The translations under genes were made by a program, and so were the position numbers. Source: Propionibacteriaceae bacterium (GTDB taxonomy: Bacteria > Actinomycetota > Actinomycetes > Propionibacteriales > Propionibacteriaceae). From it: DNA of 32,000 bases. The notes under the pieces were generated by a model, which saw nothing but the letters and a program-made list of their open reading frames with translations, was not told the DNA's origin and searched no databases. The stretch lies in NCBI GenBank assembly GCA_031256725.1, contig JAIRQE010000026.1, positions 1-32,000 on the forward strand, written 5' to 3'. Below, piece after piece: positions 1 to 32,000 of this stretch; positions within the stretch are counted from its first letter, which is position 1; the number at the start of each line of letters is the position of its first letter.

Positions 1-177
1 CGCCCCCTTAATATGAGTCTGGAAGTGCATCTGCCCATCCCGCTGACCAGGGGCCGGGTTCTCCACATCAATCCGCCACGTCCTACCATCAGACAATCGA
101 CCAGATTTCGCTGTATAACCATTCGGAAGTTTGATGCACACCTCACCATATCCATCAACAAGCAGGCCACGAGTCGC
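1..177 (-). CDS. Partial ORF of unknown function that runs off the left edge
   Basis: The minus-strand frame is open from 177 to 1 (..LLVDGYGEVCIKLPNGYTAKSGRLSDGRTWRIDVENPAPGQRDGQMHFQTHIKGA..). It follows the TAA-TGA double stop of the WD40 gene in the same frame. Only GTG/TTG starts are available. It is absent from the ORF track because it has no stop inside the window. Confidence 0.25.
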
Positions 178-180
178 TCA

Positions 181-1194
181 TTATACGATAATACGATGTA
201 CTGTAATCCCACTATCGTGACCGATTACAAGAACATCATCCACTGCTGCAAGACGTCCAACCCTTCCTTCTGTGGTAGATATCGTCCGTAGTTCTCGATT
301 ATGAATGACATTCCACAACTGAACCTCCCTCTGATCTGTAGCCATGGCAACAATCACCTCACCTCCTGAATGGACTACAGCCATATCGTTAATCAAAGCA
401 TCTCTACTGACCACTCCACGCGAAACAATGACACCAAGAGTAATATTAGAAACACAATATTTTCCATGCCAACCACTTGTCACCACATAATGATTTTTGT
501 TGCTTTCATATAAACACATCCTTCTCATGTGTCCAACTTTAACGAAACCACTTTGCACAATCTCATCGTCAACCCACCAACGCACGACACCATCCCCACC
601 ACCACTCACGATTATGGATGACTCATTCGATCGCGCCACTTCCACTTTCCTGACACCCCCCCGAACAACCCACGATCTCAGCACATCACCTGAGGTGACA
701 TCCCACACACGAACACTTCCATCACGCCCAGCAGAGACAACCTGACCCTCGCCTTCACGATACGCAACCGATCTCACCCAGTCTCCATGATTCCCAAAGA
801 CACGACGACACTGCCCTGTTACCACATCCCATAAGCGTACTGACCCATCATGTCCCCCCGAAACCACAACATGCTTACCCCCAAGCTGCCCATGTGCAAG
901 CGACGAGGACCACGCGGACCTGAGAATCCACCCCGGAATATGTGACCCATCATCCCGAAAGACGCCTACTGCGGTATCATATTCTGGGTCGCCCACGAAC
1001 ACCGACACATACTCACCAGACCATGCACATCTGAGTTGAACCTCATTCTCATATGAAATAGCAACCACGGGCTTACCGTTCATTTGCCACACGCAGAGAG
1101 TCTCAGGACCCATGCGCCCAACGCGAGGCACACGAATTGTGTACCCATCTGTGCTATTCCTGGAAGACATCTCTTTAAAATCATCCATACCCAA
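181..1194 (-). CDS. WD40 / beta-propeller repeat protein; by position a candidate immunity protein for the toxin-like fragment directly upstream
   Basis: 337-aa ORF with visible WD-type repeat units: GGHDGSVRLWDVVTGQ, SAGRDGSVRVWDVTSGD, SGGGDGVVRWW. The start is TTG at 1194 or ATG at 1188, 10-16 nt after the stop (1205-1207) of the toxin-like fragment. Confidence 0.75.
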   Translation of the reverse strand: MGMDDFKEMSSRNSTDGYTIRVPRVGRMGPETLCVWQMNGKPVVAISYENEVQLRCAWSGEYVSVFVGDPEYDTAVGVFRDDGSHIPGWILRSAWSSSLAHGQLGGKHVVVSGGHDGSVRLWDVVTGQCRRVFGNHGDWVRSVAYREGEGQVVSAGRDGSVRVWDVTSGDVLRSWVVRGGVRKVEVARSNESSIIVSGGGDGVVRWWVDDEIVQSGFVKVGHMRRMCLYESNKNHYVVTSGWHGKYCVSNITLGVIVSRGVVSRDALINDMAVVHSGGEVIVAMATDQREVQLWNVIHNRELRTISTTEGRVGRLAAVDDVLVIGHDSGITVHRIIV

Positions 1195-1204
1195 AGCCTA
1201 ATAC

Positions 1205-1510
1205 CTATCTCCAAAACACTGTCACTACCCAACCATTCTCATTGAGAACAACACCCATTCTCTCGTCCGTAAATAGCCATGTTCTATTCCCTTCTTGCCA
1301 CTGGGGATTTGATGAAGGACTATCAACGAGGGCCTCAGCTTCTCCCCTACTTATCAATCGATTGGATGCTTGATCCTCCGCATGGGGCGTCCAGCCATTA
1401 ACATGGCTCGGCCAGGGCTGATCGTCGTCGTCTGGGTCGGAGAAGTCGGTGGGTGGTCGTTTGATTCCTCCGGAGTTTCCTCCGCCAGCGGTGTCGAATG
1501 CTCGTGATGC
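1205..1510 (-). pseudogene. Orphan polymorphic-toxin C-terminal module without a start codon: Gly-rich/Pro-Pro linker plus a ~65-aa putative toxin domain
   Basis: Hand translation of the minus-strand frame between stops gives ASRAFDTAGGGNSGGIKRPPTDFSDPDDDDQPWPSHVNGWTPHAEDQASNRLISRGEAEALVDSPSSNPQWQEGNRTWLFTDERMGVVLNENGWVVTVFWR*. There is no ATG/GTG near the 5' end, so it is missing from the ORF track. The GGG..PP linker resembles those at 2030-2090 and 3290-3330. The tail (..GVVLNENGWVVTVFWR) is reminiscent of small RNase-type (DUF4258/RelE-like) toxin ends, but this is unverified. Confidence 0.45.
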
Positions 1511-1721
1511 TCAAACTGTGGTGGAACTAAGAATGTTCCCGGTTGTGGATACACCCTCACGTGACCCAGGAAAAACAACACAAAACACCTACAGATCCAC
1601 CAGTCGTACTGCACAACAACGATATGAAGATTTCAGTCACCATGTGAAAGATATCCATTGCGGGAGTGCGGATCATCTCACGAATCAGAATCCTGTACCA
1701 CCCTCGAGTGGGGTCACGTGT

Positions 1722-2417
1722 GTGGGGTGTGAAGGTGGGTTCATTCCTTGGGATACGGCTGCTGTTCCGGCGGACTTTGATGAGTTCTGGAAGTTTATTA
1801 AATGGTGGAGGGACTTGTATCGTTCTATTCCTCCTGGCCCTTGGAAAAAGTATGCTAGTATCGCATTTTATGGGGTGTTGGTAGTTTCCGTCATAGCGTA
1901 TTTAATAGCTAATTTGGAGGCTCTTGATGACGTCCTTGAGGAACTCGAAGACATCATCAATGAAGAAAAGGAGATGACCGAAAAAGAGTTCAATGATCTC
2001 CTTGAACAACTCAAAAATCATCCCGGCCAAAAAGGCGGAAACGGATCCGGTGGAGGCGGAAACAAACCACCAGCCCCACCTATAGGAGTACCCGACCCAG
2101 AAAATGACGACAAAGAGTGGCCAAAACAGGAAAACGGAAACTGTGAAGACGTGGCTAAAGAGATTTACAAGCGTCTTAATGAGAAGAACCAACTCAACGA
2201 TACGGGTGCCGAATTAGAAATTAAAGAGATTACATCCAAATTGCGAGTCTTGGGTCCATCTAAACATAATCCTGATGGTGATTGGTGGAATCATTATGTA
2301 GTAGTCGATAAGACCAATAGGCGAGTTTATGATGGAACTACTGGTCCGAATGGTGTTTCCTATGAGGAGTATAAGTCATGGTTTGAATATGACGATTTCA
2401 TAAATTGGGGGTTTTAA
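1722..2417 (+). CDS. Putative polymorphic toxin: TM anchor, acidic coiled coil, Gly/Pro linker and a C-terminal Cys-His-Asp (papain-fold-like) domain
   Basis: The track ORF is 1449..2417. Its first ~90 codons overlap the opposite-strand fragment and look non-coding. GTG at 1722 is the first plausible start, but this is uncertain. Visible elements are a TM helix (YASIAFYGVLVVSVIAYLIANL), a coiled coil (LEALDDVLEELEDIINEEKEMTEKEFNDLLEQL) and a linker (GGNGSGGGGNKPPAPP). The C-terminal domain has ordered Cys (GNCEDVA), His (WWNHYVVV) and Asp (RVYDG). Confidence 0.55.
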   Translation: MGCEGGFIPWDTAAVPADFDEFWKFIKWWRDLYRSIPPGPWKKYASIAFYGVLVVSVIAYLIANLEALDDVLEELEDIINEEKEMTEKEFNDLLEQLKNHPGQKGGNGSGGGGNKPPAPPIGVPDPENDDKEWPKQENGNCEDVAKEIYKRLNEKNQLNDTGAELEIKEITSKLRVLGPSKHNPDGDWWNHYVVVDKTNRRVYDGTTGPNGVSYEEYKSWFEYDDFINWGF

Positions 2418-2431
2418 GGAAAGGGGTGTAA

Positions 2432-3127
2432 ATGAAGACTGATCATGAGAAGGAAGTGTTTGATCTCGTAAGACTTATTTTTCGTGGAATTCGAACAGCA
2501 GTGATGAGGGAGGAGTTTTTTGCTGTGGTCGATTTTCTTCATGGTATAGATTCATGTTGCGGCTACCTTGACCTGAATGAAGGGTTCAATAATTGGCTCG
2601 TACCTAAACTCGGACTTAAGTCATGTTATAGGGAATGGCCGTGGCTGGTTTTGGATCTCTTTCACGTATCTGACGAGGAGGATAAAAGAGTTATTCCTGG
2701 TCAGGAGCGAGAACTCATTGCTGGGTTAGGAGCGTTGCTCTGTGAGTATATAGACGAAAAAAAGGCTGGAGATATTGATAGGCACTCTAGGAATCAGGTG
2801 TTCTCTATGGTTGAAACCATTTTTGAAACGCCTAGTGTTTTCGTCATGCGGGAAGAGTTCTTTGCGGTTGTTGACTATATCAATGGTATTGATTCGTGCT
2901 GTGAATACCTTGAGTTGAATCGTGGCTTCCATGATTGGCTTCTACCTAAACTTGGACTTCGATCCTGTAGCTATGCATGGCCGTGGTTGGTTCTCAAATT
3001 ACTTCCTGGATATGAAGCAGATCACATGGCGAGAGTCTTCCCGAGTCGTGAACGTGAACTCATTGATGGGCTTGGAAAACTCATGTGCGAATACCTGAAT
3101 GAGAAGCAATCTAATGCATTCCGATAA
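2432..3127 (+). CDS. Putative cognate immunity protein built from two tandem copies of one ~103-aa domain
   Basis: The ATG lies 14 nt after the toxin stop, preceded by AAGGAAAGGGG. Copy 1 is aa 9-111 (nt 2456-2764) and copy 2 is aa 123-226 (nt 2798-3109). They share VMREEFFAVVD, NGIDSCC.YL.LN.GF..WL.PKLGL.SC, WPWLVL, RELI.GLG.L.CEY..EK. They are roughly 60% identical by eye. Confidence 0.7.
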   Translation: MKTDHEKEVFDLVRLIFRGIRTAVMREEFFAVVDFLHGIDSCCGYLDLNEGFNNWLVPKLGLKSCYREWPWLVLDLFHVSDEEDKRVIPGQERELIAGLGALLCEYIDEKKAGDIDRHSRNQVFSMVETIFETPSVFVMREEFFAVVDYINGIDSCCEYLELNRGFHDWLLPKLGLRSCSYAWPWLVLKLLPGYEADHMARVFPSRERELIDGLGKLMCEYLNEKQSNAFR

Positions 3128-3192
3128 GTAATGATGCCTTGAATCGTCCGACAATAATCCTTATCAGATATATTATTTATTTTGCTATTTAG

Positions 3193-3342
3193 CCGACAAA
3201 ACTCATTGGCGAATTGAGAGAAGAGCTTGGGTTAACCGATGAAGAAATCGAAGAGTTCCTTGAATCCTTATTCGGGTTAGACTCGACAGGCGGTGGTGAC
3301 AATGATCCACCAAACAACGATCCACCTACAGGACTACGATGA
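3193..3342 (+). pseudogene. Remnant of another toxin gene of the same family: only the coiled-coil end and the Gly/Pro linker remain
   Basis: The frame between stops reads PTKLIGELREELGLTDEEIEEFLESLFGLDSTGGGDNDPPNNDPPTGLR*. LTDEEIEEFLESL parallels MTEKEFNDLLEQL of the 1722-2417 protein, and TGGGDNDPP parallels its GGGGNKPP linker. There is no start codon and no toxin domain. Confidence 0.45.
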
Positions 3343-3375
3343 TTAAAGAAACTTTAGAAACTGGGTCGTCGGGTT

Positions 3376-3522
3376 GTGATGGAAGACCACACAGGGGAAT
3401 CAACCTATGAATATGATGAATTAGGAAGACTGACACGTGTCACCCAGGCAAGTGGACGAGCTGTCACATACACCTACACCTGTGATGGATATATTAATGA
3501 GATTGGGTATCCCGATGGTTCT
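3376..3522 (+). pseudogene. RHS/YD-repeat fragment (relic)
   Basis: The first 49 codons of track ORF 3376..3750 read ESTYEYDELGRLTRVTQASGRAVTYTYTCDGYINEIGYPDGS. This matches the YD-repeat pattern YxYDxxGRL..(x)..YxY. Similarity ends after that point, and the ORF then runs into the XRE gene in another frame. Confidence 0.55.
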
Positions 3523-3674
3523 CATGGCGTGATGACGAGGTTTTCTCAACACCTGGTGGAGTGTTCTGGTATGGGTTCGCTCATAGTGTGGCACAACAGG
3601 CAACATGAAACCAATATGACGCACAGGGGCGCCAATGTGCGCCTCGGAGGCTACTTTGACACTTCACTCAAAAA

Positions 3675-3688
3675 GTGTAAAATTACAC
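3675..3688. promoter_or_regulatory. Perfect 6-2-6 inverted repeat GTGTAA-aa-TTACAC; candidate operator upstream of the XRE gene
   Basis: The repeat was read directly from the sequence. It lies 20-33 nt upstream of the ATG at 3708, just before the GGGAAGGGG Shine-Dalgarno sequence. Confidence 0.3.
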
Positions 3689-3707
3689 TATCTGGGAAGG
3701 GGTACAC

Positions 3708-4160
3708 ATGCCAGACAAGAGGGCAGAGTTCATCGCAACATGTGATGTGAAGCTACGCCTTGTCCGCGTGGAGGCCGATCTGACTCAAGAAGAGATGGCA
3801 TACGCTCTGGGGATTTCAAAGAAGACTCTCGTCGATATTGAAAAGGGTCGCAGGACCCTTGGATGGACTGGATCAGTGGCTCTGTGCGCAGTGTTCCCCA
3901 GTTCGGAGGTCATAGCATCCGCCTTTGGTGGGCATCCAAGCGAGATGATCCCGGCTTTAGCACGTACCGATCAAATTCCTCAGCGGGAATCTGGGGGAAA
4001 TCCCTGGTGGGAAACCATCGCTGACAACGGACAATTCATTATCGAGCAGAACCTTATCTCCCAGCATTATCGATTGCTCACCCATGACCGGACCAAGGTT
4101 GCGGCCTCCTTCGATATTGATGATCTTGTACCCCTCTTCCATGGGCAACCAAAGGAGTAG
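3708..4160 (+). CDS. XRE-family helix-turn-helix transcriptional regulator with an uncharacterised C-terminal domain
   Basis: The HTH signature LTQEEMAYALGISKKTLVDIEKGRR is visible. The stop lies 2 nt before the next gene, and AAGGAG inside its 3' end serves the downstream ATG. Confidence 0.8.
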   Translation: MPDKRAEFIATCDVKLRLVRVEADLTQEEMAYALGISKKTLVDIEKGRRTLGWTGSVALCAVFPSSEVIASAFGGHPSEMIPALARTDQIPQRESGGNPWWETIADNGQFIIEQNLISQHYRLLTHDRTKVAASFDIDDLVPLFHGQPKE

Positions 4161-4162
4161 TA

Positions 4163-6718
4163 ATGGAATACCTCATCCCCATTGTGAGCATAATTCTTGT
4201 GATCGTTGTACTAGTACAGTTAAGTGGGCTGCGCAACGAGGTACAACAGTTGCACCGTGAGTTGCGCCGTATGGATACCCGTCTTCACGGGCATCAACCC
4301 ACACCTGTACCATATCCTGCACCGCAGCAGCTGGTACCATATCCGATGCCAATGGTGCAGCCCCCGGCCTCCCAACCTCCGGCACCTCCAGTACCACAGA
4401 CACCAGTACCACAGTCCCCAGTATCGCAGATACCAGTTTCGGTGCAGACTCCTGTACCCCCAGCCGCTCAGACGGTACAGGATCAGGAGCGGAAGGTTCT
4501 TCCTGCCTATGTAGCGCCAGATCCCCAGGTCGGGGCCCCTGTTCAGCGTTCTCAAACCATGACTCTCCCCCCAATGCCAACGCCGTCACCTCGTCAAGGT
4601 TTCGTGATGAACGAGAACTTTATGGGCCGCAATATCTTGCCTCTGGTTGCCTCGGTACTGGGTCTCATCGGTCTGATCTTTCTGGGGATTCTCGTCGTCC
4701 CGTACATGTCAGATTTAGTACGGATTGCGCTGATGTTTGTGATCAGTGGGGCGATTGGTGAACTGGGATACTTCCTCAACAAGAAGAGTTCATCTGTACT
4801 CACCAGGGCACTTATTGGTACAGGTGTGGGTGGGGTCTTCATTTCCATCCTCGTCACCCATCTCTATTTCCATGCGATCAACGACATCACTGCCTTTGCT
4901 CTACTCGCAGTGTGGATCATCGCAAGTATGTGGCTCGCCAAGCATACGAATTCCCTTCTCATCTCGATCTTGGCTCATGCGGGAATGATGGGATCAATCG
5001 CTTTGGCGTACATCGGGCAGGTCAGTGATGACCAACTCATATTGGTTGTTGTCTATCAAATCATCGCCACTCTCGCGATAATTCTTGGCAATATCTTCTG
5101 GGTGAAGAAGACCTACCGTTTCGGGCTATTCGCATCCCAAGGAATGATCCTGATTTCTCTGATCACGATGTCTATCCGGTTGATGCCTGGAACTGAGATT
5201 CAGTCGATGTTCCCTGAGGGACTCATTGTGACCACCTTCTTTATCCAGTTCCTCGGAGGTACAGCCCTGGCGTACTTCATCTTCGTTTCCTGTGCTCGTG
5301 TGAAGGATGAAACTCTGACCGTGGTTCTGACAAGCGCGAATATCCTCATGTGGGCTGGAATCCTTGTTGCGGGAGTCATCAGGGTCATCAACTCGTTGGC
5401 GATTGCTCACATGGATGCGGATATCTGGAGCAACTCTGGTGAGCTTCCGTTAGCCTACATTGTGGGGTTGGCGATAGTTGTTGGAGTCACGTTTGTTGTG
5501 TCCATGATGGGATCGAAGCTCTCGATGAGGAAGTCCTTTGACTATTCCGCCATCGCCTCCTTGGCGATCCTCATGGGGGTCCTCATGGCGACACGTTATA
5601 CCCAATTCAGTATATGGAATGGGGCTCAGTACTCTCCAGAGATCCTGTGGTTCATCATCCCAGCTGGAGTTTTTATCCTTCTCGCGCGCGGATTCAAGTC
5701 TGAGGGATATACCTGGGCTGGTCGGGTCTTCTTGGCGATAGACACAGTCTTCATGGTACTAAGAGGCTATGGGAAGTTGAGTGAGTCGTGGACGCTCTGG
5801 GCCTCTGTGGGCTATCTGATCCTATCTGTGGGCTTGAGCTATCTGTCCACGAAGCAGGTCAGTGATGCGGCTGCCCACAAACACAGATCTGACTTCATTG
5901 TGATGCGTTTCCTGGGTGCCACAGTCTCACTGATGTCTATTACGATCACAGCAGACATTGGTTATGGCGGTGGACTGTTCATGATCGTCGTCGCAGCCAT
6001 GCTCGCTGCCCTGCACTTCTTTGGCAAGCCCGGACACCAACTCTTCTACCGCATCAGCGAATTGACCCTAGCCATCTTGACAGCCTTTGGCCTCTACCAG
6101 GTTGGGAGCAACCTTAGCCTACGGAAGGTGTGCCCAGAATGTGATCTAACCTCCAGCAACATCGATATCATTCTTCTCAGTGCTGCGGCCATCATCCTTA
6201 TCGCCATCTTCCTAGACAGGGCACGCCTAGCTGCTCGGAAGACCTCAGCCGCCCTGCGTACCCATAAGGAAGTTGATACAAATGTTGAACTGTTGTCGGG
6301 GATTGGCTTCAATTTTGCAGCTGTCGGGATCTGCCTGCCCTGGTTCCTTCCCGCAGTGAGCTCATACTGGGGATTCCCCGTCTCGTTGACCTGCATGGTG
6401 GTATCCCTGATCATCGTGGGGCTAGGCCTGTGGTCTCGGGTCAAGACTTTGAGGTTGTACGGCCTGGTCGTTGTCATCATCTGCGTACTGAAGATGGTCA
6501 CCCTCGACATTGGTTCTGTCACCTCGATCATGCGCGTGATTGCCCTCCTTGGAGGTGCTGCCATCTGCTTCGGGATCTCCGCCCTCTACAACTACACTGC
6601 CAAGTACTTTGACAAAGAGTTGGCCCAAGAGATTCCAGATGATACTCCTGTTCCGGTACAGGTGGGAGTCAGCGATTCACCAAGCCCACTTTCCCCAAGC
6701 CAGGGAGGTAGAACCTGA
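4163..6718 (+). CDS. Large polytopic membrane protein, DUF2339-like
   Basis: 851 aa. It begins with an N-terminal TM helix, then a short coiled coil (LRNEVQQLHRELRRMDTRL) and a Pro-rich spacer (PVPQ-type repeats). More than 15 hydrophobic helices follow. This architecture is typical of DUF2339. Assignment is by recollection only. Confidence 0.6.
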   Translation: MEYLIPIVSIILVIVVLVQLSGLRNEVQQLHRELRRMDTRLHGHQPTPVPYPAPQQLVPYPMPMVQPPASQPPAPPVPQTPVPQSPVSQIPVSVQTPVPPAAQTVQDQERKVLPAYVAPDPQVGAPVQRSQTMTLPPMPTPSPRQGFVMNENFMGRNILPLVASVLGLIGLIFLGILVVPYMSDLVRIALMFVISGAIGELGYFLNKKSSSVLTRALIGTGVGGVFISILVTHLYFHAINDITAFALLAVWIIASMWLAKHTNSLLISILAHAGMMGSIALAYIGQVSDDQLILVVVYQIIATLAIILGNIFWVKKTYRFGLFASQGMILISLITMSIRLMPGTEIQSMFPEGLIVTTFFIQFLGGTALAYFIFVSCARVKDETLTVVLTSANILMWAGILVAGVIRVINSLAIAHMDADIWSNSGELPLAYIVGLAIVVGVTFVVSMMGSKLSMRKSFDYSAIASLAILMGVLMATRYTQFSIWNGAQYSPEILWFIIPAGVFILLARGFKSEGYTWAGRVFLAIDTVFMVLRGYGKLSESWTLWASVGYLILSVGLSYLSTKQVSDAAAHKHRSDFIVMRFLGATVSLMSITITADIGYGGGLFMIVVAAMLAALHFFGKPGHQLFYRISELTLAILTAFGLYQVGSNLSLRKVCPECDLTSSNIDIILLSAAAIILIAIFLDRARLAARKTSAALRTHKEVDTNVELLSGIGFNFAAVGICLPWFLPAVSSYWGFPVSLTCMVVSLIIVGLGLWSRVKTLRLYGLVVVIICVLKMVTLDIGSVTSIMRVIALLGGAAICFGISALYNYTAKYFDKELAQEIPDDTPVPVQVGVSDSPSPLSPSQGGRT

Positions 6719-6801
6719 TCCTGGTTCGCAAGTACCTCCGGATCTTCATCGATAACGGTGGCCCACAATGAATCCAGATTCTACTTTGAATGGAGGAGAT
6801 T

Positions 6802-7395
6802 ATGTTTGACGAGAGTAATGTGCGTACGACCAATCTTGGTGGTCTTGCTGTTTTGAGTGGGGTACAAATCCTTGTCCTCATTGTTGTGCTTGGAGTAAAG
6901 AAATGGTTCCTGCCCTTTTCTCCGTACCAATTCCTGGGGGTCTATCCTGGGCTGGGGTCCTCGGGTCTGGAGATTCCTCTCATAGGCTTGGTACTAGCCA
7001 CATGTACGGCGACGGTTCTTGCCTGGTTGATCCATCTTTCAAGCGCGTCAGTCCATATCGCGTGGATACGAACAGTCTTGGGTATCATCAATGTGGCTGT
7101 GTGGTTGTGGGTTGTCTATGTGGCAGGGCTTTATCTATCCGGGACGCTCTTTGCCATAGCGTGTACTCTGGTTGACTCTGTTCGTTTGAGGTATGCCATC
7201 AGTCCTGAGACCTATCTGGTGGTGATTCATTCTTGCGGGGTTATGTCGATCCTCTGTGCAGCGCTTGCGGTCGGTATCAAGGGTCGTGGCAACAGGATTC
7301 CCAAGGATCTCACAACGGGAACACTCATTACTTTGGCTGTTGGAGTTTTAGCCCTCGTACTGTGGCCGATTCTTGTTGGAATGATCTACGGCTAA
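6802..7395 (+). CDS. Integral membrane protein, unknown function
   Basis: The ORF has about 6 hydrophobic helices. GGAGGAG lies 3-5 nt before the ATG at 6802. The track start at 6790 is the alternative. Confidence 0.6.
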   Translation: MFDESNVRTTNLGGLAVLSGVQILVLIVVLGVKKWFLPFSPYQFLGVYPGLGSSGLEIPLIGLVLATCTATVLAWLIHLSSASVHIAWIRTVLGIINVAVWLWVVYVAGLYLSGTLFAIACTLVDSVRLRYAISPETYLVVIHSCGVMSILCAALAVGIKGRGNRIPKDLTTGTLITLAVGVLALVLWPILVGMIYG

Positions 7396-7404
7396 TCAAG
7401 GTTT

Positions 7405-8091
7405 CTACACAATCGAGAAACCCCAGATAATGAGTACCTGGGCGACAATATAGGTCAACATGACGAGGAAGTAGACCCTTGTTCCTCTGAAGGTACGCAA
7501 AGAAAGCAAGGTGTCGGAGACGATAAACAAGATGGCACCTGCAAAGATGGCAATTCCGCCGAAGGATCGTTGGGCTAGGAGTACCTGACAAGCAAAGACG
7601 GCCATGAGGATAAGGATTGCCTCATAGATGGCAATGGGGAGTTTCATGTCCCCAGTGGGACGAATGGCCCGATAGACGATGAGACTGTAGGTGGTACCCA
7701 CGACAAGACTCACGGCCAACCCAAGAAGACTCATAGGCACAGCAAACTCCCACATGGCAATGATGTAGCACACGTGGCAGATCAGGAAACTCGCAATTCC
7801 CAGTTGGAAACGAAGCATAGGTTCAAGGTCGATGAGCAGGATGTCCCCAATCCAGGCGAACACTAGGGCGCATATAACGAGAACAAGAATAGTTGCCGTA
7901 CTCGCGCAATAGATTCCCACAACGAGTGGCATCAAACACCCCCTGAGGATGTACTGAAAAAGGGTTTCCTTGAACCCAATACTGACCAGATAGATGACCG
8001 AAACAACACCAAGGACTATCAATAAAATGAGTCTAAGGTCCACGGCGACTCCCTCACAGGTCGATGGCCCAATCCTAGCGATTGCATACAT
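7405..8091 (-). CDS. YhhN-family (lysoplasmalogenase-like) membrane protein
   Basis: 228-aa multi-TM protein with family-like motifs AWIGDILLI, FLICHVCYI and GAILFIVSDTLLSL. It is convergent with the previous gene; the stops are 9 nt apart. Confidence 0.6.
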   Translation of the reverse strand: MYAIARIGPSTCEGVAVDLRLILLIVLGVVSVIYLVSIGFKETLFQYILRGCLMPLVVGIYCASTATILVLVICALVFAWIGDILLIDLEPMLRFQLGIASFLICHVCYIIAMWEFAVPMSLLGLAVSLVVGTTYSLIVYRAIRPTGDMKLPIAIYEAILILMAVFACQVLLAQRSFGGIAIFAGAILFIVSDTLLSLRTFRGTRVYFLVMLTYIVAQVLIIWGFSIV

Positions 8092-8153
8092 AGTTCTACC
8101 TCAAACCGCTAATACAGGTACACTCATAGGGTTCATCCATCGAAAGCGAGCTC

Positions 8154-10016
8154 ATGCCAACACGACCTGATCTGCGAAATGTCGCCATCATTGCACACGT
8201 CGACCACGGAAAGACCACTCTTGTGGATGCGATGCTGTGGCAATCAGGTGCCTTCCGCGCCAACCAGGAAGTGGAAACCCGGGTCATGGATTCCATGGAT
8301 CTGGAGCGTGAGAAGGGGATCACGATCCTCGCTAAGAACACCTCTGTGGCCTCCCATGATGCTGAGGGAAATCCGATCCTCATCAACATCATTGATACCC
8401 CTGGTCACGCTGACTTCGGTGGTGAAGTTGAACGTGGTTTAGAGATGGTTGACGGGGTACTCCTGCTCGTCGATGCTAGTGAAGGGCCGCTGCCTCAGAC
8501 GAGATTCGTCCTGCGTAAGGCCCTCGCCAAACATCTGCCGATTGTACTGGTTGTCAACAAGGTTGACCGTGCGGATGCCCGAATTGCCGAGGTCGTGGAT
8601 GAGACCTATGCCCTGTTCATGGATCTCCTGGATGATGATGAGGCCGATAAACTCGATTTCCCTATCGTGTACTGTGCGGCTAAGGCGGGTCGCGCATCCT
8701 TGAACCAACCAGCAGATGCCACGATGCCTGATTCCGAGAATCTGCGCCCCCTGTTTGAGACAATCTTCACTCACATTCCCGCTCCCTCCTATGAGGAGGG
8801 CCACTGTCTTCAAGCCCATGTCACTAACCTGGATGCATCCCCCTATCTGGGGCGTTTGGCCTTGTGCCGAGTGGTGAATGGTACCCTCACCAAGGGTCAG
8901 ATGGTGGCGTGGTGTAAGCGCGATGGCTCTGTGGTGAATGTGAAACTTTCAGAGTTGTTGCGTACGGAAGCCCTTGATCGTGTACCAGCCGAATCCGCAG
9001 GACCTGGTGACATCGTGGCTATCGCGGGAATCCCCGAGATCAACATCGGTGAAACTCTCTCCGATCCCGATAACCCTCTACCGCTTCCGCTGATCCATGT
9101 CGATGAGCCCTCGATCTCGGTGACTGTCGGGATCAACACCTCTCCCTTGTCTGGTCGTTCCGGCAAGAATCTGACGGCCCGACTCGTCAAGGCCCGCCTG
9201 GATCAAGAGTTGGTGGGCAATGTTTCCATTCGCGTGCTCCCCACTGAACGCCCCGATGCTTGGGAGGTACAGGGCCGGGGCGAACTCCAACTTGCCATCC
9301 TCGTCGAGATCATGAGGCGTGAATCCTTCGAGCTCACTGTCGGCAAACCCCAGGTGGTCACCAAAACCATCGACGGGAAACTCCACGAACCAACTGAAAG
9401 ACTCACCATTGATGCCCCCGAAGAGTACGTCGGCGCCGTCACCCAACTCCTGGGTCTACGCAAGGGACGCCTCGAACAGATGGTCAACCACGGTACAGGT
9501 TGGGTACGCATCGAGTACATCGTCCCCGCGCGTGGACTCATCGGTTTCCGTACTGAATTCCTCACCGAAACCAGGGGTACGGGCATCATGAACCACGTCT
9601 TCGAAGGCTACGAGCCGTGGGCCGGTGACATGCGTCTACGCCCAACCGGCTCCCTGGTGGCCGACCGTTCCGGGACTGTAACCTCCTATGCTCTATTCAA
9701 CCTCCAAGAACGCGGCTCCCTGTTCATCTCCCCTGGCATGGAGGTGTACGAAGGCATGATCGTTGGCGAGAATCCCCGCCAAGAAGACATGGATGTCAAC
9801 CCCACCAAGGAAAAGAAGCTTACCAATATCCGTTCCTCCACTGGCGATGAACTGGAGAGGTTGGTGCCCGCTCGAATCCTGAGTCTGGAGGCCGCTCTAG
9901 AGTTCTGTCGCGAGGATGAGTGCGTGGAGATCACCCCCTCGGAAATCCGACTGCGCAAGGTTGAACTCGACGCGAACAAGCGTGCTCGTACCCGTTCGAG
10001 GGCAAAGAGTGCCTGA
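8154..10016 (+). CDS. typA: Translational GTPase TypA/BipA
   Basis: 620 aa with G1 [10 protein letters not shown]3 DTPGHADF and G4 NKVD. The length and EF-G-like domain order are characteristic. Confidence 0.95.
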
Positions 10017-10077
10017 TACTCGTGCTGGGAATCCACCGGCGCTCTCGCGGGGGCGTCGTCTAGCACCATGGTCTTTG

Positions 10078-10923
10078 ATGATCATGGCGATCCTATGGGG
10101 GTCGACCTTCTTCTCCATCAAGCGGATTCTGCTCCATCTTCCCGTGAGCGATTTCTTGGCAGTACGATTCCTCATCTCGACTGTGGTACTCGTGATCGTC
10201 TTCCATCGATCCTTGAAGATGAGCAGCCGTACCCTCATTCGCGGGCTGATCCTTGGGGGACTGTGGGCTGCAGCACAACTCCTCCAAACCGCTGGACTCG
10301 CTCACACCGCCGCATCGATCTCCGGATTCGTCACAGGGTTGTACGTGGTCTTCACCCCCGTTTTGGGGCTCATCGTCTTCCGGTTTCGAGTACATCGCTG
10401 GGTGTGGGTAGCAGTCGGCTTAGCGACACTTGGGCTCGCAGCGCTCACGATCCGCCCCGATTCCGAGACCTTCATAGGGTACGGGGAGGCCCTCACTATC
10501 GGATGTGCTGTGATGTACGCCCTCCACATCGTGATCATGGGGCAGTGGTCCACCCCCGAAGAGGCGGGTGCTCTGACGGTAGGCCAATCTGTTTCGATGA
10601 CAGCCATCTTCTTCATCTTTGCTGCTCCGGGTGGGATCACCCTACCCTCCACTGGAGTTGATTGGGCTTGGATGATCTACCTAGCGGTGATCTGTGGGGC
10701 CCTGACCCTGCTGATCCAGACCTGGGCCCAAGGACACATGGAGGCATCCAAGGCCGCAGTCATCATGTGTTCTGAACCTTTGTGGGCTACCTTCTTTGCG
10801 ATTCTTCTCGGTGGTGAGAGACCCAATTGGCTCTTCGCCGTAGGTGCGATTGCGATCCTTGTGGCGATGTATCTGGTGATCCGTCCACCGCCCAATTCAA
10901 AAGACTCCGCCACTATCCAGTAA
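10078..10923 (+). CDS. EamA/DMT-family transporter
   Basis: About 10 TM helices in two halves, with an N-terminus MIMAILWGSTFFSIKR. The track ORF start at 9916 overlaps typA and is rejected. ATG at 10078 is the first start after the typA stop. Confidence 0.8.
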   Translation: MIMAILWGSTFFSIKRILLHLPVSDFLAVRFLISTVVLVIVFHRSLKMSSRTLIRGLILGGLWAAAQLLQTAGLAHTAASISGFVTGLYVVFTPVLGLIVFRFRVHRWVWVAVGLATLGLAALTIRPDSETFIGYGEALTIGCAVMYALHIVIMGQWSTPEEAGALTVGQSVSMTAIFFIFAAPGGITLPSTGVDWAWMIYLAVICGALTLLIQTWAQGHMEASKAAVIMCSEPLWATFFAILLGGERPNWLFAVGAIAILVAMYLVIRPPPNSKDSATIQ

Positions 10924-11140
10924 CTCCAAAGGTGCAAACCTCATCATCTTGCTTGGAGGGTGAAGAGAATGATATGCCAACAAGATACTACTCCCGATGG
11001 GTCTGTAGGAGGCGGATTTATATTTCTTGAGCGTAGATTCGTGGGACCAAAAAAAAGTGTCTTGAAATATGAGAAAACTCTTGACAAGATTATCTAGTTT
11101 TGTGGGATGATACCTATATCTACCCAAGGAGGGGGTTGTC

Positions 11141-11209
11141 ATGAAGCGTCGTTTCTCTGTTCTTCCAGTCGCTGAGGTATACGGAGGCCCCCCAGTAGTT
11201 CATGTGTGA
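11141..11209 (+). CDS. 22-codon ORF at the head of the array (MKRRFSVLPVAEVYGGPPVVHV); possibly a collapsed T-type gene (T1 remnant) or a leader peptide
   Basis: A strong Shine-Dalgarno sequence AAGGAGGGGG lies 5-7 nt before the ATG. TTGACA at 11081-11086 lies upstream. The stop is 12 nt before I1. Similarity to other T tails is weak. Confidence 0.25.
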   Translation: MKRRFSVLPVAEVYGGPPVVHV

Positions 11210-11221
11210 AAGGATGGGACT

Positions 11222-11533
11222 ATGACGATTAAGGAAGATTCATCGGTTGACCAAATGTCAAATAACCTACAACGGAAAATCACTCATATCGCAGTACTCG
11301 TAGTGCCTTTGTCTTGCATGCTGGGGTTTTGTGGTGGCATTCTGGAGAAAACTGCGGTTGCGAAAAACGATGGTTTTTTGACCTATGGTATCCGCCTAGC
11401 TGCCATTCTGGTATTCACTTATACTATGATTCATTTATCACAACATGGAATTCGCGGGTGGCAGAAAATACTCTGCATCATAGTGTCACTACTTATTATA
11501 TGTGGAACAATGTGGTATGTGCTGAGCCTTTAG
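11222..11533 (+). CDS. I1: 103-aa three-TM membrane protein of the IRGW family (putative immunity protein)
   Basis: MTIKEDSS..ITHIAVLVVPLSCMLGFCGGIL..YGIRLAAILVFTYTMIHL..GIRGWQKILCIIVSLLIICGTMWYVLSL. AAAGGA lies 8 nt before the ATG. Confidence 0.7.
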   Translation: MTIKEDSSVDQMSNNLQRKITHIAVLVVPLSCMLGFCGGILEKTAVAKNDGFLTYGIRLAAILVFTYTMIHLSQHGIRGWQKILCIIVSLLIICGTMWYVLSL

Positions 11534-11568
11534 GATTTGAGCAGGGCGTCTATAAACTGACAGGCTAG
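11521..11568 (+). pseudogene. T2 remnant: only the last ~15 codons of a T-type gene (AEPLGFEQGVYKLTG*), fused onto the 3' end of I1
   Basis: This is the tail of track ORF 11314..11568. The rest of that ORF is an off-frame shadow of I1. The FEQGVY peptide is shared with T3 and T5. Confidence 0.4.
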
Positions 11569-11747
11569 AGGGGGGAAGGAATAGTGGTTGGGTGTGTTGA
11601 ATATCGGGGCTTCGTGAATCGGTATAATCAACTCTCGAACACTCAGCGGATTCAGTAGTCTCTGTGGCAAATGCAAAGTCAGGTAGGTTGCCAGCAACAT
11701 AGTGAATTGAATGCTCGTCGGAGCTAATACTTGGCGGAGGTGTCTCA

Positions 11748-12059
11748 TTGCCGGAAAATAAGGAACAGAATTCTCGAAAACTTGGGGTAGATGCGTTGAA
11801 ATCAGTAAGATACTTTGCCCTGTTCGTGTTGCCATTGGTAGTCTTGTTGGGTTATTCGGGGGTAATGCTAGAAAGTAATTTCGAAAGAATGGAAACTGTA
11901 CCGTATATTGGCGTTCGCGTGGCTTCGGCTATGATGATAGTTGCCCTAATACTTGGGTTCCGTTCTCAAGGAATACGAGGATGGTATCTTATTGTATGTT
12001 CTGTTGCTGGAACAGTCGTTTGGTTATTGACAGTTTGGTATTTCTGGCCAAGCGTTTGA
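11748..12059 (+). CDS. I2: 103-aa three-TM IRGW-family membrane protein
   Basis: TTG start with GGCGGAGG 7 nt upstream. Sequence: ..VRYFALFVLPLVVLLGYSGVML..VPYIGVRVASAMMIVALILGF..GIRGWYLIVCSVAGTVVWLLTVWYFW. Confidence 0.7.
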   Translation: MPENKEQNSRKLGVDALKSVRYFALFVLPLVVLLGYSGVMLESNFERMETVPYIGVRVASAMMIVALILGFRSQGIRGWYLIVCSVAGTVVWLLTVWYFWPSV

Positions 12060-12160
12060 GCTTGGTTGCGGTTGCTGAGGCTCGGAAGTCTCGTGAGCAT
12101 GTGGCTGGCTCATCCAAACTATGATGTCATCAAGGCATCGGAAACTCCTGAACCTGCGGA

Positions 12161-12283
12161 GTGAGACTGTCGGAAAACGGTGGGTGGGGGCTTGGTCTGA
12201 CATGCCGAGGAACGTATACATGCACCTCGAAGAATGTAACTCTGTATGCGAAGTGGAAAGCCGTGGGTGGTACTATGACGATT
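12161..12283 (+). pseudogene. Relic sequence: possible Flg_new (Listeria-Bacteroides) repeat end (..KNVTLYAKWKAV) followed by a relic I-type gene start (GGTMTI)
   Basis: Track ORF 12161..12355 reads ..GGWGLGLTCRGTYTCTSKNVTLYAKWKAVGGTMTISVV... The VTLYAKW ending is typical of Flg_new repeats. Positions 12266-12283 match 11213-11230 (the I1 start region) at 16 of 18 nt. Confidence 0.3.
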
Positions 12284-12308
12284 TCAGTCGTTAAACACTT
12301 TACGTGTT

Positions 12309-12725
12309 GTGATGTACTTGCCAGAAGATCCCACAGTGCCAGAAGAAGCAGCTGATAACTTCTTTCAAGGTATGATGAAGGTGGATAATCCAGAAGCAGT
12401 TTTAGCCATAATAACTACAGAGGGTAGGGCAGCTGCAGTGGCAGCTATCTGCACGGGCTTGATGGTATCATCTTTCGCGGCAGGTCTGACAGTAGCTGCT
12501 ATTAATGCATCAGCGTATTTGGACTATACGGCTCAACAGAATGATCTCATTGATGCATATTATAGTTCTTCAAGTGGTTTCCTAGTGGTTGATTCTATGG
12601 TCATCATCACAAATCGTAATGGGATAATATATACAGATCGCTATGTTGACTATTACAGAGCAACCGATATCAATGCTGCGCCGGGAGGATCCTTTGAACA
12701 AGGGGTATATCATATAGGCTCATAG
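12309..12725 (+). CDS. T3: small Ala/Gly-rich protein ending in FEQGVYHIGS (putative toxin/bacteriocin-like partner of I3)
   Basis: 138-aa ORF. An alternative ATG at 12372 gives 117 aa, similar to T5. The central segment is RAAAVAAICTGLMVSSFAAGLTVAAINA. It aligns with T5 at AV..II.E.G, AAG, Q.N, G.LV.V, YRAT and FEQGV. The stop lies 33 nt before I3. Confidence 0.6.
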   Translation: MMYLPEDPTVPEEAADNFFQGMMKVDNPEAVLAIITTEGRAAAVAAICTGLMVSSFAAGLTVAAINASAYLDYTAQQNDLIDAYYSSSSGFLVVDSMVIITNRNGIIYTDRYVDYYRATDINAAPGGSFEQGVYHIGS

Positions 12726-12758
12726 TGGGAAAATTGGAGATTTGATAGAAGGACAGCA

Positions 12759-13070
12759 ATGGAGAATAGTGAATTCGGCATTGATTCGAAGAAAAGAGCG
12801 AAAGAAACATCTCACTTTTTTGTATTATATCTAATTCCAATGTCATGCTTGATTGGGTATTCCCTTGTCACGGCGCAGTCGAACGCAAATCATGAAGGCG
12901 GAATGTTGGCGCTTGGCGTGGGCCTATGCGTTTCTTTGTTGATTGTCCACACTATATACGAATTACGCACTCACAATATACGGGGTTGGTTTGCGGTTGC
13001 CTGCATTGTAGGAGCAATGATTACCCAAGGGCTAACAATATGGTATTGTCTGGCTTCAGTGAAGACGTGA
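12759..13070 (+). CDS. I3: 103-aa three-TM IRGW-family membrane protein
   Basis: GAAGGA lies 6 nt before the ATG. Sequence: ..SHFFVLYLIPMSCLIGYSLV..MLALGVGLCVSLLIVHTIY..NIRGWFAVACIVGAMITQGLTIWYCL. Confidence 0.7.
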   Translation: MENSEFGIDSKKRAKETSHFFVLYLIPMSCLIGYSLVTAQSNANHEGGMLALGVGLCVSLLIVHTIYELRTHNIRGWFAVACIVGAMITQGLTIWYCLASVKT

Positions 13071-13292
13071 TTGGGAATTCGCAGATCGTATGCTTCGAGT
13101 TCTAATTCGAGAAGTGGAATGGGAATTGTCGTATCTTTATGATTTCCTAGCTTATAAAGCATCCGAAGTAGCGGCTTCCTTATTATAGATGACTCATTTA
13201 CTAATGCGTCGCATGCGGTCTACTATAGCTACGGTGTTGATGTAGTCAGCCTAGGAGTATTCAAGCCCGGGATATATGATATTCTATCATAG
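13063..13292 (+). pseudogene. T4: broken T-type gene with N- and C-terminal pieces in different frames and the central segment deleted
   Basis: Frame 1 (13063-13188) reads RRDWEFADRMLRVLIREVEWELSYLYDFLAYKASEVAASLL*, compared with the T5 N-terminus EEWDAVVRIIAEAG. Frame 0 (13158-13292) reads SIRSSGFLIIDDSFTNASHAVYYSYGVDVVSLGVFKPGIYDILS*, compared with the T3 tail SSSGFLVVDS..FEQGVYHIGS*. Confidence 0.45.
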
Positions 13293-13357
13293 TATGACGT
13301 AAAATGGGTTCTGATGGATTACAGTAAGTGGGAAGGTTGTCTTTACCCTTTAATGAT

Positions 13358-13717
13358 ATGAAAAGCAGGGAAAACTTGAATCCTGAGATTGAGGTGTCCA
13401 AGATAGTCGAGCATGACCAGCCACCTATAACTGATGGGCGGATAGTGAAGATGCGAAGGGCACTTGGTTACTTCATATCATTCTTATTGCCAGTAGGTTG
13501 CCTCATGGGTTGTGGCATTGTGTTAATTCAGCCGGAGGCAGGAGAGAAAATTAGATACTTTCCTTATATTGGGGTTCATGTGGCCCTAGCCATGTTGCTT
13601 GTGTACATCGTCTACGACTTTCCATTGCGTCGAATACGAGGTCAGTATGCCGTTGGTTGTTTTGTGGGGTTGATGATAGTTCTGTCTCTGACGATATGGT
13701 ATCTCATGACTCATTAG
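13358..13717 (+). CDS. I4: three-TM IRGW-family membrane protein (motif variant IRGQ) with a longer N-terminus
   Basis: The track ORF starts at GTG 13328, but ATG 13358 (MKSRENLN..) fits the other paralogues better. Neither has a clear Shine-Dalgarno sequence. Sequence: ..YFISFLLPVGCLMGCGIVL..FPYIGVHVALAMLLVYIVY..RIRGQYAVGCFVGLMIVLSLTIWYLM. Confidence 0.65.
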   Translation: MKSRENLNPEIEVSKIVEHDQPPITDGRIVKMRRALGYFISFLLPVGCLMGCGIVLIQPEAGEKIRYFPYIGVHVALAMLLVYIVYDFPLRRIRGQYAVGCFVGLMIVLSLTIWYLMTH

Positions 13718-13763
13718 TAATGATAGTTATTTAGTAGAGACGCGCCCTTTTTGCTAGGAGCTA

Positions 13764-14102
13764 TTGTGGATTGAGAAATCATCCGAGGAAGAGTGGGATG
13801 CGGTCGTTAGGATAATAGCAGAGGCTGGTCTTGTTGATACGGCCGCTGAAATTGCCGTTCGATTTACTCTACCTGGGAAGGTTGCAGCAGGGATTGTGTC
13901 AATATTGGCTGGGATGATAGAGGTTGATATGATCCACCAGAGAAACATGCTTCGTGTGGCAATCACTGCCTGCCCAGACAACGGTCTGGTGGAGGTGCAC
14001 CAGGTCGTTGGTACGCGTCTCCCCATCACGTATAGGGCGACCATGGAAGTTGAGGGTAGTGGTGATTTCGAGCAAGGTGTTCATCGATATACCGCTCGCT
14101 AG
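13764..14102 (+). CDS. T5: 112-aa T-type protein ending in FEQGVHRYTAR
   Basis: A TTG start is the only option in frame, and AGGAG lies just 3 nt upstream, so it may not be efficiently translated. It is homologous to T3 along its whole length. The stop lies 30 nt before I5. Confidence 0.5.
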   Translation: MWIEKSSEEEWDAVVRIIAEAGLVDTAAEIAVRFTLPGKVAAGIVSILAGMIEVDMIHQRNMLRVAITACPDNGLVEVHQVVGTRLPITYRATMEVEGSGDFEQGVHRYTAR

Positions 14103-14132
14103 AAAAGTGTCGTTTACTCTTAAGGATTTTAA

Positions 14133-14445
14133 ATGAAAGAAACGGATGATATAAGCTCAGAGGAGCATCAGGGTCAGACTTTTCGAATAGTGGGTTACTT
14201 GGTAATGCGCATTGTTCCTTTGTCCATCGTGTTTGGATTTGCTGCTGCCCAGAGTGTAAGGCTCGAAGCAACTGGAATGGAAGGCATACTACGACTCATT
14301 ATACACTATATCACTTATAGTTGTATTTGGGGGTAACTCTATCGAACTGAATAATTATCGGATAAAAGGTTGGGCGCGGTTTGCCTGTTTCGTGGCATCA
14401 CTGGGTCTTGTAACCGCGACAGCTTGGTATGCACTTACTCTTTAG
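14133..14445 (+). pseudogene. I5: IRGW-family gene (variant IKGW) disrupted by a frameshift near 14300
   Basis: Frame 0 (track ORF 14133..14336) reads MKETDD..IVGYLVMRIVPLSIVFGFAAA..GILRLII and then stops. The family sequence continues in the +1 frame as ..TISLIVVFGGNSIELNNYRIKGWARFACFVASLGLVTATAWYALTL*, with its stop at 14443-14445. Confidence 0.6.
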
Positions 14446-14574
14446 AATTCTGACTATATCTTGGGCGCCCACCCCCACTTAATCTGAGAGGAGCCCGTTT
14501 GTGTCTGAATTGTGACCTGAATACGTTCGGATTGTGAGCAACAGTACTGGTTGACGCGATAGAATCATGAGGTT

Positions 14575-14591
14575 GGGCGCGAGGCGCGCCC
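14575..14591 (+). promoter_or_regulatory. GC hairpin (GGGCGCG-agg-CGCGCCC) in the 5' leader of the ABC operon, downstream of a TAGAAT -10-like hexamer at 14560-14565
   Basis: A perfect 7-bp inverted repeat with a 3-nt loop was read directly. It lies 26 nt before the ATG at 14617. No U-tract follows. Confidence 0.3.
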
Positions 14592-14616
14592 GTGTACAAC
14601 CAACCAAGGAGACGCA

Positions 14617-15603
14617 ATGAAATTACGCCGCCTGCTGCCCGCTCTCGCGACAATGGCAGCTCTTAGCCTGGGCCTGTCGGCCTGCGGTACCCCTGCCGAA
14701 AAAGAAGACCCGGCTGCAACTGAAACCTTTAACATCGGTGTTGCCGTTATCGTCGCCCACCCAGCTCTTGAAGCTGCTCAGGCTGGATTTGAAGAAGTCC
14801 TCGCTGAGGAGGGTGTTGACTACAAGATTCAATTCGAAAATGCTCAAGGTGATCCTGCCAACGCTCCAACTATTGCAACCGTGCTTGCTGGTAACGCTGA
14901 TATTGATCTCTTCCTTGCGATCTCGACTCCTGTCGCAGTGGCTATGGCGAGCGCAGAGCAGACCCGTCCGATCCTCTTCACTGCTGTGACTGATCCGGTT
15001 GCTGATGGGCTTGTTCCCTCATGGGACGCGGCAGCACCCAACATGACTGGTACCTCGGATAAGAATCCAGGAGCTTTGCCTGTTCATCTCATTCAGGAGA
15101 TTATGCCTGATGTGAAGACTATCGGTGTTCTCTACACCTCATCTGAGTCCAACTCCCTGTCTCAGGTAGAGGACTACAAGAAGGAAGCTGCCGAACTCGG
15201 CATCACCATCAAGGAGCAGGGTATCACTGCTGCCTCTGAAGTTTCTGTTGGTCTGTCCGCGCTGGCTGATGTTGACGCTATCCTCATCCCAACAGACAAT
15301 ACCGTTGTTGCTGCCATCGCTTCAGTGATCGCTTTCGGGCAAGAGAACAAGATCCCTGTGTTCTGTGCAGATTCTTCCACTGTTGAAGCTGGTACAGTCG
15401 CAACTCGTGGTCTCAATTATCATGACCTCGGTCGTCGCACTGGTGAAATGGCTGTCGGCATCCTCCGTGATGGCAAGACTGTCGCTGATTTCGCACCTGA
15501 GGCTCCAGTGAGCACCGACTTGTCAATCAGCAAGGCCGCTGCCGAGTCCTTTGGGATAACTCTCCCCGATGCTCTCATCGCGGAGGCGAAGACCACCTTC
15601 TGA
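14617..15603 (+). CDS. ABC transporter substrate-binding lipoprotein (ABC_sub_bind / COG2984 type)
   Basis: It has a signal peptide with lipobox LSAC (MKLRRLLPALATMAALSLGLSACG). The family-like motif NIGVAVIVAHPALEAAQAGFEEVL is present. AAGGAG lies upstream. Confidence 0.85.
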   Translation: MKLRRLLPALATMAALSLGLSACGTPAEKEDPAATETFNIGVAVIVAHPALEAAQAGFEEVLAEEGVDYKIQFENAQGDPANAPTIATVLAGNADIDLFLAISTPVAVAMASAEQTRPILFTAVTDPVADGLVPSWDAAAPNMTGTSDKNPGALPVHLIQEIMPDVKTIGVLYTSSESNSLSQVEDYKKEAAELGITIKEQGITAASEVSVGLSALADVDAILIPTDNTVVAAIASVIAFGQENKIPVFCADSSTVEAGTVATRGLNYHDLGRRTGEMAVGILRDGKTVADFAPEAPVSTDLSISKAAAESFGITLPDALIAEAKTTF

Positions 15604-15625
15604 CCAAGAGTGTAGGCTACTACCC

Positions 15626-16669
15626 ATGTTGGGTGCCATTGATCAAGGTTTAATAACGGCATTACTTGCCTTAGGTGTTTTCCTCACTTTCAGGATCTTG
15701 AACTTTGCAGACCTAACAGTAGATGGCTCTTTCGCAACGGGTACGGCCACCGCTGCCGTCATTATCTTTAATGGCGGATCACCAGTGGTGGCCACCCTTG
15801 CTGGGCTCATTGCTGGAGCCCTCGCCGGTTTAGTAACCGGCTTTTTGCATACCAAGGCCCATATTGATCCACTCCTGAGTTCCATTCTCGTGATGCTCGC
15901 GCTTTACACTGTGAACACACGAATACTGTGGATGGCGGGCTCTGATGGAAGGCGCCCGAGTACAGTGGCCCTCCTCAACAAAGAACATATCTTCACATGG
16001 TTGATCAAAGCCGGATTGAGAGGATCAGCGACCTCCATCCTGTTCATTGGTGTGATAGTTATTGTCGTCTTGCTGATTGTGAATTGGTTCCTGTCTACGA
16101 AGTTCGGTCTGGCTATCATGGCCACAGGAGATAACCCTGCGATGGCCTCAGCTATGGGCATTAGTACCGACTACACCAAGATCGTTACACTCATGGTCTC
16201 CAACGGTCTCGTTGGCATGGCAGGCGCAATGTGGGCCCAATACAACGGTAATGCAGCTGTGGGAGATGGTACAGGCCTCATCCTCGTAGGCTTGGCTTCA
16301 GTCATCCTAGGAAACGCCATCTTCGGTACACGCTACGTCTGGCTCATGACCATAGGCGTTGTCGTCGGTGCTGTGCTTTACCGGTTGGCGATCTACTGGG
16401 CCTTGCGTTCACCCTTCCTGGACGCCTCTGATATGAAGTTCTTCTCAGCCACATTGGTGGTTATAGCCTTGGTTCTCTCCCAATGGAAGGGTGCTCAAGC
16501 TTTGGTTACGAAGTTATCGCCGTGGCGCCCCAAGGAGGATACTCCCGAACCTATGGCGAGCGTGCCGAACCAGTTCTCTCCCTTTGCGGAGGTTGATGGG
16601 GCACACCAGTCGGTTTCACGTAAACCAGGTCACGCGACCCCAACCGAGCAGACTGAGAGGGCCCAGTAA
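15626..16669 (+). CDS. ABC transporter permease (COG4120 type)
   Basis: Starting at ATG 15626, the sequence reads MLGAIDQGLITALLALGVFLTFRILNFADLTVDGSF and is followed by multiple TM helices. The track start at 15569 overlaps the upstream gene. Confidence 0.85.
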   Translation: MLGAIDQGLITALLALGVFLTFRILNFADLTVDGSFATGTATAAVIIFNGGSPVVATLAGLIAGALAGLVTGFLHTKAHIDPLLSSILVMLALYTVNTRILWMAGSDGRRPSTVALLNKEHIFTWLIKAGLRGSATSILFIGVIVIVVLLIVNWFLSTKFGLAIMATGDNPAMASAMGISTDYTKIVTLMVSNGLVGMAGAMWAQYNGNAAVGDGTGLILVGLASVILGNAIFGTRYVWLMTIGVVVGAVLYRLAIYWALRSPFLDASDMKFFSATLVVIALVLSQWKGAQALVTKLSPWRPKEDTPEPMASVPNQFSPFAEVDGAHQSVSRKPGHATPTEQTERAQ

Positions 16670-17457
16670 TGCTGAGAATAACTGGCGTCTCCAAGACTTT
16701 CTATCCGGGAACAGCCAACGAGCGTGTTGCCCTGAACAATGTTTCACTCCACCTTGATGAGGGCGATTTCGTCACCATCATCGGGTCCAATGGTGCTGGG
16801 AAGTCGACCCTGTTGAACATCATCAGCGGTACCCTCTCTGTTGACGAAGGCTCGGTTGTCATTGATGGCAAGGATGTCACCAAGCACAGCGAATACCGCC
16901 GAGCTTCCGGAATTGCACGCGTCTTCCAGGATCCTTCAGCAGGTACAGCCCCCCACCTGTCGATTGAGGAAAACCTGGCTGTGGCTCTGAATAGGGGCAA
17001 GCGTCACACGTTGGCGCGAGGACTTACCAAGGCGCGACGTGAAGATTTCCGTACACATCTGGCCACCCTAGAACAGGGGCTAGAAAACCGTATGAAGCAT
17101 CGCGTGGGCCTCCTTTCAGGTGGTCAACGTCAGGCATTGAGCTTGCTGATGGCTTCCTTCACACACCCACGTTTGCTCCTGCTTGATGAACATACTGCCG
17201 CCCTTGATCCTGAGCGTGCAGAGTTGGTACTCAAGCTCACAGCTCAGAAGGTGGGCGAACAGGGCTTGACTGCGCTCATGGTTACCCACAATATGGATCA
17301 TGCATTAAGAATGGGTAACCGACTTCTGATGATGCATGAAGGTCGCATCGTACACACCTTGAATGCTGAAGAAAAGGCGAATGCCGCGATCACAGATCTG
17401 CTGGAATTGTTCAGCCGTGAAAAGGGGAGTCTGTCCGACCGTACCCTCCTCAGCTAG
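16669..17457 (+). CDS. ABC transporter ATP-binding protein (COG1101 type)
   Basis: Walker A GSNGAGKST, signature LSGGQRQ and Walker B LLLLDEHTAALD are present. The start overlaps the permease stop (TAATG). Confidence 0.9.
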   Translation: MLRITGVSKTFYPGTANERVALNNVSLHLDEGDFVTIIGSNGAGKSTLLNIISGTLSVDEGSVVIDGKDVTKHSEYRRASGIARVFQDPSAGTAPHLSIEENLAVALNRGKRHTLARGLTKARREDFRTHLATLEQGLENRMKHRVGLLSGGQRQALSLLMASFTHPRLLLLDEHTAALDPERAELVLKLTAQKVGEQGLTALMVTHNMDHALRMGNRLLMMHEGRIVHTLNAEEKANAAITDLLELFSREKGSLSDRTLLS

Positions 17458-17462
17458 GAACC

Positions 17463-18446
17463 CTAGGCTTTCGGTACGAGCCTTAGCAGCGTAGCCTCAG
17501 GAGGGCAGCAGAAGCGGTAGGGAGCCTTGGGTGAGGTACCCAGCCCTCCAGAAACATGAAGATAGGTTTCACCGTCACCATGGCGATGGGTGGACAACCC
17601 TTTTGCCTTCCCACGAGGAAGATCACAGTTCGTCGTTAAGGCATGACCTCCAGGAAGACAGACCTGCCCACCGTGGGTGTGCCCTGCGAAAATGAGCTCG
17701 GCTCCATCCTCGACCATATGGTTGAGGACCTTCTGATAAGGGGAATGGGTGACACCAATCAGCAGGTCGGCATTACAGTCGCCCATCACATCTGGATAGT
17801 TATCGTGGCCCATGTGGGCATCAGAACAGCCGCGGAACTCAATCGTCGTGTCCCTAATGGTGTAGCGCAAACCTGACCCCTCAGCGTTGGCCCAACCCGC
17901 ACTGTCAAACAAGTCTTCAATAGCATCAGTGGGAATGGGTACCCGTGGTTCGGGAGAGGAAGGTACCGCAAACAGAGACTCAACCCATCGGTTGGGTTCC
18001 CTTGTCGGTTCAACCCTATTCGCAGGGTGAAGATAGGGCGCAGAGGAGCCAGCCAAATAGCTCAGGGGGTTGATGGGACGAGCACCATGGAAATCATTCG
18101 ACCCGAGTACATAGATCCCCGGAACATCGGATAAGGGTGTCAGTGCGCGGGCCAAGGCCAATAGGGCATCAGGCTCGGCCATGTTGTCACCGGTGTTGAT
18201 GACGAAGTCTGGATGAAGCTCAGCTAGACCGCGTACCCAGGCCACCTTCTTGGTTTGGGAAGCCAGAAGATGCAGATCAGAGATGTGAAGTATGGTGACC
18301 GGTTCATGATCCGGCGGAAGTACAGGAACACGTACACGGCGAAGGGTGAAGGCATTAACCTCCACGAAGACTCCGTATGCCAGACATCCAGCAGCACCTA
18401 CTCCCAGAAGTCCGAGAATCGAGGCCACGATTGTTGATGGTCTCAT
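17463..18446 (-). CDS. Membrane-anchored metallophosphoesterase (calcineurin-like)
   Basis: An N-terminal TM helix is followed by the motifs HISDLHL, NTGDN, GSNDFH and GHTHGGQV. Confidence 0.85.
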   Translation of the reverse strand: MRPSTIVASILGLLGVGAAGCLAYGVFVEVNAFTLRRVRVPVLPPDHEPVTILHISDLHLLASQTKKVAWVRGLAELHPDFVINTGDNMAEPDALLALARALTPLSDVPGIYVLGSNDFHGARPINPLSYLAGSSAPYLHPANRVEPTREPNRWVESLFAVPSSPEPRVPIPTDAIEDLFDSAGWANAEGSGLRYTIRDTTIEFRGCSDAHMGHDNYPDVMGDCNADLLIGVTHSPYQKVLNHMVEDGAELIFAGHTHGGQVCLPGGHALTTNCDLPRGKAKGLSTHRHGDGETYLHVSGGLGTSPKAPYRFCCPPEATLLRLVPKA

Positions 18447-18458
18447 CTAAACCAATCT

Positions 18459-20897
18459 CTAGTTGTGGATAAGGACATGGTTGCCATTGGACAACCAATC
18501 AAAGACTGATTTGGCATCAGCTTCACGCAGGTTGAGGCAACCATGGGATACGGGGGTTCCAAAGTTTTCATGCCAGTACGCGGTATGGAAACCATAGTCT
18601 CCCTTGAACCATGTGAGCCATCGTACATTGGGGAAGGAGTAGCATTCACCACCTGCACACCCTCGTACAGTTTGGATCCTGGTTTTCGCATAGACCCGGA
18701 AGGTACCCGTGGGAGTCTCTGTTCCTGGGGCGCCCGAACTCATAACAAAGGAGGCGGAAGGAGTACTGCCATTCATGAGGGTAACCGTTTGGGTGGTGAG
18801 ATTCACATCAGCCCAATGGCTGGAGGCTGAGCCCTGGGGTGGTGCTGGAATGGTTTGAAGGGTCTCCTCGACTGTGAAAGGAACCTCATCGAAGGTCAAC
18901 TCACTCGCAGTGTTCGTGGCCTCAGTCAAGCAGTAAAGAATCTGTTCGGGAAGGGTCTCAGAATTGGTGAGCGTCCTACCAGGTGCTCCCTCGGAGACCA
19001 CGCGTAGCACATTCCCGCTTTGATCCACTGTAACCACGCGAGCTTCAGGCTTTAGATCGACCGCATCAACGAGGTACTCCTGGACGAACTCAGTGATCTG
19101 ATCGATATTGTATCCAGGTGCCAAACCCACATCTGAGTTCAGGGACAGGATCGTAAGGGAAGCTATATCCCACGGAGTCAGAGTGTAGATCGTCTCCTCA
19201 CCGCGGGTGAATGAGCATTGAGTCGCAAGGCGCTGATTAGCCCAGGCTTGGGCATCAGCTGCTTGTTCATCACTGACCAAGGGTTCAGCAACAGTTGGGA
19301 CAATCGTGAACGTTGGATCCTCGTCAGTGGTGGACAATGTCTCTTGGATGAAGGCTAGCTCCTCTTGGGCAATGCCTGTTCCCAAAGCTGATTCAGTGAG
19401 ATCATAAAGATGGGTTTCGGCGTTATAAGTCAGCCCAGCATTAATGGGGGACTCGAAACTGTCGGGATAATTCTCGGCTAACCAGGAATTGAATTGGTGA
19501 CGGTCGATATTCAGATCAAGAGGGATACTCGTGGGGCGATTGAAACGGTAGATCCACAAGAGTTGGTTGACCGCATTCTCAACATCAGCCTGCACCACAC
19601 TCTCGTTGATAGTGATCCCGAGGTCGGCGGCTGAGGCTTGGCGAGTTTCACCAGCAACACTGAGATTGAGGTTCATGGCTGCGGCAGTTTTTATAAGGAA
19701 GGCATCAACTTCGTCGAGAGGCATTCCTGAGATGTCTGTACCACCGAGTGTGACTCCAGGCAGTACACGTTCAGAGTAGAGATAATCCATGAGGAATCCG
19801 AGGCCCAGGGCAACGATGAGCGACCCCAAACAGACAGAAATGATGATGACAGGAGTCCGCTTGCGACGCTTGACCACTGCACGTTTCGGGATGGATTTCT
19901 TCCCTAAGTTTTGGGTACGAGGGTTTGATGTGGTCGTGGATGGCTGTGGACGCGAAGATGATGGACGGTATGAACTCGGCTGGGGGCTTCGAGTTGTCTG
20001 GGATGGGCGCGTTGATGATCGACCTTCGCGGGGGCGTCGCCGGGTACCAAAATCCTCATCAAAGGGTTCAAACTCCAGGTGTTGCTGTGGACTCAATGAT
20101 TGGGGTTGTATGGGTCGGGAACCTTCACGAGGGTTGCCAGAGTTGAGTGGCTCGGGGGGATCATAGCGACTCTGCCGCCATTGTGGTCGCTCGGTTGGTT
20201 GGTTTGCCCCAGTCAATGGGTGCTGCGTATGAGGAGACCTGGGTTGACGCGTGGAATCTTCCGGGGATGACTGAGATCGGATTCTTGGACTCGACGTGTT
20301 TGATGGTTCTGGATCGGAGGATGGGTACCTTCTAGGGTAGTCGCCCCTGGGGGTTTGCGGGTCTTGAGCTCTTGATGGGCATGATGGATCTGGAGATCTT
20401 CTTGAGGGGTTCTCGATTGGTTGAGGGCGTGGGGCCCTGGAAGGGCGAGGATCGATGGGTGAGTACCCTGGTGAAGGATATTCATCGTTGGGTGGTCTGG
20501 ATTGAGGTACCCGTGGCTGCGGATCAGGATCAACGGATTCCCGATAGGCCCGAGTGGTGGGGGATTGGTAAATCTCCGAGGATCGGGAACGAGGCCCTAA
20601 TGATGTTTGAGGCTCACGGGAGGATTGCGGCTGGCGGGGCCTGAAAGGTTCGCGAGACTGATATTCCTGATTGATGGATGGTTGATACTCAACCGAACCG
20701 AATGAACGACCCCTTGGTACCTCTTCTGTTGGAGCAGAAAGCTGAGTTGGAGGTACTGGTGGGAACTGTTCAAGATGTGGCTGTGGATTCTGGGCGGGTG
20801 GCCTGTGTCGAGCCAACTGGGGGAAGCCCTCACTGTTCTGCGAGGTATGAGGATTGCGTGGAAATGGATCTTGGGGCGCACCAGAACCCGGGCGCAA
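18459..20897 (-). CDS. L,D-transpeptidase (YkuD) family protein with a long Pro-rich N-terminal tail
   Basis: The C-terminal YkuD catalytic motif is YGFHTAYWHENFGTPVSHGCLNLR. A single TM helix (VIIISVCLGSLIVALGLGFLM) follows ~340 aa of P/S/R/Q-rich sequence. The TTG start at 20897 is uncertain. Confidence 0.8.
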   Translation of the reverse strand: MRPGSGAPQDPFPRNPHTSQNSEGFPQLARHRPPAQNPQPHLEQFPPVPPTQLSAPTEEVPRGRSFGSVEYQPSINQEYQSREPFRPRQPQSSREPQTSLGPRSRSSEIYQSPTTRAYRESVDPDPQPRVPQSRPPNDEYPSPGYSPIDPRPSRAPRPQPIENPSRRSPDPSCPSRAQDPQTPRGDYPRRYPSSDPEPSNTSSPRIRSQSSPEDSTRQPRSPHTQHPLTGANQPTERPQWRQSRYDPPEPLNSGNPREGSRPIQPQSLSPQQHLEFEPFDEDFGTRRRPREGRSSTRPSQTTRSPQPSSYRPSSSRPQPSTTTSNPRTQNLGKKSIPKRAVVKRRKRTPVIIISVCLGSLIVALGLGFLMDYLYSERVLPGVTLGGTDISGMPLDEVDAFLIKTAAAMNLNLSVAGETRQASAADLGITINESVVQADVENAVNQLLWIYRFNRPTSIPLDLNIDRHQFNSWLAENYPDSFESPINAGLTYNAETHLYDLTESALGTGIAQEELAFIQETLSTTDEDPTFTIVPTVAEPLVSDEQAADAQAWANQRLATQCSFTRGEETIYTLTPWDIASLTILSLNSDVGLAPGYNIDQITEFVQEYLVDAVDLKPEARVVTVDQSGNVLRVVSEGAPGRTLTNSETLPEQILYCLTEATNTASELTFDEVPFTVEETLQTIPAPPQGSASSHWADVNLTTQTVTLMNGSTPSASFVMSSGAPGTETPTGTFRVYAKTRIQTVRGCAGGECYSFPNVRWLTWFKGDYGFHTAYWHENFGTPVSHGCLNLREADAKSVFDWLSNGNHVLIHN

Positions 20898-21088
20898 CCA
20901 TTCGCCCTCGCTGTAAGAACCTGACCTGTCAGGCAGGAGTCCTCCTTCATCCGGGCTTGATTAAGCCCATCCAGGCTTGCGAGTATTTTACTGCGATTTC
21001 AGGAATTTGTCTCTTTTCTTGGAGTACCCTGGGTCTGGTTGGATGAGAGTGCGACCAGGAGAGTTTGCATAGCGGATAGAGTGGTCTC

Positions 21089-21247
21089 ATGACTACATGG
21101 GAGTACGCAACCGTACCTTTGTTAATACATGCGACCAAGCAGATCCTTGATACCTGGGGTAAGGACGGCTGGGAACTTGTCACCGTTTTGCCTTTGCCAG
21201 ATGGGAATCCGCTGGCTTTCCTGAAGCGTCCCACAGGGACTGCATGA
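21089..21247 (+). CDS. Small conserved protein, DUF4177-like
   Basis: 52-aa ORF below the track cutoff: MTTWEYATVPLLIHATKQILDTWGKDGWELVTVLPLPDGNPLAFLKRPTGTA. Its stop overlaps the nth start (ATGA). Confidence 0.6.
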   Translation: MTTWEYATVPLLIHATKQILDTWGKDGWELVTVLPLPDGNPLAFLKRPTGTA

Positions 21248-21942
21248 TGGCTCGGCCATCGGTGGCCAAGCGTGAGAAAGCAGCGACCGTACTTGGGATC
21301 CTTGAAGAAACCTATCCCGATGCGACCTGTGAGCTGAAGTTTTCCTCCGCATTCCAGTTGCTGACGGCGACGATCCTGTCGGCGCAATGTACCGACCGGG
21401 GAGTGAACGCAGTAACACCTGAATTGTTTGGGCGCTACCCTGAACCGACCCAATTAGCGGAAGCTGACCGCAGCGACGTGGAGAGGATCATTCACTCCAC
21501 GGGTTTCTACCGAGCGAAGACCGACTCGATCATTCGTATGAGCCAGATGCTTTTGGCTGAGTTTTCAGGCGAGGTACCGCAGACCCTCGATGAATTGGTG
21601 ACCCTGCCTGGTGTGGGTCGCAAGACTGCCAACGTGGTCCTGGGTGAGTGGTTTGGGGTACCAGGGATCACCACTGATACTCATGTACTGAGATTGTCGA
21701 GACGGCTGGGATGGTCGAAACTGAAAGACCCTGTGAAGGTGGAGGCGGATCTGTGTGCGCTCTTCCCCGAACAGACGTGGATCTCGCTATGTCGGGTGAC
21801 TATTTGGCATGGGCGTCGGCGCTGCCATGCTCGTCGTCCTGCCTGTGGTGCCTGTCTTGTTGCGGAGCTCTGCCCCTCGTTTGGTGAGGGTGAGGTGGAT
21901 CCAGTCAAGGCACAAGCACTTGTGAGTGTACCTGTGGGGTGA
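21244..21942 (+). CDS. nth: Endonuclease III
   Basis: It has the HhH-GPD motif LPGVGRKTANVVL and a C-terminal 4Fe-4S ligand pattern C-x6-C-x2-C-x5-C (CHARRPACGACLVAELC). Confidence 0.9.
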   Translation: MMARPSVAKREKAATVLGILEETYPDATCELKFSSAFQLLTATILSAQCTDRGVNAVTPELFGRYPEPTQLAEADRSDVERIIHSTGFYRAKTDSIIRMSQMLLAEFSGEVPQTLDELVTLPGVGRKTANVVLGEWFGVPGITTDTHVLRLSRRLGWSKLKDPVKVEADLCALFPEQTWISLCRVTIWHGRRRCHARRPACGACLVAELCPSFGEGEVDPVKAQALVSVPVG

Positions 21943-22212
21943 ACTTGGCCTGGTCTTGTTCTGGATACTGCGACCACTAGGTTCCGCGCAGGATGACGTA
22001 GGCCGCGTGGAATGACTTGGGAGCTACAGGATCACTTGTCCTGTCATCGTCACTTTGTCATCACCACTTATCCAAGGAACCCTGCGCGAGTCGAAGAATC
22101 TAGATATCGGAGAATTGCAATTCGGTCGCACTGTCTGGATACTATGACTGGCGTGCGGATGACGTGGAGGGCGAGGTCAGGACTGGTAGTCTGGTGGGGT
22201 CAAGGAGGAAAC

Positions 22213-22764
22213 ATGGCTAGCCCAACCGAGATCTCTGATCTTCTGAACAGCATCACGAGAGATATTCGTACCATCATCTCCGATGAGATTGCGCTCGTGA
22301 AAGCTGAAATTAAACCAGCAGTACGTCATGTCGGTGTCGGATCGGGCATGTTCGGTGCGGCGGCCTATTTCGCAATCTCGGCGACAATCATCCTCTGGTT
22401 CGTCTTTGCGGCAGGGTTTGCATGGCTCTATGCCTCCGTGACCTCGCTGAGTGCATGGGGGGCGGCCTTCTGGGGAATGTTCACTGCCATGTTCCTTGTT
22501 CTTATCATCGCTGGGGTCTTTGTCGTGATCGGTTTGAAGAACTTCAAGCAAGTACGCGGCCCCGAAAAAGCACCAGAGTCGATCGGGAAGACCTTCAGTG
22601 CCTTTGCCTCAGGTCTGGAAGATGGTGGCAACCGCGTCAAGGCGGAGGTAAGCGGTCGATCAGCCGATGAATGGATTTCCTCGCGCCCTGTAGCTCCTGT
22701 TGGTGGACAAACCAGGACCATTGAGGATGACCCTCTCCGTACTGATCTACAGGGAAAACGTTAA
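22213..22764 (+). CDS. Phage-holin-family / actinobacterial Holin-X-like membrane protein
   Basis: The ATG at 22213 is preceded by AAGGAGGAA, so the track start at 22012 is rejected. An amphipathic N-terminus (ISDLLNSITRDIRTIISDEIALVKAEIK) is followed by two TM helices. Confidence 0.55.
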   Translation: MASPTEISDLLNSITRDIRTIISDEIALVKAEIKPAVRHVGVGSGMFGAAAYFAISATIILWFVFAAGFAWLYASVTSLSAWGAAFWGMFTAMFLVLIIAGVFVVIGLKNFKQVRGPEKAPESIGKTFSAFASGLEDGGNRVKAEVSGRSADEWISSRPVAPVGGQTRTIEDDPLRTDLQGKR

Positions 22765-23496
22765 TCCTTCATTTCCGGGAATCAGCGGGGTCGTCAAAGT
22801 GGATTGATCGACTTGGGCCCTCCAGCATTGGATCTGGTAAGGCAATTGCAGGGGATCCGGTATACGGGCATACAGGTCATACAACTCGGCGATCTCTTCC
22901 AGCATCCTTGTGCGGCGATCCTCATCCAGATCCTCGGCACCAGGAGTTTGGCAGGCAGCCTCTTGAAGTTGGGTACGGGTGGAAGGAACCCAAAGTCTGA
23001 AACTGACTTTTTCCACTGCCGTGTAGTAGGCGGCACTCGACAATGCTGACGCTGAGTAGGAACCATAGTCACTCGACATCGCATTAGGGATATAGAATTG
23101 TACTATCCTCTTCAGTTTGCTCACCCACGGTACAGAATCATCACGCGTCAGGTAGGCCAAAGCAACCCGCCCATGGGGTTTCAAAACCCTAGCCCATTCA
23201 CCCAAGGCCAACCCAGGGGCGAAGGTATGAAAGTTTTGGACCGCAAGAACCACATCAAAACAGGATGGATCAAAGGGAAGGGATTCAGGCATCCCAGCAA
23301 TCACATGGGCACCTGGAGTCAGCATCGCGACCTTGCGCAAAATATCGAGACTAGGGTCGACTACTGTCACAGAATGCCCAGCTCGGGAAAGAATGGATGC
23401 ATAACCACCCGCACCCCCAACCAGTAAAACGGTTGCGCGCTCAGATCCGACAAGCCATTCAAGGGCCACGGGTGGGAGCATCGTAACAGAAGCCAT
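22747..23496 (-). CDS. Class I SAM-dependent methyltransferase
   Basis: It has a Gly-rich motif I-like VLLVGGAGGYASILSRAGHSVTVVDPS and later VLKPHGRV. Its 3' end overlaps the convergent gene by 18 nt. Confidence 0.65.
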   Translation of the reverse strand: MASVTMLPPVALEWLVGSERATVLLVGGAGGYASILSRAGHSVTVVDPSLDILRKVAMLTPGAHVIAGMPESLPFDPSCFDVVLAVQNFHTFAPGLALGEWARVLKPHGRVALAYLTRDDSVPWVSKLKRIVQFYIPNAMSSDYGSYSASALSSAAYYTAVEKVSFRLWVPSTRTQLQEAACQTPGAEDLDEDRRTRMLEEIAELYDLYARIPDPLQLPYQIQCWRAQVDQSTLTTPLIPGNEGLTFSL

Positions 23497-23555
23497 GTGT
23501 GAACTGTACAGATAAACCCATGCTCAAACCATGTATTCCCACGCGTAAGAGTGCT

Positions 23556-23597
23556 AGTTGTCCACAGGTTTCTTTTTCCAAACATAGTTATCCACAG
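23556..23597 (+). promoter_or_regulatory. Pair of DnaA-box-like 12-mers (AGTTGTCCACAG at 23556-23567, AGTTATCCACAG at 23586-23597) upstream of ssd
   Basis: Read directly from the sequence. They are direct repeats spaced 30 bp start to start, 50-91 nt upstream of the ATG at 23647, in the divergent intergenic region shared with the methyltransferase gene. Confidence 0.4.
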
Positions 23598-23646
23598 ATT
23601 CTGCATTCCGTGACAATTCAAGGCGGCGAACCACAATAGCTAGGGT

Positions 23647-24678
23647 ATGCATCTTTCTCCAGCTACCTTGGTTAGTACAGACCCCCGTCTGATTCACCTC
23701 GCCCAAGCATCGGCAGCCGCCAGTGGTGGAACCCTTTCCGTGGTGAGCCATGCCGAGGATCTTCGGGCCTTGTGGCGTACCTCCTCTGCGATCCTCATTG
23801 GTGCTGACTGTATCGAAGAGGTGGTGAGTTGGGCCCTGCCCAGGCGAGAGCAGGTCTATCTCCTTGGGTTTGAGGAATCCCAGGAGGTACTCTGCCAATG
23901 GTCGGTGCCTTTGGGGGCCTCAGTCATCCAACTGCCTGATGGAGGGAAATGGCTGTCCCGAGTCATTGCTGGGCATACTCGTGATCTGGAGACTGGGGTC
24001 GTGGTGGAAGTCAGGGGTGGTGCAGGAGGAGTGGGAGCCTCAACACTGTGCGCGGGCCTAGGCGTGGTTGCGCAAGCGAAAACTCTCGCGGTGGCTCTCG
24101 TGGATGCCGACCCTTGCGGAGGTGGTCTCGATTTATTGATGGGTGCAGAGAGTGCTCCAGGGTGGCGGTGGGATAAATTACGTAAGGCTGTCGGGCAGAT
24201 TGCCGATGTCACATCAATGTTGCCAAGGGCTGAGGGCATCACCATGGTGTCCATGGAGCGGGGTTCTTCTGAGCCTGTACCCATGGCCGCTCTTGAGGCT
24301 GTCATCGACTGTCTCGCAAGAACCCATGACCTTGTCCTTGTTGATCCGGGGCGTACAACAGGGGAACTTCAGTCGGTCAAGCGTTCCGTGATCCTCTCGA
24401 CGCAAACCGTGCGTTCCTTAGCCTCCACAAAGGTGAGGTTGAGCGAGTTCACAACAAAGAATTCTGCCTTGGTAATACGTAAGGGTGGATCTGTGGGAGC
24501 CGGTGATGCAGCGCGGGCCTTGGATCTTCCACTCATCGGGATTCTCCCCAATGTGGTCGAACTTCCACGCCTAGCAGATCGGGGGATACCGCCCTCACTG
24601 GGTGGTGCGTGGAAGAAATCCTGTTCCAAAATTCTCAACTGGTGCATGGGTGAGTCGATTCCTGCGAGGGGGGTCTGA
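23647..24678 (+). CDS. CpaE/Ssd-like septum-site-determining / secretion-neighbourhood ATPase-like protein
   Basis: It has a deviant Walker-like VVEVRGGAGGVGASTLCAGLG and DADPCGGGLDLLMG. It is the first gene of the tad-like cluster, as in the mycobacterial Rv3660c-Rv3654c arrangement. Confidence 0.8.
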   Translation: MHLSPATLVSTDPRLIHLAQASAAASGGTLSVVSHAEDLRALWRTSSAILIGADCIEEVVSWALPRREQVYLLGFEESQEVLCQWSVPLGASVIQLPDGGKWLSRVIAGHTRDLETGVVVEVRGGAGGVGASTLCAGLGVVAQAKTLAVALVDADPCGGGLDLLMGAESAPGWRWDKLRKAVGQIADVTSMLPRAEGITMVSMERGSSEPVPMAALEAVIDCLARTHDLVLVDPGRTTGELQSVKRSVILSTQTVRSLASTKVRLSEFTTKNSALVIRKGGSVGAGDAARALDLPLIGILPNVVELPRLADRGIPPSLGGAWKKSCSKILNWCMGESIPARGV

Positions 24679-25808
24679 TGACAGATTCAGTCTCCTCAGT
24701 ACGCCGTCACCTCGCCCTCATTGGACGTCCACCCAGCGCTCAAGATATTGCCGAAGCACTTCGGGCAACCGGACAGGTTGTCTCTGATGCGGCAGTGTTG
24801 GAGATCCAACATGGAATTACTCGCGACTCTGACGGAGTCGGGATCTTGGAGCCCCTTCTTGCCATTCCCCAGGTTACCGACATTGTTGTGAACGGCCCGG
24901 ATCAGATTTTCATGGATCGCGGTGGAGGCCTGGAACTCACTCAACTTCAGTTTGAGTCCGACGATGCCGTTCGGCAATTAGGGGTACGCTTAGCTGCCTT
25001 GGTGGGGCGTCGCCTTGATGATGGTTCCCCCTTCGTGGATGCTCGACTACCCAATGGGATTCGTTTCCACGCCGTTCTCACAGGGATTGCCCATCCAGGA
25101 ACATGTCTGTCTTTGAGGATCCCAACCAAGAGTCATTTGAGTTTGGATGACTGGGAGAGATTCGGTGGAGTCGATCCACAAGCAGGGGAGATCCTTAGAC
25201 GGTTGATCGAAAAGAGGTCTGCCTTCCTCATCTCGGGAGGTACAGGGTCAGGCAAGACAACCCTCATGGGTGCCCTCCTGTCTTTGGTCGAGCCTTCCCA
25301 GCGACTTGTGATTGTTGAGGATTCACGAGAACTTGAACCCAACCATCCCCACACAGTGTGGTTGGAGGCAAGACCAGCGAACGGTGAGGGTGCTGGGTTG
25401 GTTACCATGACTGACTTAGTGCGACAGGCTCTCAGGATGCGTCCAGATCGGCTGATTGTAGGAGAGGTACGCGGTGGAGAACTCAGAGACCTTCTCCAAG
25501 CTCTCAATACCGGTCATGAGGGTGGCTGCGGAACCATCCACGCGAACAGTGTGACTGACCTTCCCGCGCGATTGGAGGCCCTGGGTGCATTAGGTGGGCT
25601 CTCGGCTGAGGCCACCCAAGCGCAGGTTTCATCAGCCATACGGGTACTCATCCATGTGGCCCGCCGGGGCCCTAATCGAGAGGTCGCAGAAATTGGGGTA
25701 CTCAAAAAGGAATCCCAGGGGGTGAAAGCTCATGTGGCTTGGAGGCGCTGCGGTGACCTAGCCGAACCGGGCGAAGGGATGGCTGAACTTCTGGAGGTTT
25801 TAGCATGA
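24678..25808 (+). CDS. tadA: TadA/CpaF-family secretion ATPase
   Basis: It has Walker A GGTGSGKTT, RPDRLIVGEVRGGE and a His box (GHEGGCGTIHAN). The start overlaps the upstream stop (TGATG). Confidence 0.9.
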   Translation: MTDSVSSVRRHLALIGRPPSAQDIAEALRATGQVVSDAAVLEIQHGITRDSDGVGILEPLLAIPQVTDIVVNGPDQIFMDRGGGLELTQLQFESDDAVRQLGVRLAALVGRRLDDGSPFVDARLPNGIRFHAVLTGIAHPGTCLSLRIPTKSHLSLDDWERFGGVDPQAGEILRRLIEKRSAFLISGGTGSGKTTLMGALLSLVEPSQRLVIVEDSRELEPNHPHTVWLEARPANGEGAGLVTMTDLVRQALRMRPDRLIVGEVRGGELRDLLQALNTGHEGGCGTIHANSVTDLPARLEALGALGGLSAEATQAQVSSAIRVLIHVARRGPNREVAEIGVLKKESQGVKAHVAWRRCGDLAEPGEGMAELLEVLA

Positions 25809-26611
25809 TCGCTCTTGCTGTATTGGCGGCTATCGTCTGTGTGTGGCTGCTCTTTCCGGCTCCAGGGCCGGGCTTGGATCGACTTTCGCCAAAGACGCGT
25901 CCTAGTCGAAATGTGGGTCGATGGAAGATCTGCTTCGGTGTTGTGGTCGCGGGTGGGATCCTAGCGATTCTGGTACAGCCCCTCGTGCTCGTAGTTGCCC
26001 TAGGAATGGTGGGAATGACCCTGGTCTGGGTTGTGGTGGGGCGGATGAATCTAAAGAAAGCTCTTCAAAGGACAAAGGATGTGGCGCGAGCCGCACAGAT
26101 CTTGGAGTCCCTATTGGCTTTGGGTCACATCCCAACCACGGCTTTGAAGCTCGCCTCTGAGGAATGCCCAGTGATAGAGCCGGCTGTTGCTTCAGTACAC
26201 ATGGGTGGCGACCCCTGGGAGGTTATGGAGCATCTTGCTCGGGTGCCTGGCCAGGCTGGGTTGTCAGCGATTGGTCAAGCATGGAGGGTCTCCCATGTCT
26301 CTGGTTCATCCATGCATGAGGGGTTGGAGCGGGTGCGTAAAAACCTTGAAGAAGCAGCGAGTACAGCCGATGTGGTTGCAGGTGAACTTGCTGGCCCTCG
26401 GGCTACGGGGCAGTTGTTGGCTGTACTTCCCCTGATTGGAATCGCGATGGCCTATGGGCTGGGTGCTGATCCCATCCAGTTCTTCACATCTAGTGTCATG
26501 GGGCGGGCCTGCTTCATAGTGGGGCTTGGTCTTGGATGTTTGGGTGTGATTTGGAGCGAGATTTTGGCCATACAAGTAAGCGGACTGGGAGGGTCAAGAA
26601 AGAAGGAATAA
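25805..26611 (+). CDS. tadB: TadB-like type II secretion system F-family membrane protein
   Basis: It has a membrane, soluble, membrane architecture. It overlaps the tadA stop (ATGA). Position in the cluster supports the call. Confidence 0.75.
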   Translation: MIALAVLAAIVCVWLLFPAPGPGLDRLSPKTRPSRNVGRWKICFGVVVAGGILAILVQPLVLVVALGMVGMTLVWVVVGRMNLKKALQRTKDVARAAQILESLLALGHIPTTALKLASEECPVIEPAVASVHMGGDPWEVMEHLARVPGQAGLSAIGQAWRVSHVSGSSMHEGLERVRKNLEEAASTADVVAGELAGPRATGQLLAVLPLIGIAMAYGLGADPIQFFTSSVMGRACFIVGLGLGCLGVIWSEILAIQVSGLGGSRKKE

Positions 26612-27354
26612 TGATTGGGAATATGTGGATGGCAGCAGTACTCGCCGGCTTCGCGGTGTGGCTGTGGATGCCACCTGATGGGCTGACTCGTCTAGAGCCA
26701 GTGATCACATGGAAGTTGCCCTCGTGGGCCCAACCTCGACCTGAAGCCATGGAATCAAAGAAAAGATGGATGGTTGGTATTGCGGCAGGAATCGGGGTTG
26801 TTATCTATTGTTGGGATTTCTCACCCGCTGTGGTTTTCCTGGGGCCATTAGTGGCCTGCGGGGCCTGGGTTTTTCTGGGACGAATGGAACCAGCAGGGGT
26901 ACGAAAAAGCCGCCAGGAGACTCTCTACGCTCTGCCTCAGGCCTTGGATCTCATTCAGGCATGTCTCAAGACTGGTCAGCCCTTGCGTACTGCTACTCAA
27001 ACAGTCTCACAGGCGATGGGGCCACCGGTGTCCGGACTCTTGGGCTCAGTGACTAGTGCTATTTCAGTGGGGATGTCGGATGATCAGGCATGGCAGGTGT
27101 TAACCGAGGACCCCACAATTGGGGTGGTTGCCCGCGATATTGCTAGGAGTACGACCTGGGGGACTGCCATCACTGATGTACTTGCACAGCACAGTGCAGA
27201 TCTGAGGCGTTTCGGTTCACAGGATCGATTGAAAGCAGCCAAACAGGTGGGGGTTAAGTCTGTCATGCCCTTAGGGATCTGTTATCTTCCGGCCTTTGCG
27301 CTGATGGGAGTGGTACCAGTCATTGCAGCTGGGGTGTCGGGGTTGTTCGGATGA
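26611..27354 (+). CDS. tadC: TadC-like type II secretion system F-family membrane protein
   Basis: The ATG at 26611 overlaps the tadB stop (TAATG), so the track start at 26536 is rejected. The architecture resembles tadB. Confidence 0.7.
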   Translation: MIGNMWMAAVLAGFAVWLWMPPDGLTRLEPVITWKLPSWAQPRPEAMESKKRWMVGIAAGIGVVIYCWDFSPAVVFLGPLVACGAWVFLGRMEPAGVRKSRQETLYALPQALDLIQACLKTGQPLRTATQTVSQAMGPPVSGLLGSVTSAISVGMSDDQAWQVLTEDPTIGVVARDIARSTTWGTAITDVLAQHSADLRRFGSQDRLKAAKQVGVKSVMPLGICYLPAFALMGVVPVIAAGVSGLFG

Positions 27355-27355
27355 G

Positions 27356-27398
27356 AGTTATCCACAGGGGTAGGCAATCTTAAAGAAGTTATCCACAA
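27356..27398 (+). promoter_or_regulatory. Second pair of DnaA-box-like 12-mers (AGTTATCCACAG at 27356-27367, AGTTATCCACAA at 27387-27398) upstream of the Flp-like pilin gene
   Basis: Read directly from the sequence. They are direct repeats spaced 31 bp start to start. The pair begins 2 nt after the tadC stop and lies 89-131 nt upstream of the ATG at 27487. Confidence 0.4.
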
Positions 27399-27486
27399 GA
27401 TGAGGGATGGATCGCAATCTGGGGCCCATGTCCTTCATGGTTCAGGTGTCTAAATCAGCGCTAAGGCGCACAACAAAGGAGCAGAT

Positions 27487-27693
27487 ATGAAGAAGATTAT
27501 TGCAGCAGTGAAGGCCCGCTTCCACGGGCATCATGAAGCTGGAATGGCAACAGCGGAATACGCGGTGGGTACGGTGGCCGTGATCAGCATTGGTGGCATC
27601 ATCTACAAGATCATCAGCGATCCCATGTTTAGGGATACAATCTGGGAACTCATTTTGTGGCTGTTCCGGATGATCACCGGAATCACAGGATAA
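27487..27693 (+). CDS. DUF4244 / Flp-like pilin
   Basis: 68 aa with the motif GMATAEYAVGTVAVISIGGII. AAAGGAG lies 6 nt upstream. Confidence 0.75.
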   Translation: MKKIIAAVKARFHGHHEAGMATAEYAVGTVAVISIGGIIYKIISDPMFRDTIWELILWLFRMITGITG

Positions 27694-27756
27694 GCATGGG
27701 TGCGAGTGGGATCAGGCTTCGGCCTGATCCAACTCATTTCTGGGGAAGGAACTGCA

Positions 27757-28116
27757 ATGTTGACGAAAGAATCTGGCAGAACTCAGCGTGGTTGGGTGAC
27801 TGCTGAAATGGCTTTTGCGGCGCTGGGATTGGGTTTAGCCATCGTCTTATGTATTGGTGGACTAAGTATCGGATTGGCTCAGATTCGCTGTAATGATGCT
27901 GCTGGTGAGATTGCTCGCCAGGCTGCCCGAGATGACCTCACTGCTGTACGTGAGATCAAAGAACGTCTACCTGGAACAGCCACAGTCAACATGTGGCGTG
28001 AAGGGAATCGGGTCGTTGTTCATGTGTCAATACTTATGAGACCCTGGGGTACCTATCTGCCATCGTTCACTGTGCAATCCAAGGCCTCAGTCGCTGCAGA
28101 AGGAACGGGACGATGA
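27757..28116 (+). CDS. TadE-like pseudopilin family protein
   Basis: The ATG at 27757 is preceded by GGGGAAGGAA. The sequence RGWVTAEMAFAALGLGLAIVLCIGG resembles a TadE N-terminal motif. Confidence 0.7.
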   Translation: MLTKESGRTQRGWVTAEMAFAALGLGLAIVLCIGGLSIGLAQIRCNDAAGEIARQAARDDLTAVREIKERLPGTATVNMWREGNRVVVHVSILMRPWGTYLPSFTVQSKASVAAEGTGR

Positions 28117-28565
28117 ATCACACACAAGGATTGTCGAAGAGGGAATCACAGAAGAACAAGAGTTTTCGTCCTGTTCCGAGTCGAGGGTCTCGGGAAAAGA
28201 CCTGTGGATCCGGTACCCTCTCCACGATCATCACAAGCATCGTCATCGCGGTGGCCCTGCTGATTGTTGGGGGAATCCTGAGCTATGTGCTAGCTCTCCA
28301 CAAATCACACTCTGCCTCTGATCTCGCCGCGCTCACTGCAGCAACCCATGCTAGAGCGAGCCTTGATGATCGGACATGCTGTTCCCTGGCCTCCGATATC
28401 GCCACAGCCAATGGTGCCAAACTCACCAGTTGCGAAGTAGTCCGAGCTGCCAGCGAGGTAGCCGCATCAGTCACAGTGATCGTGGAAGTACCGTGGAAGA
28501 TCCCTGGCCTTTCCAAAGAACTCCCCTCCACGTCATACGCGGGGAATCCGTACCAAAGTGGGTAG
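28113..28565 (+). CDS. Rv3654c-type TadE-like protein
   Basis: It overlaps the upstream stop (ATGA). Visible sequences are GSGTLSTIITSIVIAVALLIVGGILSYVLALHKSHSASDLAALTAA and a later ..ANGAKLTSCEV. Confidence 0.7.
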   Translation: MNHTQGLSKRESQKNKSFRPVPSRGSREKTCGSGTLSTIITSIVIAVALLIVGGILSYVLALHKSHSASDLAALTAATHARASLDDRTCCSLASDIATANGAKLTSCEVVRAASEVAASVTVIVEVPWKIPGLSKELPSTSYAGNPYQSG

Positions 28566-28570
28566 GAAGT

Positions 28571-28764
28571 ATGCAGCAGGTGACTGTCGAGCGGGAAGTG
28601 ATCTTGCTTAGATGTCTTGATCTTTATGAGAATAAGAAAATGGATTTCGCTGATGTTTATCTCGTTGCTTATGCAGAGAAGAACGGATCACTGCTATGGC
28701 ATCCTTTGACAAAGGGATGGATAAACCAGGGCTTACAAGTCGAGTGGATCCCTCGAATCTTTAG
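28571..28764 (+). pseudogene. PIN-domain (VapC-like) C-terminal relic with a frameshift
   Basis: Frame A reads MQQVTVEREVILLRCLDLYENKKMDFADVYLVAYAEKNGS. After a 1-nt shift the sequence continues ITAMASFDKGMDKPGLTSRVDPSNL*. The DFAD..A and SFDK motifs are typical of PIN C-terminal halves. The N-terminal half is absent and the patch is AT-rich. Confidence 0.45.
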
Positions 28765-28819
28765 CCGAAAAGAGCTTGATAGTTCAATCCATCCGTAGGT
28801 GATGTGAGATGCTTGGCAG

Positions 28820-30316
28820 GTGAGTACTTATCTGGAGGCTATTGGTCGATTGCGGGAGGATCTGGTTCAGGCCAACTATTTCGTGGATCCTGTACTGGAG
28901 GCGATCTCAGACCAGGGACAGTTGGGGCTTGAGCGCAATCATACTGTGGCGGCCACTCGGGCATTGGCTGGGCGTGAGGATGGGTTGGCTACACTCATTC
29001 GACTTTTTGTATTGCAACAGAGCCAGGATTCCGAGGTCGTGAACACGGTACTGAAAGCCAATGAACTCGTTGATCTGGGGATTCTGGCGTGTGAGGGCAA
29101 TCAGTACAAAGCCCTTGTAGATATTCGTCCCTATGCAGATGAAACCGATGGTACCTCTGGATGGGTGGTCTCGGATCATACGGCAACCCTGGATACGAAA
29201 CAGGGGCGAACAGCTTCGAATCACGTTTTGGGGATCAGTCCAGCTTCAGTGAGTTTGGCTGGGATCACTCCACGCAGACCAGTGGGGCACGCCTTGGATC
29301 TTGGTACAGGATGCGGGATCCAATCCTTGCATCTCGCTCGACAAGCGGATCATGTCACTGCGACTGATCTCAATCCCAGGGCGTTAACCCTTGCCACGCT
29401 CACTTTTGCTTTGAATGAGTTGGAGGTCACAACGCGCCTCGGCTCGCTTTATGACCCTGTACATCAGGAGTCATTTGATCTCATCACCACGAATCCGCCT
29501 TTCGTGATCTCTCCAACCATTGGTCCTCGACTTACGTACCGGGAGACTGATTATCCGTGTGATGATCTTATGAAAACAGTGGTACAGGGGGCCTCACCAC
29601 GACTCAACACCAACGGTACCCTCCATGTCATCGGGAACTGGGCCCACATCGAAGGCAGATCGTGGCAGGAAAGAATCACCGAATGGATACCCCAAGGATG
29701 CGATGCCTTCATCGTTCAAAGGGAGGTTCTCGACATCTACGAGTACATCGAAATCTGGCTCGCAGATGCAGGGTTGAGAGGCCAGCTAACCTATCTAGAG
29801 AACTATGAACAATGGCTGAACTACTTCGACGAACTTAAGATTGAGGCAGTCGGTATGGGGTGGATCACGATGATCAAATCCGGGTCCCCAACCCCGCGAG
29901 TGATCTGCGAACATTGGCCACATCCTAGTGGTACAAACCTCGCTGACGACCTCATGGCTCATCTCACAGTCATGGATTACCAATCCTGGAGCCAAGAAAA
30001 GATTTTGGAAAAGCCCTGGGTACTCGCTCCAGGCACTGTTCAAGAAACCATAGGCAATCCAGGAGAGGAGGACCCAACCCACATCATACTGAGGCGACGG
30101 GATGGGCTTTACCGCGCAACACAGGTATCGACCGCTCTCGGAGCCATTTTAGGTGCCTGTGATGGGGACCTGGGATTGGGTCAGATTATCCACGCGGTTG
30201 CCAGTATTCTGGATACAGATCCAGCACGGATGATCACCGAAGTTCTCCCTGAGATCACCTCTTTGATTTCCCAAACCTGGCTGAAACCAGGTGTCGAGGA
30301 TTCTCAACCATTGTGA
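28820..30316 (+). CDS. SAM-dependent methyltransferase with an N-terminal extension (NPPF-type, MTS-like)
   Basis: GTG start. Motif I is ALDLGTGCGIQSL and motif IV is FDLITTNPPFVISP. Confidence 0.75.
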   Translation: MSTYLEAIGRLREDLVQANYFVDPVLEAISDQGQLGLERNHTVAATRALAGREDGLATLIRLFVLQQSQDSEVVNTVLKANELVDLGILACEGNQYKALVDIRPYADETDGTSGWVVSDHTATLDTKQGRTASNHVLGISPASVSLAGITPRRPVGHALDLGTGCGIQSLHLARQADHVTATDLNPRALTLATLTFALNELEVTTRLGSLYDPVHQESFDLITTNPPFVISPTIGPRLTYRETDYPCDDLMKTVVQGASPRLNTNGTLHVIGNWAHIEGRSWQERITEWIPQGCDAFIVQREVLDIYEYIEIWLADAGLRGQLTYLENYEQWLNYFDELKIEAVGMGWITMIKSGSPTPRVICEHWPHPSGTNLADDLMAHLTVMDYQSWSQEKILEKPWVLAPGTVQETIGNPGEEDPTHIILRRRDGLYRATQVSTALGAILGACDGDLGLGQIIHAVASILDTDPARMITEVLPEITSLISQTWLKPGVEDSQPL

Positions 30317-30386
30317 GGGGTTTCCCAGTTTCGCAATAGCTCGCTAAGGTTGTGTGTCTGTAGTACACATGTGAGAGGTATATGGC

Positions 30387-32000
30387 ATGGGCCACACATC
30401 ACTGGTCATTGTGGAATCACCCACGAAGGCGGCCAAGATTTCGTCCTATTTGGGATCTGCGTACATCGTGGAGTCCTCCAGAGGGCATGTCCGTGACCTT
30501 CCCACCACCGCTGCCGAAATTCCAGCAAAGTACAAAAAAGAGAAGTGGGCGCGTACCGGTGTCGATGTCGACAATGAATTCCATCCCCTGTATGTAGTCT
30601 CCTCTGACAAGAAGAAGACGATCTCGGAACTGAAAAAGATCCTCGCCGGAGTCGACGAACTCCTTCTGGCCACTGACGAGGACCGCGAAGGCGAGGCCAT
30701 CGCGTGGCATCTCATTGAGGAACTCAAGCCAAAGGTGCCAGTGAAGAGGATGGTCTTCCATGAGATCACTGAGCAGGCCATCAAGGCCGCTGTTGCCAGT
30801 CCACGCGAAGTGGACACAGACCTTGTTGACGCCCAAGAAACCCGCCGAATCCTTGACCGTCTCTATGGTTACGAAGTCTCCCCAGTACTGTGGCGCAAGG
30901 TGATGCCACGCCTCTCAGCAGGCAGAGTACAATCCGTGGCGACAAGGCTTATTGTGGATCGCGAGAAGGAACGTATGGCTTTCCGCAGTGCCTCGTACTG
31001 GGACATCACTGCCATGATCGACGCAGGAGCAACCGTAGATCCGCGCCGCTTCAGCGCTCGACTCACCCAGGTTGGTGACACCAGGATCGCCCAAGGACGG
31101 GATTTCAATTCACGAGGGGAGATGCGGGATAACCTCGTCGCCCTCAGCGAGACATTGGCAACAATGCTTGCCGCGACTTTGGAAAAAGCCACCTACTCCG
31201 TTGTTGATGTGGAGTCTCGCCCGTACACGCGAAAGCCCTATGCTCCTTTCCGTACCACCACCCTCCAGCAGGAGGCCGGTCGCAAGTTAGGTTTCACCGC
31301 GCAAAGGACAATGGCGATCGCTCAGGATCTCTATGAGGCCGGGTGGATCACCTATATGAGAACTGACTCGGTGACCCTGTCGAGCCAGGCCATCCAGGCA
31401 ACCAGGACCCAGGTCAAGCAGCTTTTCGGTGAGAAGTACCTCCCTGAGAAGCCCCGGGTGTACACCTCAAAGGTGAAGAATGCTCAGGAGGCCCACGAGG
31501 CTATCCGTCCTGCTGGTGACTCCTTTAGAACTCCCAAGGATTCGGGGCTCGTTGGTGATCAACGCCGCCTCTACGAACTCATCTGGATGAGAACCCTAGC
31601 CTCACAAATGGCCGATGCACTAGGGGAATCAGTCTCAGTCAAGATCAACGCTGCCCACCCAGAACTCACGATTGGCGAGAAAACTATCACCGACTGTCGG
31701 TTCGTTGCCTCCGGTCGTACCGTCACCTTCCCCGGCTTCCTCAAGGCCTATGTTGAATCCCATGATGACCCTGATGAGTCCGAGGATGACGCCCAAGCGC
31801 GTCTGCCACACCTTGAGAAGAACCACCCACTGTCGGTCGTGGATCTTAATCCCGAAGCTCACGCAACTAAGCCTCCGGCCCGCTACACGGAGCCAAGTTT
31901 GGTGGCCAAACTTGAAGAGTTGGAGATTGGAAGGCCGAGTACCTACGCCTCCATCATTCGTACCATCACCTCCCGTGACTATGTCTTTAAGCGTGGGGCA
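30387..32000 (+). CDS. topA: DNA topoisomerase I (5' partial; continues past the right edge)
   Basis: Hand translation from ATG 30387 gives MGHTSLVIVESPTKAAKISSYLG..GHVRDLP..LLATDEDREGEAIAWH..RLSAGRVQSVA..AGWITYMRTDS... The frame stays open to 32000. It is absent from the track because it has no stop in the window. Confidence 0.95.
   Translation, partial: MGHTSLVIVESPTKAAKISSYLGSAYIVESSRGHVRDLPTTAAEIPAKYKKEKWARTGVDVDNEFHPLYVVSSDKKKTISELKKILAGVDELLLATDEDREGEAIAWHLIEELKPKVPVKRMVFHEITEQAIKAAVASPREVDTDLVDAQETRRILDRLYGYEVSPVLWRKVMPRLSAGRVQSVATRLIVDREKERMAFRSASYWDITAMIDAGATVDPRRFSARLTQVGDTRIAQGRDFNSRGEMRDNLVALSETLATMLAATLEKATYSVVDVESRPYTRKPYAPFRTTTLQQEAGRKLGFTAQRTMAIAQDLYEAGWITYMRTDSVTLSSQAIQATRTQVKQLFGEKYLPEKPRVYTSKVKNAQEAHEAIRPAGDSFRTPKDSGLVGDQRRLYELIWMRTLASQMADALGESVSVKINAAHPELTIGEKTITDCRFVASGRTVTFPGFLKAYVESHDDPDESEDDAQARLPHLEKNHPLSVVDLNPEAHATKPPARYTEPSLVAKLEELEIGRPSTYASIIRTITSRDYVFKRGA

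Follow-up and report, generated by a model that had tools for sequence, protein, structure and literature searches.

A probable cluster of decayed, orphan C-terminal cassettes of RHS toxins in an actinobacterial chromosome

Results

The window analysed here, a stretch of 32,000 nt from a Propionibacteriaceae contig, carries between positions 1 and 3750 a group of toxin-like pieces and accompanying genes on both strands (Table 1). All peptides quoted in an earlier sequence-only reading of this DNA were found at the coordinates given for them. Its view that the locus is a depot in which truncated C-terminal pieces of polymorphic toxins lie together with immunity genes is supported by the carriers of the plus-strand toxin domain and by the apparently cognate gene downstream of it. 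The spacing of 10-16 nt between toxin and neighbour also holds on both strands, with 14 nt on the plus strand (toxin stop at 2415-2417, next ATG at 2432) and 10 or 16 nt on the minus strand (stop at 1205-1207, next start TTG 1194 or ATG 1188). However, the "two complete pairs" of that reading are not complete, because both toxins are 5′-truncated and abut between 1511 and 1541. There, the minus frame is shut by a stop codon at 1511-1513, the plus-strand homology to a relative termed P0002 starts at ORF residue 32 (~nt 1542; BLASTP), and translation of the remaining minus frames gave no coding remnant.

Table 1. Features at positions 1-3750 of the window
Feature	Position	Strand	Basis
Toxin-like fragment without start codon, running off the left edge	1..177	-	translation, tblastn
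WD40 beta-propeller protein, 337 aa, in immunity position	181..1194	-	Pfam WD40 E 1.6e-13
5′-truncated toxin tip, DUF4258/Ntox49-like (BECR RNase-type) domain with stop codon	1205..1510	-	translation, Pfam, Ralstonia homologue
Breakpoint zone, meeting point of two oppositely oriented truncated toxin tips	1511..1541	.	minus-frame stop and start of plus-strand homology
Pre-toxin region of RHS C-terminal extension	1542..2117	+	BLASTP to P0002 and P0010; hydropathy scan
C-terminal toxin domain, Cys-His-Asp set (NC..H..D), predicted papain-like	2118..2417 including stop codon	+	homologues, alignment, AlphaFold
Putative cognate immunity gene, 231 aa	2432..3127	+	homologues after the same toxin domain
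Short relic, likeness to acidic helix and Gly/Pro linker	3193..3342	+	translation; weak similarity to plus-strand linker
Relic of two YD (RHS) repeats	3376..3530	+	Pfam RHS_repeat E 4.3e-12; TIGR01643 E 3.2e-5

The plus-strand piece sits in an ORF at 1449-2417. It had been thought to start at 1722, but the frame is already open at 1449, and homology to its relatives sets in at ~nt 1542. ORF residues 32-322 match P0002 with E 2e-32, and the upstream part (residues 14-118) matches a second relative, P0010, with E 8e-11 (BLASTP); the 291 homologous codons contain no frameshift, and the catalytic residues are kept. The pre-toxin region displays a conserved YRST..AQR..CG..HL..P.SGV segment, a hydrophobic helix at ~nt 1848-1928 (hydropathy scan), an acidic helix at ~1914-2015 and a Gly/Pro linker, GGNGSGGGGNKPPAPPIGVPDPENDDKE, at ~2022-2117. 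It has no Pfam family and no credible start codon. Since the homology to the relatives runs upstream of any plausible start, the gene appears to be truncated, and we read the plus-strand piece as the 5′-truncated C-terminal region of an RHS toxin.

Both P0002 (locus L005) and P0010 (locus L006) have the hydrophobic helix, the acidic helix, the linker and the toxin in common with the plus-strand piece, and their pre-toxin/linker lies ~80-330 residues downstream of the core end YAWDDPVN(L/R)(M/V)DPSG. In P0010, the sequence upstream of the core-end motif is RHS-core-like, though Pfam scored no RHS_repeat there. The core-end motif PxxxxDPxG(L/M) is present not only in these two homologues, but also in P0008, P0012 and L002, and full YD/RHS repeat arrays are found in the relatives P0018, P0027, P0046 and L002. 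The motif is absent from the window, because the plus-strand tip is cut ~80 residues downstream of the place that the motif occupies in P0002.

The toxin domain comprises the last ~100 residues of the plus-strand ORF. At E<=1e-3, a search for it gave 56 representatives, of which almost all are matched at their own C-terminal end and some are as long as 2,172-2,930 aa. RHS, PT-HINT and Streptomyces ALF-repeat (UmbC-like) proteins all carry the domain at their C-terminus, which is the behaviour of a variable domain at the extreme C-terminus that is common to different carriers. C22, H72 and D85 are invariant in 33/33 aligned sequences. In an AlphaFold model of the domain (pLDDT 84.5), Cys21 opens a helix (21-39), His71 opens a strand (71-76) and Asp84 lies just after another strand (81-83). 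With invariant Cys, His and Asp in this order and at these places in helix and strands, the domain is predicted to be papain-like, as judged from the order of the motifs and the model. No curated Tox-PL profile in Pfam gave a significant match, the best being Tox-PL-2 (E 0.01; 3/33 members) and Tox-PLDMTX (E 0.072). A profile search against the PDB returned nothing, and the best relevant Foldseek match was SseI (E 1.1-1.4, TM 0.40, probability 0.18). In the plus-strand piece, an insertion of 11 residues stands in place of the IGG motif that is otherwise conserved in the domain; this may represent decay.

The gene at 2432-3127 belongs to a family of ~100-135-aa proteins and is a tandem duplication, the two copies (2432-2785 and 2786-3124) being 54% identical. 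It is related to the gene after P0010 (E 7e-31), to a two-repeat gene after P0002 (E 2e-21) and to the genes that follow the toxins of Saccharothrix and Kitasatospora (E 9e-7 and 5e-6). The family lies directly downstream of the toxin domain in six other loci (L002, L003, L004, L005, L006 and L009). This co-variation of a directly downstream gene with the toxin domain points to 2432-3127 as the cognate immunity gene. Its product has no hydrophobic segment in a hydropathy scan. Because the immunity protein has neither a signal peptide nor a membrane segment, the target of the papain-like toxin is probably a cytoplasmic one, which it would attack, for instance, as a deamidase, protease or transglutaminase.

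Further downstream, the piece at 3193-3342 translates into PTKLIGELREELGLTDEEIEEFLESLFGLDSTGGGDNDPPNNDPPTGLR and ends with stop codons at the point at which a toxin domain would be expected to start. The YD-repeat fragment described in the sequence-only reading is real (Table 1); it is in frame with the 3193-3342 piece, with two stop codons between them, and it is solely through these two repeats that YD/RHS repeats are represented in the locus.

On the minus strand, the piece at 1205-1510, whose translation includes AGGGNSGGIKRPPTDFSDPDDDDQPWPSH, consists of a Gly-rich/Pro/Asp linker of ~30 residues followed by the DUF4258/Ntox49-like domain, and it has no start codon ahead of TTG 1357. The Pfam DUF4258 profile matches it over the whole profile length at E 0.02-0.025, which is under the cut-off (15.3-15.6 bits, with a gathering score of 25 for PF14076). 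The piece shares 39% identity (pairwise E 3e-8) with the C-terminus of an Rhs-tip ORF from Ralstonia (L007:5764-6219), which opens with DPLRFVDPLGL and passes the DUF4258 cut-off at 25.3 bits. A single-sequence AlphaFold model shows one helix and four strands, at a pLDDT of only 49. By its profile and sequence similarities, the minus-strand piece appears to be a DUF4258/Ntox49-like (BECR) toxin tip, and its domain is probably an RNase. The earlier guesses of Tox-PL and DUF4258/BECR toxins thus pointed in the right direction, if weakly.

The gene at 181-1194 is also matched by many other beta-propeller models in Pfam, and a plasmid homologue was not found for it. Only one homologous toxin tip was found, that of Ralstonia, and the gene behind it encodes an unrelated protein of 99 aa and not a WD40 protein, such that no recurrent pairing of WD40 with this toxin family was seen. 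By its position alone, the WD40 gene is a candidate immunity gene. Right after its double stop begins the fragment at 1-177, which includes DGRTWRIDVENPAPGQRDGQMHFQ and has no Pfam family. The C-terminal region of a 734-aa protein encoded on a Rhodococcus plasmid is similar to it (tblastn E 2e-3; pairwise E 4e-11), and a small gene immediately follows the gene for that protein.

The composition of the cluster is foreign with respect to the neighbouring housekeeping genes: these have a GC content of 0.53-0.57, compared with 0.40-0.47 in the plus-strand cassette and the relics, and 0.49-0.53 in the WD40 gene and the minus-strand tip. The 32-kb window contains no ORF of RHS size. A full-length parent of the tips was not found within it, and no close relative of the organism was present in the searchable collections.

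Discussion

The most likely reading of positions 1-3750 is that orphan C-terminal cassettes of RHS toxins lie clustered there, in degenerate form, on an actinobacterial chromosome. Like orphan rhs-CT modules, both the plus-strand tip and the minus-strand piece are without a start codon, an N-terminal delivery part and a repeat shell; a position downstream of a full-length parent with common core-end homology was not found within the 32-kb window. This type of locus is already familiar, and the toxin and immunity families in it are not yet catalogued.

The orphan rhs-CT/rhsI modules of E. coli, Salmonella and Serratia (background for Enterobacteria in PMC7043789, PMC4436062 and PMC10539506) likewise form clusters of truncated tips, each closely trailed by an immunity gene and with a GC content below that of the chromosome. 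However, the host in our case is an actinobacterium, so that a T6SS is not involved; the pieces are divergently oriented and not lined up downstream of a parent; and while classical orphans keep core-end homology, the plus-strand tip has lost it, and no parent is visible. A full-length counterpart, from among the Sec-secreted actinobacterial RHS toxins, is the 2,313-aa RHS protein of Kitasatospora (L002), with a signal peptide, RHS repeats, PT-HINT and, at its end, the same toxin domain (49% identity), directly followed by a gene of the same immunity family. In contrast to the plus-strand tip, its pre-toxin is PT-HINT, without the hydrophobic helix and Gly/Pro linker. The domain resembles the Tox-PL group (Tox-PL1 "NC, H, D", Tox-PL-2, and Tox-PLDMTX/SseI deamidases; Zhang et al. 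2012) in its order of residues, NC where a helix starts, followed by H and D on strands or close to them, and in its RHS and HINT carriers, although none of the group's models is significant for it. It is also found at the end of a 1,118-aa Streptomyces ALF-repeat protein that is encoded beside an S1-peptidase gene and followed by a homologue of the immunity family, reminiscent of the umbrella toxin UmbC (PMC11062931); yet the carrier differs, and there is nothing ALF-like in the window. The minus-strand piece matches the full profile length of DUF4258/Ntox49, which are classified as BECR, colicin-like RNase toxins (bioRxiv 10.64898/2026.08.28.747851; PMC11980606), but it reaches only ~15 bits with a cut-off of 25, and its neighbour is a WD40 gene rather than one for a small immunity or antitoxin protein.

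The sequence-only reading had ascribed the same pre-toxin architecture to three pieces, those at 1205-1510 and 3193-3342 and the plus-strand tip. A statistical demonstration of this was not obtained, since neither BLASTP nor profile E values are significant. BLASTP compared the plus-strand piece with 3193-3342 at E 8.3 and gave no linker alignment between the minus- and plus-strand pieces. A linker profile was built from the plus-strand piece and its two relatives and run on 931 six-frame segments of the window, including the plus-strand piece; among the ~930 others, the minus-strand piece ranked 1st (E 0.19) and 3193-3342 ranked 5th (E 2.4). No DNA repeat linking the pieces was found. The likeness among the three linkers is therefore suggestive only. 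It is conceivable, albeit unlikely, that the "shared linker" is mere compositional resemblance, given that Gly/Pro/Asp-rich spacers are common ahead of toxin domains, and that the minus-strand piece and 3193-3342 are not specifically related to the plus-strand pre-toxin. In that case, 3193-3342 might not code for anything, or it might be the beginning of the gene to which the YD fragment belonged, the two lying in one frame. Against this speak the ranks of the two pieces in the profile search, the fact that both lie inside the toxin cluster, and the position of the minus-strand linker directly ahead of an independently supported toxin domain.

We consider it conceivable but doubtful that, in some actinobacterial RHS toxins, the segment leading from the RHS core end to the toxin, made up of the conserved YRST..CG motif, the hydrophobic helix, the acidic helix and the Gly/Pro linker, is a discrete, reusable membrane-entry module, with toxins swapped at the linker and not at DPxG, and that the WD40 protein serves as an immunity protein. 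If this were true, the WD40 beta-propeller would be an immunity class absent from the lists for polymorphic toxins. The word WD40 does not occur in the text of the 2012 catalogue (Zhang et al. 2012), and the listed mentions of beta-propellers there concern carrier repeats. Two breakpoints of the locus fall at such linkers, and the DUF4258-like domain follows one of them.

The plus-strand pair might alternatively be a live, self-contained module akin to a toxin-antitoxin system, in which a membrane-anchored toxin is made from GTG 1722 or another internal start and restrained by 2432-3127. The reading frame is intact, Cys, His and Asp are kept, the intact immunity gene follows after 14 nt and is preceded by a GGAAAGGGG motif, one gene caller predicts a 231-aa product from GTG 1722, and an orphan Rhs has been reported as a type II toxin-antitoxin module in Salmonella (PMC7043789). 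Nonetheless, the homology to RHS relatives continues, without a change of frame, for 180 nt ahead of 1722, as expected for a truncated gene and not for a start, no Shine-Dalgarno-like sequence precedes 1722, and the insertion in place of IGG may be decay, all of which makes a live module quite improbable. Least tenable is the suggestion that the junction is not that of Rhs and that the three pieces define a little-described, non-RHS lineage by their coiled-coil, Gly-rich, Pro-Pro junction: while the pre-toxin segment has no Pfam family and the window, P0002 and P0010 all have the linker motif GG..K.PP.PP...P.P..(D)WP, this is already contradicted by the canonical RHS core end upstream in both linker-bearing relatives and by the YD relic within the locus, and the toxin domain is also attached to other carriers without the Gly/Pro linker. 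As the relatives' linker lies downstream of the canonical core end, the lineage is an RHS one, in which the Gly/Pro linker can be no more than an additional, internal boundary.

What is established for RHS toxins suggests how an intact relative would work. A Sec-secreted RHS protein would enclose the C-terminal region inside its YD-repeat shell, cut this region off at the core-end DPxG motif and deliver it into a neighbouring cell, where the hydrophobic helix of the pre-toxin may help the toxin across the target membrane. The gene directly downstream would encode a small immunity protein that stays in the cytoplasm and protects the producer. Of such systems, the locus appears to have kept the tips only: the plus-strand tip with its intact, tandem-duplicated immunity gene, followed further downstream by the linker relic and the two-repeat YD relic, and, on the minus strand, a tip that was severed shortly before its linker, then the WD40 gene in immunity position and another toxin-like fragment.

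The toxin pieces are most likely silent, because they are without a start codon and any delivery part. They could provide material for recombination with a full-length rhs gene at another place in the genome. The plus-strand tip itself keeps no RHS core-end sequence, so that the usual homology handle with a parent is missing. The immunity genes, for their part, could still protect against toxins of relatives.

Layout of the locus

All three peptides quoted in the sequence-only reading were found in the sequence. On the plus strand, the frame 1449-2417 is open and includes ..EKEMTEKEFNDLLEQLKNHPGQKGGNGSGGGGNKPPAPPIGVPDPENDDKEWPKQENGNCEDV.., and 3193-3342 translates as PTKLIGELREELGLTDEEIEEFLESLFGLDSTGGGDNDPPNNDPPTGLR followed by a stop; the minus strand from 1510 to 1205 reads ASRAFDTAGGGNSGGIKRPPTDFSDPDDDDQPWPSHVNGWTPHAEDQASNRLISRGE...VVTVFWR and a stop, with a stop codon immediately upstream and TTG 1357 as the earliest start. 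The gap of 10-16 nt claimed between toxin and candidate immunity gene was likewise recovered on both strands (14 nt on the plus, 10-16 nt on the minus strand), and the YD-repeat fragment claimed at 3376-3522 corresponds to two YD repeats that extend slightly further (see table).

The 5′ end of the minus-strand tip is the stop at 1511-1513, and homology of the plus-strand tip begins at about 1542, such that the two truncated tips abut head to head. Downstream, 3193-3342 comprises an acidic helix and linker and ends where a toxin domain would be expected; the YD relic lies in frame with it, beyond two stop codons. GC content is 0.40-0.47 in the plus cassette and the relics downstream, 0.49-0.53 in the WD40 gene and the minus tip, and 0.53-0.57 in the flanking housekeeping genes (e.g., BipA, a DUF2339 membrane protein, ABC transporter genes). 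No RHS-size ORF is present within the 32-kb window. A head-to-head layout could be that of an invertible switch, but this was rejected, because the inverted repeats are only 14-18 nt, a size expected by chance, and no recombinase gene lies nearby. The locus is wreckage, not a switch.

Features of the window and genes downstream of the toxin domain in related loci
Feature	Position	Strand	Evidence or remark
Startless frame, directly past the WD40 double stop to the window edge	1-177	-	reads ..DGRTWRIDVENPAPGQRDGQMHFQ.. / ..RIDVENPAPGQRDGQMHFQ..
337-aa ORF (WD40 propeller)	181-1194	-	begins 10-16 nt past minus-strand piece
231-aa ORF	2432-3127	+	begins 14 nt past plus-strand toxin
Two YD repeats	3376-3530	+	Pfam RHS_repeat E 4.3e-12
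Tail relic ..GFEQGVYKLTG	ends 11568	+	sequence
Five paralogous two-helix membrane proteins (~103 aa), IRGW..C...W motif in common	11222-11533, 11748-12059, 12759-13070, 13328-13717, truncated 14133-14336	+	sequence
Two related ORFs alternating with the membrane proteins, ending G(S/D)FEQGV(Y/H)	12309-12725, 13764-14102	+	pairwise E 8e-4
Downstream gene, 111 aa, Kitasatospora (L002)			pairwise E vs 2432-3127 5e-6
Downstream gene, ~116-120 aa, Streptosporangiaceae (L003)			vs 2432-3127 aligned only
Downstream gene, 100 aa, Saccharothrix (L004)			pairwise E vs 2432-3127 9e-7
Downstream gene after P0002, 248 aa, two repeats, metagenome contig (L005)	1334-2080 of L005		pairwise E vs 2432-3127 2e-21
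Downstream gene after P0010, 135 aa, metagenome contig (L006)			pairwise E vs 2432-3127 7e-31
Downstream gene, 84 aa, Streptomyces plasmid (L009)			pairwise E vs 2432-3127 0.001

The plus-strand tip

The sequence-only reading had suggested that the linker, as neither the Rhs nor the CdiA junction, may mark a less-described toxin lineage, which is contradicted by relatives of the plus-strand piece. When 1.8 billion representatives were searched exhaustively with HMMER, 56 proteins came up at E<=1e-3, nearly all of which match only the query's last ~100 residues, at their own C-terminal end. The shortest has about 60 aa and the longest 2,930 aa; RHS repeats and/or a PT-HINT pre-toxin domain occur in the long ones. 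P0002 (373 aa) aligns with residues 32-322 of the window ORF (E 2e-32), and P0010 (632 aa) with its toxin domain and residues 14-118 (the latter at E 8e-11). Both bear a canonical RHS core-end motif: P0002 starts with MYAWDDPVNLMDPSGEM, and P0010 has ..SYAYAWDDPVNRVDPSGMW.. after the RHS-core-end-like sequence YSYDPWG.., RWYEPTWGRFLSPD, despite which it does not score with Pfam RHS_repeat. Since this motif lies upstream in both relatives, the window ORF represents an RHS C-terminal extension from ~80 residues past the motif onwards, i.e., the plus-strand piece is a truncated RHS tip.

Coding homology reaches back to about nt 1542 and so begins 180 nt before GTG 1722, the start taken by a gene caller; the piece has no evident start codon preceded by a ribosome-binding site. 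The lesson for annotation is that the 231-aa "gene" called at 1722-2417 is a truncated RHS tip. A word-indexed protein search with its 231-aa product returned only the self-match, and a metagenome scan with the 291-aa tip gave no match.

The pre-toxin part consists of a conserved YRST..AQR..CG..HL..P.SGV segment, a single strongly hydrophobic helix, which is also found in P0002, and an acidic helix running into the Gly/Pro linker. It matches no Pfam family and is an undescribed segment that only three sequences show. Wherever a source is named for relatives of the toxin domain, it is one of the Actinomycetota, and the window also carries Actinobacterial holin-X and DUF7059 genes; both observations indicate that the window belongs to an actinobacterial chromosome.

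The toxin domain

Across 33 aligned C-terminal domains, C22, A26, H72, D85, T88 and G92 are invariant, the consensus being WP...NC..CA..IQ..IGG.I..I.P....LGPS..NP.G.W..H.VVVK.GRVYDGFTGP.G..I..YK.QF.Y.D.I.FGF. With the alignment of this domain, a word-indexed protein search retrieved 10 proteins only. The "NC, H, D" signature is shared with Tox-PL1, for which it was given by Zhang et al. 2012. An AlphaFold2 model (pLDDT 84.5, pTM 0.78; 11-sequence alignment) has a long helix beginning at the Cys and then five strands, with the His on the fourth and the Asp just past the fifth, and this predicted order of elements is that of papain-like enzymes. In Pfam, Tox-PL-2 came up in 3 of the 33 members, with E 0.01 at best, and Tox-PLDMTX reached E 0.072 for the window sequence. 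PDB searches yielded nothing credible with the toxin sequence and were empty with the profile. Foldseek found no significant match to the model, all E values being 0.8 or higher; of the matches, only those to the SseI deamidase domain (TM 0.40, probability 0.18) are biologically related. Since curated models and structures gave no confirmation, we infer, and do not assert, that the domain is papain-like.

In the window's own copy, an 11-residue insertion, NEKNQLNDTGAELE, in the region 2160-2250 takes the place of the IGG motif, which at least 90% of the relatives conserve. All three catalytic residues (Cys, His, Asp) are retained. The insertion may represent early decay.

The immunity gene

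The 231-aa protein encoded at 2432-3127 is made of two copies, 54% identical, of one unit of ~115 residues, and a homologous small gene lies directly 3′ of the toxin domain in six loci. It is thus a putative cognate immunity gene, and the strongest evidence for this is that the pairing with the toxin recurs across RHS, PT-HINT and ALF carriers. Pfam has no model for the family, and a PDB search with its profile gave nothing credible. The window protein has no hydrophobic segment, which suggests that it is cytoplasmic and, hence, that the toxin has a cytoplasmic target.

Both the window protein (231 aa) and that of L005 (248 aa), the locus of the closest relative, are two-repeat fusions; the other four loci of the six-locus set have a single unit. 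This distribution suggests a duplication confined to the lineage that has the hydrophobic pre-toxin.

On the plasmid NZ_CP108633.1 of Streptomyces sp. NBC_01136 (L009, 947-4636), the Cys-His-Asp domain closes a 1,118-aa ALF-repeat (UmbC-like) protein whose gene adjoins one for an S1-family peptidase, an umbrella-toxin-like locus; the annotated start of the 84-aa immunity homologue seems to be placed too far downstream. In Saccharothrix obliqua (L004, 9440-10262), the toxin copy stays in frame across the catalytic Cys region, then loses frame and meets a stop ahead of the His/Asp portion. This copy resembles a pseudogene next to an immunity gene that is still intact.

The minus-strand tip and the left edge

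The minus-strand piece comprises a Gly/Pro/Asp linker, of which ~30 residues remain, and a domain of ~65 residues. The domain matches the Pfam DUF4258 profile from end to end but falls short of the cut-off (15.6 bits vs 25; E 0.02). In a tblastn search of plasmids the piece proved 39% identical to the C-terminal end of an ORF from Ralstonia pseudosolanacearum (database E only 0.2, pairwise E 3e-8). This ORF opens with ..DPLRFVDPLGL.., an RHS core end, and scores above the DUF4258 cut-off. DUF4258 overlaps Ntox49 and is classed among the BECR RNase-type toxins (bioRxiv 10.64898/2026.08.28.747851; PMC11980606). Together, the RHS-tip homologue and this classification argue that the minus-strand piece is a second RHS tip, different from the plus-strand one. 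A Paraburkholderia tblastn match was spurious, as it lies inside a glycosyl-transferase-family-3 gene. A word-indexed protein search with the piece gave no match and a PDB sequence search nothing credible, and its AlphaFold model was too poor for a structure search.

The position of an immunity gene after this tip is occupied by the WD40 propeller gene. The Ralstonia tip, however, has an unrelated 99-aa gene behind it, so that the case for the WD40 protein as an immunity protein is only positional. Beyond the WD40 gene, the fragment at the window edge finds its match in the C-terminal region of a protein of 734 aa from a Rhodococcus qingshengii plasmid, where a 180-aa gene comes immediately afterwards. 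The array of toxin relics probably continues past the window edge.

The linker

The claim of a linker shared by all three pieces finds only suggestive similarity. The motif GG..K(P/L)PP.PP....P.P..(D)WP is common to the window, P0002 and P0010, and the minus-strand linker reads AGGGNSGGIKRPP..DPDDDDQPWP. A linker profile built from the plus-strand piece, P0002 and P0010 ranked the minus-strand piece first (E 0.19) and 3193-3342 fifth (E 2.4) among ~930 other six-frame segments of the window; pairwise comparison among the pieces revealed no significant similarity. Two breakpoints adjoin linkers, and the same toxin domain is also attached to other carriers that lack the plus-strand linker. A role of the linker as a shared module boundary is suggestive and no more.

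Relation to known systems

In Enterobacteria, orphan rhs tips accompanied by immunity genes are well documented (PMC7043789, PMC4436062, PMC10539506). A catalogue of 2012 covers polymorphic toxins with RHS, HINT and papain-like modules (Zhang et al. 2012), and umbrella toxins were described in 2024 (PMC11062931). The locus is real and ordinary in kind: it adds an actinobacterial case of orphan RHS tips and opens no new class of system. Modest novelty comes from two uncatalogued families and from the undescribed pre-toxin segment. The families form a toxin-immunity pair missed by curated libraries, a Cys-His-Asp domain and an immunity family of ~110 residues, which is common to RHS, PT-HINT and umbrella-toxin (ALF-repeat) carriers.

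The rest of the window

The only exact-sequence match to the window was a 1.7-kb contig (L001) in SRA run SRR14710887, without wider context. For the 851-aa DUF2339 membrane protein (4163-6718), a neighbour of the toxin locus, six 8-residue patterns brought up no tblastn-detectable relative in 185,579 GTDB species representatives, among which the organism seems to be unrepresented.

A second cassette array of low GC (0.45) lies at 11200-14400 on the plus strand. Its members, listed in the table, match no Pfam family. The whole looks like another array of a toxin or bacteriocin with membrane immunity proteins. At 23647-27354, Tad-type pilus genes encode a ParA/CpaE-like ATPase, a T2SSE/TadA ATPase and a T2SSF/TadC-like protein; they lie downstream of endonuclease III and the Actinobacterial holin-X gene, an ordinary chromosomal context.

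Follow-up and report, generated by a model that had tools for sequence, protein, structure and literature searches.

A low-GC island carrying five I genes

The window, the whole 32,000-nucleotide stretch of DNA analysed, contains an island between an EamA-family gene and an ABC substrate-binding gene, both assigned by Pfam. The island (10924..14616, + strand) has a GC content of 45.1%, compared with 53.2% in the remainder of the window, although this may be due in part to the codon composition of membrane proteins. It contains an entire array of two gene families, designated T and I. An RHS fragment was also present in the window, at 3376-3750. The I copies are as follows:

11222..11533, + strand: I1, intact, 103 aa, three-helix membrane protein (E = 8.5e-16; LBG99_09025)
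11748..12059, + strand: I2, intact, 103 aa, TTG start with GGAGG about 8 nt upstream (E = 2.9e-14)
12759..13070, + strand: I3, intact, 103 aa, 33 nt 3' of T3 and in the same frame (E = 4.1e-12)
13358..13717, + strand: I4, intact paralogue (E = 7.4e-14)
14133..14445, + strand: I5, inactivated by a single frameshift that lies between about 14270 and 14336

The profile HMM that gave these E-values was trained exclusively on I members from outside the window and was run against 1421 six-frame window segments. It recovered all five paralogues where the original prediction had placed them, and nothing besides. The array is not a product of chance. I5 was recovered as two pieces in different frames (14151-14315 and 14299-14439; 1e-6 and 4e-4), and I3 matches P0002. 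The five paralogues are 20-36% identical, I1 being an outlier with at most 25% identity to all others and no T remnant upstream. Positions conserved among them are P29, G35, I77, G79, C85, T96, W98 and Y99 (I1 numbering). Read from 13358, I4 has an N-terminal insert that is unique in the alignment; translation may in reality begin at the ATG at 13451, and the protein would then have 88 aa, as in short family members.

The three transmembrane (TM) helices first proposed for I were borne out by an AF2 model of I1 (pLDDT 75), with helices at residues 7-43, 51-74 and 80-102. The K+R counts, 5.0 on the inferred inside versus 0.9 outside, suggest an N-in/C-out topology.

T copies and remnants in the window

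Four T copies and a remnant of the repeat/T junction were located:

11530..11568, + strand: T2 remnant, last 12 codons of the T domain (LGFEQGVYKLTG*), assigned by motif only and too short for statistics
12242..12274, + strand: repeat/T junction remnant LYAKWKAVGGT, frameshifted (frame +2, T3 being in frame +3)
12309..12725, + strand: T3, 138-aa ORF, nearly complete T domain (external T HMM E = 3.1e-9; LBG99_09030)
13105..13292, + strand: T4 remnant, second half of the T domain, frameshifted once (...SSGFLIIDDSF...GVFKPGIYDILS*)
13764..14102, + strand: T5, 112-aa ORF lacking about the first 35 residues (external T HMM E = 1.3e-9; LBG99_09035)

T3 and T5 had been described as homologous and apparently intact. 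Their homology was confirmed by the T profile HMM, which was built without window sequences. Their intactness was not: both are open reading frames rather than intact genes, each encoding the C-terminal domain of a far larger type of protein and truncated at its 5' side. The T3 frame starts within the conserved (V/I)Y(M/L)P motif and has neither signal peptide nor repeats; it is therefore what is left, at the 3' side, of a large gene that has been inactivated. T5, with a TTG start and AGGAG just 5' of it, covers only positions 49-150 of the T HMM. As predicted, T4 is broken and T2 is reduced to a stub. T4 was found weakly by the external T HMM (13158-13289, E 0.14) and its SSGFLIID aligns by inspection with SSGFLVVD of T3; the T2 remnant abuts the I1 stop codon in another frame. 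All T copies in the window lack the 5' part, and none is a full-length gene.

The distances from T stop to I start are 33 nt (T3/I3), 30 nt (T5/I5), 65 nt (T4/I4) and 179 nt (T2/I2), in agreement with the earlier values. The view that each I gene is preceded by the 3' end of a T gene was upheld for I2 to I5, for I2 by motif only, but not for I1: the candidate "T1" (11141-11209, MKRRFSVLPVAEVYGGPPVVHV*) showed no T similarity and is not supported.

Upstream of T3, the LYAKWKAVGGT remnant forms part of a collinear tblastn match with the L002/L016 protein (9/11 identical, combined E = 2e-8). The T HMM gave E = 0.09 at this remnant, and no Flg_new repeat was detected there by Pfam. The W-x-(A/P)-x-GG-x-W extension was seen only at repeat/T junctions (L007, L013, L014 and L016).

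The state of the T copies raises the question of whether the window copies are functionless relics of a toxin or other system, with I reading frames still open because decay is incomplete. The truncation of every T copy and the frameshift in I5 agree with this, as does the failure to find a terminator or strong promoter inside the island. The NCBI tags of I1, T3 and T5 are moreover consecutive, so that I2-I4 were apparently not called. We nevertheless consider this explanation quite improbable. Four frames of about 100 codons are open in a region of 45% GC, and paralogues so dissimilar and yet open imply long divergence without disruption. The positions conserved across the family are retained in all four intact I frames, and Shine-Dalgarno-like sequences were seen by inspection before I1, I2, I3 and I5.

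Full-length relatives and the nature of the T/I module

The comparison was based on a small sample of 11 distinct loci outside the window, found mostly through I. Five related metagenomic loci encode large proteins whose C-terminal domain (about 130-150 aa) is the T sequence. Full-length T proteins have 600-700 aa and combine Listeria-Bacteroides (Flg_new) repeats with a signal peptide of the Sec type, for example:

L013, 259-2301: signal peptide, four repeats of about 100 aa, one Flg_new (34.6 bits), then T
L007, 7635-9494: signal peptide, six or more Flg_new (273 bits), then T
L016: at least four repeats, then T

Full-length genes with a T-type C-terminus, for which a survey of related genomes had been proposed, were thus found. 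The idea that T is a variable small protein had to be abandoned, and the reported lack of a signal peptide or delivery route holds for the decayed window copies only. A conserved junction (LYAxW-x-A-x-GGxW ... (V/I)Y(M/L)P) is followed by a small-residue-rich, only marginally hydrophobic segment of 30-40 residues, a short helix and a conserved beta-rich tail (CPxNGFVVxEY ... GxGxFxQGV(Y/F)). The AlphaFold model of T3 was too poor to use (pLDDT 39.6).

In L007, L009, L013, L014, L016 and the window, an I gene comes after each T or T stub, except that the full-length T gene of L007 is not directly followed by an I gene of its own; a displaced T 3' fragment is present there at 9691-9873. The spacing from T to I in intact relatives is 30-130 nt. 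Diverged I genes occur in tandem in L013 (three, after a full-length T gene), in L020 (two) and in the window (five). I is present without T in five loci (L004, L005, L011, L019 and L020), a count that is partly an ascertainment effect because the loci were mostly found through I. The solitary I gene of L011 adjoins an IS1595 transposase gene, and in L014 an RHS-repeat gene lies directly 3' of I (136 bits). In all 11 loci the GC content of the module was lower than that of the host contig, by 2 to 20 points. The toxin-immunity logic of the original prediction is strengthened by this asymmetric co-occurrence, with I directly downstream of T in five loci and without T in five others. No case of unrelated C-terminal domains sharing one carrier was found in these loci; a single diverged T family on different carriers does not support the term "polymorphic" in its strict sense.

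The hydrophobic segment of T is TM-competent (Kyte-Doolittle 1.65-2.2), and such a segment in a Sec substrate could be a plain membrane anchor, which speaks against a toxin. T might then be a non-toxic anchoring or sorting module that tethers an exported repeat protein to the membrane of its producer, with I as a chaperone, retention or assembly partner and the window array as decaying duplicates. T is placed where Gram-positive surface proteins bear their anchors, since the proteins have signal peptides and T comes after their Flg_new repeats, and T and I are adjacent on one strand. About 70 conserved residues follow the segment, however, without the consistent basic cluster of a stop-transfer anchor; in both respects T is unlike known C-terminal anchors and sorting signals. 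The occurrence of three diverged I genes behind one T gene (L013), the solitary I genes and the four intact I genes beside broken T copies in the window are all difficult to reconcile with an obligate partner, and a link with RHS genes and with a low-GC, mobile context is typical of conflict systems. We judge an anchoring role to be rather unlikely.

Both families are very rare: when 1.84 billion protein representatives were searched exhaustively, I had 21 matches. Neither family had a match in Pfam, NCBIfam, PHROGs or PADLOC or among PDB sequences, and the libraries searched contained no toxin or immunity family homologous to either; both are undescribed in all of these, as had been anticipated. 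A phage-derived lysis or exclusion function, with I as a holin-like or superinfection-exclusion protein and T as a phage tail or receptor-binding fragment, is highly improbable. I is small and has three TM helices, like class I holins, and T3 has a weak Pfam match, below the cut-off, to superinfection exclusion Gp17 (E = 0.038). The PHROG matches (E = 0.004-0.007), to families whose function is unknown, were likewise weak and none was significant. On the other hand, no T or I relatives were found among 2.9 million viral contigs, no T/I locus is flanked by phage genes and no adjacent endolysin gene is present. I stops at its third TM helix and lacks the charged C-terminal tail that holins usually have; its topology appears to be N-in/C-out.

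The explanation that we moderately favour is that a polymorphic-toxin-like locus was acquired horizontally and has decayed to what is now the island, in which T is a candidate membrane-acting C-terminal domain and I a candidate three-helix membrane immunity protein retained as orphan copies. In intact relatives, a large protein with an N-terminal signal peptide, Flg_new or other beta-rich repeats and a terminal T domain would be exported via Sec. T would attack neighbouring Gram-positive cells from outside, its hydrophobic segment inserting into their cytoplasmic membrane, and the small N-in/C-out I protein would neutralise its cognate T inside the membrane. The carrier gene in the window would have lost its 5' part, leaving only the frameshifted junction upstream of T3, and older T copies would persist as the 3' stubs T4, T5 and T2. 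Orphan immunity genes that continue to give protection from neighbours bearing T would be expected to stay intact, as four of the I genes have. If this is true, the immunity genes of the window have outlived their toxins.

Comparison with known toxin-immunity systems

The polymorphic toxin loci (Rhs, CdiA and others) of Zhang et al. 2012 (PMC3482391) share with the T/I system proposed here a large exported carrier with a C-terminal active domain, a small protective gene immediately 3', stacked C-terminal fragments that lack their 5' part and are each followed by a gene of their own, immunity genes alone in other genomes and a foreign base composition. The displaced T 3' fragments are comparable to the orphan C-terminal cassettes of those loci. 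T/I differs in having a single diverged C-terminal family instead of many unrelated ones, and the irregular lengths of its remnants suggest deletion rather than exchange at a fixed site. Its carrier has a Sec signal peptide plus Listeria-Bacteroides repeats, and these are not among the repeats given for Sec-exported toxins in that paper's secretion-pathway table. The S8-PTS, Sec-dependent polymorphic toxins of Gram-positives in Firmicutes and Actinobacteria (PMC9424270), have the order that is proposed for T/I, with signal peptide, beta-rich presentation or receptor domain, C-terminal toxin and immunity gene. S8-PTS are defined by a BetaH domain, and the T carrier has Flg_new repeats; no S8 peptidase gene adjoins the T loci, and most S8-PTS toxins are nucleases whose immunity proteins are soluble.

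The membrane-depolarising LXG toxins of the T7SS that have membrane immunity proteins (TspA/TsaI, EsxX/ExiCD, TelE; PMC9484751, PMC12744356, PMC10434224) have, like T, a small-residue-rich C-terminal segment, for which membrane insertion has been proposed. Strings of non-identical immunity paralogues have been described for T7SS toxins (PMC9484751), which the tandem I copies match, and such genes also occur as orphans in non-producers. The comparison with TspA/TsaI made originally thus stands as analogy and not as homology: T/I has no LXG domain or T7SS genes and is exported by signal peptide, and only 2/6 T domains have a strict glycine zipper. I has no sequence similarity to TsaI (DUF443) or ExiC/D (DUF5079/DUF5080) and, with three helices and about 90-105 aa, is far smaller than these immunity proteins.

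Immunity to antibacterial toxins that form channels is nearly always conferred by polytopic membrane proteins (PMC12744356). In pore-forming colicins and pyocin S5 (PMC9018753) the active part is, as proposed for T, the C-terminal domain of a modular secreted protein with a hydrophobic Ala/Gly-rich segment, and E1-type immunity proteins, like I, have three TM helices and are encoded by an adjoining gene. The colicin pore domain is a ten-helix bundle of about 180 aa, whereas T has about 130 aa and a beta-rich tail; T/I has no colicin or colicin-immunity Pfam match and lies in a Gram-positive setting without outer-membrane translocation domains. The CDI ionophores (CdiA-CT/CdiI; PMC11630599) and Caulobacter Cdz (PMC5380434) are not homologous to T/I, are delivered by T5SS or T1SS in Gram-negatives and differ in predicted fold, CDI ionophores being five-helix bundles and CdiI a two-helix hairpin. 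As proposed for T/I, they nevertheless combine membrane-dissipating toxins with very small hydrophobic immunity proteins, CdiI having 72-100 aa and CdzI three predicted TM domains, and show high divergence between cognate pairs.

The array of membrane-protein genes in the window

The array occupies a 3.7-kb stretch with a GC content of 45.1%, compared with 53.2% for the remainder of the window. The stretch lies between two genes:

9916-10923, EamA-family transporter gene, 5' flank of the array stretch
14617-15603, ABC substrate-binding gene, 3' flank of the array stretch

It contains five copies, all on the same strand, of a gene for a hydrophobic protein of about 100 amino acids (I1 to I5). 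The reading frames of I1 to I4 are open, and I5 is split over two frames by a single frameshift located between positions 14270 and 14336. The mutual identity of the copies is only 20-36%, with P29, G35, I77, G79, C85, T96, W98 and Y99 (I1 numbering) kept in all of them. I2, I3 and I4 are mutual nearest relatives, and I1 is the outlier. As no DNA-level repeats linking the modules (an I gene and the T remnant before it) were found in the window, the duplications are old. An HMM built from I members outside the window was run against 1421 six-frame segments of the window. It recovered I1 to I4 (E = 4e-12 to 8.5e-16) and both halves of I5 and gave no further match, so the paralogue array is real, and its five members lie where the original prediction had placed them. 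That the window copies are plain relics is improbable, given that four frames of about 100 codons have stayed open despite deep divergence.

Nothing was found to mark the borders of this island: neither repeats at the DNA level nor a tRNA, an Rfam family or a terminator. ORFs on the minus strand opposite the array had no family matches and were taken as spurious. A direct repeat of 19 nt (17/19 identical) was observed at 11212-11230 (GGATGGGACTATGACGATT), over the I1 start codon, and at 12265-12283 (GGGTGGTACTATGACGATT), over the frameshifted junction 5' of T3; it may be due to chance. The NCBI tags LBG99_09025, 09030 and 09035 are consecutive on I1, T3 and T5, and I2, I3 and I4 (window 11748-13717) are therefore apparently unannotated in the GenBank record of the source MAG.

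A second low-GC patch (43-48% GC) is present at 2-4 kb. The following genes were noted in and around this patch and further along the window:

181-1194, minus strand, WD40-repeat protein, one flank of the second low-GC patch
1449-2417, plus strand, 322-aa protein with no family match and a C-terminal Cys...His...Asp pattern (GNCEDVA ... WNHYVVVD)
2432-3127, plus strand, 231-aa protein with no family match and two internal repeats of about 115 aa (VMREEFFAVVD.(L/I).GIDSCC.YL.LN.GF)
3376-3750, plus strand, 124-aa ORF with RHS repeats (Pfam 46.5 bits), within the patch
4163-6718, plus strand, DUF2339 membrane protein of 851 aa, proline-rich in its N-terminal region, other flank of the patch
22012-22764, plus strand, 250-aa protein with an actinobacterial Holin-X domain (67 bits)
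23647-27354, plus strand, beside the Holin-X gene, ParA/CpaE-like ATPase and T2SSE-type secretion ATPase (181 bits), resembling a Tad/Flp pilus locus

The RHS ORF looks like a piece of an Rhs-type polymorphic toxin, and the gene pair at 1449-2417 and 2432-3127, just 5' of it, may be another toxin/immunity relic.

Relatives outside the window and features of the I protein

Word-index searches of 5.8 billion clusters gave two relatives outside the window with the I profile, which was run twice, and none with the T profile. When 1.84 billion representatives were searched exhaustively with HMMER, 21 matches came out, among them the window copies and a junk repeat protein. The I profile was used for this 1.84-billion-protein search because the T3+T5 profile was too weak; in a local test it scored only 29.7 bits on the T domain of the metagenomic locus L002. 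An alignment of four T sequences found no relatives in GTDB species genomes or viral contigs, and only two loci in JGI metagenomes. A subset of the I sequences had no match among viral contigs, and tblastn of plasmids with T and I gave no match.

The I protein has three hydrophobic segments, and the AlphaFold model made with 20 family members consists of three long helices (pLDDT 75). The mean Lys+Arg count is 3.25 in the N-terminal tail, 0.85 in loop 1, 1.75 in loop 2 and 0.05 at the C-terminus, a distribution which indicates an N-in/C-out topology; with this predicted topology the conserved I(R/K)GW motif would open helix 3 on the cytoplasmic side. The C-terminal tail has a mean length of 2.8 residues and is almost uncharged.

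Neither family matched a known one in the libraries searched. I1-I5, T3, T5 and members from outside the window were scanned with Pfam, NCBIfam, PHROGs and PADLOC, and no hit reached a cut-off. For the 20 I members, no Pfam family matched more than one sequence and none reached the cut-off. Comparison of both profiles with the PDB sequences turned up no meaningful hit, and a Foldseek comparison of the I1 model with the PDB returned nothing below E = 5. A phage lysis or exclusion system as the origin of T and I is very improbable, as no viral relatives, phage neighbours or significant PHROG match were found and as I lacks the charged C-terminal tail of holins.

The T domain and its association with I

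The original prediction regarded T as a small protein; its relatives show it to be the C-terminal domain of large repeat proteins. The metagenomic loci in which a T domain or T stub was found are organized as follows:

L016/L002, gene 5' of the I homologue, with four or more Listeria-Bacteroides repeats (Flg_new in Pfam, 32.8 bits), then the T domain
L013, complete 680-aa protein with a signal-peptide-like N-terminus (...FGGAFSASA/ATA), four repeats of about 100 aa, one Flg_new and the T domain
L013, 2363-2641, 2703-2978 and about 3013-3285, three tandem I paralogues after T
L007, 619-aa protein with a signal peptide, at least six Flg_new repeats (273 bits) and the T domain at its end
L007, 9691-9873, 60-codon orphan that repeats the second half of the T domain, 3' of the full-length T gene and followed by an I gene
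L009, signal peptide and two repeats, deletion-fused to the final ~20 residues of the T domain, with I next
L014/L015, T domain (truncated 5' by the contig end), then I, then an RHS-repeat gene

In L013 the gene caller had overlooked two of these I paralogues (2703-3285). The RHS-repeat gene of L014 (1098-2558, Pfam 136 bits) is directly 3' of the T/I pair and suggests that the module of this organism is located within a toxin island.

In the full-length T proteins Pfam detected only Flg_new. Common to the T domains are a junction, W-x-(A/P)-x-GG-x-W, immediately after the last repeat, and the motifs (V/I)Y(M/L)P, CPxNGFVVxEY and a terminal GxGxFxQGV(Y/F). Each contains a hydrophobic segment of 30-40 residues in which small residues are abundant; it is a single, marginally hydrophobic segment (Kyte-Doolittle 1.65-2.2), followed by about 70 conserved residues. 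No consistent basic cluster was found after this segment, with 0-3 K/R within the next 15 residues. The AlphaFold model of T3, made with T5, was unusable (pLDDT 39.6), and no fold search was performed from it.

In the window, T is preserved as remnants:

11530-11568, T2, 12 codons, with LGFEQGVY as the only recognisable feature
12309-12725, T3 (E = 3.1e-9 with a T profile built from outside sequences only)
13105-13292, T4, frameshifted stub of about 45-65 codons from the second half of the T domain (E only 0.14)
13764-14102, T5 (E = 1.3e-9 with the same profile), lacking approximately the first 35 residues of the domain

T3 and T5 are homologous to each other, as originally predicted, and to the outside sequences. 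T4 and T2 have lost more of the domain than T5, and the doubtful T1 was dropped as it has no similarity to T. A frameshifted LYAKWKAVGGT, 34 nt upstream of T3 and collinear with it (combined tblastn E = 2e-8), has the form of the junction and not that of a generic repeat end; T3 was therefore formerly the C-terminus of a repeat carrier protein. The proposed loss of an Flg_new region 5' of T3 is drawn from this 11-residue collinear match, and Pfam did not detect Flg_new in the frames upstream of T3. Everything 5' of T has been lost from the window copies, with no surviving signal peptide or repeat region, and no full-length T gene was found elsewhere in the window. The original prediction had given T no delivery route. 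The signal-peptide-like N-termini of the full-length relatives in L013 and L007, judged by inspection, point to export of those proteins, and the window copies have none.

Eleven distinct loci outside the window were surveyed for co-occurrence. T or a T stub was followed by I within 130 nt downstream in all five of the T loci, and the same gene order was observed for T2-T5 in the window. I was found without T in five loci (L004, L005/6, L011/12, L019 and L020), including a solitary I between housekeeping genes (L005/6) and two tandem I genes (L020); one further locus, L003, was too short to judge. As most loci were reached via I, ascertainment accounts for part of the number of I-only loci. 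Both loci reached via T carry I. An IS1595-family transposase (L011:1133-1924, L012:485-1545) is directly 5' of a solitary I homologue on a contig of 66% GC.

The position of T after surface repeats would also fit a membrane anchor of a surface protein, with I as its partner. This explanation is unlikely: the hydrophobic segment of T is followed by a long conserved tail without a basic cluster, three I copies are found behind one T, and I genes are intact beside broken T genes.

The GC content of the module was below that of its own contig in every locus (the window, L004, L005, L007, L009, L011, L013, L014, L016, L019 and L020), by 2 to 20 points, on contigs of 39% to 66% GC; examples are L013 (module 38%, rest of contig 58%) and L016 (50% and 63%). 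The deficit may in part reflect the codon usage of membrane proteins, which probably does not account for gaps of 12-20 points. The low GC would fit repeated horizontal transfer out of a low-GC source. L016 is of termite gut origin, being located on Ga0123354, the metagenome of MAG Lab288P4bin104 (Lab288 is Labiotermes labralis). The occurrence of the module on a handful of metagenomic contigs of 39% to 66% GC, at least one of them from a termite gut, suggests transfer between low-GC and high-GC lineages. With the ABC-binding protein as a synteny probe, only a Micrococcales MAG was found (66% identity), which shares the ABC operon and not the EamA side.

Candidate function and comparison with known systems

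The T/I pair is probably a polymorphic-toxin-like module, with T as candidate effector, I as candidate immunity protein and the cytoplasmic membrane as the likely site of action. This reading is favoured because the exported modular carrier has a conserved C-terminal domain; because a small membrane protein is obligatory downstream, diverged in tandem copies and solitary in other genomes; because truncated C-terminal stubs retain the downstream gene; and because of the RHS neighbours and the foreign base composition. The site of action is suggested by the membrane-embedded I and the hydrophobic segment of T. Such a site would agree with the general rule that polytopic membrane proteins neutralise channel-forming antibacterial toxins (PMC12744356), and three helices are also present in E1-type colicin immunity proteins (PMC9018753) and in CdzI (PMC5380434). 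The toxin-immunity logic of the original prediction is thus strengthened by the constant T-then-I order and the tandem and solitary I genes. The comparison with TspA/TsaI made there serves as an analogy only. The glycine-zipper motif, defined as (G/A/S)xxxGxxxG or GxxxGxxx(G/S/T) (PMC12744356), occurs in strict form in only two of six T domains (L016 and L014), and looser small-xxx-small ladders occur in five of six.

In a plausible history of the window, T4/I4 and T5/I5 were pushed downstream by a carrier gene that ended in T3/I3 and afterwards lost its 5' part, and I1 and I2 with its T2 stub (T2') derive from another set of greater age. The stubs of T before each I may have been kept as carriers of I expression signals.

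The chances seem evenly balanced that T/I represents an unrecognised class of Gram-positive interbacterial weapon, with a Sec-exported Listeria-Bacteroides stalk, a membrane-inserting C-terminal domain exchangeable at the LYAxW-GGxW junction and membrane immunity proteins of three helices that form a family of their own. If T is indeed a toxin, the novelty is a pair of hitherto undescribed sequence families combined with an unusual carrier, and an effector and a membrane-immunity family would be added to the few Gram-positive membrane-targeting antibacterial proteins. Ordinary Sec-exported surface-repeat proteins would then be usable as toxin carriers with no specialised secretion system, and orphan immunity islands could be traced in gut metagenomes by means of the I family. 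There is no Pfam or NCBIfam model for T or I, which leaves an annotation gap. The practical reach is limited, as T/I is extremely rare and the window copy is decayed.

In polymorphic toxin systems (Zhang et al. 2012) the effector is at the C-terminus of a multidomain exported carrier, as in the T relatives of L013 and L007 but not in the window copies, and a small gene lies immediately 3' of the toxin, a position taken here by I, with a putative immunity role. Orphan 5'-truncated cassettes are likewise matched by T4/I4 and T5/I5 behind T3/I3 and by the orphan T copy and I gene of L007. Those systems exchange unrelated C-terminal domains on a conserved N-terminal carrier; in the loci surveyed here one diverged T family was seen, on different carriers. 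The glycine-zipper depolarising toxins (TspA, EsxX, TelE and CdzC/D) carry the strict motif, which is not general among T domains, and are delivered by LXG or T7SS (or T1SS) routes unlike the T proteins; no T7SS genes were found in the window or the surveyed loci. Their immunity proteins are DUF443, DUF5079 or DUF5080, and I matched none of these in Pfam. T, with about 130 aa and no Pfam or PDB sequence match, is not the ten-helix domain of pore-forming colicins, and I resembles E1-type colicin immunity proteins in its three transmembrane helices without sequence homology. In S8-PTS (PMC9424270) a secreted S8 peptidase is adjacent and the toxin has a BetaH domain, whereas Peptidase_S8 is absent from the gene tables of L007, L009, L013 and L014. 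T also differs, by the about 70 conserved residues and the few K/R after its hydrophobic segment, from sorting signals (LPXTG/sortase, PEP-CTERM/exosortase), which end the protein with a TM helix between a short motif and a basic tail and are processed by a dedicated polytopic enzyme; I has three helices and no sortase or exosortase family match. With no LXG, colicin, S8, DUF443, DUF5079/5080 or conserved strict glycine zipper, T/I is not a member of the families that are closest to it in presumed function. These are the polymorphic toxin loci with orphan cassettes (PMC3482391), the S8-PTS-like Sec-dependent Gram-positive systems (PMC9424270), the T7SS membrane-depolarising toxins, whose membrane immunity genes occur in tandem (PMC9484751, PMC12744356), the pore-forming colicins with three-helix immunity (PMC9018753) and the CDI ionophores (PMC11630599).

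Follow-up and report, generated by a model that had tools for sequence, protein, structure and literature searches.

In regular polymorphic-toxin loci, toxin cassettes are arrayed with immunity genes next to them, and Sec is among the export routes (Zhang et al. 2012, PMC3482391). Where an antibacterial protein forms pores, its immunity protein normally resides in the cytoplasmic membrane (PMC9558359). The array described here belongs to a termite-gut Propionibacteriaceae bacterium and occupies a small, apparently foreign DNA island within the window analysed (the first 32,000 nucleotides of contig JAIRQE010000026.1). It combines ends of one protein family, termed T, with genes for small membrane proteins, termed I. 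Its layout resembles that of Sec-exported (T2SS-class) polymorphic toxins such as Neisseria MafB and S8-PTS (PMC9424270): start-less or truncated tips and immunity genes are arrayed on a foreign island, the immunity gene lies directly 3', and a homologue in another genome, P0008, joins a signal peptide, a binding/repeat region and a C-terminal variable domain. In contrast to those loci, all tips here form an allelic series of one family rather than a set of unrelated toxin domains, and neither this genome nor the locus holds a full-length carrier, an S8 peptidase or a MafA-like partner. Classification as a polyimmunity locus, in which tandem immunity genes are never interrupted by toxin genes or cassettes (PMC3482391), was rejected, as the I genes are interspersed with T3, T5 and relics. 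On sequence evidence, we propose with a probability of about two in three that the array represents orphan tips of a Sec-secreted, membrane-damaging bacteriocin or polymorphic toxin together with retained membrane immunity genes, probably from outside.

Pore-forming colicins and Staphylococcus aureus TspA/TsaI (PMC9558359) likewise pair a C-terminal hydrophobic helical domain with a small membrane partner encoded 3'. Unlike them, T is a domain of ~130 aa that is helical and then beta, not a ten-helix bundle, and its export is by Sec; no sequence or structure similarity of T or I to these proteins was detected. Propionicin F, with its membrane immunity protein PcfI, and propionicin SM1 (PMC5756557) are Sec-exported/large-precursor bacteriocins from what appears to be a related host group. 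They differ in that no pcfBCD processing genes lie near the array and in that the T carrier bears repeats. We hypothesize that T most likely harms the membrane of related bacteria through Gly/Ala-rich hydrophobic helices and that I most likely blocks T from inside the membrane. Several points count against a toxin: T is net acidic, unlike most small pore-forming bacteriocins, no characterised toxin matches in sequence or structure, just one outside locus is known, and the structure models are unreliable.

That single outside homologous locus was found in another, distant actinobacterium. Its T carrier, P0008, comprises a Sec signal, an Inhibitor_I36 domain (probably a binding domain), five Flg_new repeats, a Pro-rich linker and a terminal T domain of ~130 aa with the tail GTFLEGVF. 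Directly 3' lies an IRGW-bearing gene for a protein with three transmembrane segments (3-TM), P0006. This Sec-exported carrier ending in T, followed at once by a 3-TM I gene, would be the intact form of the cassettes. The export signal, repeat stalk and C-terminal domain typical of polymorphic toxins are thus seen in P0008, and the small cognate gene directly 3' and the arrayed orphan tips and immunity cassettes are seen in the array itself. T3 and T5 scored 104 and 72 against the outside T domain, compared with shuffle maxima of 63 and 50. The text of PMC3482391 mentions none of Flg_new, Listeria-Bacteroides or crystallin, and the intact example ties T and I to a carrier, Inhibitor_I36 plus Flg_new, that is absent from this main polymorphic-toxin survey.

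The 79 loci examined for other Flg_new proteins were distant (31–49%) and none had a T domain. The sampled proteins end in apparent adhesin, binding or anchor domains, so the carrier alone implies no toxicity. No carrier was seen to bear an unrelated toxic tip in place of T, one carrier having been found in total. T could alternatively be a non-toxic end by which a surface adhesin docks or is anchored in the membrane, I its dedicated membrane partner or chaperone, and the array a scrapyard of variable surface-protein ends. Flg_new repeats as generic surface-protein spacers, the anchor- or binding-like ends of the sampled carriers, the lack of any other recognisable anchor in P0008 and the hydrophobic, acidic nature of T would all fit. 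We nevertheless consider this unlikely, as the hydrophobic region of T is followed by ~55 aa of predicted beta structure rather than by a stop-transfer tail, which would be short and basic. Retention of four intact, divergent I genes in a genome without a carrier would also be odd for an assembly partner and is typical of immunity genes.

The array, all on the forward strand, contains T domains at several stages of decay. Complete T3 (12309..12725; no signal peptide) shares 28% identity with P0008 residues 546-667 (E 2e-6), and its Gly/Ala-rich hydrophobic helices lead into a predicted beta region that ends in GSFEQGVY. T5 (13764..14102; tail GDFEQGVH) is an N-terminally shortened domain of 112 aa, also without signal peptide. 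T4 (13158..13292; tail GVFKPGIY) is a remnant of the last 44 codons (p=0.001 vs T3). A T C-terminus relic, EPLGFEQGVYKLTG (11521..11568), lies out of frame 3' of the I1 stop; it spans roughly 10–15 codons with no T body (p=0.015 vs shuffles). The full-length carrier is represented in this genome only by a junction relic at 12242..12274, out of frame with T3, that retains part of the last Flg_new repeat and the linker (LYAKWKAVGGT vs LYAIWKAEGGT in P0008). It scored 47 against a shuffle maximum of 41 (p=0.001) and has no Pfam match by itself. The T domains have one long hydrophobic region (KD 1.7–2.2) and a net charge of -5 to -11. AlphaFold models were of low confidence (pLDDT 39 and 33), and an Atlas fold search with one of them gave no informative match (TM below 0.4 by query).

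Five 3-TM genes, I1–I5, share 21–38% pairwise identity. I1 (11222..11533; 103 aa; IRGW at 11450) encodes a putative immunity protein; I2 (11748..12059; IRGW at 11973) has an uncertain start. I3 (12759..13070; 103 aa; IRGW at 12978) begins 33 bp 3' of T3, and I4 (13358..13717; IRGQ at 13634) may start at 13328, 13358 or 13451. I5 (14133..14445) is split by a frameshift near 14300-14310, with IKGW at 14362 in the second frame; the break recurs in a Logan contig of the probable source run, which is not an independent sample. Homology among I1–I4 is far above chance (tblastn E 1e-6 to 1e-14), and the two halves of I5 match a profile built without I5 (E 6e-6 and 5e-4). The IRGW motif is a marker of the loop ahead of the third TM helix of I. 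T-then-I order with 30–65 bp spacing occurs three times in the array (T3-I3, T4-I4, T5-I5) and once in the distant genome, the small gene lying directly 3' of the T domain each time.

We read the array as decaying cassettes of an antibacterial toxin-immunity family, in part because the genome keeps four intact, divergent I genes while its T genes degrade. These four genes would protect against several toxin variants from neighbours. The cognate pairing and high divergence would also fit a secreted pro-protein and its membrane receptor, serving kin recognition with no killing. This is quite improbable, since the I proteins consist of three hydrophobic segments and hardly anything on the cytoplasmic or extracellular side, and neither this locus nor the outside one has a regulator or kinase gene next to it.

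The island (10924..14616, unstranded) has ~44% GC against 53–58% in its flanks, and is bordered by eamA on one side and by an ABC substrate-binding gene on the other. Some 400 bp separate these two genes in one congener, and typA adjoins the ABC gene in two others. No T/I family member was found among 19 congeners. Inside the island, a 60-bp fragment (12061..12120, forward strand) matches a host sensor-kinase gene on another contig at 84% identity (blastn E 3e-11) and is, judged from its sequence, a recombination scar. A foreign origin is proposed because of the low GC, the absence from the congeners and this captured host fragment. The cassettes were probably gathered from outside by recombination rather than duplicated in place. 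Duplication in place is not formally rejected, as no branch of the I tree is starred and the tree carries long-branch warnings. Plasmid and phage searches gave no match for the T/I family. Upon read mapping, only the probable source contig covered the island.

A preliminary description had read the array as old paralogues under purifying selection, arguing from the codons of two motifs. Its eight codon strings and their translations were all found exactly where placed. The IRGW peptide, given as constant, is so in I1, I2 and I3, whereas I4 (IRGQ) and I5 (IKGW) differ. Synonymous change at nearly every third position held for FEQGV (12 of 15 same-residue degenerate codon pairs differ; 9 expected at saturation with equal codon usage) but overstated the case for IRGW (16 of 26; 19.2 expected), in which Ile is ATA in four of the five copies, Gly is GGT in three of five and Trp cannot vary. 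The observation is an ordinary one, as homologues at 20–38% identity always show synonymous saturation. Inferring selection from these motifs was also circular, since they had been chosen for being conserved. Constraint is instead visible over whole genes: pS is 0.75 (saturated) against a pN of 0.46, a gap exceeding that of neutral simulations aligned identically, and simulations fit an omega of about 0.25–0.33 rather than neutrality or a dN/dS near 1. Old genes that diverged under protein constraint are therefore upheld, and saturation of synonymous sites across whole genes likewise bears out the absence of recent DNA amplification. The word 'paralogues' is more doubtful. The I copies are 24–35% identical to the outside homologue, about as distant as they are from one another, so the age of the genes does not imply that the array itself is old. 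The constraint is also partly historical, because two of the T copies survive only as relics and I5 carries a frameshift.

The T tail had been described as a strictly C-terminal FEQGV present three times. Its stops do follow 5, 5 and 6 residues later, and it belongs to T genes at 12693 (T3) and 14067 (T5), but the copy at 11536 sits in the out-of-frame relic. The T4 tail, omitted earlier, reads FKPGI, so FEQGV is not invariant even inside the array. Together with FLEGV of P0008, the consensus is GxFxxG[VI][YFH]: conservation is limited to G, F, G, one hydrophobic and one aromatic position, and the E/Q positions vary. Both motifs persist beyond this genome (IRGW in P0006, GTFLEGVF in P0008), and each is the conserved core of an old family under protein constraint. 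According to a low-confidence structure prediction, the tail probably forms the last strand of T and would belong to the toxin fold. It had been suggested to be a secretion, processing or docking tag, with T3 and T5 as standalone secreted peptides exported, for instance, by a type VII system. In each of the five known T ends the motif does lie 3–6 residues before the stop, WXG100 and EccC-like genes are present on another contig and T3 has one YxxxD. A secretion or processing tag is nonetheless not supported, given the N-terminal Sec-type signal of full-length P0008 and the variable tail, and the standalone-peptide reading as a whole is very improbable. T4, T5 and P0008 lack YxxxD/E, and the island has no WXG100 match, so assignment as a type VII (ESX) substrate was rejected. 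Elsewhere in the genome the motif is never C-terminal, and it was found on the T domain only, never on unrelated proteins; by tblastn, none of the 90 and 46 pattern matches in metagenomes and genomes was homologous. The tail may dock to the I partner.

Neither T nor I had a match above cut-off in Pfam, NCBIfam, PHROGs or PDB sequences, or a sequence or structure match to characterised toxins. A homologue search with T3 returned only T3, and a T3+T5 profile recovered only T3 and T5 from 1.84 billion representatives. A three-sequence T profile search omitted shorter and near-length ranges and may miss standalone relatives. No convincing member outside this genome was found with the T profile in 250 family and 400 phylum genomes, where four weak matches were rejected as unrelated hydrophobic stretches, or with the I profile in 60 relatives, 250 family and 300 order genomes. 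Language-model features led to a 121-aa Bacillota cluster (Atlas similarity 0.89 and 0.91, marked weak by the tool), 13% of whose members carry PF28044 Bacteriocin_BacA (Pfam 38.1). This bacteriocin-related likeness, a feature score with no alignment behind it, is the sole named-family lead and a weak one.

The value of the locus lies in this uncatalogued family pair, Gram-positive membrane-active antibacterial proteins being poorly catalogued. More tentatively, the pair might typify undescribed actinobacterial Sec-exported Inhibitor_I36 and Flg_new toxins that attack membranes through a helix-plus-beta domain, with 3-TM IRGW immunity proteins, alleles swapped as cassettes, a hoarded library of same-family immunity genes and a GxFxxG tail within the surface that immunity recognises. 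With three T domains and five intact variants of I, four from this array and one from the outside locus, a ready cross-protection matrix is at hand for asking how small membrane immunity proteins distinguish toxin alleles. Promoter scores over the array fell inside the shuffle range. The I1 start and the region upstream of T3 share a 17/19 repeat, which was marginal by estimate and was left out of the argument. A 22-codon ORF with no Pfam match lies at 11141..11209 on the forward strand, with a strong Shine-Dalgarno sequence, AAGGAGGGGG, ahead of it.

The eight codon strings that the preliminary description reported for the IRGW motif of the I genes (small putative immunity genes) and the FEQGV tail of the partner T domain were all found in place with their translations (8/8). 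Synonymous variation in IRGW had been overstated at the motif level; same-residue codon pairs differ in 16/26, and the peptide, said to be held constant, is altered in two copies. For FEQGV, 12/15 such pairs differ. Motifs chosen for their conservation cannot alone test selection, and whole genes were therefore analyzed. Codon alignments of I1–I4 gave identities of 0.44, 0.61 and 0.36 at codon positions 1, 2 and 3, with pN of 0.46 and pS of 0.75. Neutral simulations of similar nucleotide identity, aligned identically, gave 0.52 and 0.62, while simulations with ω of 0.25–0.33 matched both observed values, a range that bounds ω only roughly since dS is saturated. A four-residue motif kept as well as IRGW arose in 0–1% of neutral and only 1–4% of uniform-ω runs, indicating stronger constraint on IRGW than on the gene on average. 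Identical codons at same-residue positions numbered 60/152 among the I genes (51 expected at saturation) and 8/23 between T3 and T5 (8.2 expected). This near-saturation and, for I, the fitted ω indicate an old age for the I and T genes and divergence constrained at the protein level. The codon observation is correct yet routine, and the age of the array is not implied by the age of its genes.

The 3.7 kb island (about 44% GC, in a chromosome of about 53%), from a host that is probably an actinobacterium of the Propionibacteriales, carries five homologous genes, I1–I5, of about 100 amino acids each, with three hydrophobic segments per protein in I1–I4. I5 is broken in two by a frameshift; each half matches a profile built without the I5 halves, and the same break is present in a Logan contig of the same sample, a termite-gut metagenome that is the probable source. 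T3 (12309–12725) and T5 (13764–14102) are open frames, and of a fourth T copy the last 44 codons remain (13158–13292; p=0.001 relative to shuffles). At 11536, FEQGV belongs to a short relic behind the I1 stop, in a different frame from I1. At 11569–11658, a purine-rich, ribosome-binding-like sequence follows this relic, leading into a frame of about 24 codons that terminates well short of I2 and is possibly the beginning of a deleted I gene. The island does not fit the published definition of a polyimmunity locus, because T cassettes lie between the I genes.

A search with the I profile returned one outside protein, P0006, which also contains IRGW. The gene upstream encodes P0008 (669 aa), a full-length form of the T carrier, whose end lies 41 bp from the I gene start. 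P0008 begins with a signal peptide of the Sec type (basic N-terminus, hydrophobic 7–33, AFA), followed by Inhibitor_I36 (31–113), five Flg_new repeats, a proline-rich linker and the T domain, ending in GTFLEGVFLT. Its host is another actinobacterium, since its mnmA shares 50–54% identity with Nocardioides/Aeromicrobium records and 48% with the mnmA of the island's genome. As in the island, GC of the outside T–I pair is below that of its neighbors. T3 aligns to P0008 546–667 at 28% identity (E 2e-6), and just 5′ of T3, in another frame, LYAKWKAVGGT resembles the P0008 junction LYAIWKAEGGT (p=0.001). This relic indicates that T3 was formerly the tip of a P0008-like carrier. Within the island's genome, no Flg_new surface protein has a terminal T domain and Inhibitor_I36 gave no match at or above the cut-off. 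Two of its Flg_new genes, a 1269-codon surface protein (C10:39763–43572) and a 277-codon piece (C18:18369–19202), are almost identical in their last repeat and C-terminus, which suggests duplication or gene conversion between them.

The T tail had been proposed as a secretion or processing tag. Across four aligned T ends, the sole invariant residues are G, Y, G, F and G; the tail has the consensus GxFxxG[VI][YFH], in which the E and Q positions vary. An export signal is already present at the N-terminus of the intact protein, and the motif ends no unrelated protein in this genome. WXG100 and EccC-like genes (C22:19909–28380) mark a type VII secretion locus in the genome; of the T sequences, T3 alone contains YxxxD/E. 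A C-terminal tag is accordingly very improbable. In both low-confidence structure models the tail forms a final strand after three others, and we read it as a structural part of the T domain, with a possible role in contacting the I protein.

The I copies share 21–38% identity with one another and 24–35% with the homologue in the distant genome. Searches of 19 congeners and of samples of 250–400 related genomes turned up no family member. The island is flanked by eamA and an ABC substrate-binding gene, which lie about 400 bp apart in congener G011; typA adjoins the ABC gene in G003 and G007. Here typA and eamA (8154–10923) point toward the ABC operon and in three congener loci (L187, L192 and L193) away from it, which places the island at an inversion or rearrangement breakpoint. 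Immediately 3′ of the I2 stop codon lies a 60-bp fragment (12061–12120) of the host's own sensor-kinase gene (84% identity to C1:1728–1790, E 3e-11), whose source adjoins pst and response-regulator genes. Given the I divergence, the lack of hits in the relatives searched, the flank arrangement and the sensor-kinase piece, cassettes gathered from outside by recombination fit better than in-place duplication, two origins that the I tree does not separate. At the right island edge (14468–14499), a 28–33-bp sequence with three further genomic copies at 91–96% identity (C15:54305–54336, C15:123357–123389 and C11:689–716) is possibly a small dispersed intergenic repeat.

T precedes I at four places in two genomes, and in the island the I genes are kept while T copies decay. 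Together with the carrier architecture and foreign origin, this leads us to favor, at a probability of roughly 65%, a toxin–immunity function. T would attack the membranes of related bacteria through Gly/Ala-rich hydrophobic helices, I would neutralize it within the membrane, and the array would serve this cell chiefly as an immunity library. This fits an established pattern, as immunity proteins against antibacterial pore-formers normally reside in the cytoplasmic membrane (PMC9558359) and polymorphic-toxin loci contain arrays of tips with adjoining immunity genes (PMC3482391). A weak lead from language-model features is a cluster with Bacteriocin_BacA in 13% of members. Against a toxin count the acidity of T, the lack of any match between T and known toxins, and the single known outside locus. 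Flg_new proteins, moreover, generally appear to terminate in adhesive or anchoring domains; that T is an adhesin anchor and I its partner is unlikely, and a T–I signaling pair still less probable. In its workings the locus would resemble Sec-exported polymorphic toxin loci, or those of large bacteriocins, that hold orphan cassettes. T toxicity is predicted and membership is incomplete, no carrier with an unrelated tip having been seen. Neither family is catalogued, and the carrier is an unusual one. Elsewhere in the window, GC is also low across positions 1–3750, where an RHS-repeat fragment occupies 3376–3750 (PF05593, E 4e-12).
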